This document shows, piece by piece, positions 1 through 64,000 of a DNA stretch of 64,000 nt. The translations under genes and the position numbers were made by a program. The stretch spans positions 2,411 to 66,410 of the forward strand of contig JAKLKB010000033.1 in assembly GCA_023150835.1 (NCBI GenBank). The letters run 5' to 3'. Source of the DNA: Myxococcota bacterium. GTDB taxonomy: Bacteria > Myxococcota_C > UBA6777. The notes below the pieces were generated by a model. It did not search any database. It saw only the letters and a program-made list of their open reading frames with translations, and was not told the origin of the DNA. How positions within the stretch are numbered: position 1 is the stretch's first letter; each line of letters starts with the position of its first letter.

Positions 1-30
1 GTTTCCCAATCCCCCCAAGCCCCCGCAGCG

Positions 31-1797
31 TTGCGCTCCCAAGCAGAGGCCGCGATCCTTGACAGCAAACAGCATCGTGCGTGGATGCGCCGCAGTCGCT
101 TCTTTCGGCGTGGTACGTTGGTTCCGGGGGGAAATCTGCGCGAGCGTCTGCGCATTGAACGCCAACGATTGCGCCGCGCATCGCTCGCCGTCGGGCGGTG
201 GCTTGCGGTATACCAAGATCTCCAAAGCAAAGAGGTGCTTTGCTTACAAGAAGAACAGAGGCAGATCGAGAAACAAGAAGAAAAGCTCTCGCGCATACAA
301 CCCGATATCCTCGACGCGCTCGAAAAAAACGAGATGGCCCTGTTAGACAAGCATTACTCGCGCTTTTTGTTTGCGCGCAATACAGCGTTGCGGGTGCATT
401 ATGCACGAGCGCAACGTTGCTATACGGCGCTGCATACGCAGTTTGCGCAGCACCATCGTATGCTCTCAAGGGCCATCTGGTTCGAGGAGTTTCCTCTGCA
501 TTACGATCATCCGTCCTTGCGTCGGTTTGAAGCATCGGGTTTGTTTCTCTTCGATAGCTTTGTGGATCAATTGCGTGATGACTTTCACGCAGCCTACGAA
601 CCCGAAAATCGACTCCAGAAGCGGAAGTGGACCCTTGGGACGGGGCTTTCCGCTCGTTTGCTGTACCAGCGCGATTGGCCGAGTGGATGGCTCGCACGCG
701 TCGACGCACAAGCCGAGGGGCGGTATTATTTTCTTTTGCCGCAGTTAGGCTCTTTTGGGGGCGCGTTGGATCTTCAGCTTTTGCACGGCAAACGCACGAC
801 CTCCTACGAAGGGCTGACCTTTTTCCAGCTACAAGGAGCCTACAGCCAAGCACCTCCCGAAGAGACCGGATGGCCTGAGATGTACGTTGGCGAGCGCGTG
901 ACGGCGCGTGCTGCGTGGGGGATTGCGGGCCGATGGTCTCGTCTGCGCGGAAATACCGTGTCTTTGAAGCTACGAATCGATCACGAGCTACAAGCCCCCA
1001 TCCAAGAACCCGAAGGCCCCGCACTCAGCGCAGGGATGCGCAGTCGCCTCCAAGGGCGCGCCTCGTTTCGTTTCCAACGCGGGATCTTTGGGGTCTCGCT
1101 TTGGCAGCGTTTCGCGTGGTCTCATGCTTTTGAATCGCGCAATCTTTCCGCCAACCAATGGGATATCCTTTTGCGCTTTCAAGCGGGTGATCCGCGCCGC
1201 GATCTCAGCTTCCAATTGAGCGGTGGTTTGGGGGCTTATTGGCCGATCTCCCAAACACCCGTCCCAACGTGGCCTTCCGCCCTGACACAACCGATCTACA
1301 CGCCGATCTTTGCGATCCGCCTCCAAAGTCCACCAAGTGTCAGCCGTTATCCGTTGCACTGGTTGTTGGCTTTTGAACGCAAGATCTATCCTGCGTTGCG
1401 CTTCGATTCTTCGGCTGTGTTGGAACATTCTTTTCTTGCGCAGATCTCTTTTGGGGCACCTCCCCCCCAACTGGCTCTTTTGCCGTGGACGCAGTTTACA
1501 GCGGTGTTTGGGATGTCGCTGCATTTCTTGGAGGTCGATGCGCTACAAGCGCCCGTCCAAGTCGCCGCAACACCCGTCAAGATCCCCCAACAGCTAATCC
1601 GTATCTTTGCCAAAGCTTACCTTCCTTTCGAGCGCTATTGGGGGGTAGAGACGGGGCTTCATCTTGACTTTGTGGCCCAAGGCTTTCGTAGCTACGAAGA
1701 TCCCGATAGCCAGCCGCTTCGAGCCTCTCCGCGCAACCACTTTCTTCCGCGTGCGATGGTGTATTTGCGCTTGCACTTTGGCTTGCCGCTGCGTTGA
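31..1797 (+). CDS. Hypothetical protein. The reading frame stays open back to position 1, so the 5' end may lie outside the window.
   Basis: 588-codon ORF with no stop between position 1 and 31 in frame. Codon usage matches neighbouring genes. It sits 20 bp upstream of, and co-oriented with, the next gene. No recognisable motif. Confidence 0.4.
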   Translation: MRSQAEAAILDSKQHRAWMRRSRFFRRGTLVPGGNLRERLRIERQRLRRASLAVGRWLAVYQDLQSKEVLCLQEEQRQIEKQEEKLSRIQPDILDALEKNEMALLDKHYSRFLFARNTALRVHYARAQRCYTALHTQFAQHHRMLSRAIWFEEFPLHYDHPSLRRFEASGLFLFDSFVDQLRDDFHAAYEPENRLQKRKWTLGTGLSARLLYQRDWPSGWLARVDAQAEGRYYFLLPQLGSFGGALDLQLLHGKRTTSYEGLTFFQLQGAYSQAPPEETGWPEMYVGERVTARAAWGIAGRWSRLRGNTVSLKLRIDHELQAPIQEPEGPALSAGMRSRLQGRASFRFQRGIFGVSLWQRFAWSHAFESRNLSANQWDILLRFQAGDPRRDLSFQLSGGLGAYWPISQTPVPTWPSALTQPIYTPIFAIRLQSPPSVSRYPLHWLLAFERKIYPALRFDSSAVLEHSFLAQISFGAPPPQLALLPWTQFTAVFGMSLHFLEVDALQAPVQVAATPVKIPQQLIRIFAKAYLPFERYWGVETGLHLDFVAQGFRSYEDPDSQPLRASPRNHFLPRAMVYLRLHFGLPLR

Positions 1798-1816
1798 TCG
1801 CGAAAGGTGGGTTGTG

Positions 1817-4800
1817 ATGTGTGTGCGAATTGGACCGAGATCATCGAATCGATCGGATGCGGCAAGTGCCTGCACCTCGTTATGGGTTGCAGCCTCCTTG
1901 CCCCCGTATCAGCGGGCTGTACAGATGCTTTTTAAACCAACGATGCTGGTGCCTTGTGTGCTGGGGGGGGGAGGGTTTGATCGCGCTGCTCTTTTGCGGG
2001 AGTGGTTTTGCTTCTTTTGGGCCTGTTTTTCCGTAGGGACGGTGCTTTATGTGTCTCGCGTGGAGGCAGAAAACTGGCAGATCCGCCGCAAAGATCGTTG
2101 GGAGAAAGTCGCCCTTCGATGGCGGCAGCTTTTTCTCCAAGATCCACGACGTGATGACGTTGCACAGCAGCTTTGGCTACATTATGCAAAACGCGGAACC
2201 ACCGAACGATTGATCCAAGAGATCCATCAAACGCCTGTTGGCTCCAAAGAGGCTGATCGAAAGATGCTTGCTCTAGCGCAGCTTTATCATCGCAAAGCCG
2301 CCCATCAACGGGCGTTTGTGTTGTGGACGCTTTTATGGGAAAAACGACAGCGCTTACAAACGTGGCTGCATCCCGCACAGATCGCCCTTTGGAACAGCCG
2401 ATCTCTTCAAGCGCAGGCCCGCTTTTCCGAAGCCCTCGTCTTTCTTCAACGCGCCCAACAAGCCTCTCCCCCAAAGCCCCTTCACCTCAAGATATTGCAG
2501 GAGATCGTTGCACTTTCCGCCTCGCGCCAACAGCCTCTACAAGCCCTTCAAGCACTCCAACACCTTGTCCAACTTCTCCCCAACGATCCACGCCACAAGA
2601 TCGCGATGGCGCAGATCCTTCGACAGCTTCGGCGTTATCGCGAGGCCAGTGCGATCTTGCGCGACGCGATCCAAAAAGCACCCAAGCCCCAACGCCCGAT
2701 GCTTTGGAAACAGATCGCCGAAGATGCCCTGCGAGCAGGTGAACTGGACACCGCCCTCCAAGCCCTCACGCAAGCTCGCCGCTCGCTCGACGCTCAACAC
2801 TGGCTGCACCGCGAGTTGGACCCTCTCGCCATCCGTACGCATCGGCTCCAAGCGTCTTTGCCTGTGTTGATCCGAGACTACGAACAAGCTGTTTCGACCG
2901 ATCCCCAACGCATCCAACCCTTGCTCGCGCAGCTTTACGAAGAGATCGCCCAACCCCAAAAAGCCATCGCGATGTACCAGCAGATCGTGTCCTCTGATCC
3001 GAGCAGCCCGTATTATCCGAAGCTTGCGGGGCTACTTGTTCAACAAGGCCGCACAAAGGAGGCGATCGCGCTGATGCTCCAACGCCAACAGCGCGCCCCA
3101 CAAGACGACACCATCGCGATCCAGACCCTTGACTTCTTCTACTCCCTCGACACCAACGAGTCTTCCAGCACGCTCCAAGCCTTTTTGCGTTCCCCCCTTG
3201 GACAACAACCGCGCTTCCTTGAATCCTTGCTTCAACGTGCGACGGCTTGGAAGCTCGAACCCACGCAACAACTCCCCTTTTATGAGCGGCTGTGTGCGCT
3301 GCCTCCGCTGCGGGCCTCTTGCTTTTCTCGCTGGGGCAAACTCTTGTGGACCTTGCATCGACGTGCCGAAGCTTACGCGACATGGCGACGCATCGAGTCC
3401 TTGCATCCGCCTTCTGCGCGGGACTTGTTTGTGTTGGCGCTCTTGCTTCTTCAACATGAACGTGGCACAGACAGCATCCCGATCCTTGAGCGTGTGCTGG
3501 CTCTTGCCCCCAAACACACACGCGCTCGCTTGCGTCTTGCCCAAGAGCTTCTGAAAGCGGGTGACCCCAAAAAACAGGCTGACGCGCTGTTTCGCCGCGT
3601 CTTGCGCGAAAGCCCTCTGGCCTCTTTGCGCGAACAAGCCCGAAAAGGTGTCATCCAAACTGCGTTTCTTCACTACGGAAAAGAAGGCGCTTGGTTTTTC
3701 TTTTCTTCTCGCTCGACTCTTGAACCTTTGTCTCTTTTTCAAAAGAAATTGTATATCGCTTATGCTTTGGAAAGCCAAGATCGCGCCCTTGCCACTCGCC
3801 AACTCCAAGAAGCGCTGTCGTTTTCACCCGACGATATCGAACTGCATCGCATCGCTCTCTTGATCTACGGCCACACTGCCTCTGCCCTCCCTCATTTTTT
3901 TCGCCTGATCGAGCTCGATCCTGCCCATCAGATGCGCTACCTCCCCGATCTGCTCCATCTCGCCGAAACCCACCGCCAACAACACCGCATCCTCCCGCTT
4001 CTCCAAAGCCTCACCCAACAACAGCCCGATCAAATCAAGCTCTGGCGATGGCTTGGAAAACAAGCTCTTGCTCAAAAGCGATGGCAGCTTGCCCAACAGG
4101 CTTTTTCGGAAGTCTTGCAGCGCGAACCCAACGATACATCGAGCCGCCTCGGGATCGCTCGTCTCCACACACGCGCACAACGCTGGAAAGAGGCTTATAC
4201 CCTTCTCTCCACACCCCCCTTTCCGACACAAGAACACGCGCCTTGGCAGACGTTGCTTTTGCGTGTCGGGCAACATCAAAAAGTGCCGCCTGCACAGTTG
4301 CTCTCTGACCTTCAACGATCGTTGCAAGGTCATCCCGCCCCTCTATTCGGCCTGATGCACCATCTCCAAGAGATCCGCCATAGCCCTCAACCCTCCAAAC
4401 TGCGCCAACATGCGCGCACGCTCACAAACCAACACCTCGATACGTGGCACCACATCGTTCTTGATGCGCGCCAGCCGCTTCGTTATCGTTGGCAAGCCGC
4501 TTTGCTGATCCTCGAAGCCAAACAGAAACGTTCTTTGCCCACCCTTAAACGCCTTTTGCTCGATCGCATCGAGCGTTTGCGTGGCGCTGCTCTGATCGGG
4601 CTGGCCTTTATCGATGGCCTCGATCAATACGCATGGATCAACGAAGCACGCACCCAAGAGCGCCATCACACGGTGCGGATCGCGGCCATGATCGCGGATG
4701 CTTGGGTGCTCAAAGACCCTACCGCTCAACGTTATGCCCTCCAAAGCGCTTGCCATCGGGTGAGCACCCGTTGGCTCCAACGCTTGCTTTGGAGTACGCT

Positions 4801-5113
4801 CGCTCTTCAACCTTCCCTCCAAGAACTCCCCATCCTTGCCTGCCTATTTCGTTACGGAAACGCGGACCTTCAGCGCGACACCCTTCGGCTTCTTGCGTAC
4901 ATGCCGCCCTCTCTGATCTCTCTCTTAAAAGAGCAGCTCCAACAACCCGGATATTCCCGCTGTTTTTTGTACCAAGCTTTTCGCTACCTCAGCCGCCACC
5001 CCGAAGTCTCCCCTGCTGTTCAACAAGCCGCACGCACACAACCCCTCGATCCTCTCGCTGATCTCTGCCGCAGCGAAACAAATAATCGTATCGACCTTCC
5101 CGTCTTTCATTGA
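1817..5113 (+). CDS. Large TPR-repeat protein.
   Basis: The supplied ORF (1664..5113) overlaps the previous gene in another frame. The in-frame ATG at 1817 is preceded by 'aaaggtgg'. The body has repeated helical A/L/Q-rich ~34-aa units typical of TPR. Confidence 0.55.
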   Translation: MCVRIGPRSSNRSDAASACTSLWVAASLPPYQRAVQMLFKPTMLVPCVLGGGGFDRAALLREWFCFFWACFSVGTVLYVSRVEAENWQIRRKDRWEKVALRWRQLFLQDPRRDDVAQQLWLHYAKRGTTERLIQEIHQTPVGSKEADRKMLALAQLYHRKAAHQRAFVLWTLLWEKRQRLQTWLHPAQIALWNSRSLQAQARFSEALVFLQRAQQASPPKPLHLKILQEIVALSASRQQPLQALQALQHLVQLLPNDPRHKIAMAQILRQLRRYREASAILRDAIQKAPKPQRPMLWKQIAEDALRAGELDTALQALTQARRSLDAQHWLHRELDPLAIRTHRLQASLPVLIRDYEQAVSTDPQRIQPLLAQLYEEIAQPQKAIAMYQQIVSSDPSSPYYPKLAGLLVQQGRTKEAIALMLQRQQRAPQDDTIAIQTLDFFYSLDTNESSSTLQAFLRSPLGQQPRFLESLLQRATAWKLEPTQQLPFYERLCALPPLRASCFSRWGKLLWTLHRRAEAYATWRRIESLHPPSARDLFVLALLLLQHERGTDSIPILERVLALAPKHTRARLRLAQELLKAGDPKKQADALFRRVLRESPLASLREQARKGVIQTAFLHYGKEGAWFFFSSRSTLEPLSLFQKKLYIAYALESQDRALATRQLQEALSFSPDDIELHRIALLIYGHTASALPHFFRLIELDPAHQMRYLPDLLHLAETHRQQHRILPLLQSLTQQQPDQIKLWRWLGKQALAQKRWQLAQQAFSEVLQREPNDTSSRLGIARLHTRAQRWKEAYTLLSTPPFPTQEHAPWQTLLLRVGQHQKVPPAQLLSDLQRSLQGHPAPLFGLMHHLQEIRHSPQPSKLRQHARTLTNQHLDTWHHIVLDARQPLRYRWQAALLILEAKQKRSLPTLKRLLLDRIERLRGAALIGLAFIDGLDQYAWINEARTQERHHTVRIAAMIADAWVLKDPTAQRYALQSACHRVSTRWLQRLLWSTLALQPSLQELPILACLFRYGNADLQRDTLRLLAYMPPSLISLLKEQLQQPGYSRCFLYQAFRYLSRHPEVSPAVQQAARTQPLDPLADLCRSETNNRIDLPVFH

Positions 5114-5195
5114 CCTGCGTGAGTTGCCTATGCGGGGATTGAGGATTTTTTGATCTTGCGCTAAGACCTGAGGGCTAGCGGCTGAAACACCTAAC

Positions 5196-5322
5196 GATAC
5201 GAAATCCACCCACCGTGTGATCGTCAAACGTAGGAGCAGCCCCCTGTGGCTGCCCAAGAACAGGGCAATTACAGCGGATCGCGTCAACATCGCGATCTCA
5301 CACCACTCGGATATCGTATGAG
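5196..5322 (+). repeat. REP-like intergenic element, copy 1 of 4. Core is 'gatacgaaatcc…gtgtgatcgt…ggggcagcccNNtgtggctgccc…ctcggatatcgtatgag'.
   Basis: Shares the conserved 5' and 3' ends and the GGGCAGCC/GGCTGCCC hairpin with the elements at 19649, 33881 and 54138. All four are in the same orientation. Confidence 0.7.
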
Positions 5323-5333
5323 CAGGTCGCACC

Positions 5334-7730
5334 ATGCCAAACCAACCCATCCACGCATCGTCTGGCGAATTCCTTGACGCAGCTTTTCCATTTGATCTCG
5401 CTCAGTTGTTTGAAGATCTTTTGCATGAGTTGTACATCTTCGATCGCGAGTCTCTGCGATTTCTTGTCGTCAACCGAACTGCACGCGAAAACCTCGGATA
5501 CTCTAGCGAAGAATTTCATCAGATCACCCCGCTGCATCTCAAGCTAGACTATACACGCGAACGCTTCGAGGCTCTGATCGCTCCGCTTCGTGAGGCCCGC
5601 GAAAAAAGGGTATGTTTTGAAACTTTGCACACCCGAAAAAACGGGACACGCTACCCCGTCGAAGTCCACTTGCAGACGGGCGAATGGAGCGGGCGTGTTG
5701 TGTTTGTTGCGATGGTTCTGGATACCTCCGAGCGCGTCCAAGTTCAAGAAGCTTTGCGCCTTAGTGAACGCCGCTTGCGCACCATCTTTGAACAAGTGGG
5801 CGTGGGCGTCGCCCTGATCCACACGGAATCTTCGGTGTATCTGAGGGTCAATCAACGTTACTGCGATATCGTGGGCCGCACCCACCAAGAACTCATGGCG
5901 GGCCTTACCTTCAAAGATCTCACGCATCCAGACGATCTTGCCCGTCAATCGGTCAAGATGGAACAGATGGAACGTGGCGAGATCGCCGACTTTACGATGG
6001 AAAAGCGTTTTGTCCACAAAGACGGCTCTTGGGTTTGGGCGAGCCTGACGATCTCTCCGGGATGGGAGAAAGAAGACTCTCACCGCCAACACATCGCGAT
6101 CATCCAAGATATCACCCAAAGCAAGAAAGCCCGCGAAGAACTCCACCAAAAAAGTACGCTGTTGAAAAATATCCTCGATTCTTCCGAAGATTTGATCTTT
6201 GTGAAGGACTGCGATCTGCGCAACGTGCTTTCTAACCGCTGCTTCGCTGCGATCCTTGGAAAGGAACCTGAAGAGATCGTCGGGACGACAGACGAAGAAG
6301 CGGGATGGGATGTCCAGTTCATCGAGGGCGATCCTGCGCTCGGCATCCGAGGCTACGCCCAAGACGACCGCGAAGCGCTTTCAGGAAAGCGCGTCCACAA
6401 CCCCTATGATCCGGCCCCTGTGCGTGGAAAGATGCGGATCTTTGATACGAAAAAATTCCCTCTGCTCAACGAACAAAACGAGATCGTCGGTGTGTTGGGG
6501 ATCTCGCGTGATGTGACGGAGCGGCACGAAGACGAAAAACGGCGATTGGAGCTAGAGCGACAAGTACAACACGCGCAAAAGCTCGAAAGCCTCGGCATCT
6601 TGGCGGGTGGGATCGCACATGACTTTAATAACCTACTGACGGGCATCTTGGGATATTCGGATCTTGCGCTTAGTGCGATGATGCCGGGTTCATCGGTACA
6701 TGGATATATCGAAGAGGTTGTGAAGGGAGCCCGCCAAGCAGCAGCGTTAACACAGCAGATGCTTGCGTATTCCGGCAAGGGCCGTTTCGTTGTCAAGGCG
6801 TTGGATCTGGCCAAGTTGATCGAGGAGATGGGACGATTGTTGGAGATATCGATCTCCAAGAAGTGCATCTTGCGCTACGAGTTTATCCCGGGCCTTCCAT
6901 TGATCGAGGCGGATGCTTCGCAGGTTCGGCAGATCGTGATGAACCTTGTGATCAACGCCTCCGAAGCCATCGGCGATCGCAGCGGGGTGATCGCGGTCAG
7001 TACGGGCATGATGTTTTGCGACAAGGCTTATTTTTCAGAGACTTATCTCGACGAAAATCTGACGGAGGGGTTGTATGTCTATCTCGAAGTTTCGGACAAT
7101 GGGTGTGGTATGTCGCCCGAAACACAAGCCAAGATCTTCGATCCCTTCTTTACAACCAAGTTCACGGGGCGCGGGCTTGGTCTTGCCGCAGTATTGGGCA
7201 TCGTGCGTGGTCATCACGGGGCAGTAAAGGTGTACAGTGAGTTGGGCAGAGGCACCACCATGAAAGTTCTGTTTCCAGCTTCAGAACAACAAGGAGCGAA
7301 TGCTCGCATCGCTCCAACATCGCCTGTGGGGTGGCAGACTTCGGGACTGGCTCTGGTTGTGGACGACGAAGAATCTGTGCGGGCGTTGGCGCGTGTGATG
7401 CTCGAAAAAATGGGCTTTTCGGTGATATCTGCCGCAGATGGCCGCGAAGCTGTCGAGGTCTTTCGTCAAAAAGCCGATCAGATCGACCTTGTTTTGTTGG
7501 ATATGACGATGCCTCATCTCAACGGTGAGGAAACCTTTCGGGAGATGCGGCGGATCCGTAGCGGTGTATGTACAATCCTTTCTAGCGGATACAACGAGCA
7601 ATCCGCAACCAATCGTTTCGCTGGAAAGGGCCTCGCAGGATTTATCCAAAAACCGTATCGCTACGAAGGGCTGCGCGATGTCGTTCAAAAGGCGATCGAG
7701 GCGCGGGCACTCTCAACCGAACCCTCTTGA
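5334..7730 (+). CDS. Hybrid sensor histidine kinase/response regulator with PAS/PAC domains, HisKA, HATPase_c and a C-terminal REC domain.
   Basis: H-box 'HDFNNLLTGILGYSDLAL'. ATPase G-boxes 'DNGCGM…GRGLGLA'. Receiver motif 'LVVDDEESVRALARVM…DLVLLDMTMPHLNGEE'. Two PAS-like segments. Confidence 0.85.
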   Translation: MPNQPIHASSGEFLDAAFPFDLAQLFEDLLHELYIFDRESLRFLVVNRTARENLGYSSEEFHQITPLHLKLDYTRERFEALIAPLREAREKRVCFETLHTRKNGTRYPVEVHLQTGEWSGRVVFVAMVLDTSERVQVQEALRLSERRLRTIFEQVGVGVALIHTESSVYLRVNQRYCDIVGRTHQELMAGLTFKDLTHPDDLARQSVKMEQMERGEIADFTMEKRFVHKDGSWVWASLTISPGWEKEDSHRQHIAIIQDITQSKKAREELHQKSTLLKNILDSSEDLIFVKDCDLRNVLSNRCFAAILGKEPEEIVGTTDEEAGWDVQFIEGDPALGIRGYAQDDREALSGKRVHNPYDPAPVRGKMRIFDTKKFPLLNEQNEIVGVLGISRDVTERHEDEKRRLELERQVQHAQKLESLGILAGGIAHDFNNLLTGILGYSDLALSAMMPGSSVHGYIEEVVKGARQAAALTQQMLAYSGKGRFVVKALDLAKLIEEMGRLLEISISKKCILRYEFIPGLPLIEADASQVRQIVMNLVINASEAIGDRSGVIAVSTGMMFCDKAYFSETYLDENLTEGLYVYLEVSDNGCGMSPETQAKIFDPFFTTKFTGRGLGLAAVLGIVRGHHGAVKVYSELGRGTTMKVLFPASEQQGANARIAPTSPVGWQTSGLALVVDDEESVRALARVMLEKMGFSVISAADGREAVEVFRQKADQIDLVLLDMTMPHLNGEETFREMRRIRSGVCTILSSGYNEQSATNRFAGKGLAGFIQKPYRYEGLRDVVQKAIEARALSTEPS

Positions 7731-7772
7731 GACGGCAAATCGATCGGTGTATCGGCCTGTTTTGGGGGGAGA

Positions 7773-9521
7773 TCAATCTTTGAATTGGGGGAAGGTGAAG
7801 CTACCGATGGCGCGTTTGAGGGAGAGAGTGGCGACTTCGAGGCTGAGGGTTTCGCGCAGGAGATTGATGCGTGCGGAGTTGAGGGTGTTGTTGGCGTCGG
7901 AGACTTCGAGGGGTGTGGCGACGCCTGTTTTGTAGCGTTCTTCGGTGAGGTTGTAGCTGCGTTCGGCCAAAACGACTTGTTGTCGAGCGGTTTCGATGGA
8001 GGCTTGGGCATTTTTGACGGCGAGCAGGGAGGTGGAGACTTCGTTTTCGACTTGGCGGTGAGTTTTGGCGAGATTGAGTCGGGCTTCGCGCAGTTTGGAT
8101 TCATTTTCTTGGAGGGCTGCGTAGCGAGCGCCACCTTCGTACAGGTTGAGGCTTGCGGACAAGGTGATGGACCACGTTGCATTTTGATCCGTCCCGAAGG
8201 CTCGGAAGTTCCCGACACGCAGAGAGGTTGCAAGAGCGATGGTGGGGATGTAGCGCAACCAGACTTCGGTGACGTTTTTTTCGGCGACTTGGACGGCAAA
8301 GCGGGCGGCTTTGACTTCTTCGCGGAGTTGCTTGGCTTGACTCATCCATGTATCAAGTCCATCCGTCATATCGGGCGGTGGAGCGGGGCGTTTGGGGCGG
8401 AAGCGCATATCGCGTTGGTTGAGCAACAAGGCGAGTGCGAGTTTGGTATTACGCAGCCCTGTTTCGGATTGGATCAGTTGTTGTTGTGCGCTGACCACGT
8501 CCAGTTCAGCGCGGGTGACGGTGAGAGAAGGCGTCACTCCTGCGAGATAACGGGCTTGGGCGATCTGCAAGCGTTCTTCGGCGTTTTGGAGAGTCTGCCG
8601 TGCGATATCGACCAAACCATCGGTCAAGAGGACGCTATAGTAGGCGCGGGTGGCTGCAAACATGATCTCGCGTCGGGCTTGTTTGAGGCTCTCAGCGATC
8701 TGATCCACCGATAGATAGGCCGCTTCCAAGATCGGGATGGCGCGAAGGTTAAAGAACTGCCAGTTTGCTTGGAGTTGGAAGATCAATTGGTCGATGGGGG
8801 TGATGATGGTGGGGGGGGCGTTGGCCATCTCTTCGAGTTGCTTTTTGGTTTCGGCTGGGATGGGAAAACCATCGAACAGCTTGAGCAACGGGCCAAACGA
8901 AGAACCTGTAGAGAACGCGGCTTCGACTTGGTTGCGTACATAGATGCCTTGGGCGGAGACTTGGGGCTTCAAGATCGCCCATGTCTTGTAGCGGATCAGT
9001 TCGGCTTGTACCATCCGCTCGCGCAAGATCTTAAGATCCAAGTTGTCTTTGCGAACCATCTCGTACACTTTGGTGAGATCAAGCTCGGGATCGCTGGCGT
9101 CTGTGCGCGGGCGCAAGGGCGGCTTTTTGATCGCGGTCACTTCTTTGGGGGCGGCGCTCGTGGTTGGCGTTTGCGCCAAGATCGCTGGAGTTGGTTTGAT
9201 TTGAAAAGGGCGTGTTCGGCGCGTTTTGGGCGTCTGTGTGGGCTTTTTGAGGATCAACGCCAAGCGTCGACGAAGTTGACGTTTGGACCATCGCGCTTTG
9301 CTATGGGTGCGATCTCGATCGGCGCGGCGTTTGTTGTATCGCTGTTGCTTCGCTCGGGTGGTTCGCTTCTTTCGATGGATTTCGCGCTTTGCTTGCTTTC
9401 CAAACCTCGTCTGTGTTCGGTCTTTTTGCGATCTTGTTGTGCTGTCTTCCGCCATCGCTGGGCGTCCCCACAAAATGACCGCTACAAAAAACATCCACAA
9501 AAACAACCTCATCCGCTTCAT
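7773..9521 (-). CDS. TolC-family outer membrane efflux protein, with an N-terminal basic K/R-rich extension.
   Basis: Signal peptide 'MKRMRLFLWMFFVAVILWGRPAMA' at the in-frame ATG at 9521. Duplicated OEP helix-barrel repeats ('…ARYLAGVTPSLTVTRAELDVVSAQQQL…'). The longer ORF start at 9710 lacks a signal peptide. Confidence 0.75.
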   Translation of the reverse strand: MKRMRLFLWMFFVAVILWGRPAMAEDSTTRSQKDRTQTRFGKQAKREIHRKKRTTRAKQQRYNKRRADRDRTHSKARWSKRQLRRRLALILKKPTQTPKTRRTRPFQIKPTPAILAQTPTTSAAPKEVTAIKKPPLRPRTDASDPELDLTKVYEMVRKDNLDLKILRERMVQAELIRYKTWAILKPQVSAQGIYVRNQVEAAFSTGSSFGPLLKLFDGFPIPAETKKQLEEMANAPPTIITPIDQLIFQLQANWQFFNLRAIPILEAAYLSVDQIAESLKQARREIMFAATRAYYSVLLTDGLVDIARQTLQNAEERLQIAQARYLAGVTPSLTVTRAELDVVSAQQQLIQSETGLRNTKLALALLLNQRDMRFRPKRPAPPPDMTDGLDTWMSQAKQLREEVKAARFAVQVAEKNVTEVWLRYIPTIALATSLRVGNFRAFGTDQNATWSITLSASLNLYEGGARYAALQENESKLREARLNLAKTHRQVENEVSTSLLAVKNAQASIETARQQVVLAERSYNLTEERYKTGVATPLEVSDANNTLNSARINLLRETLSLEVATLSLKRAIGSFTFPQFKD

Positions 9522-10023
9522 CCACATTCTCCACAGTGATCCAACCCACATCGCTCTTGACACGCTCGCCGCATCGTTTTCGGTCGGTGGACTCAAAAAA
9601 ACGTGTGCAACATTAATCCCCTCCCCCCCGCCTGTCAAGCGCAGGAAAACGATCCTGTCAGCGACGATCTTCTTGGATGGATGGGCTTCTCGAAAAGGTG
9701 CGCATCGCATCGTTCAAGATACGGAACACTCTATTGTTCGCAGCCCCTCGAATGGTTTCGTCGTTTGGAAAACGATCGAATCCTTCGTCGGTATGGGGCC
9801 AAGGGGCGACCGTCTATGGCGGAGTGGGTCCCTCGCTCCATTAAAACGATCTGCGAAACTCCTAACAGGACTTACGCAGTCGCCCAAAAAAGCCGTGTTC
9901 GCACCCGTCCAAGCGAGAACATCGAAGTCGGGGGTTTGGAGAAGGGGGTTTGGGGAGGAAGAAGGGGCGAAGGTGTAAAAAGGGCGGAAGATTGGGAGGG
10001 AAAGATGGATTGTTGGGAGCGGA

Positions 10024-11463
10024 TTAGGGGGCTGTTTGGCAGAAGCCGTCGCTGCCGCATTTTACGCCCGAGGGGCAGTCGCAGTCGGCCTTGCAAGCGA
10101 GTTTGGGTTCATTTTTGGGGGCTTCTGCGCAAACCGAGTCTTGTCCGCACACTTGGCCGGTGGGGCATTCGCAGCTTGCGCGGCAAGATTTGACACAAGC
10201 ATTTTGGCGGCAAACTTGACCGGATTGGCAGCCTGCGTCCGAGCTACAGCCCGATTTGCAGGATTTGGTGGCGGCATCGCAGTATTTGCCGGCTCCACAA
10301 GCAGCGTCAGAGGTGCAACCTTCTTTGCAGGACTTGGTGGTGGCATCGCAGTATTTGCCGGCTCCGCAAGCAGCGTCGGAGGTGCAGCCTGCTTTACAAG
10401 TTCCAGCATCGCAGTATTGTCCGGCTCCGCAAGCAGCGTCAGAGGTACAAGGAGCGGTTTTGCACTGTGTATTTTCGCAGACTTGGCTCGACCCGCAGTC
10501 TTCGTTGCGACGGCAGCCCGTTTTGCAGGTACCGGCTTCGCAGATCTTGCCGGTGCCGCAGTCGGCATCGCGGGTACATTGGGTGGCGGCACATTTTCCG
10601 TTGGTGCAGGCTTGACCGCGAGGACAATCGTTGGTGCTTTTGCAACCATCGACGCATTGGCTAGAAACACAGATCTGTCCGAGTTTGCATTCTTTGTCGC
10701 TTGCACAGGAGGGGAGGCGCTCTTTGCACACGCCGCTGGCACAGATCTTTCCGTCGGCACAATCGGCATCACGGCGGCAACCTTCGGCGCAAGGAGTTCC
10801 GGCGGTTTTGCAGATCGTTCCGAGTTTGCAGTCTGCGTCGGTTTTGCAAGCGTCGGTTTTGCAGCCGCCTTGGATACAGAGTTGGCCATTGCTGCAATCG
10901 TTGTCGGTGTTGCATCCTTGGCGGCACTGATTTTGGCTACAGACTTGGCCGCGAGGACACTCGGCATCAGCGCGACAACCTTCGGCGCAAGTGCCCGAGA
11001 GGCAGATCTTGCCTGTGGTGCAATCTTTGTCCGCAGAGCATTGGGGTTTGGGCGGATCGGTCGGAGCGGGTTTGGTTCCGCCGTTAGGATAGCAGATACC
11101 GTCGCGGCAATCGCAGGGACGATCCAAGCTGCAATCCTTGGCAGTGGTGCAGTTGGGTCGACAGGAGCCTTCGACACAAGATTCGTTGGGAGCGCAGTGG
11201 GTGTTGCGTCGGCATTCTGCGGGAGCGTTGGGATCGACGGTGCAACGGCGCGCCAAACAGACTTGGCCCATCGGGCAATGTGCATCACGGAAACAATCAT
11301 TTTGGGTTTGAGGGGGATTGGTTTGTCCACCGCTACAGTAGGGATCCCAAGAATAGATATCGCAGTAGCTTCCGCCGTGATAACCACAAAAGCAGCCCGT
11401 GAACAGGACGGCGGGTGTAAGGAAAAGACTCATCAGTAGAAAACGGATCTTAACGCGGTTCAT
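10024..11463 (-). CDS. Secreted cysteine-rich repeat protein of the Myxococcus-type cysteine-rich repeat kind, about 20 tandem 'C-x-x-D-x-D-C-x-x-G-Q-x-C-x-x-G-x-C' modules.
   Basis: Signal peptide 'MNRVKIRFLLMSLFLTPAVLFTGC'. RBS 'aaggag' 7 nt upstream. Highly regular Cys spacing across the protein. The antisense ORFs in both other frames are repeat artefacts. Confidence 0.7.
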   Translation of the reverse strand: MNRVKIRFLLMSLFLTPAVLFTGCFCGYHGGSYCDIYSWDPYCSGGQTNPPQTQNDCFRDAHCPMGQVCLARRCTVDPNAPAECRRNTHCAPNESCVEGSCRPNCTTAKDCSLDRPCDCRDGICYPNGGTKPAPTDPPKPQCSADKDCTTGKICLSGTCAEGCRADAECPRGQVCSQNQCRQGCNTDNDCSNGQLCIQGGCKTDACKTDADCKLGTICKTAGTPCAEGCRRDADCADGKICASGVCKERLPSCASDKECKLGQICVSSQCVDGCKSTNDCPRGQACTNGKCAATQCTRDADCGTGKICEAGTCKTGCRRNEDCGSSQVCENTQCKTAPCTSDAACGAGQYCDAGTCKAGCTSDAACGAGKYCDATTKSCKEGCTSDAACGAGKYCDAATKSCKSGCSSDAGCQSGQVCRQNACVKSCRASCECPTGQVCGQDSVCAEAPKNEPKLACKADCDCPSGVKCGSDGFCQTAP

Positions 11464-11857
11464 TGTTTTTCTCCTTCCATGTACTGGAGGTGCCTCGCTG
11501 GCAGTGCGGGCCGCGTGAGTGAGTGAGTTGACGCGATTTTTCTTTCCAACAAATATGCCAAAGATTTGCGATCTTCGTTTTCCTCAGATTTGGCGAAGAA
11601 CACCTGATCGAGGAGGCAGGATCGTTTGTGTGGCTCAGAACGTTGGAAGGGGGCGTGAGCTTACAGTCGGGGCGTCGAAAGTTCTGGTGGGGTGGGGTGA
11701 AAGGCGGCCCCTTGTTGGGGAAAAGGGATGGAGTATCATGGCCAAGCGTTGTGGATAAGGGTTTATCCACAAGGAAGGCTTTCATCCAATCCACCAACGA
11801 ACGCGGGCATCCAACCCGATCTGTTGCATCGATCCGATATTGTGGGGGCTTTTTGAG

Positions 11858-14758
11858 ATGACGATAGAGGAAGAACATCGAGCGCTGTTGCGTGCTGGAC
11901 TCTTGCCCGAAGGCGTAGAGATCGAATCCATCTTGTGGGGGGTGATATCGGGTGGGCGCCTCGAAGGGCGCGAGGGGATCTTGTTTTTGGCGGGAGTGTG
12001 GTGGGGGTTTTATGGTCGTGACTTTGTGTATTTGACGATGTATGCGGGCTTTGTGGGCGCATTGTCAGGACTCTCGCGTTGTGAAGGGCCACTTGTGACA
12101 GGCGACACGATGGAGTCCTATCTTCTCGAAGGGATCGTCGAAGGCGAAGGTCGTTCCGAACAACGCTATTTTTTTACTCCCAACGCAGAGACGTATCGCC
12201 GTCGCCCCGAAGAGATCGCGGCTTTTTTTGCGGCATTGCGCCAACGTGTGAACAATCAGATCCACCCCGATGCTTTGGGTTTGTTTCGCCAAGGGATGGC
12301 GCATTGGGACGCGGGCCACTTGCGGGATGCCGAAGAGCTTCTTGCCGCAGCGGGTCGCATCGATCCGCGAAGTGCGATACCTGCTTTTGTGTTGGGGCAG
12401 TTGTTATTGGAGCAAGGAGGCCGTAGCCGCGAGGCTTTGCAACAATTACAGATCGCTCAACAACGGCTGTTTGAAGATCCCCCTGCCTTGTTCCTTGCGT
12501 TGGCTCAAGCCCATCAACAAGCCGGCGATCTTCGATCGGCTGAGCGCGAAGCTCGGGCATCTCTCCAACACCAAGAAAGCGCAGAAGCGCATTTTTTACT
12601 TGCTGAGATCGCCTCGCAACAGTCGAGACTGCGGGAGCGTGCGCAACATTTGAAGCAGGCCGTTGCGCTTGATCCGAACGGACCCTACGCACCGTGGCTT
12701 GCGTATGATGCCACGCAAGAAAAGGATTGGGGTCACGCACGACAACACCTTTCGCGCCTTTCCAAAGAGCAGCAAAGCCACCCTGCAGCGTTGCTTTCCC
12801 AAGCCTATCTTGCCCATCACGAGGGGCATATCGGTGAGGCGATCGCCCTCGCACGAAAAGCCGCAGCCCAAGATCCCGGACTTGCTGCGGCGTCGCTCGC
12901 CATCGAACGGTGGGATATCTCAAGCGAAACAACGCCAGAACGCACTGCGCCCCAAGAGTCCAGAGAACAAGCAACCGAAACAACTCACCTCGCTGCGGAG
13001 ATGCTGATGTGGCTTCATGAACAAGAACAACGTTTGTCGCGTGAAGAGATCCCTCGGATGCTCCAAGAACTTTCCGCACAGATCGAGATCTTTTCGGAGC
13101 AATGGGGTGCTTATTTGGTGATGTGCTTGTTGCGTGGTGAGTCCCTTGATCAAGCGATGGAAGCGTTGCAATCGCGTCTTCGTGAAGGGATGACCGAACA
13201 AGCGCGGGGGTTTTTGCAGCGAGCGCGAGGCTGGTTGCACGATCAATGGGCGGCTTTCCTCTCACGCGAACAAGAACTGCCCTTGCGCACGGTCGTTGAC
13301 CTCCCTTTCTCGACCGAAGATCCCATCGCGATGACGGGGACATTCACACAACAACAACTGCTGCTGCGTTTGTTTGAACACGCAGAGATCCGCCTTGAGG
13401 CTCTGTTTTCTCAGCTTCTTCAGTGCACGCTGGGTCTTTTGGAGGGGGGGCTGGTGACACTTTTCTTGTTGGAGCTGCAACGTTTCGAGGAACAGCCCGA
13501 CGCGGGGCGTCTCGCTTCTTTGCTGCGTGACCGCTTGCGCCCGATCGCACAACGGCTTGCGATCTACCTCAAGGCGTGGATGCACCAACATATCGATCTC
13601 TTGGAAACGGCGATCGGTCGCCTGTTGGAGCTCCCGATCCCGCCGCACGAACCCTCCCCTCATCTCTCCGAACCTCTGCGGCCTCTCGATGCACCGATCC
13701 TCGCCGAAACATCGGCTCTTGAGATCCCCATGCACCGAGGTGAAACCACTGCTCTCCCTTTGATCTCCGCCTCCCCAACTCTTCACCCTCAAACCTCGGC
13801 ATCTTCGGGAGCCTCGGCATCCTCGGGAGCCTCGGCATCCTCGATCATGTCGGCATCTTCGGCGTCCTCGGCATCCTCCCAAATCTCCAATAATCCGCCT
13901 GTTTATCGGACCGAGCGTGTAGAGGCCCTTCTCGACGCCCCACCCCTCCAAGCTCCGCCGAGTCCGCCTCCCACAAACGCTCCGCCTTCTCGAATCGCCA
14001 GCAAGTCCTCGATCTCTGTCTCCAGCGCCCCCGGGGGAGGGCTGTTCTTTCTGCCCAAACTACCGGGCGAAGATCAACGCTCCGAAGCGATTCCTTCGAC
14101 ACATCGGCCCTCTTCTTCGCCACGCTCGGCTCCTGTGTCCTCTCCCGCAAACACTGTCCCTTCCAAACAGAATCCGCTGTCAGGAGCCGCAAAAGCCTAC
14201 CGCGTCTCTGCGCTGTCGCCTTCTGGCTCAAATCCTCTTTTCTCTTCTTCCGCGTCGGGTCCTTCTTCGCATGCGACTCCTTCGCTTACAGAGCGCGTCT
14301 TGATTACCGCGATCCAGCCCGATACTTCGGACGCCTCTTCTCCTCATGCCCCAGCATCCGAGCCAATCGCTGTTTCGTTGATGACTGCTGCCTCGTCTTC
14401 GGTGCCATCCCTGCGCCACGATGAGACGACAGCACTAGACACTTCGACGCTGCGTCCACAGATTGCTGGGGAAGAAACGCCGCCCACTCCTTTCCCTGCG
14501 GTCGCGGCAGACGAGATCCCACCTGATCCACAAGACGACCCCATCGGATGGGCTTATGCGATGTATCGACGCGCTTTTCAATCGCTCGGCCACGCAGAGC
14601 CACCCACTCCCAAAGAGCGTTTTGTGCGGATTCTCGAAACCAAGGTGCATGCTTGGAAACAACGCACCGGCCAAGATCCCGATATCTACGTGGAGATCGA
14701 ACATGGACGCCCGCAGATCAAGCTGCGCGAGCGCGAAACCCCGAGGAGTCGAACGTGA
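11858..14758 (+). CDS. TPR-containing protein with a long Ser/Pro-rich disordered C-terminal half, including an 'ASSGAS' nucleotide-perfect repeat.
   Basis: The ORF start at 11840 is TTG; the first in-frame ATG is 11858. TPR-like helical region 'LGQLLLEQGGRSREALQQLQIAQ…'. The stop overlaps the GTG start of the next gene (GTGA). Confidence 0.5.
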   Translation: MTIEEEHRALLRAGLLPEGVEIESILWGVISGGRLEGREGILFLAGVWWGFYGRDFVYLTMYAGFVGALSGLSRCEGPLVTGDTMESYLLEGIVEGEGRSEQRYFFTPNAETYRRRPEEIAAFFAALRQRVNNQIHPDALGLFRQGMAHWDAGHLRDAEELLAAAGRIDPRSAIPAFVLGQLLLEQGGRSREALQQLQIAQQRLFEDPPALFLALAQAHQQAGDLRSAEREARASLQHQESAEAHFLLAEIASQQSRLRERAQHLKQAVALDPNGPYAPWLAYDATQEKDWGHARQHLSRLSKEQQSHPAALLSQAYLAHHEGHIGEAIALARKAAAQDPGLAAASLAIERWDISSETTPERTAPQESREQATETTHLAAEMLMWLHEQEQRLSREEIPRMLQELSAQIEIFSEQWGAYLVMCLLRGESLDQAMEALQSRLREGMTEQARGFLQRARGWLHDQWAAFLSREQELPLRTVVDLPFSTEDPIAMTGTFTQQQLLLRLFEHAEIRLEALFSQLLQCTLGLLEGGLVTLFLLELQRFEEQPDAGRLASLLRDRLRPIAQRLAIYLKAWMHQHIDLLETAIGRLLELPIPPHEPSPHLSEPLRPLDAPILAETSALEIPMHRGETTALPLISASPTLHPQTSASSGASASSGASASSIMSASSASSASSQISNNPPVYRTERVEALLDAPPLQAPPSPPPTNAPPSRIASKSSISVSSAPGGGLFFLPKLPGEDQRSEAIPSTHRPSSSPRSAPVSSPANTVPSKQNPLSGAAKAYRVSALSPSGSNPLFSSSASGPSSHATPSLTERVLITAIQPDTSDASSPHAPASEPIAVSLMTAASSSVPSLRHDETTALDTSTLRPQIAGEETPPTPFPAVAADEIPPDPQDDPIGWAYAMYRRAFQSLGHAEPPTPKERFVRILETKVHAWKQRTGQDPDIYVEIEHGRPQIKLRERETPRSRT

Positions 14759-17505
14759 TCGGCCAACCTATCGTTGCTCTCCCCCCTCTCCAAGACATCC
14801 CCTTCTCCGACTTCCCTTTGCAACTCCCTTCCCGCATCCGCGATCCACACGCTCGCTTTCACCACCAAAAAGGCCCCGCTCGTGTCCTCGCAAGCGAACA
14901 CCAGTGCTATCTTCATCTGCTCTTGCCCTACCACCAAGGGCTTTTTCCCCGCTGGTGGGCCTTGCGCTGGATGCACGAAGTCGAGGAGTTGGAAAAACGC
15001 CCTGCCCAACAAGAGCTTTTTTTCCAAGTCTGCGCGTTGGATATCCGCCGCTGTCAGGGCTGGGTCGAGATCGAATACACCTTCCCGCTTGAACACTTTC
15101 TCTCCGATGCGCAGATGCGCGCTGCACGCGATCTTGCGGGACTCGATCTGGCTTTGTGGGAGCGCTTTTGCGAGATCGGGGCGACCGATATCTGCCAAGA
15201 CGCCGAAGAAGACGCGCTGATCGCATGGATGGCGCGTTTGCATATGCTGGTTGCCGAGCGCATGATCCATCCCTTGTTGTGCGGAGATGTCCGCGATCTC
15301 AAAGCGATATCGTCCTTTGTGCGCGCAGACCTCGAAAAAATGGAGCGCTTTCGCTCTCCTTCGGGCTTTGTCGAACTGGTCTTCGATCAAGAAGTCCAAC
15401 AGTTTTTGTGTGACTTCGAGGAGATGCGCTCACACGGCGACGCTGATCTCGCCCACGATTCTCTCCAAGATATGCTCCACCGCCATCCACAACACGCCGC
15501 GTTGCTAGAGATCGCCGCACGCGAAGCCCTCGAACAACACAACCCCCGCCGCGCCTTACAACACCTCCAGCACGCTTTGCTCGATGATTGTTTTCCCCGA
15601 AAAGACCGACTTTTTTTACTCCGTGCCAAAGCACACCAATCCCTCCACCAAGACCAAGACGCCCTCCAAGAACTCGAACAAGCTCTACTCCAAAACCCCG
15701 CACAGATGGACGTTTGGTTGATTCGGGCTGAGATCTTTTCGCAACAGCAGCAACACGCTCGCGCCCAACGTTGCCTTGACTCGCTGCGTGAACAAGCACC
15801 CGCATGGCGCGGTCTCCATTTCCAATACGCTCTTCTTGCCCAACATCAGGGACTTCTAAAAGAGGCGCTTGATGCTTTCCGCGCAGAAGTCGAATTCCAT
15901 CCCGATCATCAAGAAGCGATCTCTGCTGTGTTGGATCTGGCCCAACAACGGGGAGATCATGCCTTATACAAGCTCTATGCTCGCAAGCGCGACCGCCTCG
16001 CACACAAACAACGAAAAAGCGCTGCCGCGTACACTTCGTCTGTTTCGTTTGAAGATCTCGAGGCGCTTTGTTGCCAAGCCGAAGCGTTGTTTTCGTCTCC
16101 TGTTCGTCGTTGGAGATCAGCGTTTTCTTCTTCGGATGAATCGGATGCTTTTGATGCGGACGCTTATCACGACGACGATATCCCCCTCGAAGAGGCCCTG
16201 TATTGGGCCGATGATACGCCTTGGATAGACTCTGTTCTTGAGTATGGCCCCGCTTCGTCAGATATCTTTTCCTCGGAAGATCCGACCTCTTCTCGCTTTG
16301 ATGTTTTTTCTTCGGAAGATCCGACATCTTCTCGCTTTGATGCTTTTTCTTCGGAAGATCCGACATCTTCTCGCTTTGATGCTTTTTCTTCGGAAGATCC
16401 GACCTCTTCTCGCTTTTTGGAAGGCTCTTCACCTTCTGATCGGTATGATACCGCTTGTCGGCCTCGATCTTTTGGGGGCTTTGTCGCCCCTCAAAAAAAG
16501 TACACGCCTGTTCCTGAAAAGCCCGTTGTCAAGCACACGCCTGTTTCTGAAAGGCAAGCCTTCAAGTACGCGCCTGTTTCTCAAAAGCAGGAGATCGCGT
16601 TGCCTGCGGGTTGTTTTGCGGTAGACGATTCGTTTTTTGCGCGTCTCGGCAGTTTTCGCTACCACGGGATCGGGATTGCTTATGAGGGAGCAACGTACCG
16701 TGTCTCGATGGTGTTTCGCCACCTCGATATCCCATTGCCACAACTACAGTCGTTGGCGTTTCGGCGCGATGTTGCGCGGTTGTTGATCGAACGAGAAGGC
16801 GATGACGTGATCGTGTTGTTGCGCCTTTTTCCAAAACCGCATCTGGATGTGCAGCAGTGGTTGTCTCGATGGGGGCTCGGAGAAGTGCCTTTGATCGCGG
16901 AGTGCCTAGAGCCTTCGGAGATCCGCTGCTCGCCTTCTGCCCGATGGGATCAACTTTATCGACGTCTGCTTGCGGTGATGATGGATGAGGTACGCGAGGC
17001 ATTGTTGCGCGGCGACCTGATGCCCTTGCGAGAGATCTCTCTTTGGCTCCAAGGCATCCGCCCAGAGAGCCATCCACAAATCCCTCTCTACACGGGACTT
17101 TCCACACACGATAGATCTTGTCCCAAGACCCACCCTGTGGCGTTGCACTTTTCTTCCATCCTTGAACAGCTTTTCGCCTACACACCCGCCGATCAGAGGT
17201 TGGCGCTTGGTGTGGAAGACTCTCTCCTTGTCGATGATCTGGGCCTTCTTCCCGGACTTTTCACGCCTCACCCTGAATCAAAACTCTTGCAGCTCGAAGA
17301 GATCCGTTTGCTTGCTTCTCACGATCCCCTCGCCGCGTTCTCTCGCCTTGCCCAATATACGCTCCAATATCGCCTATCTTCCGCTCTGTATGCACTCAAA
17401 GCTGAGATCTGCGATGCGCTGCTGCGCGCTCTCCCCGCCTCTTTGGAGTCCTCCGCTGTGCGCAACATCCAGTCTCGCGCTCTGTTGTTGCGAGATTCTT
17501 TTTAA
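14755..17505 (+). CDS. Hypothetical protein with a TPR-like region and two internal tandem repeats ('SSEDPTSSRFDAF' x4, 'KYTPVPEKPVV' x3).
   Basis: GTG at 14755 is preceded by 'gaggag' 7 nt upstream and overlaps the upstream stop (GTGA), implying translational coupling. The supplied ORF start at 14548 would overlap the previous gene by 210 nt. Confidence 0.5.
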   Translation: MIGQPIVALPPLQDIPFSDFPLQLPSRIRDPHARFHHQKGPARVLASEHQCYLHLLLPYHQGLFPRWWALRWMHEVEELEKRPAQQELFFQVCALDIRRCQGWVEIEYTFPLEHFLSDAQMRAARDLAGLDLALWERFCEIGATDICQDAEEDALIAWMARLHMLVAERMIHPLLCGDVRDLKAISSFVRADLEKMERFRSPSGFVELVFDQEVQQFLCDFEEMRSHGDADLAHDSLQDMLHRHPQHAALLEIAAREALEQHNPRRALQHLQHALLDDCFPRKDRLFLLRAKAHQSLHQDQDALQELEQALLQNPAQMDVWLIRAEIFSQQQQHARAQRCLDSLREQAPAWRGLHFQYALLAQHQGLLKEALDAFRAEVEFHPDHQEAISAVLDLAQQRGDHALYKLYARKRDRLAHKQRKSAAAYTSSVSFEDLEALCCQAEALFSSPVRRWRSAFSSSDESDAFDADAYHDDDIPLEEALYWADDTPWIDSVLEYGPASSDIFSSEDPTSSRFDVFSSEDPTSSRFDAFSSEDPTSSRFDAFSSEDPTSSRFLEGSSPSDRYDTACRPRSFGGFVAPQKKYTPVPEKPVVKHTPVSERQAFKYAPVSQKQEIALPAGCFAVDDSFFARLGSFRYHGIGIAYEGATYRVSMVFRHLDIPLPQLQSLAFRRDVARLLIEREGDDVIVLLRLFPKPHLDVQQWLSRWGLGEVPLIAECLEPSEIRCSPSARWDQLYRRLLAVMMDEVREALLRGDLMPLREISLWLQGIRPESHPQIPLYTGLSTHDRSCPKTHPVALHFSSILEQLFAYTPADQRLALGVEDSLLVDDLGLLPGLFTPHPESKLLQLEEIRLLASHDPLAAFSRLAQYTLQYRLSSALYALKAEICDALLRALPASLESSAVRNIQSRALLLRDSF

Positions 17506-17652
17506 CGCCGACCACACCGAGAAGATACGAGATCCGTCCGTGATGTGTGATCGAAGGGTTGTGCGTAGACGCCCTGTTCTTGGGCAGCCCCTACCTCTTT
17601 ACGCAGGGGCAGCCCCTACCTCTTGACGTGTACACAACGGGCGGATCTCGGA

Positions 17653-19464
17653 TTACGGGCTTGGGGCGGTGTCAGCGGGTGAGGGATCGTAGGGGATGCT
17701 GAACATCCCGAGATTGTTGGTGGTATGTCGTCCGATCAGGTGGGCGGGGCTGCGGTCGCCTTCTTGAAAGGCATGCAGTTCGACGGTGGCACCTTCGACG
17801 GGGAAGCCGTCTGGGGTGATGATCTGGGCAATCAAGAATTGGGCTTTGGGCAAAAGAGTTTGGATCTCGATTTGACCGCGTTGAACACGGAGATTGCGTT
17901 CCACTTTGCGGGCGAGGTCGGAGCCTGTTGGCGGGATGAAGATCAGATCGTAGAGTCCGGGATCGAGCAAAAGCTCGAAGCTACCGTCTTTTCCAGACAA
18001 CTGCGTTTGATACTGCGAAGCAGCCGAAGTTTCGGATGTGACTGAAACGCCTTGTGGATTGGAGGAGGCGCGCCAGACTGCGCGGATCTGCGTGCCAGAG
18101 ATCATGGTCTTGCATCCGCCTTGTTCGTCTTTGGAGCAGACGCGACCGCGCAGATCGGGTTTGGTTTCGAGGGTGATATCCATGTGATTTTGCATGATCG
18201 AGGAAGATTGGAAGACCGCACGCGCCCAACGGCTCGTGACGTTGGGCCAGACTTCCAGTTCATAACGCCCTTCGATGTAGGGGATCTGGTAGGCGCCGTT
18301 GCTATTGCTGGTCGTATCGAAGCGATAAGAGGCTTGAACGGGGGTGTTTTGGTGCGTACCGACCGAGATCTCGCCCCGCAATTGGAGGCGACAAGATGCG
18401 CAAGGAGAAGCGCCTTCTTGTTGGGGAGAGCGGATCTGGCCGATCAGATGGCCGGGTTTGGGGGCGCACAAGAAGGGCAGATCGCCGAGTGAGATCTGGC
18501 GGTCTTTGAGGGCCGCCAACTGGCCGAGCGGGATACGGATCTCTGGAATCATCCAAACGAGCGTGTCGTCAGGCTGTCGGCTTTCGTTCTGGCGAACGCG
18601 CAAAAAGGCGGGCTGGGCGATCAATCGGGCGTTTTCAACGGTGGTTTGAAGGCGGATCGAAAACTGGCCGTCCACTCCAAGGTTTTCGATGCCCGAGATC
18701 GTAAGTCCATGCTCAGAGAGCACATCGACTTGTAGACTTTGCGTGGCAAAGCCCGAAGGCAGGGGGACGAGGCTCTTTGCGGGCAGTAAGCGTCCTTGGA
18801 GGCGGATGTACTGGTCTTTTTCGGCGCTGGTGAGATCGTGTTGTGGGAGTGTGAGCGTGAGTTCTTGTTCACGGGTCACGCTGACTTTTTCGATGCGAAA
18901 GGGGGGCAAGCGCTTGTCTTCGGGGAGGACTTCGATGTCATAGACTCCGAAGGTAAGAGAGAGGGTAAAACGCCCGTCTGTGCGCTTGTCTTCTTGGTTG
19001 TTGACTTCCGAAACAAGGGGTTGCCCCGGGATGGTTTCGGTGTCGGTAAAGCGGAGCTTTGCGGGGACGGGTTGGCCGTTTTGAGTTTGAACGACCCCGT
19101 GTATCGGGAAGGTTTCGCGCATCCAGATCGGTCGATCGTGGATATCGGCGAGGTGGATGCCGAGGAATTGTTGGCGGATCAGCTTGTTTTGTTCGGCAGA
19201 TTTGGGGGAGGCTGGGGGGATGATCTGGAGGCTGTAGCGGTGGCCTGCGGCTGCGCTCGAAGCGCGGCAGTATCGGCGATAACAGCTTTGTCCTTGTAGG
19301 GTGCAATCGGCGTCCGTTTCACAAAGGCCGATGCCCGGGTCTTTGTTGAGATTGCCAGAGGGGGAGGCACAAGCAGCCAAGGACAGCAAGGCGACGAAGA
19401 CGCCCCACCATCCGATGTAAAACCATCTTTTTCTTTGAGATTCACGCATGACACAAACCATCAT
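17653..19464 (-). CDS. Putative lipoprotein (603 aa), function unknown.
   Basis: Signal peptide with lipobox 'LLSLAACASPSG'. A Cys-motif 'CETDADCTLQGQSCYRRYC' follows. Long ORF, consistent codon usage. Confidence 0.5.
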   Translation of the reverse strand: MMVCVMRESQRKRWFYIGWWGVFVALLSLAACASPSGNLNKDPGIGLCETDADCTLQGQSCYRRYCRASSAAAGHRYSLQIIPPASPKSAEQNKLIRQQFLGIHLADIHDRPIWMRETFPIHGVVQTQNGQPVPAKLRFTDTETIPGQPLVSEVNNQEDKRTDGRFTLSLTFGVYDIEVLPEDKRLPPFRIEKVSVTREQELTLTLPQHDLTSAEKDQYIRLQGRLLPAKSLVPLPSGFATQSLQVDVLSEHGLTISGIENLGVDGQFSIRLQTTVENARLIAQPAFLRVRQNESRQPDDTLVWMIPEIRIPLGQLAALKDRQISLGDLPFLCAPKPGHLIGQIRSPQQEGASPCASCRLQLRGEISVGTHQNTPVQASYRFDTTSNSNGAYQIPYIEGRYELEVWPNVTSRWARAVFQSSSIMQNHMDITLETKPDLRGRVCSKDEQGGCKTMISGTQIRAVWRASSNPQGVSVTSETSAASQYQTQLSGKDGSFELLLDPGLYDLIFIPPTGSDLARKVERNLRVQRGQIEIQTLLPKAQFLIAQIITPDGFPVEGATVELHAFQEGDRSPAHLIGRHTTNNLGMFSIPYDPSPADTAPSP

Positions 19465-19648
19465 CTTTACACAAAAAACAAACCAAAAAAGAATTCATCC
19501 ATCCACAACAGATCAACGGTCTCTCCTACGCAACAAACGTCCAACGGATCGCTTTGCTGAACAGGCAGATTGTCGAAAGCTAAGTCGCTGCTCTCAAACA
19601 ATCCAGAGAAGGATCAAAGCTTGCCTGAAAAAGTGAAAAAAACAAGGT

Positions 19649-19767
19649 CATACGAAATCCGCCCGTTGTGTGATCGTAAAAATGTCGGGGCAGACAGGTG
19701 TGGCTGCCCAACCACTGGGCGTCTACACGCTATTTTTCGATCATAGCTCACTCGGATATCGTCTCAG
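19649..19767 (+). repeat. REP-like intergenic element, copy 2 of 4.
   Basis: 'catacgaaatccgcccgttgtgtgatcgtaaaaatgtcggggcagacaggtgtggctgccc…ctcggatatcgtctcag'. Same family as 5196. Confidence 0.7.
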
Positions 19768-19783
19768 TCCTCTCTGATGGGCG

Positions 19784-20333
19784 TTATTCTTCCACGCGCA
19801 AGAGCCAGTACCAACGGACCCATTGTGTGCCTTCGGGCCAATCGATCTCGCCGCGACTGTTGGGGAATTGCCCGATCTGTCGAGGTTGCCGATCGCCGAT
19901 GATCAGTTCGAGAAGGACGCGGCTTTTGGGGACAAAGCGGGAGCTTTTGACGTTGATCAGACAAGTGATATCCGCTTCGCGGACGCCCGGGATGCGACCG
20001 AGTTGGCTGCGCAGGCTCGGTTCGACGGGAGGGATGGTTTGAGGGCAGCGGATCGATTCGGGGGGAGCTTGATCGCGGTTGATGAACCAGTAGGCGTACA
20101 AGAGGTCGTCTTCGTCGGGATCGAGCACACGGGGGACGGTGAATGTGACGGTCTCTTGGGCAGGATCGCTGAGCTTGATCGTCAGAAACGTTTCGGTGGG
20201 TGTGATGCCATCAAGCAAGATGCGAGGGGGTTGGTTTTGCGTTTGCTCATAGATCACGGGTGGGATGTACTGCACGCAGCCGAGGGCGGCAAGCCACAGC
20301 ACACAAACACCGACACACAGGGAAAAACAAGCG

Positions 20334-20353
<20 letters not shown>
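19784..20353 (-). CDS. Small signal-anchored or lipoprotein-like protein (190 aa). Its start overlaps the stop of the upstream sigma-54 activator gene.
   Basis: The in-frame ATG at 20353 begins 'MIRLNRDACFSLCVGVCVLWLAALGC'. The upstream part of the supplied ORF is S/T/K-rich and runs back over the activator's C-terminal coding region; only its first 20 nt (20353..20334) overlap a real coding sequence. Confidence 0.4.
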
Positions 20354-22139
<1,786 letters not shown>

Positions 22140-22243
22140 CGATCCTCGCTCCTTGCGCGAACAGCAACACGGCATTCCATCGCTCGGAACATAGCGCAGA
22201 CGCTTCTTGGTGAAAAGCACCCACCTTGAGAGCAGGTCGTCTT

Positions 22244-23188
22244 TTAAGGGAAGGGTTGGCGGAAGCTGGCACGAAACAGACTGGGGTCGACTTTCGGGAG
22301 TTCGGGGAGGACGGAGACGCGCTGGCTTTGGTAGAATACCGCACCATCGACGATGCCGTACACCCACAACGCTCCGAAGATCCCGAGCGCAGAGAACTGG
22401 ACGATCTGCCAAGCGAATGCGGCGTTGGCATCGGCGCTGGAGCGAAATTGTCCAGCACCCGGGCCGCTTTTGATCACCATCGCATCGACCACAAGGAAGC
22501 TGGCGACATTCATCGCCAATGCAACAACAGATCCTCCTGCGATCAACGAGGCTTTGAGCAGATGACCGTTCTCAAATTGCGGCACACCAAACGGCAGCGG
22601 GATCAAAAAGGGGTTTGCTTGTTTGATCTGGCGCGTGACACGCAGCACAAGCACTTGGTTTTGGATGTTTTTTTCAGGCGTTCGGCGGAGCAGAAAAGGG
22701 CGCTCACGCAAAACGTCTTGGCGCAGTTGCGTATAAAAGCGCACCAGATCAGGCGGATAGTAGGCTGGATCAAGGCTTTGCAAAAACGGATTGAACAAGA
22801 TGTATTCTTCGAGAAAGCGGCGGGCTTGTGTGAGGTAGGCTTTTCGGCGCGGATCCGTTGTGGGAAAGCGCTTGCGATCGGAAAAGTAGGCAAAACCTAA
22901 ATAACGACTGGCTTGGGCGCGTTGGGCGCGTGTACGCAGTTTGCCCGGGCGAGGAAATAGCAACGCCCGCAATTGTTTGATGGCTTTGGCCAGATCGCCG
23001 TATTCGTAAGAGTTGATCGCATCTTTGAGTTCGTCTTCAGGGGAGCGATCTTGGGCGTAAACAGGGGACTTGACCGAAACACCGAGAAGCCACACCAAAA
23101 AACAACCCAACAGCCAACGCGCCATCCTGTTGTGAGCCTTCGGTCTGATGGGTGTTTTTGCAACGATGTTGTGATCTTTCGGTTTCAT
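22244..23188 (-). CDS. Hypothetical exported/membrane protein. The start ATG overlaps the stop of the upstream Ser/Thr kinase (ATGA).
   Basis: Signal-like segment 'MARWLLGCFLVWLLGVSVKSPVYAQD' beginning at the second Met (23125). The first ATG at 23188 overlaps the kinase TGA. Hydrophobic C-terminal helices. Confidence 0.5.
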   Translation of the reverse strand: MKPKDHNIVAKTPIRPKAHNRMARWLLGCFLVWLLGVSVKSPVYAQDRSPEDELKDAINSYEYGDLAKAIKQLRALLFPRPGKLRTRAQRAQASRYLGFAYFSDRKRFPTTDPRRKAYLTQARRFLEEYILFNPFLQSLDPAYYPPDLVRFYTQLRQDVLRERPFLLRRTPEKNIQNQVLVLRVTRQIKQANPFLIPLPFGVPQFENGHLLKASLIAGGSVVALAMNVASFLVVDAMVIKSGPGAGQFRSSADANAAFAWQIVQFSALGIFGALWVYGIVDGAVFYQSQRVSVLPELPKVDPSLFRASFRQPFP

Positions 23189-25818
23189 GGGCGTTTTTGC
23201 AACCGAACGAGCAAAGGTGGGCTAGAAGGAGTAGGGAAGGCAGCACCTGCTTGAAAGGTGATCTGGCGCTGCCAAGGCACATAACCATCCCGACGCACCT
23301 CGATCTGGGCGATGCGCTGAGAGGAACGTTCTTCGGTGATCGGGATCTTAAAAACATAAGTGCCGGTCTCTACGGCCTTTTGAAACTCTCCCCAGAGTTC
23401 GCCGTCCACGCTGAGGGAGGTGGTGTGTTGTTGGCAGTCAAGGCAAACAAGCCGAAGCTGCGCTGCTTTCCAAGGAAGGCGTGTGCGAAATGTCGGCATC
23501 TCGGGTTCTTCCGACAGCTTTTGAAACGGAAGAGGCCGCCACCCGCGATCTTTTTGGGTGCTTTGCCAGATCATGCCTGTTGCGGGGACTCGAAGGTAGG
23601 TTTGAAAGGATTGGACGGCTTGGAGACCATCCACTTTGAGCAAGAGGATGACGCCTTGGTTGGGGGCAGAAGGTACCGAAAAAATATACTTTCGACCGCC
23701 TCCTTGGGGGGGGACGACAGGATCTCCGTCGAGATTGTAGATGCCGATGTGTTTGGCCCAAGGTAAGACCCAGACGCGCAAAGAACGGGGCGGTGTGGCG
23801 GCTGGCTTGGCTTGGTTGGCTTGCCGGACTTGGAGGCTGTGGGCGGTGGCTGCGAGCAGGCGGAGCTTTGGGCCAAGACGCCGCGCATCCGAAGTGGTCA
23901 GACGCCCCCACAACGTCGGCAGCGCAGCTTCTCCAAAATAGCGAACGGTGCGCAGATCGCGCCAGATACCGCGTTTTGCGCGTGTACTGTGGCGAACCGA
24001 TCCGCGTAGCGGGATGCGCAAATAACCGCGATAGGCCAGTTTTCCTTGTCCACCGAGGGCGCGGATCTCGATCAACCGCCCGTCATCAGGGGCAGAAGGA
24101 ACTTGGAACACAAAAGCAGCTTGTTGTCCTTGGTGAGGCACGAGCGGCTGGCCTGTTTCATCAAGCAACTCGACGGCATCTGCCCACGGACGAAAGATCA
24201 ATCGTATCCGAACGCTCGGATAGATGGGCAACACAGCAGGCGGTTGTGTGGTCAGACCCGAGGAGGCGACGAGACGAGTGCGTCGCAACGTGCGTTTGCT
24301 TTTGGTGCGTTGGATCTGCTTGCGGTGATCGGCGGTGAGGTGGAGAAGCGTTGGGGGTAAAGAGGGCGGTGGTTGCGGAGAGATCACGCGCACACGGCTC
24401 GGTTCGGTGGGGCGAGGCAAGAGGGTGGGGCGAGGCGAGAGGGCGGGGCGCGTGGAAAGAGACAACGCAGAGGGCGAGAGGGCGGGGCGCGTGGAAAGAG
24501 ACAACGCAGAAGGCGAGACGAGGACACGATGTTGGAGAGGGGATGTGCGGATGGAGGTCCACCAAAACCACGTTCCACCCGCGCAAGACAACAGAAGAAT
24601 GGCTGCCGTTGTCCAGAGCCAAGCAGAGCGCGGATACGAAGTGTGCGCAGAGAGGCTCCGTACCACCTGCAAGATATCGGGATCGCCGGGGCGCAAACCC
24701 AGCAAGCGATTGCACAGATCGAGGGCTGCGGCGATCCGCCCTTGGGATCGAAGGGAGCCGATGCGACTTTTGAGGTGCGCTTCGATCTGCTCTTGGAGTC
24801 GCAGCGCGGCTTCGCGTGGAGCGCAAAAGTAATCACGGATCAATCGCTGAGGGTCAGAGATCCCCGAACCTTCCAGATATCGTGTGATATCTTCGCGCAT
24901 CTTGGCGATCGATTCATAACGATCCGATGGATCGCGTGCCATCGCTTTGTGCAAGATCGCCGATAACTCCCGTCCCATCGCAGGTTTCAACATCTCAGGC
25001 TCGGGAAATTCGCACAGCGTGACAGCTTGTAAGATCGCCGCAGGACTGCTGCGGCCTCGCAAAAACGGGTGTTTCTGGCAAACCAAGCGATAAAGGATCA
25101 CACCCAAAGCAAAGATATCCGCACGATGATCTCCGAGCATCCCGTCTACTTGTTCGGGGGCCATATAAGCAGGCGAGCCCAGCACCGTCCCTGTGCGCGT
25201 CATCGACTCGCCATCCATCACCCGCGCCAAGCCAAAGTCTGTCAGTTTGATCTCGCCGTCTTCTTGGAGCATGACGTTTTCGGGCTTGAGATCCCGATGG
25301 ATGATCTGTTGTGCGTGAGCGTGTTCGAGTGCGGGGAGCAACGTCGCAAGCAACGCCACGCCGATCTCGCACAGCGGGAGTTCTTGCTCTTCGAGAAATT
25401 GTTGCAGCGTTCGCCCGCGAATGTACTCCATCACCAAAAAAGCAGGGGCGGTGGAAAAGGTCTCTTTGTTGCCCTTGCTGTCTTTGAGATCTTTGCTGTC
25501 TTTGTTTTCGGCGGATGGAGCGAGATTTGAGGCGGTGTCGCCAGAAAAGTCGAACACTTCGACGATCCCGGGGTGGCGGAGACGTGCGATGGCTTGGGCT
25601 TCGCGGCGGAAGCGCTCGCGGTGAGCGCGATCACGGGCAAGATGAGGATGCAGGATCTTGATGGCGACGTCGCGTTGGAGAAGCCGATCACGCCCTCGGT
25701 ACACCGTGGCCATGCCGCCTTGACCGATCTCGTCAAGCAGTTCGTAGCGCTCAGTCAGGGTGTGGGTGTGAAAGGGTGGAGATAACAATGTTCTTCCCCT
25801 TGTGTTAAGGCGGCCCAT
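23185..25818 (-). CDS. Ser/Thr protein kinase with a transmembrane segment and a large C-terminal extracytoplasmic region.
   Basis: Hanks motifs 'IGQGGMATVYRG', 'AIKIL', 'HRDLKPENVM', 'DFGLA', 'APE'. TM 'LWTTAAILLLSCAGGTWFWW'. In-frame ATG at 25818 ('MGRLNTRG…'). Confidence 0.8.
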   Translation of the reverse strand: MGRLNTRGRTLLSPPFHTHTLTERYELLDEIGQGGMATVYRGRDRLLQRDVAIKILHPHLARDRAHRERFRREAQAIARLRHPGIVEVFDFSGDTASNLAPSAENKDSKDLKDSKGNKETFSTAPAFLVMEYIRGRTLQQFLEEQELPLCEIGVALLATLLPALEHAHAQQIIHRDLKPENVMLQEDGEIKLTDFGLARVMDGESMTRTGTVLGSPAYMAPEQVDGMLGDHRADIFALGVILYRLVCQKHPFLRGRSSPAAILQAVTLCEFPEPEMLKPAMGRELSAILHKAMARDPSDRYESIAKMREDITRYLEGSGISDPQRLIRDYFCAPREAALRLQEQIEAHLKSRIGSLRSQGRIAAALDLCNRLLGLRPGDPDILQVVRSLSAHTSYPRSAWLWTTAAILLLSCAGGTWFWWTSIRTSPLQHRVLVSPSALSLSTRPALSPSALSLSTRPALSPRPTLLPRPTEPSRVRVISPQPPPSLPPTLLHLTADHRKQIQRTKSKRTLRRTRLVASSGLTTQPPAVLPIYPSVRIRLIFRPWADAVELLDETGQPLVPHQGQQAAFVFQVPSAPDDGRLIEIRALGGQGKLAYRGYLRIPLRGSVRHSTRAKRGIWRDLRTVRYFGEAALPTLWGRLTTSDARRLGPKLRLLAATAHSLQVRQANQAKPAATPPRSLRVWVLPWAKHIGIYNLDGDPVVPPQGGGRKYIFSVPSAPNQGVILLLKVDGLQAVQSFQTYLRVPATGMIWQSTQKDRGWRPLPFQKLSEEPEMPTFRTRLPWKAAQLRLVCLDCQQHTTSLSVDGELWGEFQKAVETGTYVFKIPITEERSSQRIAQIEVRRDGYVPWQRQITFQAGAAFPTPSSPPLLVRLQKRP

Positions 25819-26055
25819 CTTACAGGATGCCGTAGGGCCTCGCAAGTTCAGATTCTGTTCTTTCCCCTCTTTCCGCTGCGTGCGCTGCCTTGCTTGTTTC
25901 TGTTCGAGGTCTTGTTCTTGGCGCGCTAGGTTGCTTGGACGCAACATCAAGCCAAAAGCTTGCATGGCTTTGCGATGTCAACGCTGCGCCAGATCAAAAA
26001 AATTATCGGACCTTCTTGTGTTTTTGAGGCTTATTTTTTGGAGGCCTGTTTGATC

Positions 26056-28488
26056 ATGGACGCATCCAAGCTTTTTTGTTTTCGACGCATTCTGGGGATC
26101 TTGTTGCTTCTTGGGGGCGTGGGCGTATGGTTTTCTTTGTTGGCTTGTGACGATTATCTCGGTGGTAGCGAAACAAACACAGAGAAAACCGAGAGCGCCA
26201 CCGAAGCCAACCCACCCGAAGAACAGGCTAACCCACCCGAAGAACGCATCCAAAACCCCGAAGAACAGGCCAACCCACCCGAAGAACAGCCCCAATTCCC
26301 CGAAGATAGTGGAATCGAGCAAGGCCCCGAAGAGTCCGTCCTCACCGAGCCTCTTCCTGAAAAAGGACCCGCACAAGAGCGTTCTTGCGCTCGCACGATC
26401 CGCCTCGATACGCGCAAGTTGCCCGGGATGTGTGATGGCGCTTTACCCGATACCATCACTCGCGTCCAAGCTGCGGGCGAATTCAACGCTTGGAACAAAA
26501 CCGATCCGTTGTATGCCCTCCAAGATGCCGACAACGACGGTGTGTTTGAAGGATCGATCTCTCCCCCCGCTGGATCGCACGCTTACAAGTTCGTTTTGAA
26601 CGATAGCGTCTGGTGCATCGATCCCGGAAACCCACAAGAAAAATATGACAACAACATCCGAAACTCTTTGTTGTTAGTCGACGATTGCAAGATGCCTTCC
26701 TTGACATTGGAGCGCCTACACACACCCGCAGGAGCCAAAACGCTCGAAGCCGACGTGCGTTTCTGGCGAGGACAGGGCGGCGGAGACTTTGACAGCCGAT
26801 CCGTTTCGATCACCCTCAACGGTCAGCCTTATACCCAAGCAAGTGTACAGACTGACGGGACGATCCAGATCCGTATGCAAAATGCGGCTTTTGATCGCTA
26901 CACTTTCCGCATCGACGCCAAGGACAAAGACGGTAAAAGCGCAAAGCAGCTTTATTTTTATGGATGGGTCGAAGAAAAAGCCTTCGACTGGCGCGATGGG
27001 GTAATGTACTTCGCATTTGTCGATCGCTTTCACGACGGCGATCCCAAAAACAATGCACCTGTCAACAACATCGCCACACTCGCAAACTACCAAGGCGGCG
27101 ATCTCAAAGGAGTTCTCAACAAGATCCAAGACGGCTACTTTGCCTCGCTTGGTGTCAACGTGATCTGGCTTTCGCCTTTGTATGCAGGCCCAAACCAAGG
27201 AGAACTGGGGTTTGATGGGCGGCGATACAGCGGATATCACGGTTATTGGCCGACCGCTGCACGCAGCATCGAACCCCGCTTTGGAGACTGGGAGCTTTTG
27301 CGCCAAGTCGCACGCGCTGCTCACAAACAAGGCATCCGTCTTCTCGTCGACCTCGCCTCCAACCACGTCCACAGCCAACACCCCTACTTTCAAAACAACC
27401 CAAGCTGGTTCTTTCCCCGCGAGCTTTGCACCGATATCAATTGGAGCAAGCCGATCTCTTGCTGGTTTGATCAATTCCTTCCTGATATCGACTATCAAAA
27501 ATTTGATGCTGCCGCTGCAATGACCGCTGATACGGTGTTTTGGGCGCAAGAAGGCGAGCTCGATGGCTTCCGCGTCGACGCCGTCAAACACATGATCCAC
27601 CTATTCACCCGAAACGTTCGTGCTGCTCTTGAGCGCGAAGTCACACACCAACAACACCATTTCTATCTCGTCGGCGAGACCTTTACTGGCGCGTGGGATT
27701 CGGGCGGTGGGCAGATCATCAAGGATTATGTCAGCCCCGAAGAGCTTTCTGGGCAGTTTGACTTTCCGATCTTTTGGGAGTTTGTCGGCTTATTTGCGCG
27801 ACGCGAAGCCAGCTTCAATTTTTACCGACTGGACGGCGTGATCAAAGAAGTCATCGACAAAAATTATTACGGCAGCGCAAGCATCATGAGCAACTTTATC
27901 GGAAACCACGACGTTCCGCGCTTTGTCTCCCAAGCTGCGGGGCAGATCAGCAATATGTTCAGCGGTGATCGCGGTCGTGCGTGGGATTCCCCTCCCGCTC
28001 TCCCCCAAGACGCCACTCCCTTCAAACGCCTTCGCGTCGCCTTTACCCTATTGATGGGGCTTCCCGGTATCCCCTTGATCTATTATGGCGATGAAGTCGG
28101 ACTCCCGGGCGAAACCGATCCCGACAACCGCCGCATGATGCCTTGGAGCGGCTACTCCGCACAACAGCAAGCCACACTCGATCACCTGAAAAAAGTCGCC
28201 AGTCTACGTCGATCTCACCCCGCCCTCCGCTCTTATCAACGACAAACCTTGTTCGTCGACAATGAACGCTACGCCTACCTTCTCACCGCAGGAAAGCAAC
28301 GCATCATCGTTGCCTCCCGTCGTTCGGGCGATGCCACTCTTTCGATCCCCGTCCAAGGCATCGTCGCCGACGGAGCCTCTGTCCAAGACCTCCTCCGCCA
28401 AAGCAGCCTTTCCCCGCAAGGTGGACGCTTGGCCCTCCCGCTGGACGAAGACGACGCCACCTACCTCTTGCTCCCCGATCTCCCCTGA
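26056..28488 (+). CDS. Alpha-amylase family glycoside hydrolase (GH13), a lipoprotein with an N-terminal 'NPPEEQA' repeat linker.
   Basis: GH13 conserved regions 'LVDLASNHV', 'GFRVDAVKHM', 'YLVGETF', 'FIGNHDVPRF'. Lipobox 'FSLLAC'. ATG 26056 chosen for the signal peptide. Confidence 0.85.
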   Translation: MDASKLFCFRRILGILLLLGGVGVWFSLLACDDYLGGSETNTEKTESATEANPPEEQANPPEERIQNPEEQANPPEEQPQFPEDSGIEQGPEESVLTEPLPEKGPAQERSCARTIRLDTRKLPGMCDGALPDTITRVQAAGEFNAWNKTDPLYALQDADNDGVFEGSISPPAGSHAYKFVLNDSVWCIDPGNPQEKYDNNIRNSLLLVDDCKMPSLTLERLHTPAGAKTLEADVRFWRGQGGGDFDSRSVSITLNGQPYTQASVQTDGTIQIRMQNAAFDRYTFRIDAKDKDGKSAKQLYFYGWVEEKAFDWRDGVMYFAFVDRFHDGDPKNNAPVNNIATLANYQGGDLKGVLNKIQDGYFASLGVNVIWLSPLYAGPNQGELGFDGRRYSGYHGYWPTAARSIEPRFGDWELLRQVARAAHKQGIRLLVDLASNHVHSQHPYFQNNPSWFFPRELCTDINWSKPISCWFDQFLPDIDYQKFDAAAAMTADTVFWAQEGELDGFRVDAVKHMIHLFTRNVRAALEREVTHQQHHFYLVGETFTGAWDSGGGQIIKDYVSPEELSGQFDFPIFWEFVGLFARREASFNFYRLDGVIKEVIDKNYYGSASIMSNFIGNHDVPRFVSQAAGQISNMFSGDRGRAWDSPPALPQDATPFKRLRVAFTLLMGLPGIPLIYYGDEVGLPGETDPDNRRMMPWSGYSAQQQATLDHLKKVASLRRSHPALRSYQRQTLFVDNERYAYLLTAGKQRIIVASRRSGDATLSIPVQGIVADGASVQDLLRQSSLSPQGGRLALPLDEDDATYLLLPDLP

Positions 28489-28489
28489 T

Positions 28490-28721
28490 CCTCCCCCCGC
28501 TGCGTACAACCCTGAGCCTTCGTCCTTGCTTCCCGATCTCCCCTGATCCACCCCCCGCTGCGTACAACCCTGAGCCTTCGTCCTTGCTTCCCGATCTCCC
28601 CTGATCCACCCCTCGCTGCGTACAACCCTGAGCCTTCGTCCTTGCTTCCCGATCTCCCCTGATCCACCCCTCGCTGCGTACAACCCCGAGCCTTCGTCCT
28701 TGCTTCCCGATCTCCCCTCGC
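28490..28721. repeat. 58-bp tandem repeat x4. The first copy includes the last codons and stop codon of the amylase gene.
   Basis: The 'tgcgtacaac' anchor recurs at 28501, 28559, 28617 and 28675. Unit is 'tccaccccNcgctgcgtacaaccctgagccttcgtccttgcttcccgatctcccctga'. Confidence 0.8.
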
Positions 28722-29008
28722 CCTCGCTCCCCCACACCACACCCAAACAACATGACACGGATGTCATGCTTTGAACTTCTCCCCTCCCTTTCCAACACCT
28801 CGCCGAAACCTCTCTCTTTCTTTAACTCTTTGTCTTTTCTTGCTTTCTTATAACCTATTTCAAATGGAACACGATTTGCCCTACGGCCTTCTCGTCAAAA
28901 CAAAGCGTTGCATCGCTTGTTGCTCCTCGAAAGAAATGTTTGTTTTTTTCTTGTGTTCTTTTTTGTTTGCTTGTATCTCCTAGCCACTTTTGTTGAATCG
29001 CTTTTGTT

Positions 29009-29150
29009 TGTTGTGATGGTTTGTGTGTTTCTTGTGTTGTGATGGTTTGTGTGTTTCTTGTGTTGTGATGGTTTGTGTGTTTCTTGTGTTGTGATGGTTT
29101 GTGTGTTTCTTGTGTTGTGATGGTTTATGTTGGTTGTTTGGTTTGTGAGT
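29009..29150. repeat. GT-rich 26-bp tandem repeat (~5 copies) inside a locally AT-richer non-coding stretch.
   Basis: 'gatggtttgtgtgtttcttgtgttgt' recurs with period 26 (29041, 29067, …). Confidence 0.75.
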
Positions 29151-29372
29151 TGTGTGTTTCTTGTGAGTGATGGATTCTTTTTTTGTTGATTTGGGTGTTT
29201 GTGCTTTTTGTTTGAGCCAATTGCCTATTTGAATGTTGTTTCTTTGTGACGTTGTTTTGTGTGTTGGATTTGTTCGGAAGCATCTTTGTTTTGGTAAGTG
29301 TTGTGTTTGTGTTTTTTTGAAAGAATATGTTGGTGACTTGTTCACCGCGTTGAAATGTGAGAGATCGGCCAC

Positions 29373-29400
29373 GCAAATGCGTGGCTTTTTTTTTGTGCAT
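29373..29400 (+). terminator. Candidate Rho-independent terminator on the + strand.
   Basis: 'gccacgcaaatgcgtggc' is a perfect 8-bp stem with a 2-nt loop, followed by 'ttttttttt'. Confidence 0.55.
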
Positions 29401-29500
29401 TTGCGGCTTTGTTGGAGTGCAGAAGCCCAAAGGGCGGCCAATGTAGGCGGTTGCAAAGAGAAGCGGCGCAGTAGACAAAACCCCCGTCATCGCGCACTTT

Positions 29501-29616
29501 CAAGCGGAGCCGCTGTGGGTTTGAAAAGCGTCAGATCGGTCCGCCAACACGGGGTCAAGGGGCGACAGTCCCTTGTGGGGAGTGGGGCAAAGCCCCACAA
29601 CATCTATCCAACAAGT
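29501..29616 (+). repeat. Structured repeat family 'A': 'caagcggagc…ccgccaacacggggtcaaggggcNacaggtcccttgtgggg' plus a 'GGGG…CCCCACAA…CCATCCAACAAGT' tail.
   Basis: ~85% identical to 33527..33609. The tail motif recurs at 30464 and 33847. Two hairpins in tandem (CAAGGG/CCCTTG and GTGGGG/CCCCAC). Confidence 0.6.
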
Positions 29617-29685
29617 GACACCTTTGCAAAGAGAAGGCTGCTGTAGCGTAGAGGCTGTTGTGGAGCTGCAAAAACAGGAGCGTGG

Positions 29686-30396
29686 GTGATGTGGAGCAAT
29701 GGGCATTGGGCGGCGTGGCGCAGGGCATGGTTGTGCGGGTTGTGGTTGTGGGTTGGGGGATGGCAGACGAGCGCAAAGGCGGAGACCAGTACAGCTTTTG
29801 GTGGCGCGTTGTTGCGAGGCGGTGAAGTGATCTTAGCGGGTGGAGTGGGGTTTCCAGAGGCTTTTTTTCATTTTGATTTTGCGAACTCTTCGCAGCTCAA
29901 TTTAGCGTTTCAAGCGCGGGTCAACTACAATCTGGGGCTGCCGTTTTTTGGGGGGTTTGGTTTTGTGAGCATCCCGATGCGGATCGGGATCGTGCAAGAT
30001 CCCAAGTTTTCTTTTGCGCTCAAGCTTGATCCCGGCGGATTCTTGGGCGGAAGTGGAAACGTCTTGCCGTTTCTTGCGGGAGTGCAGCTTGGGATCGGTG
30101 CGTTGTTTACGTTGCACGTCGTCGAGCGTTTCAATCTGAATTTTGGTGTCGAACTGCCGATGTTGTTGAGTTTTGATGTGGAGAATCGTTCTCGGGTGGT
30201 GGGTTTTCACCTTCCCATCGAGCTTTTGATCGGAGGGGAGGTCGAGATCAACGAGCGCCTTTCGTTGTTTGCGAATGTGAGCGGCGGGCCGTATCTGTAC
30301 GTCGGCAACTTGGCGCGGCGCTTAACTTTTGGCATCGGGGATGTGGTTGTCTCGGGTTCGTTTCGGTTTTTGGTTGGGGTGATCTGGCGGCGCTAG
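29686..30396 (+). CDS. Outer membrane beta-barrel protein (small porin / OmpA-like barrel family).
   Basis: Signal peptide 'WLCGLWLWVGGWQTSAKA'. Alternating hydrophobic beta-strands with a terminal aromatic ('…FRFLVGVIWRR'). Confidence 0.6.
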   Translation: MMWSNGHWAAWRRAWLCGLWLWVGGWQTSAKAETSTAFGGALLRGGEVILAGGVGFPEAFFHFDFANSSQLNLAFQARVNYNLGLPFFGGFGFVSIPMRIGIVQDPKFSFALKLDPGGFLGGSGNVLPFLAGVQLGIGALFTLHVVERFNLNFGVELPMLLSFDVENRSRVVGFHLPIELLIGGEVEINERLSLFANVSGGPYLYVGNLARRLTFGIGDVVVSGSFRFLVGVIWRR

Positions 30397-30524
30397 ATCG
30401 GTGGGGTGGGTACCTGTTTTTTTGCATAGGTTGTAGTTAGGATGGGGGGCGTTGTTTGTGCGTGGGGGGGAACCCCACACAAACCATCCAACAAGTCCAT
30501 TCGACAAGCAAAAGGAGTGTGAGG

Positions 30525-32549
30525 ATGTTTGATTGGGCGTCACGTTTGCAGCGTATCCCTGCATCGCCGGGGGTGTACATCATGAAGGATCAAGAAGGAA
30601 AGATCCTGTACATCGGAAAGGCGAAGGAACTCAAGCGGCGGGTGCGTCAGTATTTTCAGGAGGGCGCAGATCCAAGGCCCTTTGTGCGGCGTTTGCCCGG
30701 TCTGTTGGGGGAGATCGATGTGTTGTTAACGCACACCGACAAAGAAGCGATGTTGTTGGAGGCGTCGTTGATCCAGCAGCATCAACCGCCTTTTAACATC
30801 CTTTTGAAGGAGGAGCAGCGTTATCTGTGTTTGCGTCTGGATCTTTCGCATGCCTACCCGCGCTTGCATGTGATCCGCCGTTCGACACGCGATCCTGCGC
30901 CGCGAGCAAGTGAGCGGATCTTTGGGCCGTACCTATCGGGGTTTGCGGTGCGGCAGACGATGGAGTTGATCGAGCGGCACTTTCGATTGAGGACGTGCAA
31001 TGATCAAGAGATGCGGAATCGTTCGCGGCCTTGCTTGGAATATCAGATCAAGCGCTGCGTGGGGCCGTGTTGTTTGCCTGTGGAAACATCGGAGTATCGG
31101 GAGCATGTGGACGAAGTGATCTTGTTTTTGGAAGGCAAGCATCACGAGTTGGTCGGGATGCTCAAGCAGCGGATGATACAGGCCGCCGAAGAGCGGCAAT
31201 ATGAGTTGGCGGCACGCTTTCGCGATCAGGTCGGAGCCATCGAGCAGATGATGGAAAAACAGCACGTCGCCAGCGAACAAGACCGCCAAGATCGAGATAT
31301 CTTCGGATTCTTTCGGTATCATCTACGGGTCGAGATCCAGTTGTTGACGGTGCGACGGGGCCATCTCTCGGGGGGACGGTCGTTTTCGTTTGATCAACAA
31401 GAGTTCGAGGACGAGGAGATCTTGGAGCGATTTTTGGGGGCCTACTACCTGCGGGCGGCGGTCGATATGCCGCACGAAGTGTTGTTGCCTTTTGCGATCG
31501 AAGCGCCCGAAACCTTGGCTGATCTCTTGAGCGAGCGGGTGGGGCGCTCTGTGACGGTCTCGACGCCCGAAGAAGGCCATGCTGCCGAACTGATCGCGAT
31601 GGCAAACAAAAATGCCGAACAAGGCTTTTTGGAAAGCCAAAAGACCGAAGATAGCTCGTTGTCGTTGTTGCAACGGTTGCAAGCGCGGTTGCGTTTGGCG
31701 CGGCTGCCGTATCGGATCGAGTGTGTGGACAACTCACATCTACAAGGCCGTCACGCGGTGTCTGCGATCGTGGTGTTTGAAGGCGGGTTCCCCAATCGCT
31801 ACGCTTACCGACGTTATCATCTCAAAGAGGCCGAAGGTGGCGACGACTTTGGAGCGATGAAAGAGATCTTGACCCGACGTTTTAAGCGCGGCATCGCGGA
31901 TGGCGATCTGCCCGATCTGATGGTGATCGACGGCGGGGTGGGGCAGCTAAAAATGGCTCTCACCGCACTCGAAGAATTGGGACTCGATGGTGTCGAAGTC
32001 GTTGCCATCGCCAAAAAGCGCCTCGCCAAAGCCGAAGCCCAAGGACGCGACGATCTGATGGAAGATCGGATCATCGTCCCCAGTCGCAAAAATGCCGTCC
32101 CTGTCAGGCTCCCACACCGTGAACTGTTCTTGATCTCCCAGATCCGTGATGAAGCCCATGCCACCGCCATCGCATTCCATCAAAAGACCCGTGACCGCGA
32201 CCAATTGCGCTCCGTACTCGACGAGATCCCTCACGTCGGACCCGCCCGCAAACAAGCCCTGCTCAAAGCCTTCAAAAGCCCCAAGCGTGTCGCCCAAGCC
32301 TCTCTCCAAGAACTCCTTAAGGTTCCCGGGATCACCGAAACTGTCGCCTTGTCCATCCAAGATTTTTTTCGTGAGCATCCGAAATACACCGAAGAAGAGT
32401 CCACAGAAGGCACAGAAAGCACAGAAGGCACAGAAGGCACAGAAGGCACAGAAGGCACAGAAGGCACAGAAGGCACAGAAGGCACAGAAGGGGATGAGGA
32501 TATCGAGGCAGAAGAGGCAGGGGGGCGCACTACGAGAGCGGAGGGATAG
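30525..32549 (+). CDS. uvrC: Excinuclease ABC subunit C (UvrC) with an unusual C-terminal (EGT)n/acidic extension.
   Basis: GIY-YIG 'GVYIMKDQEGKILYIGKAKELKRRVRQYF'. UvrBC-interaction and RNase H-like endonuclease regions. HhH at the C-terminus. ATG 30525 with 'aaaggag'. Confidence 0.9.
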   Translation: MFDWASRLQRIPASPGVYIMKDQEGKILYIGKAKELKRRVRQYFQEGADPRPFVRRLPGLLGEIDVLLTHTDKEAMLLEASLIQQHQPPFNILLKEEQRYLCLRLDLSHAYPRLHVIRRSTRDPAPRASERIFGPYLSGFAVRQTMELIERHFRLRTCNDQEMRNRSRPCLEYQIKRCVGPCCLPVETSEYREHVDEVILFLEGKHHELVGMLKQRMIQAAEERQYELAARFRDQVGAIEQMMEKQHVASEQDRQDRDIFGFFRYHLRVEIQLLTVRRGHLSGGRSFSFDQQEFEDEEILERFLGAYYLRAAVDMPHEVLLPFAIEAPETLADLLSERVGRSVTVSTPEEGHAAELIAMANKNAEQGFLESQKTEDSSLSLLQRLQARLRLARLPYRIECVDNSHLQGRHAVSAIVVFEGGFPNRYAYRRYHLKEAEGGDDFGAMKEILTRRFKRGIADGDLPDLMVIDGGVGQLKMALTALEELGLDGVEVVAIAKKRLAKAEAQGRDDLMEDRIIVPSRKNAVPVRLPHRELFLISQIRDEAHATAIAFHQKTRDRDQLRSVLDEIPHVGPARKQALLKAFKSPKRVAQASLQELLKVPGITETVALSIQDFFREHPKYTEEESTEGTESTEGTEGTEGTEGTEGTEGTEGTEGDEDIEAEEAGGRTTRAEG

Positions 32550-33261
32550 CGAGCAGCATCTGGATCATCATCTTGACGAGGTTTTGGCGTATGGTGTGGC
32601 ATCCGTGAGCGGTACGGACTTTTTCGTTGACAGCGGGTTTGTTGAGGAAGGCTTGGTGTTTGAGCAGATAACGAGCGGCCTTTTTTTGATCGGGGGTAGC
32701 TTTGGGGTTGCCGAGGATGCTTTGGAGGCGTTTGGGATCGAGGGGATTTGTTTTTTGGTTGGAAGGGTCGATGCCAAGGGCATCCATGCAGCGGAAGATA
32801 TCGTCAAGTGTGGGCGGCGGTTCTTTTGAGGCCGAAGATGCGCTGTTTGTGGTTTGCTTCGTTGTGCCAGAACAAGCGTTGTTTGTTGTGGCGTTGTTTG
32901 CAGAGGTGTTGTGTTGGGCGGAAGACTCTTGTTTTTTGGAGGCGGAAGAAGCCGTGGCTTGGGGGCCAAGGGCTTCTGTGATGTAGCGGTCTAATTCGTC
33001 AGAGAGGCTGCTGTTTTTTTCCTCGGTTTTTTCGGAGGTGTTGGGCTTTTGGGGAGCGGTGTTGTTGGATTTGTTTTCGGCTTTGTGCTTGTTGACAGCG
33101 GCGCGCAAGATCGGTCCAGCGGTGCAAGCATACAGTTTTTTGGATTCGGTTTTGTTGTTTGCGGCTTGCTGGATCTTTTCTTTGAAAGCATCGGCTGTGG
33201 GTGGGTTTGCGGGGGCTGTTTGTGCGGCGATCTTGTTTTGGAGGGCGGATACCTTGAGCAT
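32530..33261 (-). CDS. Hypothetical low-complexity (N/S/T/K/Q-rich) protein.
   Basis: ATG at 33261 with 'aaggag' 7 nt upstream. No signal peptide. Composition unlike its neighbours. 3' end converges on uvrC with a 20-nt overlap. Confidence 0.4.
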   Translation of the reverse strand: MLKVSALQNKIAAQTAPANPPTADAFKEKIQQAANNKTESKKLYACTAGPILRAAVNKHKAENKSNNTAPQKPNTSEKTEEKNSSLSDELDRYITEALGPQATASSASKKQESSAQHNTSANNATTNNACSGTTKQTTNSASSASKEPPPTLDDIFRCMDALGIDPSNQKTNPLDPKRLQSILGNPKATPDQKKAARYLLKHQAFLNKPAVNEKVRTAHGCHTIRQNLVKMMIQMLLAIPPLS

Positions 33262-33526
33262 AGCGTTTCTCCTTACGGTGTGGGTGAAACAAATCGTATC
33301 GTTTTGTTGGCGAGCGCGGCGAAACGCAAAGGGTGGGCCAAGGCGTGAGAGGGCAAGGTGAGGCTTGTGCGACAAGGCAAAAGCAAGAGACGACAAAAAA
33401 GAGAGTGGGTGGATACGTGCAGGATCTGGACAGAGGCCGACGATGAAAAACAGACGAGGGCGAAGGATTGGACGGAGGCTTGGTGCAGAAAGAAAAAAAG
33501 CCGCGTTCGGGGCGTTCAAGCGGAGC

Positions 33527-33609
33527 GGACATTGGTTTGTGAAACCTCTGTTCATCCCGCCAACACGGGGTCAAGGGGCCACAGGTCCCTTGTGGGGTGA
33601 CACCCCATA
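33527..33609 (+). repeat. Structured repeat family 'A', copy 2.
   Basis: 'caagcggagcggac…ccgccaacacggggtcaaggggccacaggtcccttgtggggtgacacccca'. Confidence 0.6.
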
Positions 33610-33880
33610 GGCGTTAGGTTAAGCTATGGTTGGCCCCCCACCCCTGCCAAAGACCGTGAACAGGGGAGGGAGAGAAAGTCGGAGGCAGCGAGGTTTTGGT
33701 GTTCCATACCGCACGCTGTTTGCACGAGAGAGCGTCTTTGCCTGCTCCAACTTCCCCCCGTTGGCCGGGGGGAATGAGGGGGGGCGACAAAAGAAAGAGC
33801 AATCATCCTCGATTCTCCGATATTTCCGCCTTAACAAGGCGCGTATGGGGTGACACCCCACAAAAACCATCCAGACGTGC

Positions 33881-34000
33881 GATACGAAATCCGCAGGGAG
33901 CGTGATCGTAAAAATGTAGGGGCAGCCCCCTGTGGCTGCCCTATTACAGGGCGTCTACGCACTCTCCATTGCGCACACATCATCCGGATATCGTATAAGT
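33881..34000 (+). repeat. REP-like intergenic element, copy 3 of 4.
   Basis: 'gatacgaaatccgcagggagcgtgatcgtaaaaatgtaggggcagccccctgtggctgccc…ccggatatcgtataag'. Confidence 0.7.
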
Positions 34001-34017
34001 CGGATAGCCCGAAAAGA

Positions 34018-34602
34018 TCAGCGGGGAGGTTGTCCGAGGAGTTTCCAAGCCGAAGGGAGGAGGACGGCGGCGAGAGCGATCTTGAGGACAGCGCCCGGGA
34101 GGAAGGGGAAAAGGCCGAAGGCTAGGAGGTTTTTGGGGGGAACAAATGCGGAAAGCCAAGCGAGACCGCAGAGAAAGATGACGGTGGTCGAGAGGGTCAT
34201 GGCGAAGACGGTGGACAGGGGAGAACGATCCCATCCGCGTTCGGCGAGACGCCCTGCAAGCCATGCCGCCAAGACGAAACCGATCAGATAGCCGCCTGTG
34301 GCTCCGAATAATAGGGCGCTTCCTGCTTTTCCGCCTGCGAGAACAGGCAAACCGACGGCGGCTTCGGTGAGATACAGCAGGACGCTTGCAGCGCCCCGCC
34401 AAGCGCCAAGGGCCATACCGACCAGCAAGACGGCGAAGGTTTGGCCCGTGACGGGTACAGGTGTAAAGGGCAGAGGGAAGGCGATCTGTGCGCAGACGGC
34501 GATCAGAAGGCTACCTGTGAGGACCAGTCCGAGATCGTAAGTGCGCGCATGACGTTGGGTCTGAGGTCGCCAGAGGTCGGCCAAGGCGAGAGAAGAAAGC
34601 AT
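34018..34602 (-). CDS. bioY: BioY-family biotin transporter substrate-binding (S) component.
   Basis: 'PVTGQTFAVLLVGMALG…LPVLAGGKAG…GATGGYLIGF' is the BioY signature. Five to six TM helices. ATG at 34602. Confidence 0.75.
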   Translation of the reverse strand: MLSSLALADLWRPQTQRHARTYDLGLVLTGSLLIAVCAQIAFPLPFTPVPVTGQTFAVLLVGMALGAWRGAASVLLYLTEAAVGLPVLAGGKAGSALLFGATGGYLIGFVLAAWLAGRLAERGWDRSPLSTVFAMTLSTTVIFLCGLAWLSAFVPPKNLLAFGLFPFLPGAVLKIALAAVLLPSAWKLLGQPPR

Positions 34603-34633
34603 CTGAAAAAGTTCCTTTCGTCTGGGTTGCGGT

Positions 34634-36595
34634 TTAGAGCGTGATCTTTTTAAGTTGAGGGAGATTGCGGTACAAGTCGAGCGCTTGGGGGTTGGCGAGG
34701 GCGTCTTTGTTGGGGACATCTTGGCCGTGAAGGATGCGACGGACAGCGATCTCGACCTTTTTTCCGCTGATGGTGTAAGGGATATCGCTGATCGGCAGGA
34801 TGTGCGTGGGGACGTGGCGGGGAGTGGTTTCTTGGCGGATGGTGTCGCGGAGCTTTTTGGCGAGTGCTTCGGAAAAGGCGGTATCTTGGGCAAGTTTGAC
34901 GAAGAGGATCACTTCGACATCGTTATCGGCGTCGCGTCCGACGACAAGGCTGTCAAGGATCTCGGGAAGGGGTTCGATGGCGCGGTAGATCTCGGCAGTT
35001 CCGATGCGGACGCCGCCCGGGTTGAGTGTTGCGTCGGAGCGCCCGTAGATGGTGACGCCGCCGTGTTCGGTGATCTCGATCAGATCGCCATGACGCCAGA
35101 TGCCCGGGAAATGGTCAAAGTACGCATCGCGATAACGTGAGCCGTCTTCGTCGTTCCAAAAGCCCACAGGCTGGGAAGGAAAGGGGCGCACGCAGACGAG
35201 TTCGCCTTTTTCTTGGGTGACGGGCTTGGCGTCATCCGACCACGCTTGCACATCCATCCCAAGGCCGGGGCATTGGATCTCTTCGGAGAAGACGGGGAGA
35301 GTGGGGTTTCCGAGCATAAAACAGGAGACGATATCGGTTCCCCCCGATATCGAAGCGAGATGTAGATCGCTTTTGATATCGCGGTAGACGTAGTGAAAAG
35401 AGGCGTCCGAAAGTGGCGAACCTGTCGAAAGCACGGCATCTAACGAACTGAGATCAAAGCGGTCTTTGGGGCGCAAGCCTGTTTTTTCGAGAGCCGCGAG
35501 GTATTTTGCGCTGGTGCCAAAGAAGCGGAGGCGTTCTTGTTCGGCGATCTTCCAGAGGATCTCTTCGTTGGGATGGAAGGGCGAGCCTTCGAAGAGGACA
35601 AGGGTGGCTTGTGAGGCAAGGCCGCTGACGAGCCAGTTCCACATCATCCAGCCGCAAGTGGTGTAGTAAAAGAAGCGGTCCCCTGCGCGTAAGTCGGTGT
35701 GTAGGCGCTGTTCTTTGATATGTTGAAGCAGCGTCCCGCCGACGCCATGCACGATGCACTTGGGGATGCCCGTCGTTCCAGAGGAATAAAGAATATACAG
35801 CGGGTGATCAAACGGCGTTGGTGTAAAGGCCAAAGGCGCGGGATCACCCGCAAGCGCGTCTTGCCATGCGGTGGCTTTGGGGAGGTCTGAGATCGCGGGG
35901 ATATCGTCGATGTATTCGACCACAAGGACATCTTGGATGGATGGGATGGCATCCAACAAGCGCGGGATGCGCTCAAGCGATCGCACTGGTTTGCCTTTGT
36001 AAGTGTAGCCGTCCGTCGTGACCAACAGCTTGGGCTCGATCTGCCCGAAACGATCGAGGACACCGCGCTCGCCAAAGTCAGGCGATGTCGAAGACCAGAT
36101 CGCTCCAAGAGAAGTCGCCGCAAGCATCGCTGCGATGGTTTCGGGGATGTTGGGCATGTACGCAGCAACGCGATCACCTAACCCAATACCTTTCTGGCGC
36201 ATCCATCGAGCGATCCGAGCGACGGTCTCTCGAAGTTGCCCGTAAGTAAGGGTACGGCGCTGTCCGATCTCGTTGTGAAATACAACCGCCTCGGCGTGTT
36301 CGTCGCCTTGCAACAAGTTTTCAGCAAAGTTGAGGCGGGCATCCAAAAACCATCGACTCGACATCATGTCTTTGCCCGGCTTCCAGACCTCGGTGTAAGG
36401 CTGCGTTGCGCGGATCGAACCCATCCGCCAGATCGACTCCCAAAAAGCCCCCGTCTCGCGAACCGACCAAGCATGAAGATCCCAATAGTTTTGAAAAGAC
36501 AGACCTGTCTGGGCTTCTATCTCGCGGGTATATCGAGTGATCTGCGCTTCCGCGATCCGCGCAGGGGAAGGACACCACAAGGCTTGTTTGCTCAT
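34634..36595 (-). CDS. Acetoacetyl-CoA synthetase (acetoacetate–CoA ligase).
   Basis: N-terminal '[45 protein letters not shown]' is characteristic. AMP-binding motifs '[10 protein letters not shown]' and 'GYGxTE'-like. The supplied ORF start at 36736 runs into the hairpin array. Confidence 0.85.
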
Positions 36596-36629
36596 CGTTT
36601 CAATTCTCGTCTGTCTTGTCGCAGACACT

Positions 36630-36901
36630 ACAGGATGCCGACATCCTCTCAAGTGCGTTTTTTTGTGAAAAGGAGGATGCCGACATCCTCTCAAGTGCAT
36701 TTTTTTGTGAAAAGGAGGATGCCGACATCCTCTCAAGTGCGTTCAAGTGTGAAAAGGAGGATGCCGACATCCTCTCAAGTGCGTTTTTTTGTGAAAAGGA
36801 GGATGCCGACATCCTCTCAAGTGCGTTCAAGTGTGAAAAGGAGGATGCCGACATCCTCTCAAGTGCATTTTTTTGTGCAAAGGAGGATGCCGACATCCTC
36901 T
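36630..36901 (+). repeat. Tandem array of 7 x 42-bp units. Each holds a perfect hairpin 'GAGGATG-CCGA-CATCCTC', and four of them are followed by T7.
   Basis: Units 1, 2, 4 and 6 end 'tcaagtgcNtttttttgtgaaaag'. Units 3 and 5 have 'gttcaagtgtg' instead. Lies directly 5' of the acetoacetyl-CoA synthetase start (minus strand). Confidence 0.85.
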
Positions 36902-36920
36902 CCGATACAGAAAGGACCGA

Positions 36921-37035
36921 TGCGGTTGAAAAGGAAAACCCTGAGATATCAGAACGTTGTAGGGGCGGTTCGCGAACCGCCCACGCCCGAACATCTGCCT
37001 TTTTCGTATCGAACTGCGTAAGTCCTATACAGACT
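36921..37035 (+). mobile_element. MITE-like element, copy 1: terminal inverted repeats 'TACGCAGTTGAAAAGG…CCTTTTTCGTATCGAACTGCGTA' around a 20-bp perfect palindrome 'GGGCGGTTCGCGAACCGCCC'.
   Basis: ~88% identical to 59279..59395 over ~115 bp. No ORF. Confidence 0.65.
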
Positions 37036-37048
37036 TTGGTGGAAAGGA

Positions 37049-37510
37049 TTACTTGAAGCGAACCCACGTTTGGTCGCGGTAGAAGAAGGCCAACCATCCG
37101 CGAACTTTGAGGTTGTTGGGGTTTTTGTCATCCAGCCAGATGGAGCAGCCATATTCTTTTCCGTTGGCGGGATCGAGGATCTTGCCATGTCCCCATGTGA
37201 TGTTGTCTTTGGCGGTCATGCCCCAGATGATGGTCATGCCGATGATCTTTTTGTCTTTGCGATCGCCCGTGCATTTGTCGCAATTGGGATCTTGGTTTTC
37301 TGTTTTTTTGCGAAACAGCCGAAGGATGGTCCCTGTGAGCTTGCCGTTGACAAGCTTGATCTCGACGATCGACTTGGGTTGTTTGGTTTTGTCGTCGATG
37401 GTGGTCCACTTTCCAAACACGCGCGTATCGCCCTTGGCGAAGGCGGTGGCGTGGAAAGCAAAGGCAAAAGCAAGAGTCAAGAAGAGATTGCGAAGGGAAA
37501 ACAAACGCAT
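37049..37510 (-). CDS. DUF2147-family secreted protein.
   Basis: Signal peptide 'LFLTLAFAFAFHATAFA'. 'GKWTTIDDKT…NGKLTGTIL…ILDPANGKEYGCSIWL…LKVRG' matches the DUF2147 pattern. Confidence 0.7.
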   Translation of the reverse strand: MRLFSLRNLFLTLAFAFAFHATAFAKGDTRVFGKWTTIDDKTKQPKSIVEIKLVNGKLTGTILRLFRKKTENQDPNCDKCTGDRKDKKIIGMTIIWGMTAKDNITWGHGKILDPANGKEYGCSIWLDDKNPNNLKVRGWLAFFYRDQTWVRFK

Positions 37511-37663
37511 TGGGCGCTCCTTCTTATTTTGCTAGAGAGCAATGTTGGGAGAAAACGAGGGGATCCCTCAAGAAACGGGGTTAACGTATTCGCTTTTTGG
37601 ATCGCGATCAAGAGGGGACGGTGGGCGTTGCGAAACGCACGGAAAAAGGAAGAAAGACCCGGA

Positions 37664-38779
37664 TCAGTTGGGATCGGGTTTGGGAGTGGAGGGGGAGGAA
37701 GGTGGGAGGGCAGGTTCTTTGATGTAGCGGAGGTCGATGGTACCCGTGAGGGCGTTGAGGAAGGTGACGATCTCAGCGACGTCTTGTTTGGAGAGTTCGC
37801 GTGCGAGTTGATGGCGAGCCATGAGGAGGACGGCTTCTTCGAGGGTTTTGACGGAGCCGTCGTGCATATAGGGGGCGGTTTTGGCGATATTGCGGAGGCT
37901 AGGGACTTTGAAGAACATATCGAAGGTGCTGTCTTTGAGGAGGGTGCCACGACCTTTGTCTTTTTGGTTGGGCCAAGGCTTGATCATGCCGAGTTTTTGG
38001 TACATATGGCCGCCGAGTTGGGGTCCGATGTGGCAGGTGAGACATCCGCTGGTGACGAACTTGATGAAGCCTTGTTTTTCGGGGTTGGTTAGCGCATCTT
38101 TCTTGCCGTTGAGGAAGTCATCCCAACGCGAGGGGGTGACGAGGCCGCGTTCAAAAGCCCCGATGGCATCGCCCATATTTTTGTAAGAGACGGGATCTTT
38201 GTCGGAGGGATAGGCTTTTTTGAAGGCTTCGACGTAGCCCGGGATGGATTTGAGGAGGGTCTCGACTTGGGCAGGGCCGGAGATGGCCATCTCGACGGGG
38301 TTTACGACGGGCTGTGTGGCTTGGTGTTCGACGTGGGGGGAGCGGCCATCCCAAAATTGAACGAAATGCCCAGCGGCATTGTAGACGGTGGGCGAGTTGC
38401 GATCTCCGCGTTGTTTTTTGTGCCCGGGCGAAGTGGGTTCATGGTCGACACCAAATTTGTCGAGTTGGTGGCAGGAGTTGCAGGAGACATCGTGGTTTTT
38501 GGAAAGGCGTTTGTCGAAGTAGAGCATACGACCGAGAGCGATCTTGTTGGGATTTCGGCTCGAAGGGGTGTGGTAGTCGGCGGGGAGGGCTTTGTAAGCC
38601 ATCAAAAAGCCTTCTGGGACTTCGACTTGAGGGGCGGGAGGGTTGGCTTGAGCGACACGCAGCGGCTGTTTGTGGGTGGAGGGGAAGGGCAGAGGCTTGA
38701 TCGACGGGGCGGGTTTTTGAAAACCGACGAGCAGGGTGCCGATCGAAAGGAGGGTGGTGGCGAGTGCGATCTTCCGCAT
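37664..38779 (-). CDS. Di-haem cytochrome c peroxidase (CCP/MauG family).
   Basis: Two CxxCH haem sites ('CNSCHQ', 'CLTCHIG'). Conserved 'FDGRS…NPVEM' region. Signal peptide. Confidence 0.85.
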   Translation of the reverse strand: MRKIALATTLLSIGTLLVGFQKPAPSIKPLPFPSTHKQPLRVAQANPPAPQVEVPEGFLMAYKALPADYHTPSSRNPNKIALGRMLYFDKRLSKNHDVSCNSCHQLDKFGVDHEPTSPGHKKQRGDRNSPTVYNAAGHFVQFWDGRSPHVEHQATQPVVNPVEMAISGPAQVETLLKSIPGYVEAFKKAYPSDKDPVSYKNMGDAIGAFERGLVTPSRWDDFLNGKKDALTNPEKQGFIKFVTSGCLTCHIGPQLGGHMYQKLGMIKPWPNQKDKGRGTLLKDSTFDMFFKVPSLRNIAKTAPYMHDGSVKTLEEAVLLMARHQLARELSKQDVAEIVTFLNALTGTIDLRYIKEPALPPSSPSTPKPDPN

Positions 38780-39029
38780 AAAGAATCTCTCCTTGATGTA
38801 GGGTTGTGGGAGTGTGCCGTCTGAGGGCTGTGTGTGCCTTGTGGGACAAGCCGAGACGCTTGTCGTTGAGCGAAAGCATCTTGCAAGATGGGCAGCGGGC
38901 TTGTCAATCCATCAAGCACGGTGCGCTTTTTTGAAGATGCAGGGATGAGGGAAAACGAAGCAGAAAACGATGGAGAGAGCATCGGTGGTGTAGAGCCGAT
39001 GTTCGATGCGTGCGGAAGGAAGAGAGTCG

Positions 39030-41201
39030 ATGTTAAGGGAACTGGAAAGCGCGATCGAGCCGATTCGCCAGACCATTTCAGCGTCGGGATGGAAGAAGTT
39101 GCGGGAGGCTTGGGCCTTGTATCGGCGGGTGAGCGAGCGCGCTGTCCAAACGCAACGGCCTGTGGGTGTGGAGATCCCCGATTATGGGGCAGAAGTCTTG
39201 CAGATTGCGGCGCGGATGCACTTGGACGGGGATTCGCTGTGTGCGGCGTTGCTTTCGCGGGTGTATGAGCAGGGCTGGGTGACACAAGAAGAGATCGCGG
39301 GGGAAGTGGGGGAAGAGGCGGGATTTTTGTGCGAGACGATCAAGAGTCTGCCGTTGTTTCGTTTTCCGGGGAGGATGGAAGCGGAACGGATGGGAGAGGC
39401 GTTGGTGGCAGAACAAGCGGAGAGTTTTCGCAAGATGTTGTTTGCGATGGCGCGGGATCTGCGGGTGTTGTTGATTCGGTTGTGTGATCGGCTGCATGGG
39501 TTGAGGGTGCTGGAGTTTTTGCCTGTGGCGCAGCAGAGCCAGATCGCGCACGAATGCCGAGAACTTTACGCGCCGTTGGCGAATCGTTTGGGGATCTCGT
39601 GGTTAAAAAACGAGTTGGAAGACTTGTCGTTGCGTTATCTGCATCCTGTGGCCTTTTATGATCTTGTGGACAAGATCGACGCGACCAAGCGGGAGCGGGA
39701 GCGTTATATCGAAGAAGTGTTGGATATCTTGCGGGAACTGATGGAGAAACATCAGCTACGCTGCGAGGTGTACGGTCGCTCAAAGCATCTCAACAGCATC
39801 TATCGCAAGATGGCGCGGGGAGGGGTGAGCTTTGAACAGCTTTACGATATCCTTGCGTTTCGCGTGCTGTGCGAGACACGCGATCAATGCTACCAGATCC
39901 TTGGAGCGGTGCATGATCGGTGGAAGCCGATACCCGGGCGTTTCAAAGACTACATCGCGATGTCGAAAAACAACGGTTATCAGTCTTTGCATACGACGGT
40001 GTTGGGGCCACGCAACAAAAAGATCGAGATCCAGATCCGCACGCATCACATGCACCAAACCGCCGAAGAAGGGATCGCGGCCCATTGGCTGTACAAAGAA
40101 GGCAGTGATCCACAAGCCCGCGTGGTCGAGCAGTTTCGTTGGTTACGCGAGTTGTTGCGGCTTCAGGACGAAAAAGAAGATGCTTCGGAGCTTTTGGCGA
40201 CAGTTCGGGACAGACTGCACGAAGGGGATGTGTTTGTGTTCACGCCCAACGGTGCGGTGCGTGAACTTCCGCAGGGTTCGACGCCTGTGGACTTTGCGTA
40301 TGCCATCCATACCGAAGTGGGAAATCAGTGTGTGGGGGCCAAAGTCAACGGCAAGATTACGCCGCTGCGAGCCGTCCTATCGACGGGTGATATCGTCGAG
40401 ATCTTAACGCAACCGAACTCGCACCCCAACCGCGACTGGTTGAAGTTTGTGAAGACCAATCGTGCCCGTTCAAAGATCCGCAGCTTTTTGCGTTTGGAGC
40501 AGCGCGAAAAAGCGAGTGTGTTGGGTCGTGAGATGTTGGAAAAAGCCCTACCTGCGGGGCAAAAGTTAGGGAAGCTGTTAAAGAGCGGCGCGATCGAGGC
40601 GCTTTGTTCGGCAGTAGGAGCGGCGACCGCAGAAGAAGTGATCATGAACGTCGGCTACGGAAAGCTCGATGTAAGCGAGGTGATTCGACTGTTGTTTCCG
40701 CCTGAAAAGCCCGAGCCTGTGGTGATCGACGAGGTGGTCAAGCGTCCCTCCGAGAACAAGGGCAAGAGTACCATTTTGGTGGGAGGGATGCGGGATATCT
40801 TGGTGCGTTTTGCAGGATGTTGTAAGCCGATTCCGGGAGATCCGATCGTGGGGTTTATCTCGCGTGGGCGGGGAGCCGTGATCCACAGCGCGGATTGTGC
40901 GAAGGTGCAAAGCAGCGATCCTGCGCGGTGTATCGACGTGCAGTGGGATGTGGCTCCAAAGGGCGCACACTCGGTGCTTTTGCGTGTGATCGCCGACAAT
41001 CGGTCGGGGCTGCTGACGCAGATGACCAAGGCTTTTTCGGATCTCAGCATCAACATCTCCGCCGCACGATGCACCACCGTAGACAACCAAGCCGTCAACA
41101 CCTTTGAGTGCCAAGTCCGTGACCTTGAACAGCTTCATCATCTGGTGCAAAAGTTGGGTCGAGTCAAAGGCGTGACCGAAGTCAAGCGCGTCCGAGACTA
41201 G
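39030..41201 (+). CDS. RelA/SpoT-family (p)ppGpp synthetase/hydrolase (HD, synthetase, TGS, ACT domains).
   Basis: Synthetase motif 'RSKHLNSIYRKM…DILAFRVL…YQSLHTTV'. HD domain. 'TPNGAVRELPQGSTPVDFAYAIHTEVG' TGS. ATG 39030 with 'ggaaggaagag' upstream. Confidence 0.9.
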   Translation: MLRELESAIEPIRQTISASGWKKLREAWALYRRVSERAVQTQRPVGVEIPDYGAEVLQIAARMHLDGDSLCAALLSRVYEQGWVTQEEIAGEVGEEAGFLCETIKSLPLFRFPGRMEAERMGEALVAEQAESFRKMLFAMARDLRVLLIRLCDRLHGLRVLEFLPVAQQSQIAHECRELYAPLANRLGISWLKNELEDLSLRYLHPVAFYDLVDKIDATKRERERYIEEVLDILRELMEKHQLRCEVYGRSKHLNSIYRKMARGGVSFEQLYDILAFRVLCETRDQCYQILGAVHDRWKPIPGRFKDYIAMSKNNGYQSLHTTVLGPRNKKIEIQIRTHHMHQTAEEGIAAHWLYKEGSDPQARVVEQFRWLRELLRLQDEKEDASELLATVRDRLHEGDVFVFTPNGAVRELPQGSTPVDFAYAIHTEVGNQCVGAKVNGKITPLRAVLSTGDIVEILTQPNSHPNRDWLKFVKTNRARSKIRSFLRLEQREKASVLGREMLEKALPAGQKLGKLLKSGAIEALCSAVGAATAEEVIMNVGYGKLDVSEVIRLLFPPEKPEPVVIDEVVKRPSENKGKSTILVGGMRDILVRFAGCCKPIPGDPIVGFISRGRGAVIHSADCAKVQSSDPARCIDVQWDVAPKGAHSVLLRVIADNRSGLLTQMTKAFSDLSINISAARCTTVDNQAVNTFECQVRDLEQLHHLVQKLGRVKGVTEVKRVRD

Positions 41202-41207
41202 GCGAGA

Positions 41208-42260
41208 CTAGAGCCCGTTGGATTGGGCGACGGGGAGTGTTTCGGCGATGGGGAGAAAGCGGTGGGTGTGTTGGATGGTGAGGAAGGCGTCTTTGAGGCG
41301 TTGAATTTTGCGAGTGAGAGAGAGGCGGAGATCGGGTTGGTGAGGCAAAAGGGCGGAGGCTCCGGGATCATTGTAGGCATCGAAAAAGTCGAGAGCATGG
41401 AGTTCGAGGTTCAAGAAGGGAGATTGTCGGAGGGCGAGGTGGAGCATGGTTTGGACGAGCGGGGCGGGGTAGAGCAAGAGGGAGGTTCCGATCAGGGGGA
41501 GTTGGAGTCCGGGGACGACGGCGATGGGAAGCTGCCAGATATCGGAGTGAACGGGGGCTTTGTGGGGAGTGTGTGGGTCGTCGCTGGGCTGGTAGGGATG
41601 GTGTGGTGCGAGGAGAACCTTGGGGGAGCCGAGGAGTGCGCGGCTTGGGCGGCCACGTAGCTGCATGAGGGCCATGATGGTGGCTTTTGCGAGATAATAG
41701 GGTGCGCAAGGAAAGACGGACGAATCGTAGCGATAACCGCGTTTTCGGAGGATGTGAAGCAGGTAGGGGTGGGTATTGTAGCCGGGACTGCGAAAGCCAA
41801 CGATGCGCTGTCCGGCCCGAAGGAAGGGCTGGAGTGTAGATTCGGCTTGAGCGATCTCGTCTTCCATCTCTTCGGGGGAAAGGACGGTGAGACGGTAGGG
41901 ATGGTGTTGGGTGTGGTTGGCGATCTCGTGCCCTTCTTCGACGAGTTGTTGAAGGATGGCGCGATGTGCGGGGACATGGGCATCTTCGCCGATCAAGAAG
42001 AAGGTGCCACGGATGCCGAGTTGTCGAAACAATTGGAGGATGCGGGGCATCGCGTGAGTGTAGATCGCGTCGGTTTGGTCGGCAGATGGGGCGGGAAGTC
42101 CGTGTATGTCGTGGTAAAAGCGCAGCGTATCGACATCCACACTCACAGAACAAAGGGGCTGGGCGGTCACACACCACCTCCATACAGCAAGAGAGCAAAG
42201 AGCGCACAACAGGATGCCTTTGCTGCCTAGAACGGATAGGGTCAAACACCACATCCACAC
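41208..42260 (-). CDS. Polysaccharide deacetylase (NodB-homology) family protein.
   Basis: 'DVDTLRFY…GIRGTFFLIGEDA…EGHEIANHTQHH' NodB motifs. N-terminal hydrophobic segment. Confidence 0.75.
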   Translation of the reverse strand: MWMWCLTLSVLGSKGILLCALCSLAVWRWCVTAQPLCSVSVDVDTLRFYHDIHGLPAPSADQTDAIYTHAMPRILQLFRQLGIRGTFFLIGEDAHVPAHRAILQQLVEEGHEIANHTQHHPYRLTVLSPEEMEDEIAQAESTLQPFLRAGQRIVGFRSPGYNTHPYLLHILRKRGYRYDSSVFPCAPYYLAKATIMALMQLRGRPSRALLGSPKVLLAPHHPYQPSDDPHTPHKAPVHSDIWQLPIAVVPGLQLPLIGTSLLLYPAPLVQTMLHLALRQSPFLNLELHALDFFDAYNDPGASALLPHQPDLRLSLTRKIQRLKDAFLTIQHTHRFLPIAETLPVAQSNGL

Positions 42261-42452
42261 AAAGAGAAAGGGTGTTGCTTTGCGCGTCGGGGGGGTGTGG
42301 TAGCGCGAAGCGTGCGTGCCGTCAAGGGCGGAGGAACGGTCGCGAAGTGAGGGGGCTATTGTTTTTGAAGTAGGCTTCGGTCTAAGATGCGGCGCAGAGG
42401 CAAGCGAAGTCAGTTGTTTTTGTCGAGTGGAAGGGAGCTATCGCAGATCGGG

Positions 42453-45400
42453 ATGAAGAACGTGGACGTGGTGATCGCAGGTCGTTACCGTTGTGCGCGG
42501 CTGATAGGTCGGGGTGGCTTTGCCGAAGTGTACCTTGCCGAAGATCTGCGCCTTGCGAATCGCCGCGTTGCGCTGAAAGTGTTGGTGGAACACGTTGCGG
42601 ATGATCCCGATCGCCTTCAAAAATTTCGCCAAGAAGCCGAGATTATCGGCCATTTGACCAGCCCTTATACGGTGCGGGCTTTCGATTATGGCTACGATGA
42701 GCAAGGGCGTTATTACATCGCGATGGAGTTTGTGCAGGGGGAAACCTTGCACGAGTTGCTAAAGCGGCAGGAGCGGCTTTCGATCGATCGGGCGTTGGAG
42801 GTGGCGATCCAGATATTGGACGCCCTCGAAGAAGCCCATCAGATGGGGATTATCCATCGGGATCTCAAGCCAAAGAACATCATGATCAGCCCGCAGCGCC
42901 AAGGCGATATGGTCAAGGTGCTGGACTTTGGCGTTGCGCGGATCTTGCGACAAGCAGAAGAACAAGACGAGTGGACATTGGTGGGGACGGCGACGTACAT
43001 GGCCCCCGAACAAGCGCAAGGTCTGCCGGTTTCTCCTGCGAGTGATCTGTACTCTGTGGGGGTGGTCCTTTATCACATGTTGGCGGGAAGACCGCCGTTT
43101 TTGTCACAAGAAGACCCTGTTGCGGTGATGATCCATCACGCAACCAAGCCTGTGGTCTCGTTGCGCGAGTTACGCCCAGAGCTTCAGATCCCCGAAGATG
43201 TCGAACAGGCCGTATTGAAGGCGTTGGAGAAACAACCTCAGTACCGCTACCAACAGGCGGGCGCTTTTCGTCGGGCGTTGGAGCGCGCTTTGGCACGCTA
43301 TCTTGAAGCTCATTATGGCGAACCAGAGGGCGATAGCACGCTGAGTACATCGATCACGCTCAAGGATGTCGAAGAAAAGCTCCGTGCCCAAGAGGCCGAC
43401 GCCCAAGCCTCAAGGGCACCTGCTCGCGAACGTGGCGTGATGCCTTCCACTTTGCAAAGCGGAGAGATCCGCGCCCAAGCTGCTTTGCTCGACGATCTGC
43501 ACCGTGTCAACGCTTCTCATACATCGCAAGATCCGATGGCTTCGACTCTCGAAGGCTCTTTCGCGCAAGAAATCGCTTCCCAACACGCCTCGGCGCAAGG
43601 CCCCCAAGCGACACCCTTTGCAGGGGCCGAGTACATCGAGCAGGAAGAAGATGAGGATCAATCCACACAGCGGTTGTCAGGTATCCAAGCCGCTCCCGAA
43701 AAGACAGCGGTACGAAAAACACCGACAGATCGGCCTCGACAGATTACCGATTATGATCTCTTGACGCCGGACTTCCCCGCGATCGAAGAGATCAAAGTCA
43801 ACGAGCAAGGAGCAGGGACGCGCTCGGGGTATTATGCAGCGTCGGGTGATGCTCTGCCTGCGGCAAAGCCGCCTGTGCGCGTTTCTGCGGAAAAAGCGAA
43901 AACTTCACCACGTCAAATGGCGGTGTCGGATCTTCGGGGGCCCTCCCCGAAAGGTGGAGAGTACAGCGACGAAGACGGCGACGAGACGTCGCTGAGTTTG
44001 CAGGATGTGGCGGCGCGTGCGTTGGCCGCCAAGGCCCGCAGCGGAAAGACCACAACAACTCGGGCTGCTTGGTCCGAAGAACAGATCGGCGTCGAAGAAC
44101 GCGATGAGATGACCTTTTCCGAAGAAGACAGCGAGCTTCTCGAAGAAGTCGAAGAGTTGGATGAACACGGCGAAGATGCAACGCTCAAGCCCGGGATGTC
44201 TTCGGAAGAGTTGATCTACGGCTCCAAAGGGGCCGAGATGCGGGATTCTTCGCTGCCAACAGATCGCTCCGATGCTTTTCAATCGGCTCCTGCTTCGGTT
44301 TGGGGGACTGGCGAAGAAGAAGGCTCGACCCAAGTTGGACCCTCTGTGATGGATATCGCGGAGGCTCCGATCTCCCAGACGTATCCGAACTCACAACATC
44401 CTCCGCTCTACGCAGCCCAACACAACGCAGCCCCAGCAGCGGGGCCTACCCAAAACAACGCGATGTCAGGGGCCTTTTCACCACAAAACAACGCGATGTC
44501 TGGAGCCTTTTCGCCGCAAAACAATGCGATGTCAGGGGCCTTTTCACCGCAAAACAATGCGATGTCAGGGGCCTTTTCACCACAAAACAACGCGATGTCA
44601 GGGGCCTTTTCACCACAAAACGGTCCAGCTTCGGGGATGTATGGAACGCCGCCAAAGCAGATGTCCGGGGCGTTTTCTGCCCAAGGTTCGACAAAGCCGA
44701 CGAGCATACCGCCCGCCTTTGGAGAGCATCGATCAGGCGATCAGATCCGCACGATGGCCCCGTCAGGCCCCTCGGCTGCGCAACCGTCGCCCTCAGCGAT
44801 CTTTCAGCCGATCCCCTCCAAAACGTCGGCTCCACCGATGTATGTGAGCAACGGGGCTGTGATGGGTGGTGCCGCAGCTTCGCCTCCCCCGTCGCCGCCG
44901 CCGATCTATCCTGTCCAGCCCACGACAGCGGGGTATCCGCCGCAAGAGCCGACAAATCCTCTTGCACCGCTTCCTGACACGCGGATGTTGCCCATGAACG
45001 AAGTTTCGCCACCTCGGATGCCCAAGGCGGCTTCGCCTGTCCAATCGCTGCTGTCGACGGGTGGCGAGTCTTTGCGCGGGGGGCGCAGCGAAAATGCGTC
45101 GACGATGGAACTCAAAACGGCGTTGATGAAACGTCGATGGTTTGGCTTGATCGGTGCGGTGGTATTTTTGGGGGGGCTGGCGATCTTTTTGATCAGTGTT
45201 GGCGGCGAATCCCAAAAAGATATCGAGAAACGGCAGGCCCAACAGCTTCAAGCCGAGTATATGCGCTCTTTGCAAGAAGGGGATCGGGCGGTGGCGACGG
45301 GCCGTTATCGCGATGCGTTGTCTTCTTACAAGACGGCCTTATTGCACAAAGCCGAGGATCCTGTTGCCACACAACGAATGCAGCAAGTGGTGGTGGACTT

Positions 45401-45704
45401 GGAAGCGATGAACGCTTTGCGGATCGCCCAAAGCTGGCAAAAGCGAAAAAATTATGCGATGGCCCACCACGTCTTGCAAAAGATCCCTCAGAAAAGCTCG
45501 CTTTGGGAAGAGCGCAACAAAGCAATGAATGATCTTGTGCCGATGTATTCGGCCTCTTTGCGTGCGGATATCTTGATCGCACAGCGCCGCCGCCAATGGA
45601 GAGAGGCTTCGCGTGTGTGTGTGCAACTTCAACAGATCGCTCCCCAAGATCGGTTTTTGAATCGATGCCGTCGGGTATGGCGGAGCTATCCGCCCCCACG
45701 TTAG
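42453..45704 (+). CDS. Ser/Thr protein kinase with a long disordered linker ('NNAMSGAFSPQ' x5), a TM helix and a C-terminal TPR-like extracytoplasmic domain.
   Basis: 'IGRGGFAEVY', 'ALKVL', 'HRDLKPKNIM', 'DFGVAR', 'APE'. TM 'WFGLIGAVVFLGGLAIFLISV'. ATG at 42453 chosen. Confidence 0.8.
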   Translation: MKNVDVVIAGRYRCARLIGRGGFAEVYLAEDLRLANRRVALKVLVEHVADDPDRLQKFRQEAEIIGHLTSPYTVRAFDYGYDEQGRYYIAMEFVQGETLHELLKRQERLSIDRALEVAIQILDALEEAHQMGIIHRDLKPKNIMISPQRQGDMVKVLDFGVARILRQAEEQDEWTLVGTATYMAPEQAQGLPVSPASDLYSVGVVLYHMLAGRPPFLSQEDPVAVMIHHATKPVVSLRELRPELQIPEDVEQAVLKALEKQPQYRYQQAGAFRRALERALARYLEAHYGEPEGDSTLSTSITLKDVEEKLRAQEADAQASRAPARERGVMPSTLQSGEIRAQAALLDDLHRVNASHTSQDPMASTLEGSFAQEIASQHASAQGPQATPFAGAEYIEQEEDEDQSTQRLSGIQAAPEKTAVRKTPTDRPRQITDYDLLTPDFPAIEEIKVNEQGAGTRSGYYAASGDALPAAKPPVRVSAEKAKTSPRQMAVSDLRGPSPKGGEYSDEDGDETSLSLQDVAARALAAKARSGKTTTTRAAWSEEQIGVEERDEMTFSEEDSELLEEVEELDEHGEDATLKPGMSSEELIYGSKGAEMRDSSLPTDRSDAFQSAPASVWGTGEEEGSTQVGPSVMDIAEAPISQTYPNSQHPPLYAAQHNAAPAAGPTQNNAMSGAFSPQNNAMSGAFSPQNNAMSGAFSPQNNAMSGAFSPQNNAMSGAFSPQNGPASGMYGTPPKQMSGAFSAQGSTKPTSIPPAFGEHRSGDQIRTMAPSGPSAAQPSPSAIFQPIPSKTSAPPMYVSNGAVMGGAAASPPPSPPPIYPVQPTTAGYPPQEPTNPLAPLPDTRMLPMNEVSPPRMPKAASPVQSLLSTGGESLRGGRSENASTMELKTALMKRRWFGLIGAVVFLGGLAIFLISVGGESQKDIEKRQAQQLQAEYMRSLQEGDRAVATGRYRDALSSYKTALLHKAEDPVATQRMQQVVVDLEAMNALRIAQSWQKRKNYAMAHHVLQKIPQKSSLWEERNKAMNDLVPMYSASLRADILIAQRRRQWREASRVCVQLQQIAPQDRFLNRCRRVWRSYPPPR

Positions 45705-45719
45705 GGGGAGATGAGGACG

Positions 45720-45845
45720 TAGAGGGGGGGAGGAGGATGTAGCGGGGGGAGGAGGATGTAGCGGGGGGAGGAGGATGTAGCGGGGGGAGGAGGATGTAGC
45801 GGGGGGCTAGGCTGCGTCAGCGATCGGCTGCGTCAGCGATCGGCT
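45720..45845. repeat. G-rich 19-bp tandem repeat ('gtagcggggggaggaggat', ~4.5 copies) followed by a 16-bp x2 repeat ('ggctgcgtcagcgatc').
   Basis: Period 19 between 'gtagc' anchors at 45739, 45758, 45777 and 45796. Sits in the convergent gap between the kinase and psd. Confidence 0.75.
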
Positions 45846-46665
45846 GCCCAAGGCGGATGGCGTCGCCGAGCCGAAGGGGGCGGAGTCGGATGTGGGGTTC
45901 GAACAGCAAAACCACGGTGGAACCGAGTTCAAAAACAGCCAATTCTCCGCCACGCTCGATGGATGGGGGGGTGGCAAAGGTGTGCGTGTGAGCGTGCGGA
46001 CTCGCCCATCGGTTGGAGGTAAAGTCGTGGTAGTAGAGGTGCATTCTACCAACGTTGGTGGCGCCGACTTTGACGAGGGCGACGTGTCCGAGTTGGGGAT
46101 GGTGAAGGTAAGAAGTGAGGCGCTCGTTTTCCACGAACAGGCGGGGGAAAAAAGCTACGCTTGGTGGGTTGACGGGAAGCAAGCGCCCGGGGATGTAGCG
46201 GTAGGCTTGGACAGTCGCCTGCAAGGGCGTGTGGATGCGGTGATAATCTTTGGGGCTGAGGTAGATCGTCAGAAATGACCCGCCCCGAAAGCGCTGTGCG
46301 GCGTCAGGGTCGTCAAGAAATTCTTCGAGGCTGTAGGAGATACCTTTGGCTTGGATGGCTTGTGTTCCATCCAAAGGGCCGTGCATGGCGATGGCTCCGT
46401 CGACAGGAGAGATCAAGGTGTTGGGATCGGGATCGAGGGGACGCAGCCCGGGTTTGAGGCGGCGAGTAAAGAAATCGTTGAAGCAAGCGTAGTGTTCGAG
46501 GGGGTGTTCGGCTTCATCGAGGTTGACACCGTAGCGGCGGGCATACCAGCGCAAAAAGGGGTGCATGAAAAAACGCGGCCATCGTGTGCGAGCAAAGTGT
46601 CCGACCAGTCGGCTGATCAGACGGGTGGGGGCAACGGATAGCAAGTGAAGCATGAGGCTCAACAT
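45817..46665 (-). CDS. psd: Phosphatidylserine decarboxylase proenzyme.
   Basis: 'RWPRFFMHPFLRWYARRYGVNLDEAE…FNDFFTRRLKPGLRP…LSPKDYHRIHTPL…KVGATNVGRMHL' PSD family. Confidence 0.85.
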   Translation of the reverse strand: MLSLMLHLLSVAPTRLISRLVGHFARTRWPRFFMHPFLRWYARRYGVNLDEAEHPLEHYACFNDFFTRRLKPGLRPLDPDPNTLISPVDGAIAMHGPLDGTQAIQAKGISYSLEEFLDDPDAAQRFRGGSFLTIYLSPKDYHRIHTPLQATVQAYRYIPGRLLPVNPPSVAFFPRLFVENERLTSYLHHPQLGHVALVKVGATNVGRMHLYYHDFTSNRWASPHAHTHTFATPPSIERGGELAVFELGSTVVLLFEPHIRLRPLRLGDAIRLGQPIADAADR

Positions 46666-46857
46666 CGATCAGGATCTCCCATCGTTGGAAGTACGCGCAA
46701 AGAAAGCGATTTGGCGTCGCCAAACTGGTGGGTAGGGTGCAAGATGTCAAGGCCGCAAAACGGCACCGCTCAAGGATGTCTTGCCTTTTCGAGTACTCTC
46801 CGTCACAATGCCGTTCTGTTTGGGATGTTCCACGACGCGAGACAGAGGGAAAAAAGA

Positions 46858-49800
46858 ATGTTCTGGCCACTCACGGAACGCGCATCGAAGGGAAAACCAG
46901 AGTTTGGGCGTATGCCTTGGTTCACCATCGGCTTGATGACAACGTTGTTTTTGGTGTTTGTGTGGACGCGCATCGGGCTGTCTGCGGCAGATCAACGCGT
47001 CGAACAAGCGCGAGAAGCGCTGTCTTGTTATTATTTAACGCACGATTATACACGCATCCCGCCGAAACATCGGGATCTTTTTTCGTCGCGTGTGCTGGCG
47101 CATGCGCGGCGTGCCGAACTCGCGGTGCAGGCTTATTTGACCGACGAACTTGTCCAAAAGAAGGCCCAATCGCTCTTGGGGGGGGGTGAAGAGGGAACGG
47201 ACGAGTGGCGGCAAGAGATGGCTGCCCGCCCCAAAGGGCAGTCTTGCCTTGCGTATGCTTTGCGCCGACGGTTTTTGTCGCGCTCCCCCAATGCGCGGGT
47301 GTATGTGTCGATGGCGCGATTGTACCAAGCGTCTGCACGCAAATACCAAGAAGAACAAGACCAGCTTGTCGCGCATATCCAGCGCATCTTGGACGCCGAA
47401 CAGGCCCATCCTTTGGCGGGATGGGGAGTGCGACCTGCCGTCAACGGGGCAGAAACGATCTTGACGGCTCCTTGGATCCAGCCAAATGTGTTCTCGTTGT
47501 TGTGGTTGTTGTTGTTGCTGTGGCCGATCGGAAAGATGCTCGAAGATCAGTGGCGTTTTCCGATCTGGGGGGCTTGGTGGCTCGCTTCTGCGCTGCTGTG
47601 CAACGGCGTGTTGTGGGTGGTGTTGTCGAGCAGCAAAAGCTTGATCTTGGGGGCGCATGGTGCATTTGCAGGGGTGTTTGCGCTGTGGACGATCGTCTAT
47701 GGCGTAGAGACGGTTCGATGGGCCGTTTGGCTGCCCAAACAGCCCGAACCTCGGGTGTTTGCATTCCAAGGATATTACCTGATCGTGGCGTGGTTTGTGT
47801 TGCAACTTTTCGATACGCTGTTGTTGCAGCGCGCCTCTCCGATCGTTTTTCTGATCCATGTCCTGAGCTTCGGCTTGTTTGCAGGAGCGACTTATTTCTT
47901 GCAACAACAGCGCTGGTTAGAAGTGGTGTTGGGCGAGCCGGTGGCTCCGACCGAAACAGAGATCGCTCAACAAACATGGCGCACCGATGGGCAGATCAAG
48001 CAGATCCAAGAGCAGCACCGTCAAAAACAACTCAAACATGCAGAAGCCTTGGAGCGCAGCAGCCGTTGGAAAGAAGCTGCGCAGATCTACAAAGAACTGA
48101 TGCAGATGGGCCAACCCTCGCTCGAATTGATGTCTTTCTTTATCAGCACCCGTGAAAAGTCTGGTGATCCCGCTTCGATCGAAGAATACTTACAAGCTAC
48201 GCGCTTGGCGTTGTTTGAGCAAAAGCACGCCCAGATGAAGGATCTGTATCTGCGTATGTGTGCAGCCCACGATATCAAACAGCTTTCGCAACGCGAACAT
48301 GTCGCCCTTGCCGGTGAACTCAAGCGCGCAGGATGGCTGCTTGAAGCTGCCGAAGAGGCCGATGCTGCGTCGGAAAAAGGGCAAGACTCCCCGTTGTTTA
48401 TGAAAGCGCTGATCATCCGAGCGGAGTCTCTGCTCGAATACGGCGAAGATCCCGAAGCCGCCATGCGTGTGTTTTATCAAGCCAAAAACTTTTTGCCTTC
48501 CTACCCCGACTTTGAAGAAGCGGTGGTGAAAGGTATGCAAAAAGCACAAGCCGCCGTCGACGCCGAACAGATGGGGCCGCCTGTCTTACCAGCTTCCGAG
48601 CTAGAAGCCGCAACTCCCGCCTTTGGAAGCACCTCGACAGGTCTCAACGCCATCTCGGGAACTTCCGCAGGTCTCAACGCCATCTCGGGAACTTCCGCAG
48701 GTCTCAACGCCATCTCGGGAACTTCCGCAGGTCTCAACACGCTGCGGATGCAAGGACTACCTCGTTCGGCGGCCAAAGTGCCGGTCGCAACAGCCAAAAC
48801 ATCATCCTCCACCGCCAAAGCCCCCCCAAGCACGACGCCCATTCCCCAAGGCCCACCCGGAGCCATCCCCCAAGGCCCACCCGGAGCCGTCCCCCGCCGA
48901 GCGGATGCTGGCCTTCCGTCTGACTACGTCCAGCCTCCCCCCGGACTTGACGGCGAAGAAGCCTTGTTTGGTCGAAGCTTTGATGATCCCTACAAAGAAC
49001 TCAACGAAGCCCCTGCCTCGGGTGCTTCGTGGGAAGAGATCCCAAGCCTTTTGCTTGCTCGTGCTTCGGAGTATGCTGGAAAGTCTGGCTTCGTCAAAGA
49101 AGATGACGCGAAACTTGAACAAGCTGCCGAAGCCCTCAAAGAAAAAGTCGATAACCTCAAAAAAGTTGATGAAGCGTGGCTTTCCGATGACGCAAAGCCC
49201 TCCCCAAATAAAGTCTTTTTTGGTGGTGCCGCCGCAGATCCCAAACGAAACCCCTCGTCAGGTGCCTTTTCCCTTGTCCCCAAACCACCCGTGTCGCCGC
49301 TCGCTTCTTCTTCTGCATCCGTGCCTCCTCGACCCGCTCCTGCCGTCTCATCTACCACTCCTGCCGTCTTATCTACCGCTCCTGCCGTCTTATCTACCAC
49401 TCCTGCCGTTTTATCTACCGCTCCTGCCGTTTTATCTACCGCTCCTGCCGTCTCATCCCCCGCTCCTGCCGTCTTATCCCCCGCTCCTGCCGTCTTATCT
49501 ACCACTACTGCCGTCTCATCCCCCGCTCCTGCCGTGTTTACAGCTACACCACACGCAAAAAGCCCCTCAACATCCCCCAAAAAATCCGAGGGATGGGACT
49601 CTTGGAGCGACGACGCCTTGCCTGCTTCTGAACCTGTCGCTCCTGTGCAGCCCACGCCGCAAGCCGCTCCAAAAGCATCGAATTTCTTTTCAACCGAACT
49701 TTTTTCTCAAGACGCCATCCCTTCGGCGACATCGCTTCCGCCGTTGACCTTTGAAGAACCTTCTTTTGTCTCGTATCCACCGATGCAAGGTGAAGTCTTG

Positions 49801-50274
49801 CAAGGTGAAGTCTTGCCACAAGGGGATGGGGCCGTTGATCTGTTTGGCGATCTGACCTCTGATATCGAAGAGGCCCACCGCCTTGCGAACGAATCCGCTT
49901 CTTCGGATGCGTTGTTTTCTGTTTTGGAGGGAGGGGCGTTCGATGCCGATGGACTGGGCGGCTCGAACGTCTTGCAGGGAGAAGTCTTGCAGGGAGAAGT
50001 CTTGCAGGGAGAAGTCTTGCAGGGAGAAGTCTTGCCTTTTGCGGAGTCACCTGCTGTGTTTGGCGGATCGCTTGTGCGCGAACAGCCGTTGTTTGGCGAG
50101 GCTGCGTTGCTTGGTGAACAGCCGCTTTCGGGCAGGCCGATGCTTGGGGGGGCGTCTGCTCCCAAAGATCCCCCGCCCTTGTCGCTGTCTTTTCAGAAGC
50201 CACTTGCTCCAAAAGAAGGCGAGAGCCTCTTTGCGCGTTTGCGTCTGCAAGACGACAAAGACGAGAAAAAGTGA
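46858..50274 (+). CDS. Polytopic membrane protein with a rhomboid-like core in which the catalytic Ser is replaced by His (tentative), a TPR-like region and a ~600-aa disordered repeat-rich tail.
   Basis: ATG at 46858 with 'gagggaaaaaaga'. TM2-like 'PNVFSLLWLLLLLW', 'LILGAHGAFAGVFA' (GxSG-like with H), 'LIHVLSFGLFAG'. Repeats 'GLNAISGTSA' x4, 'PAVLST' x8, 'VLQGE' x6. Confidence 0.5.
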   Translation: MFWPLTERASKGKPEFGRMPWFTIGLMTTLFLVFVWTRIGLSAADQRVEQAREALSCYYLTHDYTRIPPKHRDLFSSRVLAHARRAELAVQAYLTDELVQKKAQSLLGGGEEGTDEWRQEMAARPKGQSCLAYALRRRFLSRSPNARVYVSMARLYQASARKYQEEQDQLVAHIQRILDAEQAHPLAGWGVRPAVNGAETILTAPWIQPNVFSLLWLLLLLWPIGKMLEDQWRFPIWGAWWLASALLCNGVLWVVLSSSKSLILGAHGAFAGVFALWTIVYGVETVRWAVWLPKQPEPRVFAFQGYYLIVAWFVLQLFDTLLLQRASPIVFLIHVLSFGLFAGATYFLQQQRWLEVVLGEPVAPTETEIAQQTWRTDGQIKQIQEQHRQKQLKHAEALERSSRWKEAAQIYKELMQMGQPSLELMSFFISTREKSGDPASIEEYLQATRLALFEQKHAQMKDLYLRMCAAHDIKQLSQREHVALAGELKRAGWLLEAAEEADAASEKGQDSPLFMKALIIRAESLLEYGEDPEAAMRVFYQAKNFLPSYPDFEEAVVKGMQKAQAAVDAEQMGPPVLPASELEAATPAFGSTSTGLNAISGTSAGLNAISGTSAGLNAISGTSAGLNTLRMQGLPRSAAKVPVATAKTSSSTAKAPPSTTPIPQGPPGAIPQGPPGAVPRRADAGLPSDYVQPPPGLDGEEALFGRSFDDPYKELNEAPASGASWEEIPSLLLARASEYAGKSGFVKEDDAKLEQAAEALKEKVDNLKKVDEAWLSDDAKPSPNKVFFGGAAADPKRNPSSGAFSLVPKPPVSPLASSSASVPPRPAPAVSSTTPAVLSTAPAVLSTTPAVLSTAPAVLSTAPAVSSPAPAVLSPAPAVLSTTTAVSSPAPAVFTATPHAKSPSTSPKKSEGWDSWSDDALPASEPVAPVQPTPQAAPKASNFFSTELFSQDAIPSATSLPPLTFEEPSFVSYPPMQGEVLQGEVLPQGDGAVDLFGDLTSDIEEAHRLANESASSDALFSVLEGGAFDADGLGGSNVLQGEVLQGEVLQGEVLQGEVLPFAESPAVFGGSLVREQPLFGEAALLGEQPLSGRPMLGGASAPKDPPPLSLSFQKPLAPKEGESLFARLRLQDDKDEKK

Positions 50275-50480
50275 GAGCGCAGAGGACAAGTTGTAGGGAG
50301 GGTACACGGGCCGTATTGACGCCGCGTGGGATTCGTGGTTGATTGAGAAGCTTGAAAATCAAACGGAGCTACCGACAGCAGCGTGCGAGAGGCTGTTGGG
50401 ATGCACAAAAAAGAAGCCATTCGGCCCTTCTTGTCGAGGTCGGAGGCTTGTGGTTTGAGTCAACCTTGAAGGAGCGTTGG

Positions 50481-51050
50481 ATGCCTTCGGCGCAGCTTTG
50501 CGTGGTGTATGTTTTGTGTGCGTGCTTGATGGGCGGGGTATGGATGCAACGGATGGCTTCGCAAGCCGAAGCACAACGCGAACGGGGACCAGCAAAGATC
50601 ACACGAAAAGCCCCGACTCTGCGGCTCGAAGCTGAGGGTGGGCAAGCTTTTTCGTTGGAGCCGTATCGTGGGCGTTGGCGGATGATAAACTTTTGGGCGA
50701 CGTGGTGCGAGCCGTGTCGCCGAGAGATGCCAGCGCTGGAGCGTCTGGCACGTTCCTTCCCACAAGAAAAGCTGCCGATCGTGTTGTTGGCGGTTTCTGT
50801 GGATCAAGAGTGGTCGCTGATCCATGATTTTTTGCGAAAGCATCCGTTTTTTCGGGGAACCAGTCTTTCCATGCGGATCGTTCGCGATGCGGGGGGTGTG
50901 ATGGCCCTGCGTTACGGTACACAAAAATTTCCCGAGACGTATTTGATCGATCCCAACGGGCGTTTGCGTGCCAAGTGGGTGGGCGCGCTCGAATGGGACT
51001 CTCCCCAGATCTTGGCGCAACTGCGTCGACTTGTGGGGCGTGCGCAGTAG
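50481..51050 (+). CDS. TlpA-like thioredoxin-fold thiol:disulfide oxidoreductase, exported.
   Basis: 'INFWATWCEPCRREMPALE' CxxC redoxin motif. N-terminal signal anchor. ATG at 50481 with 'gaaggag'. Confidence 0.75.
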   Translation: MPSAQLCVVYVLCACLMGGVWMQRMASQAEAQRERGPAKITRKAPTLRLEAEGGQAFSLEPYRGRWRMINFWATWCEPCRREMPALERLARSFPQEKLPIVLLAVSVDQEWSLIHDFLRKHPFFRGTSLSMRIVRDAGGVMALRYGTQKFPETYLIDPNGRLRAKWVGALEWDSPQILAQLRRLVGRAQ

Positions 51051-51071
51051 TGGTTTAGAGGAAGACGGGCG

Positions 51072-53237
51072 ATGAGTCATCGACGCGATCGCGATTGGTC
51101 ACAGGATGAGCAAGCACTGCGTGCGGCTCCTCCCCATCTGTCGGAGGGTACACAACTCTCCGCACACGCCATCGCACGTCAAACGTCGCAGACACCGAGC
51201 GGAACCTTTGATACAGCAAAGCGCATCGGGCGTCACTACGTTGTCGAGCGCGTGATCGGTCAAGGAGGGATGGGGCACGTCGTCAAAGCTGTCCACGATC
51301 TGACTGGTCAGATCGTCGCGATCAAGACGCTGTCGCCGCATCTCGCCGAAGATCCGGGATTACGGCAGCGTTTCATCCAAGAAGCCCGAACTCTCGCATC
51401 GTTCGATCATCCTAACCTTATCCCGTTGTACACATTCCTCGAAGAAAACGGCCAATTCTTCTTGGTGATGCAGTTTATCGACGGCCAAGATCTCGACAGT
51501 ATGTTTCGCGGAACCCGTGGGCTGGATATCTCGTTTACAGTCTCCGTCTTTTATCAAACCCTTGATGGTTTGGCTTACGCCCACCGTCACGGCGTGGTCC
51601 ATCGCGATATCAAACCAGCCAATATCCTTGTGATGCAAGATGGCCGCGTTAAATTGACGGACTTTGGGATCGCTCGGATCTCTGGGGGCAACCGCTTAAC
51701 GAAGGCGGGTGTGCCGGTGGGGACGGTGTTTTACATGGCCCCCGAACAAGTCCAAGGAGTCGAAGCAGAGCCACGTGCGGATCTGTACGCTGCGGGCGTC
51801 AGTCTGTTTGAAGTCCTGACAGGCAGGCTTCCTTTTGAAGGCGATGATTATGCCGTTCGCAAGGGGCATGTCGAAACTCCCCCTCCTGATCCCCGCATCT
51901 ATCGGCCCGATATCCCGCCCGATCTCGTCAATATCATCCAAAAAGCCATGGCAAAACGTCCCGAAGAGCGCTTTCAAACCGCAGAAGCGTTCCGCGACGC
52001 GCTCGGATTGATCGCGGAGAACATGGGATACCAAGACGGTCTCCCTTGGGACAATGAAGAACGCCCCACCATGCAAGAAGTGCCAGCCGTCGTGATCCCC
52101 GCAGCGCAAGCCCGCCCGATCCCTGTGGGGGCGACCGCACAGCATACACTCCAAGCCAAACCACCCGCCCCGATTCCTGCCGCAGAAGCGCGTAAACGTC
52201 CCGAACTTCCGCTGCTTCAAGCCAACAGTGGCCTGCCCCACGCACTCGCGGCACAGCCTGTTGTGCCGGGGCATCCTGCTCACCCTGCGGTGTCTCCCGG
52301 GTCTGGGTCTTATCCAGCAGCCCAGAGAAATGCCCCGCAACGCACTGCCTCTGCCACACCAAACCATCCCTATCCCACCGCCGAACATGCCGCACGTTCG
52401 GCCAAAAACAACCTTCCTCCCCAAGCTTACGCTGCCTCTTCGGCTGTTTTGCCCAAAGCTCCGCTGTTTTTGTCTTCACCGCCTGCGCGCCCGACCCATA
52501 CTGCCGCCCCCGCTCGTATCCTTACGCGTGATGGAGCCGAGATGATCTTGATCCGCGCAGGCTCTTTTTGGATGGGACACAACAAGCTCGATCCCGATGC
52601 AAGGCCGCTTCGGGAGCTTTACCTCAACGACTTCTACGTCGACCGTTATCCCGTGACCAACGAACTGTACCAGCGCTTTGTCAGCGAAACAGGTTACCCA
52701 CCGCCGACGCACTGGTGGGACCCTCGCAAACACAACGGATTGTTCTATCCCCTCGAACAGTCGATCCATCCGATCACCAACATCCGCTACGAAGATGCTT
52801 TGGTCTATTGTCAATGGGCTGGCAAGCGCCTTCCGACCGAAGCTGAGTGGGAAAAAGCCTGCCGACACACCGATCAACGCCTCTTTCCTTGGGGAGATCA
52901 TTGGCAAGAAGGCCGTGCCAACTTTGGCCGCCCTGCGACTTCCCCTGTCAACCAATTCCCTCAAGGGCAAAGCCCTTATGGCGTGTTCGATCTGCTCGGA
53001 AACGTCTGGGAATGGGTGGCCGATTGGTACACGGTGGATGCTTATCGACATCTTCCACCCAAAAATCCAAGAGGCCCAGCACACGGGCAATATCGAATCG
53101 TGCGTGGCGGATCACATAGCGATCGGCCCGGCACGATCCATGTGATCACAAGGGGGTTTCGACCGCCCGATCTGCCCGGGTCTTCGCTGGGATTCCGTTG
53201 CGCAATGGATATCCCCGATCTCTCGACTCCTCCCTAA
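51072..53237 (+). CDS. Ser/Thr protein kinase fused to a C-terminal FGE-sulfatase (formylglycine-generating enzyme-like) domain.
   Basis: Kinase 'IGQGGMGHVV', 'HRDIKPANIL', 'DFGIAR', 'APE'. FGE-like 'RAGSFWMGHN…YLNDFYVDRYPVTNELYQRFV…RLPTEAEWEKA…NVWEWVADWY…RGGSHSD…LGFRC'. Confidence 0.85.
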   Translation: MSHRRDRDWSQDEQALRAAPPHLSEGTQLSAHAIARQTSQTPSGTFDTAKRIGRHYVVERVIGQGGMGHVVKAVHDLTGQIVAIKTLSPHLAEDPGLRQRFIQEARTLASFDHPNLIPLYTFLEENGQFFLVMQFIDGQDLDSMFRGTRGLDISFTVSVFYQTLDGLAYAHRHGVVHRDIKPANILVMQDGRVKLTDFGIARISGGNRLTKAGVPVGTVFYMAPEQVQGVEAEPRADLYAAGVSLFEVLTGRLPFEGDDYAVRKGHVETPPPDPRIYRPDIPPDLVNIIQKAMAKRPEERFQTAEAFRDALGLIAENMGYQDGLPWDNEERPTMQEVPAVVIPAAQARPIPVGATAQHTLQAKPPAPIPAAEARKRPELPLLQANSGLPHALAAQPVVPGHPAHPAVSPGSGSYPAAQRNAPQRTASATPNHPYPTAEHAARSAKNNLPPQAYAASSAVLPKAPLFLSSPPARPTHTAAPARILTRDGAEMILIRAGSFWMGHNKLDPDARPLRELYLNDFYVDRYPVTNELYQRFVSETGYPPPTHWWDPRKHNGLFYPLEQSIHPITNIRYEDALVYCQWAGKRLPTEAEWEKACRHTDQRLFPWGDHWQEGRANFGRPATSPVNQFPQGQSPYGVFDLLGNVWEWVADWYTVDAYRHLPPKNPRGPAHGQYRIVRGGSHSDRPGTIHVITRGFRPPDLPGSSLGFRCAMDIPDLSTPP

Positions 53238-53268
53238 ATCTTTCCCTCACCAAACAAAGATAGACGTG

Positions 53269-54132
53269 ATGCAACATACGGATGCGTTGATTGAATTGCT
53301 GTACACCGATCGATTTGCAGAAGCCCTGCGGTTGTGCGGCTTGGGTTATGAGCCGATCGAGTGTGCTTATGGGGGCGATGGCTCGGTGCTTGGAGCGTTT
53401 GCGATGGACCATCACGGCAGCGAGTCATGGCGAGAAGGCGTGGCTCTGCGCGCTTGCCGCGATCACTACGCAGCAAGGAAGCAAGATCCGAGATTCGTTG
53501 TGACGGGAACCCCCGACGCAGACGCCGTTTTGGCGATCATCGCCTTGGCGGGGTTGGTCCCTGCTTCACAGATCCCCGAGGCCTTTTACGAACTGGTCAA
53601 CTTGCACGATGTGGATCCTGTCCCGCTGGATCTGTTGTCTTTGCCGTTTGGCGAAGAGCTGTTGTTTTTTCAACAGCTCGAACACCTACGACGCGATCAA
53701 GCCTCTTTTTTCCGTGCGATCGACGAGATGCGTCGCTTGTTGTTGGGGGGCTTGCAGTCCAAGCAACGCACGATGGTGCGACGGCGCGAAGAACGGCGGA
53801 TCGAGATGGCCGAGACCTCTTCTCTCGAACCGATCGGGGATGCCGTGTTGTTGGTGGAAAGCCGCGTGTGGGGATTTGATCGTTGGTATCGAAAAGCACC
53901 GTTGGTCGTGTCTTATAGTCAACGAGGTGCTTCGATTACGGTGGGATGTCGCAGCGTCGAGGTGGCCGAAGCATTGTGCGGAGAAGGCGGACTGATGAGG
54001 GTTTTTGCACATCTGGGCTACGGATGGGGAGGCCGAGAGTCGATCGGAGGAAGCCCGCGAGGCGTGGTGTTTTCCTTCGATCAAGCCCGCGAAGCCGCCC
54101 ACAAGATCGCTGCGTGGCTTGAGCAAAAGTGA
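53269..54132 (+). CDS. Hypothetical protein, probably co-transcribed with the kinase-FGE gene.
   Basis: ATG 32 nt after the upstream stop. 288 aa, with no motif I can name. Confidence 0.45.
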   Translation: MQHTDALIELLYTDRFAEALRLCGLGYEPIECAYGGDGSVLGAFAMDHHGSESWREGVALRACRDHYAARKQDPRFVVTGTPDADAVLAIIALAGLVPASQIPEAFYELVNLHDVDPVPLDLLSLPFGEELLFFQQLEHLRRDQASFFRAIDEMRRLLLGGLQSKQRTMVRRREERRIEMAETSSLEPIGDAVLLVESRVWGFDRWYRKAPLVVSYSQRGASITVGCRSVEVAEALCGEGGLMRVFAHLGYGWGGRESIGGSPRGVVFSFDQAREAAHKIAAWLEQK

Positions 54133-54137
54133 TCTGT

Positions 54138-54316
54138 GATACGAAATCCGCCCACTGTGTGATCGTAGGGGCAGCCCGATGTGGCAGCCCAACCACAGGG
54201 CATCTACGCACGACTGATGGAGTCCTTTGACTTTATCGTGTTTGCGATGTGGCAGCCCAACCACAGGGCATCTACGCACGACCCTTCGATCATACATCTC
54301 TCGGATATCGTCTGAG
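54138..54316 (+). repeat. REP-like intergenic element, copy 4 of 4, with an internal ~45-bp duplication.
   Basis: 'gatacgaaatccgcccactgtgtgatcgtaggggcagcccgatgtggcagcccaaccacagggcatctacgcacga' then a repeated 'atgtggcagcccaaccacagggcatctacgcacgac' … 'ctcggatatcgtctgag'. Confidence 0.7.
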
Positions 54317-54340
54317 CCAAAGAAAAAGAGTGGAGGGGGA

Positions 54341-55291
54341 TCAGAAGGGACGAAAGTCGATGGTGGTGTTGATCTTGACGGGCCAGTTCATCTTGGGCGG
54401 AACGTTGGGGGCTTTGCTAGAGACTTGGATGGTGCCTTGGAGAAATTGCTTGCTTTTTCCGCGCATGGGGAAGCCGCTTTCGATCTGCAAGAACAGCGTG
54501 CCTGTTTGATGGCCGGTCAAGTTGTAGCGTAGTTCGAGCGGTCCCATGCGCAGGGGCGGGCTGTTCTTGTTCGGAAGGATATCAGCTTTGACACGCAAAA
54601 AGGCGTAGCCACCGCGCACAGCGATAAGTGTCCATTGGCGCTTGAGGGTCATCGGGACGGCACCGCCCATCTGGAGCGTCTTGTTCCAGCTTTCACCGAT
54701 CTTCACGCGCCGACCGGGATAAAGCGCCATCATCTGTTCCATCATTTGTCGCAACGCCTCGTTACCGAATTGTTGTTTCAGTTGAAGCTGAAGCTGAGCG
54801 CGTTGTTGGGCATCTCCCGCCTTCAGCGAACCCATCACGTCCTCGATCATCTTGTCGACACCATCGAGCGAAAGAACCTTGCCTTGGCTGTTGATCTCCA
54901 TCGTAAACTGGCGCCCAAGCAAGGCTGCAAATCCTTGCGCGAGCGGGGGCACTTGTTGGGGCGGCTTTTCGGAGTTGTACTCAAGAACGCCTTGGGGCGT
55001 TTGCACCTTAAAGTAGATGCGCTTGAAGCCCACAAGCACACGCGCAGTACCCGCCGTGTCGACGCTGCGCGTTTCAAACGTGTAACCTGTCCCGATGGTT
55101 TGTTGGATCTGGGTCTTTTGGCCCATCGCTTCTTGATCGATGAATTGCTCGGTATTCCAATAGATCTGAAAGATCTGCCCTTGCTTCCAACGCAAGTGCA
55201 GATCGATCGCTTGTGCATCAAAGCTCCACCCTACACAACAAAGGCTCCACAAAAGCCCGAACCATCGGCTTATCTTCTTGCTTGCTTGCAT
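54341..55291 (-). CDS. Hypothetical secreted protein.
   Basis: ATG at 55291 with 'aaggag' 7 nt upstream. Signal peptide 'ISRWFGLLWSLCCVGWSFDAQA'. Confidence 0.5.
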   Translation of the reverse strand: MQASKKISRWFGLLWSLCCVGWSFDAQAIDLHLRWKQGQIFQIYWNTEQFIDQEAMGQKTQIQQTIGTGYTFETRSVDTAGTARVLVGFKRIYFKVQTPQGVLEYNSEKPPQQVPPLAQGFAALLGRQFTMEINSQGKVLSLDGVDKMIEDVMGSLKAGDAQQRAQLQLQLKQQFGNEALRQMMEQMMALYPGRRVKIGESWNKTLQMGGAVPMTLKRQWTLIAVRGGYAFLRVKADILPNKNSPPLRMGPLELRYNLTGHQTGTLFLQIESGFPMRGKSKQFLQGTIQVSSKAPNVPPKMNWPVKINTTIDFRPF

Positions 55292-55412
55292 CTTTTCTCC
55301 TTCTTTGGGGGCAGTCATGCCGCGTCGAGGGCGATCCTTGATCGTTTGGTGCGCGCTATCTTGGCGCTTTGACGAGATAGGCGCAAGGATCTTTTCGCAA
55401 AGGAGGGTTGGC

Positions 55413-56606
55413 TTAGCGGGGAGGGAGGGGACGGCGTGTCTTCTTGGCTTCGCCATCCAGAGCGAGCTGCCCGCAAGCGGCGAGGATATCATCGCCTCGG
55501 GTTTGGCGTTCGGTGGCGAGGACGCCCGATTCTTGGAGGATGCGAAGAAAGTCAGCGATCGCCTCTTGGGATGGGCGTTTGTAAGGGGCCCCCGGATGCT
55601 CGTTGTAGGGGATCAGGTTGATCTTGGATCGCACCGAGCGAGACAGCTTGATGAGGCGTTTGGCATCTTCGGGGCTGTCGTTGATATCTTGGATCAGCGT
55701 GTATTCAAGCGTTACAGGGAGGCTCTGTTGGGTGGGGAGTTTTTGGAAGGTACGGAGCGTATCGAAAAGAGTTTTGAGATTGTAGCGTTGGTTGATGGGC
55801 ATGATCTGATCGCGTTGTGCGTCGGTGGTGGCGTGCAGAGAAACGGCGAGGCGAACAGGGAAAGTTTCGCCAAGCTTGAGGATCTGTGGACAAAGGCCGG
55901 CAGTGGAGACGGTGAGGCGGCGCGCTCCGAGCTTTGGGCCAAGTTCATCGGTCAGGACAGACAGCGTGCTGATCAAGTTTTGAAAGTTGATCAAGGGTTC
56001 GCCCATGCCCATGAACACGACGTTGGTGATGGTCTTGCCTTCGGGCAGAAGCTTGGCAGACCCGAGAAATTGCCCCATGTATTCGGCGATCGTGAGATTG
56101 CGTCCCGGCCCCATGGTGGCGGTATAACAGAAGCGGCATCCGAGCGCACAGCCGACTTGCGAAGAGATGCACAGCGTAATTCGCCGACCAATAGGGATCA
56201 AGACAGCTTCGACTTGCGCACCATCTTTGAGGCGAAACAGGATCTTTTTGGTACCGTCGATCGAATCCATAACGCGTACGACGCCAAGACTCGATATCGT
56301 CGCAAACTCAAGAAGATGCTCACGCATCGCACGCGAAAGATCCGTCATCTGCGCGATATCCGTCACGCCTTGCTTATAGATCCAGCGAAAGATCTGGCGC
56401 GCACGGAAGGCTTTGTCACCTTGCTCAACGAAGTACTGTTCGAGCGCTTCACGCGTAAAGTCGAGCAAGTCGATCCGCTCGTTTGGCGCGGTAGAGACCG
56501 ATGCTACGGCCTGCAAAGCGGCTGGTGCAGCGGTCACTTCGGTGGCAGGGACCAGTTGGGTGTCAGAGAGATGGATGGCTTCGGTATCGTGATGGATGGC
56601 GGACAT
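55413..56606 (-). CDS. rlmN: 23S rRNA (adenine2503-C2)/tRNA methyltransferase RlmN (radical SAM).
   Basis: 'ISSQVGCALGCRFCYTATMG' CxxxCxxC. 'VFMGMGEPLIN'. ATG 56606 with 'aaggaa'. The upstream ORF extension has no RlmN homology. Confidence 0.9.
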   Translation of the reverse strand: MSAIHHDTEAIHLSDTQLVPATEVTAAPAALQAVASVSTAPNERIDLLDFTREALEQYFVEQGDKAFRARQIFRWIYKQGVTDIAQMTDLSRAMREHLLEFATISSLGVVRVMDSIDGTKKILFRLKDGAQVEAVLIPIGRRITLCISSQVGCALGCRFCYTATMGPGRNLTIAEYMGQFLGSAKLLPEGKTITNVVFMGMGEPLINFQNLISTLSVLTDELGPKLGARRLTVSTAGLCPQILKLGETFPVRLAVSLHATTDAQRDQIMPINQRYNLKTLFDTLRTFQKLPTQQSLPVTLEYTLIQDINDSPEDAKRLIKLSRSVRSKINLIPYNEHPGAPYKRPSQEAIADFLRILQESGVLATERQTRGDDILAACGQLALDGEAKKTRRPLPPR

Positions 56607-56898
56607 ACGCAAGATTCCTTGTGATGGACTGTGGGGTGAAAGAAAAAATCTTTCAAGCGCCGAAGTATAGACACAGCGCAGGTCGTTTTCAACACAAACC
56701 CCTTTCTTTTCGTGGAGCGCGAGTTCGACAATCGGCGCGTCTTGCAGACGCAAGCCACAGACAAAGGTGCGTTCAAAGGCTGCCTCACCTTGACAGCACT
56801 GAGGGGTCTTGGCAATTTGCCGCTCCATCCACGGTGGGGTCATCTGCCCGAAGCCGTTTCTTTTGTGTAGTCAAGGGTTTAGAGAGTTGAGGTGAAGG

Positions 56899-57543
56899 AT
56901 GGGTCGAGCATTTATTATCGGAATCGCCGGTGGGACGGGCTCAGGGAAGACAACGGTGGCACGCCGGATCGCCGAGATCTTTCGTGTGGAGGAGGTCTTG
57001 TTGTTGGATCAAGACGCCTACTACAAGGATCTCTCACATCTTTCGTTTGAAGAACGCAAGCGCGTGAACTTCGATCATCCCGACGCTTTTGACACCGATC
57101 TTTTGGTTGAACATCTGCGCGCCTTGCGCAAACGCTTGCCGATCCAAAAACCCGTGTATTCGTACAAAGAGCATCGCCGAAAAGAAGAAACTGTTCGGAT
57201 CTCCCCTGCACACATCATCTTGCTCGAAGGCATCTTGGTTTTGGAGATGGAACCCTTGCGTGAATTGATGGATATGAAGATCTTTGTCGATACAGATGAT
57301 GATATCCGCCTGATCCGTCGGCTGACGCGTGATATCAAAGAGCGAGGACGCGATCTTGAGCAATCGATCATCCAATACGAACAAACGGTTCGCCCGATGC
57401 ACCTTGCTTTTGTTGTTCCTTCGAAACGTTACGCCGATGTGGTCATCCCCCACGGGGGTGAAAATCGCGTCGCAATTCAGATGATCGAGGCCACCTTGCG
57501 CGAACGCTTGCGCCAAGTCGACAACGAAGAACCCCAACTCTGA
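56899..57543 (+). CDS. udk: Uridine kinase.
   Basis: P-loop 'GIAGGTGSGKTT'. 'LLDQDAYYKDLS', 'FDHPDAFD', 'ILLEGILV…'. RBS 'ggtgaagg'. Confidence 0.9.
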   Translation: MGRAFIIGIAGGTGSGKTTVARRIAEIFRVEEVLLLDQDAYYKDLSHLSFEERKRVNFDHPDAFDTDLLVEHLRALRKRLPIQKPVYSYKEHRRKEETVRISPAHIILLEGILVLEMEPLRELMDMKIFVDTDDDIRLIRRLTRDIKERGRDLEQSIIQYEQTVRPMHLAFVVPSKRYADVVIPHGGENRVAIQMIEATLRERLRQVDNEEPQL

Positions 57544-57559
57544 CCAAGGAGTACCACAA

Positions 57560-59194
57560 ATGCCAGTCTATCGAATCGAACGGGATGGGAAAACAATCGA
57601 AGTACCGGACTTTTCGACGCTGCGAGCATGGGCCGAAGGGGGACGGATTCGAGCGGAAGATAAGGTGTGGTCACAAGGTTGGAAAGAGCCTGTGCGCGCT
57701 TACGATGTGAGCGGCCTGCGCGAGATCTTCAAAACGCGCAGTGCAGCGCCAAATGCAACCTCCTACGCCAGTGGTCCCGTATACATCGTCTTTGATGGGC
57801 GCGAACAAGTCAGTGCCCCCAACTTTTCTTCCCTTCAACAGCTTACGGCGACGGGGCGTGTGCGTGCGGATGATCTTGTTTGGACCGAAGGATGGGAGGC
57901 TTGGGCGCGAGCTTATGATGTCAGCGGCTTGCGCGATATCTTTAAAAAGCGCAATGAACAGCCCGCAGCAACGATGCGAATGCCGATCCCGCCCTTGCCT
58001 TCAGTAAGCACGAGCGCAGCCTCTTCTTCCTCACCACAAGCCCCTCGCCAGCGCGCACATCGCCGTGCTTCATCGCAAGCCCCGTCCCACCCACAATCTC
58101 AGCCTCAAAAGCCCTCGTGGGTGGCTCAGGTGGGCGAAACCTTCAAAGAACTGAATTCGCTCGCCAAAGAAGGCTTTGAAAAGATGGGCTTTTCGCGAAC
58201 AGGACAACCCAATGCGCGAACATACGCCTCGACAGGGCGGATGTATCAGGCCGATCCTGATCAAGACAGTGCCCCTTCCAACCACACCGCACAATCTCGC
58301 AACCACCGCCAAATCAACGCTTCTGCCTACCGCCACACTGACGCTGCTCTTTGGCACAAAGAACCTTGGCGCTATCGCCGCGAACAAGGCCCTTTTACTT
58401 TGGCTGACTTGCTTTCTCCCGAACATCTCCAGAGCTATCTTTCTTTGCGACGCCACCGCAAGATCGAGGTCCCTTTGCGCAAGATCCTTCCCAACATCGC
58501 GCCATCAAGCTTGTTTCAAGCCCTCGTACCTGACGCGAGGATCTTGCGTGGGCAAGATGACCGCCTTGTTGCGGGCCTTTTGGCACAGATGAGTGCGGCT
58601 TTGGTGTTGCCTGCGCCTGTGGATATCTATGTTTCTGCCAAAAATGCGTGGGAGATGTCTTTGCTCGGAAATCGCCAACAATCCGCGATCTTGGTGGGCG
58701 AAGGATGGCTTGAAGAACTCTCCGAAGTCGGCGTGGCTGGGTTGTTTGCGCAGTTATTGAGTCAATCTTACCTACAAGACGCGCCGTTGCGGACGTTGGC
58801 TTGGTTGCTTTGGAAGCCTGAAGACTTTTCGCGGATCGGAGTTCATTCGATCCCTGCGGTGGATTCAACGTTTTTGCTTGATTGCTTGATGGAGGCGGAT
58901 CACCTCGGCGACCTGATCTCTTTGATGCTTTTGGGACACGAAGACGCTGTGATCGATGCGCTCGAAGAGATGGTCGAAGTCTCGGAAGCACCGCGTGCCT
59001 TGGAACGCTCCAAGGCTGTTCAGTCGATCCAAGCTTATTTCGATACTCCCGCCCCTGCTCTTGCGGAGCGCGTTCCTGCGCTCGAACGCTTCGCAAAAAG
59101 CCATCGCTTCCAAAATCTCACAAGAGGCATCGCCGCTTTCCCTTCGGTGCGCTCAGCCATCCTCGACGTCCAGCGGATCGCAGGCATCGCCTAA
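57560..59194 (+). CDS. Hypothetical protein with two N-terminal GYF-like/DUF4339-like ~55-aa repeats, a S/P/Q-rich linker and a conserved-looking C-terminal domain.
   Basis: 'YRIERDGKTIEVPDFSTLRAWAEGGRIRAEDKVWSQGWKEPVRAYDVSGLREIF' and 'YIVFDGREQVSAPNFSSLQQLTATGRVRADDLVWTEGWEAWARAYDVSGLRDIF'. RBS 'aaggag'. Confidence 0.5.
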   Translation: MPVYRIERDGKTIEVPDFSTLRAWAEGGRIRAEDKVWSQGWKEPVRAYDVSGLREIFKTRSAAPNATSYASGPVYIVFDGREQVSAPNFSSLQQLTATGRVRADDLVWTEGWEAWARAYDVSGLRDIFKKRNEQPAATMRMPIPPLPSVSTSAASSSSPQAPRQRAHRRASSQAPSHPQSQPQKPSWVAQVGETFKELNSLAKEGFEKMGFSRTGQPNARTYASTGRMYQADPDQDSAPSNHTAQSRNHRQINASAYRHTDAALWHKEPWRYRREQGPFTLADLLSPEHLQSYLSLRRHRKIEVPLRKILPNIAPSSLFQALVPDARILRGQDDRLVAGLLAQMSAALVLPAPVDIYVSAKNAWEMSLLGNRQQSAILVGEGWLEELSEVGVAGLFAQLLSQSYLQDAPLRTLAWLLWKPEDFSRIGVHSIPAVDSTFLLDCLMEADHLGDLISLMLLGHEDAVIDALEEMVEVSEAPRALERSKAVQSIQAYFDTPAPALAERVPALERFAKSHRFQNLTRGIAAFPSVRSAILDVQRIAGIA

Positions 59195-59278
59195 GAACGT
59201 CAACGCTCGCTAAAAAAGACAGTCGTTTCCGGCTAACGCTCGGGTGGCCCCACTTGTTTTGCTGATTCGAAATAGGAG

Positions 59279-59395
59279 TTACGCAGTTGAAAAGGAAAAC
59301 CCTGAGATGTCAGCACATTATTAGGGGCGGTTCGCCAACCGCCCGCGCCCGAACATGGCCCTTTTTCGTATCCAACTGCGTAAGTCCTATCGAAA
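59279..59395 (+). mobile_element. MITE-like element, copy 2 (same family as 36921..37035).
   Basis: 'tacgcagttgaaaaggaaaaccctgagatgtcagcacattattaggggcggttcgccaaccgcccgcgcccgaacatggccctttttcgtatccaactgcgta'. Confidence 0.65.
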
Positions 59396-59455
59396 TATAT
59401 TTGTTTTCGGACACCTTGAACCCGAGCTGTTGCCATCGGGGAGACGGAGAGCAAG

Positions 59456-60652
59456 ATGCCAAAAACGCGGGAGTATATACTTACGCTTTTTCTATCCGCC
59501 CTGTTTTTTTCTTTTGCTCTCGCGCATGGTTGTGGAGAGTCAAAAATTCCAGAAAAAATGGAGCCAGATTCAAGTGTTTCTGAACATTTTATGGATAATA
59601 TAAATAAAGAAAGTAGTCATTCTTCTGAAGCAATCTGTACAAGTTTGTGTGTTCAGGTTTTTGCAGGAGCGCCCGATCAATTTGGAGATTTGGATGGCCT
59701 ATTAAATGCTGCAAGATTCAACTATCTGACCGATCTCCTCGAAACGAAAGACGCGATCTATCTGGTTGATCGCAATAACCACAAGATCAAAGTGATCAAG
59801 GACGGAAAAAGTAGGACGCTGGCAGGAACGGGACAGGAAGGGTACAAAGACGGCGCAGGAAACGAGGCCATGTTCAGTTTTCCCTTCGGCGCGGCATTAG
59901 ACTCCAAAGGAAATCTGTTTGTCACAGAGTTGGGAGCAGGCCGGATCAGACGGATCTCTCCAAACGGGGTCGTTTCTACACTCGCGGGCGGACGTTCCTT
60001 TGGATTTCAAGACGGGTTCGGAGACGAAGCACTCTTTTCTTACTCGATGGCTGATATTTCTATTGATCATCAAGATAACCTCTATGTTTCAGATTCCTAT
60101 AACGTTTCTATTCGAAAAATTACACCAGACGGAGACGTCACAACCATCGGATACGGCAAATCTATTTTTTTGAAAAATAAAGAAAAGCAGTTGCGTGGTC
60201 AGCCTGTTGAGTTCCCGTTGCAACAACCCACGTCTTTAAAGTTCGACACGGAAGGTCGGTTGTACATCGCTGATTGGGAAGGAAACTCGATCTGGCGTAT
60301 CGAGAAATCGGGAGAGGTTGCTCGGTTCGCAGGGACGGGAGAGCGAGGAGATAAAGACGGTCCGAGACAGGAGGCCGAGTTGTTCCGCGTTAATTCGCTT
60401 GCGTTCCATCGAAACGGTGAATTGTTCTTTGCAGAATCTGGCAATCGTAAAATCAAAAAAATTGATACCGCAGGACAAGTGAAAACTGTTGTTTCATCAG
60501 TTACAGGAGTTCTTCGTGGTGCATTACCCATCCCAATAGGAAACATTTTGGATATGGAGTTCGCCGAAGATGGCTCCCTTTATTTCATCGAAGCGAATTT
60601 CCATGTTGTGCGTAAGCTATGGCTGAATTGTGATTGTCCTTTACGGCTCTAA
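59456..60652 (+). CDS. NHL-repeat beta-propeller lipoprotein. The lower-GC region begins here.
   Basis: Lipobox 'SFALAHGCGES'. Repeated 'LYV(S/A)D…N(x)I(R/W)(K/R)I' NHL blades. AT-richer codon usage than the preceding 59 kb. Confidence 0.65.
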   Translation: MPKTREYILTLFLSALFFSFALAHGCGESKIPEKMEPDSSVSEHFMDNINKESSHSSEAICTSLCVQVFAGAPDQFGDLDGLLNAARFNYLTDLLETKDAIYLVDRNNHKIKVIKDGKSRTLAGTGQEGYKDGAGNEAMFSFPFGAALDSKGNLFVTELGAGRIRRISPNGVVSTLAGGRSFGFQDGFGDEALFSYSMADISIDHQDNLYVSDSYNVSIRKITPDGDVTTIGYGKSIFLKNKEKQLRGQPVEFPLQQPTSLKFDTEGRLYIADWEGNSIWRIEKSGEVARFAGTGERGDKDGPRQEAELFRVNSLAFHRNGELFFAESGNRKIKKIDTAGQVKTVVSSVTGVLRGALPIPIGNILDMEFAEDGSLYFIEANFHVVRKLWLNCDCPLRL

Positions 60653-60699
60653 CGAGAGTCCTTCGAAAAGAGAGCGAAATGGAACTTTCATACTTCGAA

Positions 60700-61687
60700 A
60701 CGTGAGTTCGAGCTAAAAAGGTAAGCATTTCTGTTCAGTTACACGAATATTAAGAGAAGGTTTCTCGGGCATCATCGAATAACAGACCAAACCAGACAGA
60801 AGATTGACGAAAAAATTGTAAGGGCTACGGTGGCGCGTGTGGTCGATTTGGCAAACGTGTTTCAGATGTTCGTTGACCGTTTCAATAAATACCCGCTTTC
60901 CAAGAACAAGCGAGTCAAACAAAGTCATCAAACGAGGTTTCATGTTCTTACGCATCGTCGTCACAAGAGAGATTCCTTTTGCGTATAAGTCCTCGAATAA
61001 ATCTTGCGAGATGTATCCACGATCCCCATAGAGTCGGCCAAAAAGACCGTGCATCATATCGGGGACAAGGCTGCGGTCATCGACGTTGGCTTTTGTGATG
61101 CGAAAAGCAAGCAGCTCGCCAATGTCGTTGACAACGAGGTGTAGCTTGAAGCCAAAAAACCAGCCCACGGAATCTTTGCTCCACGAAGCCAACCCTGCGA
61201 AGGTTTTATGGGATTTCGCACGTTTGACATACGAGACGACGAGCTTGGTCGAGTCGACAAAAGAGATGCCGCTGCATTCCCCGAGCAGGGAATGGGCGAG
61301 AAAGTACATGGGGATCATCGCCTCCTTCTGGAGTTCGACAAATCTTTGATAACTTGGAAGATTTGGGAAGCAGGAAGCCCATGCCACGCAAACATGACGA
61401 AGGTAAAAGCCCTTGAGATCGCGATATCGGCTTTGGTGGAACATCACAAGTACCGTCATGACTTCACTTGTGTGCATCTTCCGCTTTCTTTTTGCGACGG
61501 AAAACTCCATCTCTTCGACGTAATCCGTCCAATCCTTCTCGAAGGCTTGATAAAAATCATCGACATGGCAAAAGATTTCGGTTAGATCCATGAGCGTACC
61601 CCTTGCTTTCTTTGGGTGTTCGTTTTGCAACTACACTTTGCCAGAGAAAACAAGCGGGTACAACTTTTTTCTTGCTCGAACTCACGT
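60700..61687. mobile_element. IS982-family insertion sequence (~988 bp) with 14-bp perfect terminal inverted repeats 'ACGTGAGTTCGAGC'.
   Basis: 'acgtgagttcgagc' at 60700..60713. Its reverse complement 'gctcgaactcacgt' at 61674..61687. A single transposase ORF fills the interior. Confidence 0.75.
60713..61591 (-). CDS. IS982-family DDE transposase.
   Basis: 'MDLTEIFCHVDDFYQ…' N-terminus. 'FVDSTKL…', 'GYIS' DDE-region motifs typical of IS982. ATG 61591 with 'aagggg'; the supplied ORF start is TTG. Confidence 0.8.
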   Translation of the reverse strand: MDLTEIFCHVDDFYQAFEKDWTDYVEEMEFSVAKRKRKMHTSEVMTVLVMFHQSRYRDLKGFYLRHVCVAWASCFPNLPSYQRFVELQKEAMIPMYFLAHSLLGECSGISFVDSTKLVVSYVKRAKSHKTFAGLASWSKDSVGWFFGFKLHLVVNDIGELLAFRITKANVDDRSLVPDMMHGLFGRLYGDRGYISQDLFEDLYAKGISLVTTMRKNMKPRLMTLFDSLVLGKRVFIETVNEHLKHVCQIDHTRHRSPYNFFVNLLSGLVCYSMMPEKPSLNIRVTEQKCLPF

Positions 61688-61865
61688 AAAATTAGAGTGG
61701 CGGAAGTTCTGTTCTATTTGTTCGGTGTTCTCGTGGGATGGGGTAGCAAGTGAAGTTCGCAAAATTAGAGTGGCGGAAAATCTGTTCTGTTTGTTCGGAA
61801 AGAACAGTAGCACGCGAAGTTCGGAAAATTAGAGGATTGGAAGTTCTGTTCTATTTGTTCGATGA
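61688..61865 (+). repeat. Three ~60-bp tandem units ('aagttcgNaaaattagagtggcggaagttctgttctatttgttcgg…'). The first abuts the IS right end.
   Basis: Units start at ~61688, 61755 and 61819. An internal CTGTTCT…AGAACAG hairpin sits in unit 2. Confidence 0.7.
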
Positions 61866-62039
61866 GGTGACGTAGAGAGACCGCCCCGAATCCCCCAGTG
61901 ATGTGCGGCGCCAACGCCGCGATCACGTGCGGCCCCCCACGAGGCCAAGAATGAGTAGAGGGGGGCCGTCACGTGGATCCGACTTGTTGGACGGAAGTTT
62001 CATTTCGGATGTTTGCAAGAGAAGAAGTGCGATAAGGAA

Positions 62040-62350
62040 TCTTCACAAATGCGAAGGCAAAAAGAATTTCGCGGGAAAAGCTGTTCACATCCCGAAGGGC
62101 GCGAGGTTTCAAGCGATGTTCGATTTGGTTTGTTCGCGGGATGCGGAGGCAAGGGGAAATACGCGGTCAAGTCTATTTACCCTCCGAAGGGCAGGGCGTT
62201 TCAGGAAAAGATCGCTTTGAATGGTTCGCGGGATGCGGAGGCAAGGGGAAATACGCGGTCAATCTTGTTCACACGCCGAAGGGCAGGAGGTTTCAGGAAA
62301 AGATCGATTCGATTTGTTCGGAAAGAACGGTAGCAAGGCGAGAGCAGAAA
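62040..62350 (+). repeat. Mosaic repeat block 'Y' (internally duplicated). Homologous to block 'Z' at 63620..63840 on the other side of the GTPase gene.
   Basis: Shared modules 'gttcacaNNccgaagggcNNgNggtttcaNg', 'gttcgcgggatgcggaggcaaggggaaatacgcggtcaa' (x2 exact) and the tail 'atttgttcggaaagaacggtagcaaggcga'. Confidence 0.7.
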
Positions 62351-62377
62351 AATCGGATACTTTTTTGAACGCTCGAT

Positions 62378-63457
62378 TTAATTTCCTGCCAACTTTTGCT
62401 TGAAAGCGTACGCAATTTGCTCGGCCGTTGGAGATTTGGATGGATCGTCTTTCAAAAGTAAATAGAGCGTTCCTATGTAGGCTTCGCCGAAAGCGGTAGT
62501 AAGTGCGATAGAAGTTCCAGCAGCAATGGTTCCACCCACGAGACTCCCCACACCGGGGATCAATTTTAGTAACGAACTGACAATTGCCCGCCCAGCAACT
62601 GTTGCTGCCACCCCTGTAAAGGTACTAGCAACCAACGTGCTGATAAAAACTTGGGACACGGGGAGACCAAAAGCGGCGCTGATACCCGCCAACATCCCGA
62701 CCTGTACAGGAACAATCAATATTGCGTCTGAAAATGGAATTGGAGTGGCAGCAGCGGCACCTGCGACTGTTGCACTTGCTGCCACCACCGTATGAGCACG
62801 GTTGACTTTTTGCTCAAGGCTGACTTTTTGTGCTGCCGCGAATGCGTTTTTTTGACTCTCCGGGACGAGTTCCATTGTTAACTCGACTAATTCCTTGAGA
62901 CCTTTTACCGAAATTTTATGACCATCATCAAAGATTTCTTCGACAGCATGAACGCTTATAACATTGCGTGCTTTGGGGAGTATCTTTTGAACTTCTGCGC
63001 GGAAGCCTTTATCCGCTTTTGCTTTCGTAATCACAACAACAGTGGGGATATGAGCTGACAACATTTCAACGAGTTGTATTTCTCCTTCTTCGACTCTTCT
63101 CGAATCCTCGGAGATACAAACCCATGCAACGTGCATATGACGATGGGCTTCTGTTTCTTGCTTTCGCTCTTCAATGAATTTTTGCAAGGAGTTGACGGTT
63201 TGTTTGTATTCTGCGAGTTCTAGCCCTCTCGTGTCGAACAATGAAACAGGAATTCCTTCTTTGGTGATTTCTCTTGTGTTTTGTGTCACAGGGCGTCCTT
63301 GTCCTGTTTCTGCCAAATTTCCTTGGAACACTGCGTTGATCAATGTGCTTTTACCAACACCTGTTTTCCCTGCCAGAATAATGTTCACTTTGCCTCGGCG
63401 TTTTAATGCTTCTTCCACAGCGTTTTTTACAGTATCAATCAAGCCCGGATCCAACAT
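62378..63457 (-). CDS. GTP-binding protein with an N-terminal Era/EngA-like (MMR_HSR1) GTPase domain and a C-terminal Gly/Ala-rich hydrophobic DUF697-like domain.
   Basis: G1 'LAGKTGVGKST'. G3 'DTRG'. C-terminus 'AGAAAATPIPFSDAILIVPVQVGMLAGISAAFGLPVS…'. ATG 63457 with 'aagaggag' 5 nt upstream; the supplied ORF start is TTG. Lower GC. Confidence 0.7.
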   Translation of the reverse strand: MLDPGLIDTVKNAVEEALKRRGKVNIILAGKTGVGKSTLINAVFQGNLAETGQGRPVTQNTREITKEGIPVSLFDTRGLELAEYKQTVNSLQKFIEERKQETEAHRHMHVAWVCISEDSRRVEEGEIQLVEMLSAHIPTVVVITKAKADKGFRAEVQKILPKARNVISVHAVEEIFDDGHKISVKGLKELVELTMELVPESQKNAFAAAQKVSLEQKVNRAHTVVAASATVAGAAAATPIPFSDAILIVPVQVGMLAGISAAFGLPVSQVFISTLVASTFTGVAATVAGRAIVSSLLKLIPGVGSLVGGTIAAGTSIALTTAFGEAYIGTLYLLLKDDPSKSPTAEQIAYAFKQKLAGN

Positions 63458-63619
63458 TTCAACTCCTCTTCGTTTTTCAGTTTTTTCTGCGAACAACCAC
63501 TATATCTTTTGGCTCGGAGATAACCAAAAGTCAAGTTTTTTCTTCTACCGCTTGTTGTTTAAAGATAGCAAATAGAGACCAGAAAAGAGAAGAATGGACA
63601 GCTTGTTATTAAATCTTCA

Positions 63620-63840
63620 CAACGTGCATAGGCAAAAAGAACAACGCAGGAAAAGATGTTCACACCCCGAAGGGCGCGAAGTTTCAAGAGAACATCGGTT
63701 GGGGATGTTCGCGGGAGGCGGAGGCAAGGGAAGATACGAGAGAAAGTCTATTAAAATGCCGAAGGGCAGGAGGTTTCAGGAGAACACCGCTTCGATTTGT
63801 TCGGAGAGACCGACGCAAGCGAAGGATTCTCGCTCGCTCT
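63620..63840 (+). repeat. Mosaic repeat block 'Z', collinear with Y at ~75-80% identity and without indels.
   Basis: 'gcaaaaagaacaacgcaggaaaagatgttcacaccccgaagggcgcgaagtttcaag…gttcgcgggaggcggaggcaaggg…gccgaagggcaggaggtttcagg…atttgttcggagagaccgacgcaagcga'. Confidence 0.7.
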
Positions 63841-64000
63841 CGCTGGCAAGTCTTAGCGCTCAAAACATTTTTTTCTTGGCTCATGTTGTGTTTTGAGGTC
63901 TTCTAAGGTACCTCATGAGCGACGTTTTTGATCGAGTGGGTCCGTTCAAACCAACCTCAGCTAGGGCAACCACAGGGGGTTGCCCCTACATGTTGGAAAT

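Follow-up and report, generated by a model that had tools for sequence, protein, structure and literature searches.

Two copies of a short noncoding repeat in a 64-kb window of Myxococcota DNA (the window being the whole stretch that was analysed) are most probably MITEs of the ISAba11 type; we put the probability at about 0.9 that the element is a non-autonomous derivative which a DDE transposase of ISAba11-like type moves in trans. It is assigned to the ISAba11 group because the same terminal inverted repeat (TIR) that bounds it also bounds insertion sequences (ISs) of the IS701 family and forms the ends of ISAba11. An initial annotation, made from the letters of the window alone, had suggested either a non-autonomous transposable element or a structured sRNA or recombination site. 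The transposable element is the reading that held, with more than two copies, target-site duplications, ISs with matching TIRs and a palindrome that is conserved.

The limits of the two copies (Table 1) were set from an alignment of eight full copies, because homology in all eight extends exactly from TAGGAG to GTCCTA, the flanks being unrelated; across the eight, size ranges from 114 to 117 bp. The initial annotation had described two copies of about 115 bp at about 88% identity. Both exist, and BLAST within the window aligns them at 88.8% identity over 107 nt (E 5e-35), but the limits now enclose 116 and 117 bp, and over the global alignment 100 of 117 columns (85.5%) are identical. Imperfect TIRs do bound the copies as had been reported, but they extend 5 bp beyond the reported limits on either side. 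The TIRs are 17 bp long (TAGGAGTTACGCAGTTG / CAACTGCGTAAGTCCTA), with left and right repeats matching at 11 of 17 positions in copy 1 and at 16 of 17 in copy 2. The pattern GGGGCGGTTCGCSAACCGCCC has only two sites in the window, which are the two copies, and none is expected in shuffled sequence. Copy 1, with five substitutions in its left TIR, is probably immobile now; judged by its sequence, copy 2 looks intact.

Table 1. Positions of the MITE copies, their parts and related or other repeats (window coordinates unless another locus is named).
Feature	Position (strand)	Size	Sequence	Remark
MITE copy 1	36912..37027 (+)	116 bp		left end decayed; ends from 8-copy alignment
Left target-site duplication, copy 1	36906..36911		TACAGA	ATACAGA at 36905 and 37027
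Left TIR, copy 1	36912..36928 (+)		AAGGACCGATGCGGTTG	degenerate, 5 mismatches to family consensus
Central palindrome, copy 1	36963..36982	20 bp	GGGCGGTTCGCGAACCGCCC	perfect
Right TIR, copy 1	37011..37027 (-)		reverse complement TAGGACTTACGCAGTTC	first 13 nt = ISAba11 inverted repeat
Right target-site duplication, copy 1	37028..37033		TACAGA	
MITE copy 2	59273..59389 (+)	117 bp		ends intact; 8-copy alignment
Left target-site duplication, copy 2	59267..59272		TCGAAA	TCGAAAT at 59267 and 59390
Left TIR, copy 2	59273..59289 (+)		TAGGAGTTACGCAGTTG	0 mismatches to family consensus
Central palindrome, copy 2	59325..59344		GGGCGGTTCGCCAACCGCCC	one central substitution
Right TIR, copy 2	59373..59389 (-)		reverse complement TAGGACTTACGCAGTTG	
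Right target-site duplication, copy 2	59390..59395		TCGAAA	
Decayed relatives	9848..9924			solo right-end-like 9848-9864 abuts 'B'-like left end 9866-9924 (resembles L019 'B')
Family 'C' sites	5197-5319, 19650-19720, 33882-33952, 54139-54311; L024 4475-4597			
Further tandem repeats	28467-28718, 29009-29173, 44451-44621, 49334-49535, 62132-62320			periods 58, 26, 33, 21, 92 bp

A perfect 20-bp palindrome had been credited to both copies. It is present in copy 1, where it folds as an 8-bp GC stem, but in copy 2 the central substitution leaves an 8-bp stem with a 4-nt loop. The conservation of this GC palindrome, which had been named as a check, was borne out by the 8-copy alignment, and the sequence TTGTAGGGGCGGTTCGCGAACCGCCC occurs in seven of the eight copies. 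With respect to coding capacity, six-frame translation gave no more than about 38 codons, in frames that are stop-interrupted or unconserved between the two window copies, so that the initial report of no ORF stands; the ORFs listed over the region are mechanical calls.

The neighbourhoods of the two copies are as originally described. Copy 1 lies between a tandem array of 42-bp units, the hairpin array of the initial annotation (36632-36902), and the DUF2147 gene (37049-37510, minus strand), and copy 2 lies just before the low-GC island, where, from about position 59000 on, GC content is 0.44-0.50 instead of about 0.55. The 42-bp array comprises 6.5 units with 91% matches, each unit being a hairpin (GAGGATG-CCGA-CATCCTC) followed by a T-run, and sits between copy 1 and the start of an acetyl-CoA-synthetase-like gene (36596, minus strand). 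At 16267-16416 there is a 39-bp array of similar kind, whose hairpin is GAAGAT-CCGA-CATCTTC. The further tandem repeats of Table 1, some of them inside long ORFs, make the window unusually repeat-rich.

Further copies were sought by matching an 18-mer of the conserved left-interior sequence to one genome per species. Six full-length copies, 90-95% identical to those of the window, were found, all in the MAG of 'Myxococcota bacterium isolate KLAP109' (CAUJFU01), where they occupy unrelated sites on six different contigs; the other 51 of the 57 loci returned were chance matches of 18-23 nt. One partial copy stands at the end of a contig from a JGI metagenome (L122), and BLAST of the MITE against PLSDB plasmids gave no match. 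Proteins flanking both window copies were found solely on short-read (Logan) contigs, from several runs. At copy 1, all six of these contigs, which were recovered from the DUF2147 side only, break off 48 nt beyond the stop codon of DUF2147, at a point 27 nt into the element; at copy 2, most left-side contigs stop 29 nt inside it and most right-side ones start 28 nt inside. Such breakage inside the element is the behaviour of de Bruijn assembly at a multicopy repeat. The genome-wide copy count proposed in the initial annotation was thus answered, in favour of more than two copies, by the six full copies, the partial copy and the assembly breaks in several read sets.

Target-site duplications, which had also been left for checking, are present as flanking direct repeats of 5-6 bp at all eight full copies, both window copies included, and six of the eight pairs are perfect. 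These comprise the 6-mers TACAGA (copy 1), TCGAAA (copy 2), TAGAAA (L007) and TCTTTA (L039) and the 5-mers TTAGA (L024) and TCTCA (L049); the other two pairs match at four of five positions (TCAGA/TCTGA in L019, TAGGA/TGGGA in L009). Because random window positions have identical flanking 5-mers with a frequency of 0.0014, and identical 6-mers with one of 0.0005, the chance of finding at least six perfect repeats among eight is about 1.6e-15. The length of the duplication, 5 or 6 bp, varies between copies. Models with duplications of 7-8 bp or 3-4 bp were dropped, as 5-6 bp of the form T..A alone fits all of the copies and the reference ISs. Duplication of TA only, as in the IS630/Tc1 type, with the ends read as TA-GGAG...CTCC-TA, was likewise rejected: four to five further bases are duplicated beyond TA, and the ends of ISAba11 itself place TAGGA within the inverted repeat.

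The locus of copy 1 could be compared with that of related genomes. The closest named relatives of the DUF2147 protein, at 84% identity, are encoded by two 'Myxococcales bacterium' MAGs (GCA_020632975.1 and GCA_020633035.1), which have the gene order RelA, CCP_MauG, DUF2147 and acetyl-CoA-synthetase-like in common with the window at 75-80% nucleotide identity. The region between the DUF2147 and synthetase genes is 156 nt in both MAGs vs 452 nt in the window, and both the MITE and the 42-bp tandem array are missing from this orthologous 156-nt spacer. Insertion of copy 1 thus appears to be lineage-specific. The search through DUF2147 homologues yielded no base-precise empty site, as intergenic DNA could not be aligned between genomes so diverged (about 75-80% at the nucleotide level); the spacer of the genomes at 84% amino acid identity was non-alignable, and closer matches lay on contigs that were too short.

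The ends of the element are identical to those of ISs that carry a transposase. In a metagenome scan, the TIR 18-mer ATAGGASTTACGCAGTTG was found in at least 120 contigs. Among the matches listed, inverted pairs of the 18-mer stand 1046-1091 bp apart in five contigs, each pair enclosing a single ORF of about 330 aa, and these represent full-length ISs of about 1.05 kb (L091, L097, L103, L130 and L145). The enclosed ORFs score 371-372 bits against the NCBIfam model NF049921 'IS701 family transposase' (cutoff 250) and also match Pfam DDE_Tnp_1 and DDE_5; IS701-type transposase sequence adjoins the TIR at 24 loci among the 120 matches listed of a total of at least 120. In PLSDB, the metagenomic transposase is 33.5% identical, over 96% of its length (E 1e-47), to an annotated 'IS701-like element ISAba11 family transposase' of Acinetobacter and 56% identical to that of a plasmid element from Gloeocapsa. 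The search for an autonomous partner with matching TIRs, as the initial annotation had advised, hence led to full-length metagenomic ISs that encode a transposase of the IS701/ISAba11 group.

ISAba11 is known to have 13-bp inverted repeats and one reported 6-bp duplication (PMC7519801), and a copy in ATCC 19606 is 1101 bp long (PMC7760358). We found the copy in A. baumannii ATCC 17978 (L196) to be 1101 bp as well, its inverted repeats of 13 bp (TAGGACTTACGCA / TGCGTAAGTCCTA) being perfect and its duplication, CATAT, 5 bp long. The element on plasmid pGLO7428.01 of Gloeocapsa sp. PCC 7428 has the ends CAGGAGTTACGCAGTTG, differing from the MITE TIR at the first base only, and a 5-bp duplication, ATGCT. 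The terminal sequence of the ISAba11 group is TAGGA(C/G)TTACGCA. The inverted repeat of ISAba11 itself is matched by the right TIR of the MITE at 13 of 13 positions, TAGGACTTACGCA being its first 13 nt, and by the left TIR at 12 of 13. The metagenomic ISs of ~1.05 kb, which are of the IS701_2 type, share the TIR over 17-18 nt, and their sixth base is G or C, as at the two ends of the MITE. Duplications are 5-6 bp for ISAba11 as for the MITE, and 5 bp for the metagenomic and Gloeocapsa ISs where they are visible (TCCAA, TAAGA, ATGCT); three of the five full-length metagenomic ISs are without one. Since the identity of TIR and inverted repeat, the duplications and the literature agree, both the ends of the MITE and its 5-6 bp duplications are those of the ISAba11 group. 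As a side observation, the terminal 13-17 nt of elements of this group (L091, L097, L103, L130, L145, L195 and L196) are almost invariant though their transposases are only 33-56% identical, and these ends recur in Acinetobacter, cyanobacteria and diverse metagenomes and, with the MITE, in Myxococcota.

In other respects the MITE and these ISs are unlike. ISAba11, hosted by Acinetobacter, is 1101 bp long and encodes its own transposase, whereas the MITE, hosted by a Myxococcota lineage, is 116-117 bp and encodes nothing; the metagenomic and Gloeocapsa ISs are likewise autonomous, with one transposase ORF of roughly 330 aa each, and the interior of the MITE has no sequence in common with the ISs. 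By tblastn of the window and the first 63 loci, a gene for an ISAba11-like transposase is absent from the 64-kb window and from the six KLAP109 loci. Because neither element nor window contains an IS701-family transposase gene, the MITE is taken to be a derivative that depends on the ISAba11 group and not an IS in its own right. An IS982-family element on the right of copy 2, 1.3 kb away (60700-61687), was considered as partner and rejected, as its TIR (ACGTGAGTTCGAGC...) differs and its transposase is of the IS982 type. That IS, 988 bp long with 20-bp TIRs, lies inside the lower-GC region (0.44-0.50) that extends from near 59000; its transposase ORF (60713-61630, minus strand) encodes 305 aa and scores 229 bits against NF033520, and no clear target duplication was seen at its ends.

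From these observations we infer that somewhere else in the cell a full-length IS resembling ISAba11, resident in the genome now or formerly, would supply a DDE transposase that binds both TIRs. The transposase would mobilise the MITE in trans and, at short AT-rich intergenic targets of the form T-N3-4-A, insert it into staggered cuts, whose repair would generate the 5- or 6-bp direct repeats. Composition of the flanks supports a preference for AT-rich T-N3-4-A targets. The central GC-rich palindrome is most simply a passenger sequence; together with the TIRs, it is predicted to fold the whole element into a long hairpin, in DNA or in RNA.

This predicted hairpin could itself be regarded as the functional entity, the repeat then being a structured small RNA gene or a cis-regulatory RNA. 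The folds are more stable than those of shuffled sequences (z = -6.6 and -6.0 in copy 2, -2.9 and -1.9 in copy 1), conservation of the central stem extends over eight copies, and the copies lie 0-100 nt from the ends of ORFs, for which reason some of them are probably transcribed within UTRs. Both strands, however, fold about equally well, and this, like the strength of the predicted fold, arises because pairing of the TIRs dominates; moreover, the few substitutions within the stem are non-compensatory (C>T in L019, C>A in L039). Rfam returned no match for the window at the gathering threshold and none for copy 2 even at E<=1, while a scan detected no sigma-70-like promoter or intrinsic-terminator signal inside either copy; the one terminator-like hairpin, at 59241-59256, lies outside the element, immediately to the left of copy 2. 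The copies take either orientation relative to neighbouring genes with no consistency, and neither target-site duplications nor IS-type ends would be expected of an RNA gene. The structured sRNA of the initial annotation thus appears very unlikely.

The layout of a REP is a GTAG tetranucleotide plus a palindrome, and the core of the MITE, GTAG with GGGCGGTTCGCGAACCGCCC, could be viewed as that of a REP/BIME-type repeat moved by a RAYT (TnpA-REP). The presence of TTGTAGGGGCGGTTCGCGAACCGCCC in seven of the eight copies would be in keeping with such an origin, as would the several other short palindromic repeat families that the genome holds. Against it, the palindrome is never found in the window outside the full element, even with up to 3 mismatches allowed, and the ends belong to an IS of the DDE type; REPs, furthermore, are not known to make target-site duplications, which all eight copies possess. 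It is accordingly extremely improbable that the element moves as a REP. The same must be said of a site for recombination or protein binding that has been repeated for use by the host, despite the perfect 20-bp palindrome and the inverted-repeat architecture that would suit this role: copies are found at unrelated intergenic sites in two genomes, their duplicated targets differ, and related genomes lack the element at the orthologous locus. The genes next to the copies are DUF2147, acetyl-CoA synthetase-like, GYF_2 and NHL-repeat genes, with no recombinase gene among them, and the recombination site of the initial annotation is left with no support.

Apart from the MITE, metagenomes and KLAP109 contain other short elements of 111-350 bp that have the same TIR and 5-bp duplications around unrelated interiors; metagenomic examples are of 119 bp (L177, duplication TTTGA), 213 bp (L173, TAAAA), 111 bp (L164) and 350 bp (L099). 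A second MITE type, 'B', of about 160 bp, with a TIR of the same kind and an unrelated interior, was observed in KLAP109 (L019, 4710-4879 and 5381-5548); in the window it is represented only by decayed copies, at 9848-9924 and 29467-29614, and at 9848-9882 a lone right-end-like sequence meets a left end. Right and left ISAba11-type ends were also seen abutted with exactly 5 nt between them (L019, 5359-5397 and 5532-5570; L049, 7348-7386; L093, 14157-14195), a spacer as long as the target duplication. The pattern points either to tandem junctions or to elements inserting repeatedly, next to a resident one, into the duplicated target. A further repeat family, 'C', of about 70-130 bp, with ends ATACGATATCCG...CGGATTTCGTAT and an internal GC hairpin, is common to the window and KLAP109 at 82-85% identity and directly adjoins a MITE copy in L024.

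Two extensions of the ISAba11-type MITE reading, namely that the interior is a functional module or that the abutted ends reflect targeted insertion, are unlikely when taken jointly. If the former were true, the GTAG-prefixed GC palindrome within a hairpin of roughly 115 nt would exert an effect at the level of the host near gene ends, the module being, for example, a stabiliser of mRNA 3' ends, a processing site or a captured REP-like unit. If the latter were true, insertion targeted beside resident ISAba11-type ends would build arrays of MITEs.

Among known MITEs, MITEAba12 derives from an IS5-family element and has 9-bp duplications, and Correia elements duplicate TA. MITEAba12 of Acinetobacter (PMC6382973), Correia, ERIC, RUP and Nezha (PMC10969869) are of the same kind as the element described here, all being about 100-150 bp, noncoding, intergenic and multicopy, with TIRs, target duplications and a long hairpin; they differ from it in their parent IS families, TIR sequences and duplication lengths. 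A 2024 review of prokaryotic MITEs (PMC10969869) makes no mention of IS701/ISAba11 or of Myxococcota, and no MITE family linked to ISAba11 or IS701 is described in the titles or abstracts of the literature searched. The family thus seems to be undescribed, though its kind is well known and its biology ordinary, and the general understanding of MITEs is unchanged by it. For annotation, its value lies in explaining the breaks in short-read assemblies at these intergenic sites in this Myxococcota lineage, and its copies record two insertions of recent date in the window. The ISAba11 group of IS701 gains a MITE family with it, and the ends of this group are seen to carry many unrelated short passengers in environmental genomes.

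Follow-up and report, generated by a model that had tools for sequence, protein, structure and literature searches.

A low-GC region in a Myxococcota genome as a probable remnant or satellite of an integron-type gene-cassette array

Typical attC sites measure 60–140 nt, and CALINs are integrase-free clusters of at least two attC sites; BOX elements of Streptococcus pneumoniae and BIMEs of enterobacteria are mosaics of modules with variable internal tandem units (A-B(n)-tail). Reports describe CALINs as common and Myxococcota as carrying integron attC sites (PMC9668308). In the stretch of 64,000 nucleotides analyzed here (the window), the segment at 59.3–63.9 kb is probably the short remnant, or a satellite, of a gene-cassette array of the integron type, and such arrays are characteristic of an uncultured Myxococcota lineage.

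Composition and gene content of the region

At 59.3 kb the GC content falls from ~0.55 to ~0.47; calculated in 2-kb steps, it is 0.52–0.59 up to 59 kb and 0.467–0.491 from there to the end of the window. GC3 is 0.42 in the NHL gene, 0.40 in the GTPase gene and 0.55 in the IS982 transposase gene, and 0.51–0.68 in the 27 other large open reading frames of the window. The GC drop and the low GC3 of the NHL and GTPase genes bear out the AT-ward shift that an earlier, sequence-only reading had placed at about 59.4 kb, and in composition the segment at 59.3–63.9 kb is foreign. That the window ends inside this island, as also proposed there, is doubtful, since module homology stops at 63877 and the hairpin repeat at 63962–63994 has further copies in the core genome (33911–33943 and 5230–5255). 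Small repeats of the host also include a MITE-like element at 59272–59390 and REP-like hairpins. The region comprises the following features:

59456–60652, plus strand: NHL-repeat beta-propeller protein (Pfam NHL and TEN_NHL)
60653–60699, strand not assigned: 47-nt spacer 3' of the NHL stop codon, 98% identical to L006
60700–61687, minus strand: IS982-family insertion sequence, 988 bp (profile match, terminal inverted repeats)
61688–61861, minus strand: X array, three tandem 64-nt units, the first truncated by IS982 (repeat analysis, module map)
61862–61908, minus strand: conserved "postR," immediately 3' of the crossover point (alignment, module map)
61909–61992, minus strand (top strand of the site): attC-like site, core of element G (fold, boxes, junctions)
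61993–62377, minus strand: cassette trailer, consisting of "preR" (61993–62040) followed by Y and tail (repeat analysis, module map)
62378–63457, minus strand: GTPase of 359 aa, MMR_HSR1 with DUF697/YcjF-like tail (Pfam matches)
63458–63611, minus strand: unique 5' region of the GTPase gene, matching no other locus
63612–63877, minus strand: cassette leader fragment, block Z (repeat analysis, module map)

The NHL beta-propeller gene recognized in the earlier reading is real by its Pfam matches; the N-terminus of the predicted protein, MPKTREYILTLFLSALFFSFALAHGC, resembles a signal peptide with a cysteine, and the protein is probably a lipoprotein. The gene lies at the array edge, oriented opposite to the cassette cargo and lacking an attC site of its own. 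In L006, a Myxococcota metagenome-assembled genome (MAG) whose core is ~91% identical, positions 59715–60699 are matched at 99–100% identity; the NHL gene, the X array and element G share the corresponding locus there, and the island is therefore not private to the source genome. The spacer behind the NHL gene resembles, in a likeness judged by eye, the scaffold "link" module of contig L022 (3040–3090).

The GTPase matches MMR_HSR1 with 44.9 bits (cut-off 21.9) and DUF697 with 27.1 bits, slightly below the Pfam cut-off of 27.7; PF05128 is in the precomputed Pfam list for this protein and its homologs, and the earlier designation as a GTPase with a DUF697-like tail thus holds. Its G domain is septin/IRG-like, with Irga6/IIGP1 and septins as best Foldseek matches; hydrophobic segments at residues 231–314 form the helical tail, and the AF2 model has a pLDDT of 82.5. 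The nearest relatives are only 62–63% identical, and more than 3600 homologs share the same fused architecture. The unique 5' region (63458–63611) presumably represents the gene's own promoter and 5' UTR; no consensus sigma-70 promoter was found within it.

Repeat modules, IS982, and the attC-like hairpin

The GTPase gene is surrounded by members of a module family that comprises 64-nt X units, 92-nt A/B units, "Ztail," "link," and the GC-rich element G. Block Y (62040–62350) consists of three 92-nt units, A (62051–62142), B (62143–62234), and B (62235–62326); block Z consists of A (63626–63717), B (63718–63809), and Ztail (63809–63877), and is shortened in that the link, B', X array and preceding attC of other loci are missing. 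Y and Z had been described as homologous direct repeats around the GTPase gene, and they are indeed ~80% identical in direct orientation over 192 nt (E 7e-35; 0 expected by chance), with a longest identical run of only 24 nt. Among 52 X units (10 sequences) and 20 B units, conservation reaches at least 90% at most positions. No significant secondary structure is seen on either strand of the A, B, and X units (folding z ~0), nor in the trailer 61993–62377. One A unit contains, at 63680–63659 on the minus strand, a terminator-like hairpin whose loop is UUCG.

The insertion sequence is intact, as previously claimed: its transposase gene (60713–61630, minus strand) matches NF033520 with 229 bits (cut-off 130), and its terminal inverted repeats, ACGTGAGTTCGAGC and GCTCGAACTCACGT, are perfect over 14 bp. 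IS982 was found in six Logan contigs from the same organism. An intact element beside two direct repeats that enclose one gene could suggest that this single gene is mobile through its own long repeats, through IS982, or through both, independently of an integron; the cargo-less cassettes of a related array, in which an A/B hybrid unit is fused straight to Ztail, are moreover the expected product of B-unit recombination that deletes cargo. Yet this explanation is unlikely. With only one IS982 copy, which lies in the first X unit, this is no composite transposon; the matching site in L006 lacks the insertion sequence although the repeats are present; the IS982 ends are not similar to the repeats; Y and Z share at most 24 consecutive identical bases; and the modules flank many unrelated genes, in association with an attC-like site and an integron integrase. 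Since it is absent from the matching site in L006, IS982 is a later, secondary insertion with no part in the cassette.

Between the X repeats and Y lies an 84-nt hairpin, missed by the earlier reading, that has the anatomy of an attC site. Along its top strand it begins with R'' (GTCCAAC, 61992–61986), a spacer (61985–61980) and a 20-nt arm (61979–61960), followed by a 21-nt loop (61959–61939), an 18-nt arm (61938–61921), a second spacer (61920–61916), and R' (GTTGGCG, 61915–61909). The unpaired spacer measures 5/6 nt, and folding of the single-stranded DNA gives z-scores of -6.0/-5.5. On the plus (bottom) strand, G at 61975 and T at 61969 are additional bases; starting from the R box of this strand, they lie on the L'' arm in the order G, T, like the extrahelical G16/T23 of attCaadA7 (PMC5027507). 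Across 12 copies of G, 97.6% of cells are paired, vs. 36–51% with the pairing slid; one compensatory pair (T-A to C-G) occurs, and the pair count was reached in 195 of 500 shuffles, covariation support being thin because the copies are 92% identical. R' fits GTTRRRY at 5/7 positions, only 5 bp are possible between R'' and R', and in the minimum-energy fold a local hairpin (GCGGCG-TTGG-CGCCGC) forms in preference to the R box. Homology among the G copies breaks right after plus-strand CCAAC, at GTT, in three junction types. Normal copies run on as CCAAC|GCCGCGATC, the last copy before the integrase in contig CAWKUZ010000011.1 breaks as CCAAC|AATTTATT, and L018 breaks at the matching base as CCAAC|CAGTTG; AA|C / G|TT is the described crossover position for attC and attI (PMC5027507). 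It is likely that the hairpin at 61909–61992 is a mobilization site.

Related arrays and the integron integrase

In at least seven metagenome contigs, unrelated low-GC genes are surrounded by the modules, whose order and orientation stay constant. A metagenome scan with a shared tail motif yielded nine contigs, seven of which carry modules, and a protein-space search with a spurious open reading frame across G-A-B gave ten further matches, including L031 and L032. The module order, [P|A] B(n) Ztail link B' X(n) postR attC preR A B(n) <cargo>, was established in the window, L006, L018, L019, L020, L022, L025, and CAWKUZ010000011.1; the strand of the cargo places the attC 3' of the open reading frame in the case of the GTPase and of genes from L018, L019, L020, L022 (n = 2), and L025 (n = 2). 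In CAWKUZ010000011.1, a 198-kb NCBI contig (also L027), the module array spans 1996–16743 (also given as at least 16.7 kb of modules), with a GC content of 0.30–0.51 vs. ~0.54 beyond it. Its end lies 1.5–1.9 kb, more than the usual distance, from a tyrosine recombinase gene transcribed divergently from the cargo; the recombinase matches the TIGR02249 "integron integrase" model with 329 bits (cut-off 265), and it aligns end to end with VchIntIA (2A3V), residues 14–307 to residues 12–307 (E 1.9e-58), with the segment corresponding to LPTALKEKYPNAPYEFRWHYLFPS covered.

The cargo genes are small, diverse and often unannotated, as is typical of chromosomal integrons; among them are genes for secreted proteins, for an HNH nuclease and for a DUF4145 protein that matches the defense model PD-T7-4 (E 1.7e-18), as well as gene fragments. 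Cargo-less cassettes also occur and consist of a conserved, repeat-rich non-coding scaffold of ~1.4 kb; cassettes of 1.4–4 kb with ~1 kb of conserved non-coding repeats are atypical. Assemblies break at the repeats: the ends of L001 lie within Y and Z, and the contig of L006 stops where Y begins.

These arrays also bear on the suggestion that the modules are BOX/BIME-like intergenic repeats, acting as a non-autonomous mobile element or a regulatory mosaic, with G as a REP-like hairpin and the adjacency of the integrase coincidental. The A-B(n) architecture with its variable copy number does resemble BOX elements, the A, B, and X units lack hairpin structure, the window locus has no integrase, and the host contains other small repeats of MITE-like and REP-like type; however, the modules were not found in the 59 kb of core sequence that the window contains, their order and orientation relative to G and the cargo genes are strict, homology ends exactly at the GTT/AAC triplet in three contexts, and the neighboring gene, in the divergent orientation that is canonical, encodes specifically an integrase of the integron type that exceeds the curated cut-off, so that this suggestion appears less probable still than mobility by IS982 or private repeats. 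Tandem small RNAs or cis-regulatory RNA elements, as in tandem sRNA arrays, are very improbable: the high conservation of the X and B units and the UUCG-loop hairpin of the A unit would suit them, but Rfam gave no match at E<=1 except a chance miRNA hit, the A, B, and X units fold with z ~0 whichever strand is taken, promoter-like sites are absent from the repeats, and the hairpin, read directly in the sequence, is not conserved in B units.

The shared modules, the integrase-linked array, the attC anatomy and the homology breaks at GTT identify the GTPase gene as cassette cargo. On the minus strand, the proposed order is leader fragment Z, GTPase-DUF697 cargo, trailer Y, and attC-like hairpin (61992–61909); after the crossover point would follow the leader of the next cassette (postR and X array), abutting the 3' end of the NHL gene and later struck by IS982. 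In an intact integron, IntI would fold the attC bottom strand (the plus strand of the window), cut AA|C in the R box at 61913–61915, and excise or insert the unit that spans one attC to the next. The attC-like site presumably is, or was, recombined by such an integrase. Within the 64-kb window, tblastn found no integrase, and only one attC-like site is present; the locus is therefore neither a complete integron nor a CALIN but a remnant or satellite array, and it would derive from a larger one. The earlier proposal of a mobilizable cassette in which flanking repeats matter stands in part: the GTPase gene is a mobile-type cassette, but IS982 is uninvolved and Y and Z are no private pair. A unique bracket of Y and Z was rejected, as the same scaffold surrounds many cassettes with unrelated cargo in related genomes. 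Homologous excision between Y and Z is possible in principle, given the A/B-Ztail fusions of the related array, although the run of identity is short; B units of the Y/Z type may delete or swap cargo by homologous recombination.

Comparison with known systems

As in the Vibrio cholerae superintegron (VCR), co-oriented, diverse and mostly unannotated small genes are found between near-identical, lineage-specific repeats. With sedentary chromosomal integrons and CALINs the arrays have in common that each repeat holds an imperfect hairpin with extrahelical bases, an unpaired spacer and GTT/AAC boxes, that the base composition is unlike that of the host, and that the repeats break short-read assemblies. 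Further shared features are gene fragments, empty and duplicated cassettes, a defense-type gene and, in the related contig, a divergent integron integrase that flanks the array on one side. In contrast to chromosomal integrons, a scaffold of tandem 64-nt and 92-nt units lies on both sides of the cargo (~1.4 kb when cargo-less), an unusual feature; the R box pairs over only 5 bp, with R' GTTGGCG; and at the window locus one attC stands alone, with no integrase in 59 kb, while in the related contig 1.5–1.9 kb separate the array end from intI. The predicted site resembles attCaadA7/VCR-type attC sites in its R box, unpaired central spacer, L stem and variable terminal loop, and in the two extrahelical bases (G, T) on the bottom-strand L'' arm and the conserved AAC at the cut site (PMC5027507); it differs in its long, GC-rich L stem of 18 bp, its weak R box, and a competing hairpin near R'. 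Unlike BOX elements and BIMEs, the modules are not dispersed in the core genome, and they keep one orientation relative to the cargo and are linked to an integron integrase as well as to an attC-like site. The cargo protein itself combines DUF697-type hydrophobic helices with a P-loop NTPase, like YcjF (DUF697)/YcjX and "YcjF family protein" fusions; in Escherichia coli, ycjX and ycjF are two adjacent genes, sigma-32-linked and often near psp operons (PMC3041696), whereas the GTPase found here belongs to the MMR_HSR1, septin/IRG-like type instead of being a YcjX, and its gene is carried in a cassette.

Composition, genes and repeat modules of the island

The AT-ward shift near 59.4 kb that the sequence-only reading had described was borne out: GC content in 2-kb windows was 0.52-0.59 up to 59 kb versus 0.467-0.491 from 59 kb to the window end, and GC3 was 0.42 for the NHL gene, 0.40 for the GTPase gene and 0.55 for the IS982 transposase, compared to 0.51-0.68 for 27 other large ORFs.

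Features of the island, in window coordinates
59456-60652, plus strand: NHL gene, NHL/TEN_NHL repeats (Pfam)
60700-60713 and 61674-61687: perfect 14-bp terminal inverted repeats of an IS982-family element of 988 bp
61688-61861: X, three 64-nt tandem units, their ends similar to B-unit ends
61862-62040: G, a GC-rich, hairpin-rich element between X and Y
62040-62350: Y, three 92-nt units (A, B, B)
62378-63457, minus strand: GTPase gene, 359 aa, MMR_HSR1 and DUF697
63612-63877: Z, units A and B plus a tail

The NHL beta-propeller was confirmed by matches to NHL and TEN_NHL; the N-terminus of the protein (...FALAHGC) resembles a lipobox by inspection, so that it would be a putative lipoprotein. 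The insertion sequence is intact, as first described, and has the IS982-type DDE transposase (NF033520, 229 bits; cut-off 130), the terminal inverted repeats and the size of approximately 1 kb of its family; no clear target-site duplication was found, and with only one IS982 copy within the window the island does not qualify as a composite transposon. The HMM search suggested for the 359-aa protein yielded MMR_HSR1 at 44.9 bits (cut-off 21.9) and DUF697 at 27.1 bits, marginally under the cut-off of 27.7; precomputed Pfam annotations do assign DUF697 to the identical protein, as they do to almost every one of the 120 homologues listed. The predicted architecture, a G domain followed by a C-terminal DUF697 region, is that of GTPase-DUF697 ("YcjF family") proteins.

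Y and Z are indeed direct repeats on either side of the GTPase gene, with approximately 80% identity over 192 nt; X and G are two island elements absent from the earlier reading. Of nine contigs retrieved from metagenomes with the tail motif common to X and Y, seven carry the modules; in these, X, G, A, B and tail adjoin differing unique sequence. The proposal that the gene and its repeats form a cassette holds in so far as a mobile-type cassette is concerned, but Y and Z are not a private pair, since the modules surround unrelated genes elsewhere. The module map follows a single grammar, (P or A)-B(n)-Ztail-link-B'-X(n)-postR-G core-preR-A-B(n)-unique gene(s), which then repeats; P, Ztail, link and B' are further scaffold modules, and postR and preR flank the G core. 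The remaining 59 kb of the window are free of scaffold modules, and neither a viral-contig scan with the Y/Z core motif nor a PLSDB search with X-G-Y DNA returned any match.

Most positions of the X units (n = 52) and B units (n = 20) are at least 90% conserved, which points to concerted evolution or to some function. Folding z values of A, B and X are near 0 on both strands; these units are therefore not additional attC sites, and structured RNAs are dismissed on the same grounds. At E ≤ 1, the only Rfam match across 59-64 kb was a chance miRNA one, and no RNA family was found for the repeats; no terminator is conserved across the repeat units, and promoter scanning detected nothing within the repeats or ahead of the GTPase gene. 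ORFs that run through the repeats, such as 62013-62333 and 63594-63896, are rejected as true small proteins because neither repeat period, 92 or 64 nt, is divisible by three; they served solely as search handles in protein space. An origin of the X units from IS982 ends, or end similarity that would make them a favoured target, is likewise rejected, as local alignments were no better than those of shuffled sequences.

A candidate attC site and a related array with an integrase

Read on the minus strand of the window, which is the cargo strand, the core of G has the following attC layout over 84 nt (61992-61909).

Candidate attC site, window coordinates
61992-61986, minus strand: R'', GTCCAAC, fitting RYYYAAC
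61985-61980, minus strand: spacer, 6 nt
61979-61960, minus strand: arm, 20 nt
61959-61939, minus strand: loop, 21 nt
61938-61921, minus strand: arm, 18 nt
61920-61916, minus strand: spacer, 5 nt
61915-61909, minus strand: R', GTTGGCG, fitting GTTRRRY at 5 of 7 positions

The hairpin size of 84 nt falls within the attC range of about 57-141 nt. Folding of 61909-61992 as single-stranded DNA gave z scores of -6.0 (plus) and -5.5 (minus), and none of 200 shuffles was as stable; R'' and R' can form only 5 bp, and the MFE fold favours a local hairpin instead. On the plus strand, the presumptive recombining bottom strand of the candidate attC, the longer arm has two unpaired bases, G (61975) and T (61969), with the G nearer to the R box; the same G-then-T order characterizes the extrahelical bases G16 and T23 of attCaadA7 (PMC5027507). 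The proposed pairs are formed in 97.6% of cells across 12 copies from six sources, versus 36-51% with slid partners. Two copies, those of the loci L023 and L026, share a compensatory change from T-A to C-G; the high similarity among copies leaves covariation support thin.

The best evidence that G is a recombination site, beyond a mere hairpin, comes from the point where homology stops. Plus-strand junctions read CCAAC/GCCGCGATC in normal copies, CCAAC/AATTTATTAAGC in the integrase-proximal copy of the related array described below (about position 12313 of its extract, L027) and CCAAC/CAGTTGTTAGG in the related locus L018 (position 188), where the stop codon of a gene is 13 nt away; in the latter two, homology to the other G copies ends directly after CCAAC. 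This is the AA/C (G/TT) position at which attC and attI are cut (PMC5027507). By its hairpin size, the break of homology at G/TT, extrahelical bases and unpaired spacer, G is predicted to contain an attC-like candidate site.

A translated spurious ORF across G-A-B, searched in protein space, had two matches on the 198-kb NCBI contig CAWKUZ010000011.1. Positions 1996-16743 of this contig form one array of scaffold modules in a single orientation, with seven G copies 1.4-4 kb apart and a GC content of 0.30-0.51 versus approximately 0.54 beyond. Beyond the last G copy, after a further 1.5-1.9 kb, comes a tyrosine recombinase gene on the other strand from the cargo. Its product matches NCBIfam TIGR02249 ("integron integrase") at 329 bits (cut-off 265), and residues 14-307 of this protein align, with no large gap, to 12-307 of the Vibrio cholerae integron integrase (structure 2A3V; E 1.9e-58), a stretch that takes in the counterpart of VchIntIA LPTALKEKYPNAPYEFRWHYLFPS, the IntI-specific insertion. 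This layout, an integrase divergent from a co-oriented cassette array, is canonical for integrons.

Other features of the related loci were recorded as well. At L027 13851-14225, the annotated integrase ORF has a 120-aa N-terminal extension of NQTENHIDTPISQKV-like tandem repeats, which may or may not be translated; the IntI-homologous part begins at MTWIVVYRLL. Three near-identical cargo-less cassettes of 1.39-1.61 kb, with a further tandem-repeat type, occupy L027 6090-9900 (contig about 10.5-14.3 kb) and contain ORF artefacts whose translation is periodic and FPCYRTIRTFRT-like; L027 10250-10950 is rich in purines, with G-tracts. A 105-nt stretch of the window core (29493-29597) is 78% identical to 17043-17150 of CAWKUZ010000011.1, in the spacer between array end and intI, and is probably another small host repeat. 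In L023 and L026 (WBZL01027783.1 and JAANMU010008391.1), a single X-X-postR-attC block adjoins a large Rep/HTH-like ORF and, in L026, also ParE/Phd-like and BrnT/BrnA-like toxin-antitoxin pairs; this block may represent a plasmid or other integron context. L018 begins (1-102) with a 12-bp perfect inverted repeat, ATAGCGCTCCCC ... GGGGAGCGCTAT, around 78 nt, directly before a truncated X unit.

Cargo genes and organization of the window locus

The unique genes between the modules run against the module orientation designated "+", in the window as well as in five related loci.

Cargo of the related loci
L018: HEAT-repeat protein
L019, 545-1243, minus strand: DUF4145 protein, matching the PADLOC anti-phage model PD-T7-4 (E 1.7e-18)
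L020: 260-aa lipoprotein
L022: 449-aa and 121-aa secreted proteins
L025: membrane protein and HNH nuclease

Organization of the window locus, minus strand, read from the right
Part 1: truncated leader Z (Ztail, B, A)
Part 2: 154 nt of unique upstream sequence
Part 3: GTPase gene
Part 4: trailer (tail, B, B, A, preR)
Part 5: candidate attC
Part 6: start of the next cassette (postR, three X units, IS982 insertion, 47-nt link-like spacer)

The GTPase gene, followed on its own strand by trailer and attC, has the arrangement of a putative gene cassette, and the same order of ORF and attC on one strand recurs in the cargo of all five loci listed. The next cassette's start abuts the 3' end of the NHL gene, which lies on the other strand without an attC and does not have cassette form. 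No intI was found in the 64-kb window by tblastn, and the window contains one G/attC copy, short of the two or more attC sites of a CALIN, a cluster of attC sites without an integrase; an intI next to the array was seen only in the related contig CAWKUZ010000011.1. Because it has one attC and no integrase, the locus is not a complete integron, and we interpret it as what is left of an integron array, or as a satellite of one, with the link to an integrase provided by related contigs from other assemblies. The suggestion that the window ends inside the island is doubtful: right of 63877, no match to the module family was found. A REP-like intergenic hairpin repeat (GGGCAACC..GGTTGCCC) occurs at 63962-63994, 33911-33943 and 5230-5255; since it is shared with the core genome, the island probably ends near 63.9 kb, with host-type sequence resuming, as far as the last 120 bases of the window suggest.

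Homologues of the GTPase-DUF697 protein number more than 3600, in Myxococcus, Hyalangium, cyanobacteria, Anaerolineae and others, under varying names ("YcjF family protein", "DUF697 domain-containing protein", "50S ribosome-binding GTPase"); even the closest reaches just 62-63% identity. No conserved neighbours were found in Myxococcus, another MAG or an Enterobacter plasmid, where the genes stand alone. Homologues with approximately 41% identity occur on 78 plasmids; the one on the Enterobacter IncFIB plasmid is a single gene in opposite orientation among phage-like genes. The AlphaFold model (pLDDT 82.5) consists of a G domain and long helical hairpins that include the hydrophobic residues 231-314; in structure it comes closest to the immunity-related GTPases Irga6/IIGP1/Irgb6 and to septins, at TM-scores of approximately 0.4, low values that place the likeness mainly in the G domain. 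PADLOC returned P-loop-level matches only (LeoBC, 29.9 bits; mad8), and the protein falls into none of its defence families. Our best guess is that the protein would be a nucleotide-regulated, self-associating, membrane-acting GTPase. A rather unlikely reading, prompted by the IRG/septin-like G domain and the occurrence on phage-plasmid-like replicons, is that it could be a membrane-acting defence or stress gene. In Escherichia coli, NTPase and DUF697 are encoded by the separate genes ycjX-ycjF, which are connected with sigma-32 and, in many cases, with psp operons (PMC3041696), whereas the window protein is a fusion.

Recent change, possible scaffold function and comparison with known integrons

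A pattern scan with the Y/Z core motif over species-representative genomes gave six matches, five of them chance single ones in unrelated taxa; the only true relative was a locus in the Myxococcota MAG KLAP109, with core genes approximately 91% identical to and syntenic with those of the window (udk, a GYF-domain gene, NHL). In KLAP109, an X array of about seven units, longer than that of the window, adjoins NHL and leads into G, and the contig ends at the exact point where Y would start; IS982 is absent, so it must have entered the first X unit later. Another small insert, MITE-like and about 115 bp long (59272-59390, with 59275-59389 as the part missing from KLAP109), with terminal inverted repeats ATAGGAGTTACGCAGTTG and, upstream of NHL, CGAA on both sides, has a second, 89% identical copy in the window (36922-37028); its absence in KLAP109 together with this second copy marks it as a separate insertion.

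The NHL 3' kilobase (59715-60699) is 99-100% identical to KLAP109 versus an average of approximately 91% in the flanking core, with the identity switch inside the NHL gene near 59.7 kb; this end of the island has thus been exchanged recently, and 59715-60699 is a recombination or transfer tract. The 5' part of NHL and its upstream region diverge from KLAP109 as the core does, and the stop codon abuts the scaffold; NHL may once have been a cassette, or may be a flanking gene of low GC. The NHL-IS982 junction also occurs in Logan contigs of six sequencing runs; the Logan contig with the GTPase gene ends inside Y and Z, consistent with repeats that break assemblies.

In the related array, cargo-less cassettes have an A/B hybrid unit joined straight to Ztail, the expected product of recombination between B units on either side of a cargo. 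The idea that the repeats could loop out the enclosed gene gains from these cassettes; in the window, however, the longest identical run shared by Y and Z is only 24 bases, which would make this route inefficient. On a rather unlikely reading, the conserved non-coding scaffold of approximately 1.4 kb around the cassettes of this lineage, with tandem 64-nt and 92-nt repeats on both sides of the cargo, would let cargo be lost, swapped and perhaps captured by another path besides attC x attC recombination, namely through homologous recombination of the B units on either side; scaffolds devoid of cargo would then be "ready-made" cassettes that offer a rare view of cassette generation. The repeats might also be regulatory or insulating elements. 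If the scaffold acts in cargo exchange or expression, it bears on how cassettes form.

The "gene between two repeats" is now recognizable as a probable integron cassette, which would assign the GTPase-DUF697 family to the exchangeable accessory gene pool, beside a defence-type cassette in related arrays. Standard attC-centred tools would show the hairpin alone, and since the repeats fragment short-read assemblies, such arrays are probably under-counted in MAG surveys. Chromosomal integrons and integrase-less attC clusters are well known. Myxococcota are among the reported sources of integron attC sites (PMC9668308), and defence genes in cassettes are a current theme (for example bioRxiv 10.1101/2024.07.02.601719; PMC12614218). 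The window locus is explained by this known kind of element, in the sense of integron cassettes; what is unusual is the weak R box and the conserved, ordered tandem repeats, at least approximately 1 kb, on both sides of the cargo in every cassette, indicating that chromosomal integrons of uncultured Myxococcota can bear long, highly conserved tandem-repeat scaffolds around each cassette.

Follow-up and report, generated by a model that had tools for sequence, protein, structure and literature searches.

Background

Integrons are the main gene-capture platforms of bacteria. A cassette consists of a gene and an attC site, and the origin of cassettes is still an open question. To our knowledge, the attC site is the sole sequence that unrelated cassettes have in common in the integrons described so far. 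Ordered, non-coding and strain-variable repeats occur in bacteria as dispersed intergenic elements, namely the pneumococcal BOX elements (A-Bn-C), the NIME/dRS3 repeats of Neisseria, the BIMEs of E. coli and the mycobacterial MIRUs.

Sedentary chromosomal integrons, following the definitions in PMC8876359 and PMC8352920, are located on the chromosome, carry attC sites that closely resemble one another, and have large arrays, commonly of >20 cassettes. An attC site is an imperfect palindrome of 57-141 nt with an R'' box (RYYYAAC) and an R' box (GTTRRRY). It also has an inner stem of the L type, a loop that varies, and bases on the R''/L'' arm that remain extrahelical. The known ORF-less cassettes are individual unique sequences for which sRNA or promoter activity has been demonstrated (PMC8876359).

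Here we analysed a 64-kb window (64,000 nt, the whole stretch of DNA under study) from an uncultured activated-sludge Myxococcota. Its terminal part, from about 59.2 to 64 kb, is very probably the integrase-distal end of a sedentary chromosomal integron cassette array. We read this array as an already-known system, the integron, with a repeat backbone as its new feature. The array is chromosomal, being flanked by rlmN, udk and core genes.

Results and discussion

The repeats comprise X/Y/Z units of 92 nt and W units of 64-73 nt, both far above chance. Block W (61688-61861) contains three tandem 64-73-nt W-B units (AAAATTAGAG..GGAAG.TCTGTTC..TTTGTTCGG..GCAAG). Their AAAATTAGAG starts at 61688, 61761 and 61825, at spacings of 73 and 64 nt, bear out the three ~60-bp units of the original prediction. 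On the cassette-sense (minus) strand, block W is the 5' part of the outermost cassette. A conserved leader (61862-61908) separates the W units from the R' box of the attC site described below, and is kept in all related copies, including the integrase-proximal one of the related locus L047. On the other side of the attC site lie a conserved attC-proximal spacer and module X0 (61993-62083). X0 is a diverged C-type unit (TCTTCACAAATGCGAAGGCAAAAAG...) that aligns with the C modules and comes after attC in nearly every cassette. Blocks X/Y (62084-62343) are made of 92-nt tandem units in the order A+C, repeated, then A+B, where A reads ..CCGAAGGGC..GTTTCA.. and C reads GTTCGCGGGATGCGGAGGCAAGGGGAAATACGCGG, and they form the 3' non-coding part of the GTPase cassette on the sense strand. 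Positions 61685-62337 resemble an ORF-less backbone cassette of the related locus L046. In block Z (63612-63879), X0-A-C-A-B leads into module T (..CGCTCGCT.TCGCTGGCAAGTC..AGCGC.CAAAACATTTTTTT). On the sense strand this block precedes the GTPase gene, and its similarity to the backbone extends over 63612-63873. The order X0-(A-C)n-A-B-T is also found in L045, L047, L025, L029 and L043.

A 92-nt tandem period spans 62132-62320 (TRF: 2.1 copies, 87% matches). The 179-nt block at 62050-62228 recurs gap-free at 62142 (77%) and 63625 (79%), in agreement with the predicted indel-free alignment of Y and Z at 75-80%. The 39-bp module GTTCGCGGGATGCGGAGGCAAGGGGAAATACGCGGTCAA, correctly predicted to occur twice exactly, has its exact copies at 62132 and at 62224; a third copy, at 63707, carries 3 mismatches. 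The string CCGAAGGGC-N5-GTTTCA has five copies, all on the plus strand and all within 61688-63840 (expected 0.37). The modules are absent from the remaining 59 kb of the window (1-59194) and from a 20-kb control locus (L009).

Between blocks W and X lies an 84-nt GC-rich single imperfect hairpin (61909-61992, minus strand), which we read as an attC site because it carries every attC feature. On its top strand, which is the window minus strand, it runs from R'' GTCCAAC to R' GTTGGCG; the recombinogenic bottom strand is the window plus strand. R'' fits RYYYAAC at 7/7 positions, and R' fits GTTRRRY at only 5/7. CCAAC/GTTGG pairs close the hairpin, its loop has 21 nt, and single bases bulge out at two places of its R'' arm, where the bottom strand reads T and G; boxes, bulges, variable loop and length agree with the attC definition. 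Folded as DNA, it has z-scores of -3.6 and -4.2, and the covariance model scores it at 113.7 bits (E 2.5e-24). The crossover is predicted between 61915 and 61914. When the single strand is longer, an alternative fold can place the R' box in the loop of a small local hairpin (GCGGCG-TTGG-CGCCGC). As judged from sequence, the actual recombination site is this hairpin and not the X/Y/Z/W modules. Intact, co-oriented copies number 20 distinct sequences in three related datasets; they are ~95% identical, 83-85 nt long and 1.4-4 kb apart. Neither L009 nor the 59-kb core part of the window has any.

The hairpin is a key element that the original prediction had not singled out. The attC count of the window is one solid site plus a second, weak candidate of another sequence type (63949-63998), which is cut by the window end and ambiguous in orientation. 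It is built as CCAAC-hairpin-GTTGG, with CCAAC/GTTGG closure and an 8-bp inner stem, and the covariance model gives it 7.5 bits (E 1.7). A search with the covariance model detected no terminal attC outside the NHL gene described below. A GTTGGCG-containing hairpin lies at ~59330-59350. A tRNA/tmRNA search gave none. A phage origin was rejected, as scans of viral contigs with the module patterns gave 0 matches.

The cargo genes have a GC3 of 0.40-0.43, as against ~0.6 for the 59 kb of core genes. The NHL-repeat protein gene (59456-60652, plus strand; Pfam TEN_NHL/NHL; GC3 0.43) is probably the outermost cargo of this low-GC island. Its orientation is opposite to that of the other cassette ORFs, and in the orthologue L010 backbone modules come directly after it. 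The second gene (62378-63457, minus strand; GC3 0.40) codes for a P-loop GTPase (MMR_HSR1) with a DUF697 membrane domain, as assigned by Pfam. Its true start is the ATG at 63457, with GAGGAG ahead of it, and its orientation agrees with the attC top strand. The exact GTPase protein is already on record, and in Logan the GTPase and NHL proteins were found on short contigs only.

An IS982-family insertion sequence (60700-61687, minus strand) carries a transposase ORF at 60713-61591 (Pfam DDE_Tnp_1_3, 1.7e-64) and has the terminal inverted repeats ACGTGAGTTCGAGC and GCTCGAACTCACGT. Its right inverted repeat, ...GCTCGAACTCACGT, has its last base at 61687, immediately next to the first W unit. The original prediction placed the insertion into or beside the array. 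The IS-free orthologous locus (L006/L010) has an uninterrupted array, and the element thus inserted into it. In that locus, ...catact followed directly by CCGAAGGGCAGG... runs on into the array; of the CCGAAGGGCAGG core, the window keeps only 'tcgaa' (60695-60699). The IS-free orthologue has 7 W-B units versus 3 in the window.

The same modules were located beside unrelated genes in >12 loci, through a scan of metagenomes and through a protein search that started from an ORF of such an array. In all recovered loci the modules are co-oriented with attC and their order is fixed relative to it. In L045/L046 and L047, modules in a single orientation cover 57-60% of arrays of 12-14 kb, and 3-10 W-B units adjoin every attC. 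The attC sites of these arrays (6 intact and 1 decayed in L045/L046; 5 and a junction remnant in L047) are spaced 1.4-4 kb apart on one strand. ORF-less attC-bounded cassettes occur at L045 12929-14471 and L047 5619-10138, and all the cargo-bearing cassettes examined are collinear with the ORF-less backbone, with the cargo at one variable point. The cargo includes proteins that are typical of cassettes, namely Arr-ms, a PD-T7-4-like protein, and small proteins that are secreted or have a Zn ribbon. One cargo (98.8% identical) has different module strings in two strains.

The L047 array ends at an integron integrase gene (L047:13884-15203), which is divergent from most cassette ORFs of the arrays. 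Its product scores 329 bits against NCBIfam TIGR02249, for which the cut-off is 265. Among PDB entries it is matched best by VchIntIA (2A3V, E 3.5e-58), in an alignment that spans the IntI-specific insertion. In the integrase-proximal copy, homology is kept to ...GCGGCGCCAAC and is lost immediately after (L047 ~12315). As far as the alignment of the copies tells, this break is the G/TT crossover of an attI x attC junction. The junction lies ~1.6-1.9 kb from the integrase core, which is farther than usual. A check for a recombinase nearby, proposed with the original prediction, thus led to an integron integrase that terminates the homologous array of a relative; none is present in the 64-kb window, whose own array runs off the window end. 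For the MAG of the window, no close homologue of the L047 IntI was found, the next best match being 56-61% identical. Because of these two observations, the window array could be an integrase-less attC cluster.

The repeat architecture, the features of the attC site, an integrase in a homologous array, the GTT junction and the module variation between strains are established here. From these we infer how IntI may act on the 61909-61992 site and how the backbone may evolve, as well as any function that it may have. The bottom strand of the site (window plus strand) would fold and then be bound by the IntI tyrosine recombinase. Strand exchange would take place at G/TT of the R' box GTTGGCG, by which the GTPase cassette and its neighbours would be excised and reinserted. 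The X/Y/Z (92-nt) and W (64-nt) units represent a non-coding backbone of the cassettes, which is conserved and flanks every attC on either side. On the window plus strand, its order is attC-X0-(A-C)n-A-B-T-A-B-(W-B)n-attC, with cargo at variable points inside; some attC-to-attC intervals are backbone alone, i.e., ORF-less cassettes. The backbone may spread by cassette duplication and be reshaped when its own units slip or undergo unequal homologous recombination with one another, and it may provide long homology tracts that lead to RecA-type cassette loss and shuffling. IS982 is a later insertion into the backbone. The patterned conservation, with CCGAAGGGC invariant in ~109 copies and its flanks variable, hints at a function that a passive backbone does not explain.

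The array shares features with sedentary chromosomal integrons such as the Vibrio cholerae superintegron (VCR). These include an integrase at one end (in the homologous array), long co-oriented arrays (in the relatives) of attC sites that are near-identical within a lineage (95% here), the G/TT crossover, and mostly small cargo of unknown, defence or resistance function and atypical composition. Unlike in those integrons, the homology between cassettes extends here for hundreds of bases past attC on both sides, in tandem 64- and 92-nt units. In addition, ~60% of the array is backbone, several cassettes are pure backbone, and no integrase was seen for the window's own genome.

It is possible, though not likely, that the backbone units are instead regulatory elements of ORF-less cassettes, such as sRNAs, anti-Shine-Dalgarno/GGA-motif sponges, promoters, terminators or insulators. 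ORF-less cassettes with an sRNA or a promoter are documented in Xanthomonas and Treponema integrons, respectively (PMC8876359), and resemble those in L045 and L047 in being attC-bounded and having no ORF. But the cassettes described here are mosaics of tandem repeats whose units also border cassettes that carry genes, and searches for RNA or promoter signals in them came out negative. The conservation of the units is patterned and non-uniform, as regulation would have it, and on the cassette-sense strand, the A unit that comes first after X0 can fold into a 9-bp hairpin with a UUCG cap, trailed by U-rich sequence (window 63680-63659; L045 too). However, the commonest A variant is unable to form this hairpin. 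A hairpin around CCGAAGGGC was rejected: some variants pair (with the UUCG loop), but the left/right flank shuffle test at the A core gave only marginal covariation (2.71 vs 2.56 and 2.67 vs 2.55 pairs). On neither strand does the X block fold better than its shuffles (z +0.55 and -0.87), and the z of -2.8 of the W+H segment is owed to the attC hairpin. Rfam returned 0 matches at the gathering threshold, and only chance-level miRNA matches at E<=5. The original prediction offered structured RNA or recombination sites; its link to a recombination system was right, and neither structured RNA nor a role of the modules themselves as sites is supported. GGA is modestly enriched on the plus strand of an ORF-less cassette (50 vs 37.5 +/- 4), but its enrichment in the window is within noise (24 vs 20 +/- 3), and a CsrA sponge was rejected on this weak enrichment. 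Sigma-70 promoter-like and intrinsic terminator-like sites are not enriched in the window region or in a 3.6-kb L045 stretch that includes an ORF-less cassette.

We consider it unlikely that the units serve as arrays of DNA sites to which proteins bind, either as accessory sites for IntI or as sites for a nucleoid/silencing protein, and that they thereby organise or silence the cassette array. Short invariant words do recur at a constant distance from one another, with variable bases in between (CCGAAGGGC, GGGATGCGGAGGCAAGGGGA and TGTTC, the last 2-3 times per 64 nt). GTTC occurs 36 times versus 10 +/- 2.8 in shuffles, with a strong strand bias, and the sense strand has repeated copies of TTCCGAA, an odd palindrome. 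Such over-representation of words is, however, expected in any repeat family, and no binding protein was identified. Moreover, the words differ from the IntI core (GTTC.. versus GTTRRRY), for which reason the modules themselves were also rejected, on inspection, as IntI core-like sites. Likeness to parS, LexA-box and sigma-54 motifs was rejected as well, since the motifs do not match.

The backbone could also be a pre-formed chassis cassette, with genes becoming cassettes by insertion into an ORF-less, attC-bearing repeat cassette. The collinearity of every cargo cassette examined with the ORF-less backbone points in this direction. So does the 535-bp cargo of L046, which interrupts a W unit that resumes in register, and IS982 shows that the backbone receives insertions. 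On the other hand, the junctions have no common signature and no insertion machinery was identified. The 535-bp cargo has diverged W-end copies at its two sides, so that replacement by recombination fits equally, and homologous recombination could likewise spread shared ends among existing cassettes. It seems quite unlikely that the chassis serves as array-amplified landing pads for foreign genes, in which case this integron would make its new cassettes by capturing genes where an attC already exists, or that the units are a cis-acting system, confined to this integron lineage, that silences or mobilises cassettes by binding a protein or as RNA; this route of cassette formation as such we regard as very unlikely.

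That the modules are dispersed intergenic mosaic repeats unrelated to the integron, near attC by chance, is highly improbable. They resemble BOX (A-Bn-C), NIME, BIME and MIRU elements in having ordered modules with variable internal copy numbers, and in being non-coding and strain-variable, and the genome has many other tandem repeats. In contrast to such elements, the modules are confined to integron cassettes, with order and orientation fixed relative to attC at every recovered locus, and neither the remaining 59 kb of the window nor the 20 kb of L009 contains a copy. Nor did they turn up at many unrelated sites: a non-exhaustive scan of species-representative genomes, with fragmentary assemblies, gave one real contig, the orthologous KLAP109, and six others that were single chance matches.

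A CRISPR-like array or a protein-coding repeat, which the original prediction had already set aside, is next to impossible: the A module (GTTCACA..CCGAAGGGC..GTTTCA) is superficially like a CRISPR repeat, the direct repeats are regularly spaced and long ORFs cross the blocks, but no cas genes were seen, the 'spacers' are not unique but conserved C, B and W modules (the 61-nt one being a C module), and the blocks are non-coding because the periods of 92 and 64 nt are not multiples of 3, which shifts the frame at each unit, and their ORFs have no Pfam match.

Conclusions

In the Myxococcota arrays described here, every cassette, including those without an ORF, shares several hundred bases of backbone around attC. 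Every contig that carries the array breaks within it, and metagenome assemblies break at these arrays because of the repeat backbone. If the backbone is only a by-product, it would be a clear natural case of concerted evolution and of instability driven by homologous recombination within an integron. Should it have a function or serve as a landing pad, the genesis of cassettes or the silencing of the array would become directly testable. The cassette pool of this common wastewater bacterium holds a homologue of rifampicin ADP-ribosyltransferase and a phage-defence-like protein.

Repeat units and the IS982 insertion

The attC recombination site found between repeat blocks W and X, together with the integrase in the homologous array of a relative, leads us to read 59.2-64 kb of the window as the integrase-distal end of an integron cassette array. 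The core genes rlmN, udk and one coding for a GYF-domain protein are followed there by an NHL-repeat gene, IS982 (60700-61687, with clear inverted repeats), the repeats themselves and, on the minus strand, a GTPase-DUF697 gene. Exact protein matches (NCBI MCK65101xx) assign the window to a Myxococcota MAG. GC drops to 47% in the last 4 kb of the window, and GC3 is 0.43 in the NHL gene and 0.40 in the GTPase gene, compared with ~0.6 elsewhere in the window.

The repeats of the original prediction were recovered by direct reading, alignment, TRF and pattern counts. The 179-nt block at 62050-62228 has in-register copies at 62142 (77%) and 63625 (79%), TRF reports a period of 92 nt across 62132-62320, and the 39-nt module is found exactly at 62132 and 62224 and, with 3 mismatches, at 63707. 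The pattern CCGAAGGGC-N5-GTTTCA occurs five times, always on the + strand (0.37 expected), and AAAATTAGAG units begin at three positions (61688, 61761 and 61825). Alignment of all units indicates that the tandem units W-B (64-nt) and A-C (92-nt) and the segment X0 are diverged relatives of each other; no copy of these modules was found in the remaining 59 kb of the window. The B module has two versions with the central 8-9 nt apparently inverted (AAAGAACAG vs TGTTCTCG, and a parallel variant pair, AAAGGACAG vs TGTCCTTG), which often alternate to give a 128-nt higher-order repeat (e.g., W-B units at 61720-61745 vs 61795-61810 of the window, and L010 13700-14100).

In the orthologous locus of MAG KLAP109 (L006, the same as L010), which is without the IS, CCGAAGGGC... 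and seven units of 64 nt come immediately after the NHL gene. Because the NHL gene of this IS-free orthologue runs straight into the array, IS982 inserted into the array, as had been suggested, with loss of some adjacent array sequence. IS982-family copies, 86% identical, lie in the backbone (the non-coding units around attC) of two genomes, at 60700-61687 in the window and at 7496-8390 in the relative's locus L046; array sequence is missing beside both, and in L046 the attC next to X0 is gone.

Tandem repeats called by TRF are also unusually frequent in the genome beyond the integron (36632-36902, 44451-44621, 28467-28718, 29009-29173, 49334-49535 and ~50 more). One of them has a 42-nt unit in 6.5 copies, all containing the hairpin AGGATGCCGACATCCT; it appears to be situated either in the 5' end of a minus-strand gene or immediately before that gene.

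The attC site and the integrase

The GC-rich segment between blocks W and X (61909-61992) is, to judge from its sequence and predicted fold, an attC (for attC anatomy, see PMC8352920). On the cassette-sense strand (minus in the window) it reads GTCCAAC-...-GTTGGCG over 83-85 nt. In isolation it forms a single imperfect hairpin with CCAAC/GTTGG closure, two single-base bulges in the R'' arm (bottom strand T and G) and a terminal loop of 21 nt; DNA-fold z-scores range from -3.6 to -4.4. Twelve copies, drawn from four datasets, share 95% identity when aligned, with variable positions in the loop, in one of the bulged bases and in the spacer. Trained on this alignment, a covariance model identified 20 distinct intact attC copies, all on the cassette-sense strand, as well as decayed or truncated ones; its single firm attC in the window is the one at 61909-61992, and the control locus L009 gave none.

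Other attC-like sequences were also noted. At 63949-63998, 70 nt past the end of backbone homology, a 50-nt CCAAC-hairpin-GTTGG of another sequence type may be a second, heterologous attC; this weak candidate scores 7.5 bits (E 1.7) with the attC model, is ambiguous in orientation and is cut by the window end. The model detected no terminal attC beyond the NHL gene in the window. The minus-strand hairpin GGGCGGTTGGCGAACCGCCC at 59330-59350, between the GYF and NHL genes, carries the attC R' word GTTGGCG and was undetected by the model; it could be a terminal-site remnant or a coincidence.

The + strand shows positive cumulative GC skew across most of the window, which suggests that this strand is the leading one. 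Since the bottom strand of attC corresponds to +, it would lie on the lagging-strand template. The opposite attC orientation has been reported for the Vibrio chromosomal integron, and the orientation in the window would favour cassette excision.

An integrase was seen only in the homologous array of a relative (L047), where 13884-15203 codes for an integron integrase (TIGR02249 of NCBIfam, 329 bits with a cut-off of 265, positions 5-314 of 315 aligned). Its closest solved relative is VchIntIA (2A3V, E 3.5e-58), with an alignment spanning the IntI-specific insertion. No close homologue of this integrase turned up for the window's own MAG. The L047 integrase is directed away from the array and most cassette ORFs are on the opposite strand, which is the usual divergent integron layout. 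Homology of the integrase-nearest attC copy in L047 extends through ...GCGGCGCCAAC and then breaks abruptly, at what would be the G|TT crossover expected for an attI/first-cassette junction (as defined in PMC8876359). About 1.6 kb (L047 12320-13880), with an AT-rich tract and tandem copies of the 9-mer CCCTTGTGA, separates this junction from the annotated integrase start, and the integrase has an N-terminal extension of ~120 aa relative to VchIntIA; an insertion may have pushed attI and intI apart in L047.

Array architecture and cargo in related genomes

A scan of species-representative genomes for the A-module pattern matched the KLAP109 contig only. Among metagenome contigs, ~10 matched, most from JGI 3300012956, which also holds the window's udk, and in these the same modules flank unrelated genes. 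When a spurious ORF crossing block X was used as protein-database query, its matches were 'proteins' annotated on two long contigs at NCBI, one of 972 kb (source of L045/L046) and one of 198 kb (source of L047). Their arrays, each >12 kb, have all modules in a single orientation and in the fixed order attC-X0-(A-C)n-A-B-T-A-B-(W-B)n-attC, with ~57-60% of the array resembling one ORF-less repeat interval. Flanking core genes differ by 10-23% between relatives, in contrast to the nearly identical attC, which points to probable cassette exchange or concerted evolution.

Blocks X, Y, Z and W are non-coding sequence inside the cassettes, kept on either side of every attC, and the GTPase gene would be cassette cargo in standard orientation with its own attC (61909-61992). 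Some attC-to-attC intervals consist of backbone alone (e.g., L045 12929-14471, and three successive intervals of ~1.4-1.6 kb each in L047). Gene-bearing cassettes are collinear with the backbone and their cargo varies in position; one 535-bp cargo splits a W unit, which continues in register after it. The same cargo (98.8% identical) lies beside different module strings in two strains, and the NHL-side array has 7 units in the orthologue vs 3 in the window. In these respects, and in its IS982 insertions in two genomes, the backbone is dynamic.

Cargo of related arrays (L046 6861-7310, L027 548-1243, L043 344-967 and L038 1305-1862) includes Arr-ms (rifampicin ADP-ribosyltransferase family), a DUF4145 protein with a match to the PADLOC model PD-T7-4 (1.7e-18), and proteins of the Zn-ribbon/OB-fold type. 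PADLOC LeoBC is a weak match for the window GTPase (7.9e-8). A conserved ~100-nt module with TTGACT-N17-TATGnA, noted by eye on the cassette-sense strand upstream of several cargo ORFs (L025 707-815, L027 51-160 and 1487-1596, and L036, reverse, 2181-2290), suggests that some cassettes may bring a shared promoter. This module is absent upstream of the window GTPase gene.

The surroundings of the arrays differ as well. In GCA_964267905.1 the distal end of the array adjoins homologues of window 1-5108 (L046 1-6700, 77-80% identical) and not the udk/GYF locus, and its udk locus (L009) has no array, so that the integron or the surrounding chromosome was rearranged between close relatives. The integrase side of the L047 array (15620-20443) adjoins homologues of L009 14070-19079, genes downstream of udk, which fits a chromosomal site shared with the window.

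Comparison with known integrons and function of the units

With attC found in the window, and IntI, a GTT junction (both in L047) and the array organisation found in homologous arrays of relatives, the array would belong to the integrons, all inferences on recombination being drawn from sequence. Chromosomal integrons have been reported in Deltaproteobacteria and in sludge Myxococcota. To our knowledge, unrelated cassettes in described chromosomal integrons have attC alone in common, whereas here tandem-repeat homology reaches hundreds of bases past attC, the backbone occupies most of the array and repeat-only, ORF-less cassettes are common. Full-text literature searches for tandem repeats in cassette arrays returned no description.

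Conservation of the units is patterned, with CCGAAGGGC invariant in ~109 copies between variable flanks and GGGATGCGGAGGCAAGGGGA nearly invariant across units. The best account is that the units are a passive or selfish backbone. Regulatory RNA is less probable. Some known ORF-less cassettes act as sRNAs or promoters (PMC8876359), and in some A variants the sense strand could fold into a UUCG-capped hairpin, called terminator-like by the scan. The structured RNA originally proposed is nevertheless unsupported, because the left/right flank shuffle test was only marginal, the commonest A variant is unable to pair, and enrichment is absent for promoter- and terminator-like sites and at most weak for GGA motifs. 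Searches of the region found no Rfam family at the gathering threshold (only chance-level matches at E<=5) and no tRNA or tmRNA, and the predicted folding of block X is no more stable than that of shuffled sequence (z +0.55 and -0.87 for the two strands). Two further readings, units as putative protein-binding sites and the backbone as a 'cassette chassis', are likewise given lower probability than the passive or selfish one. Protein-coding repeats and CRISPR are dismissed, as the original prediction had it, since the frame is lost with periods of 92 and 64 nt, block-crossing ORFs have no Pfam family and unique spacers are absent.

As a passive or selfish element, the backbone would spread through cassette duplication, with slippage or unequal recombination remodelling it, and would supply the array with long tracts of homology.
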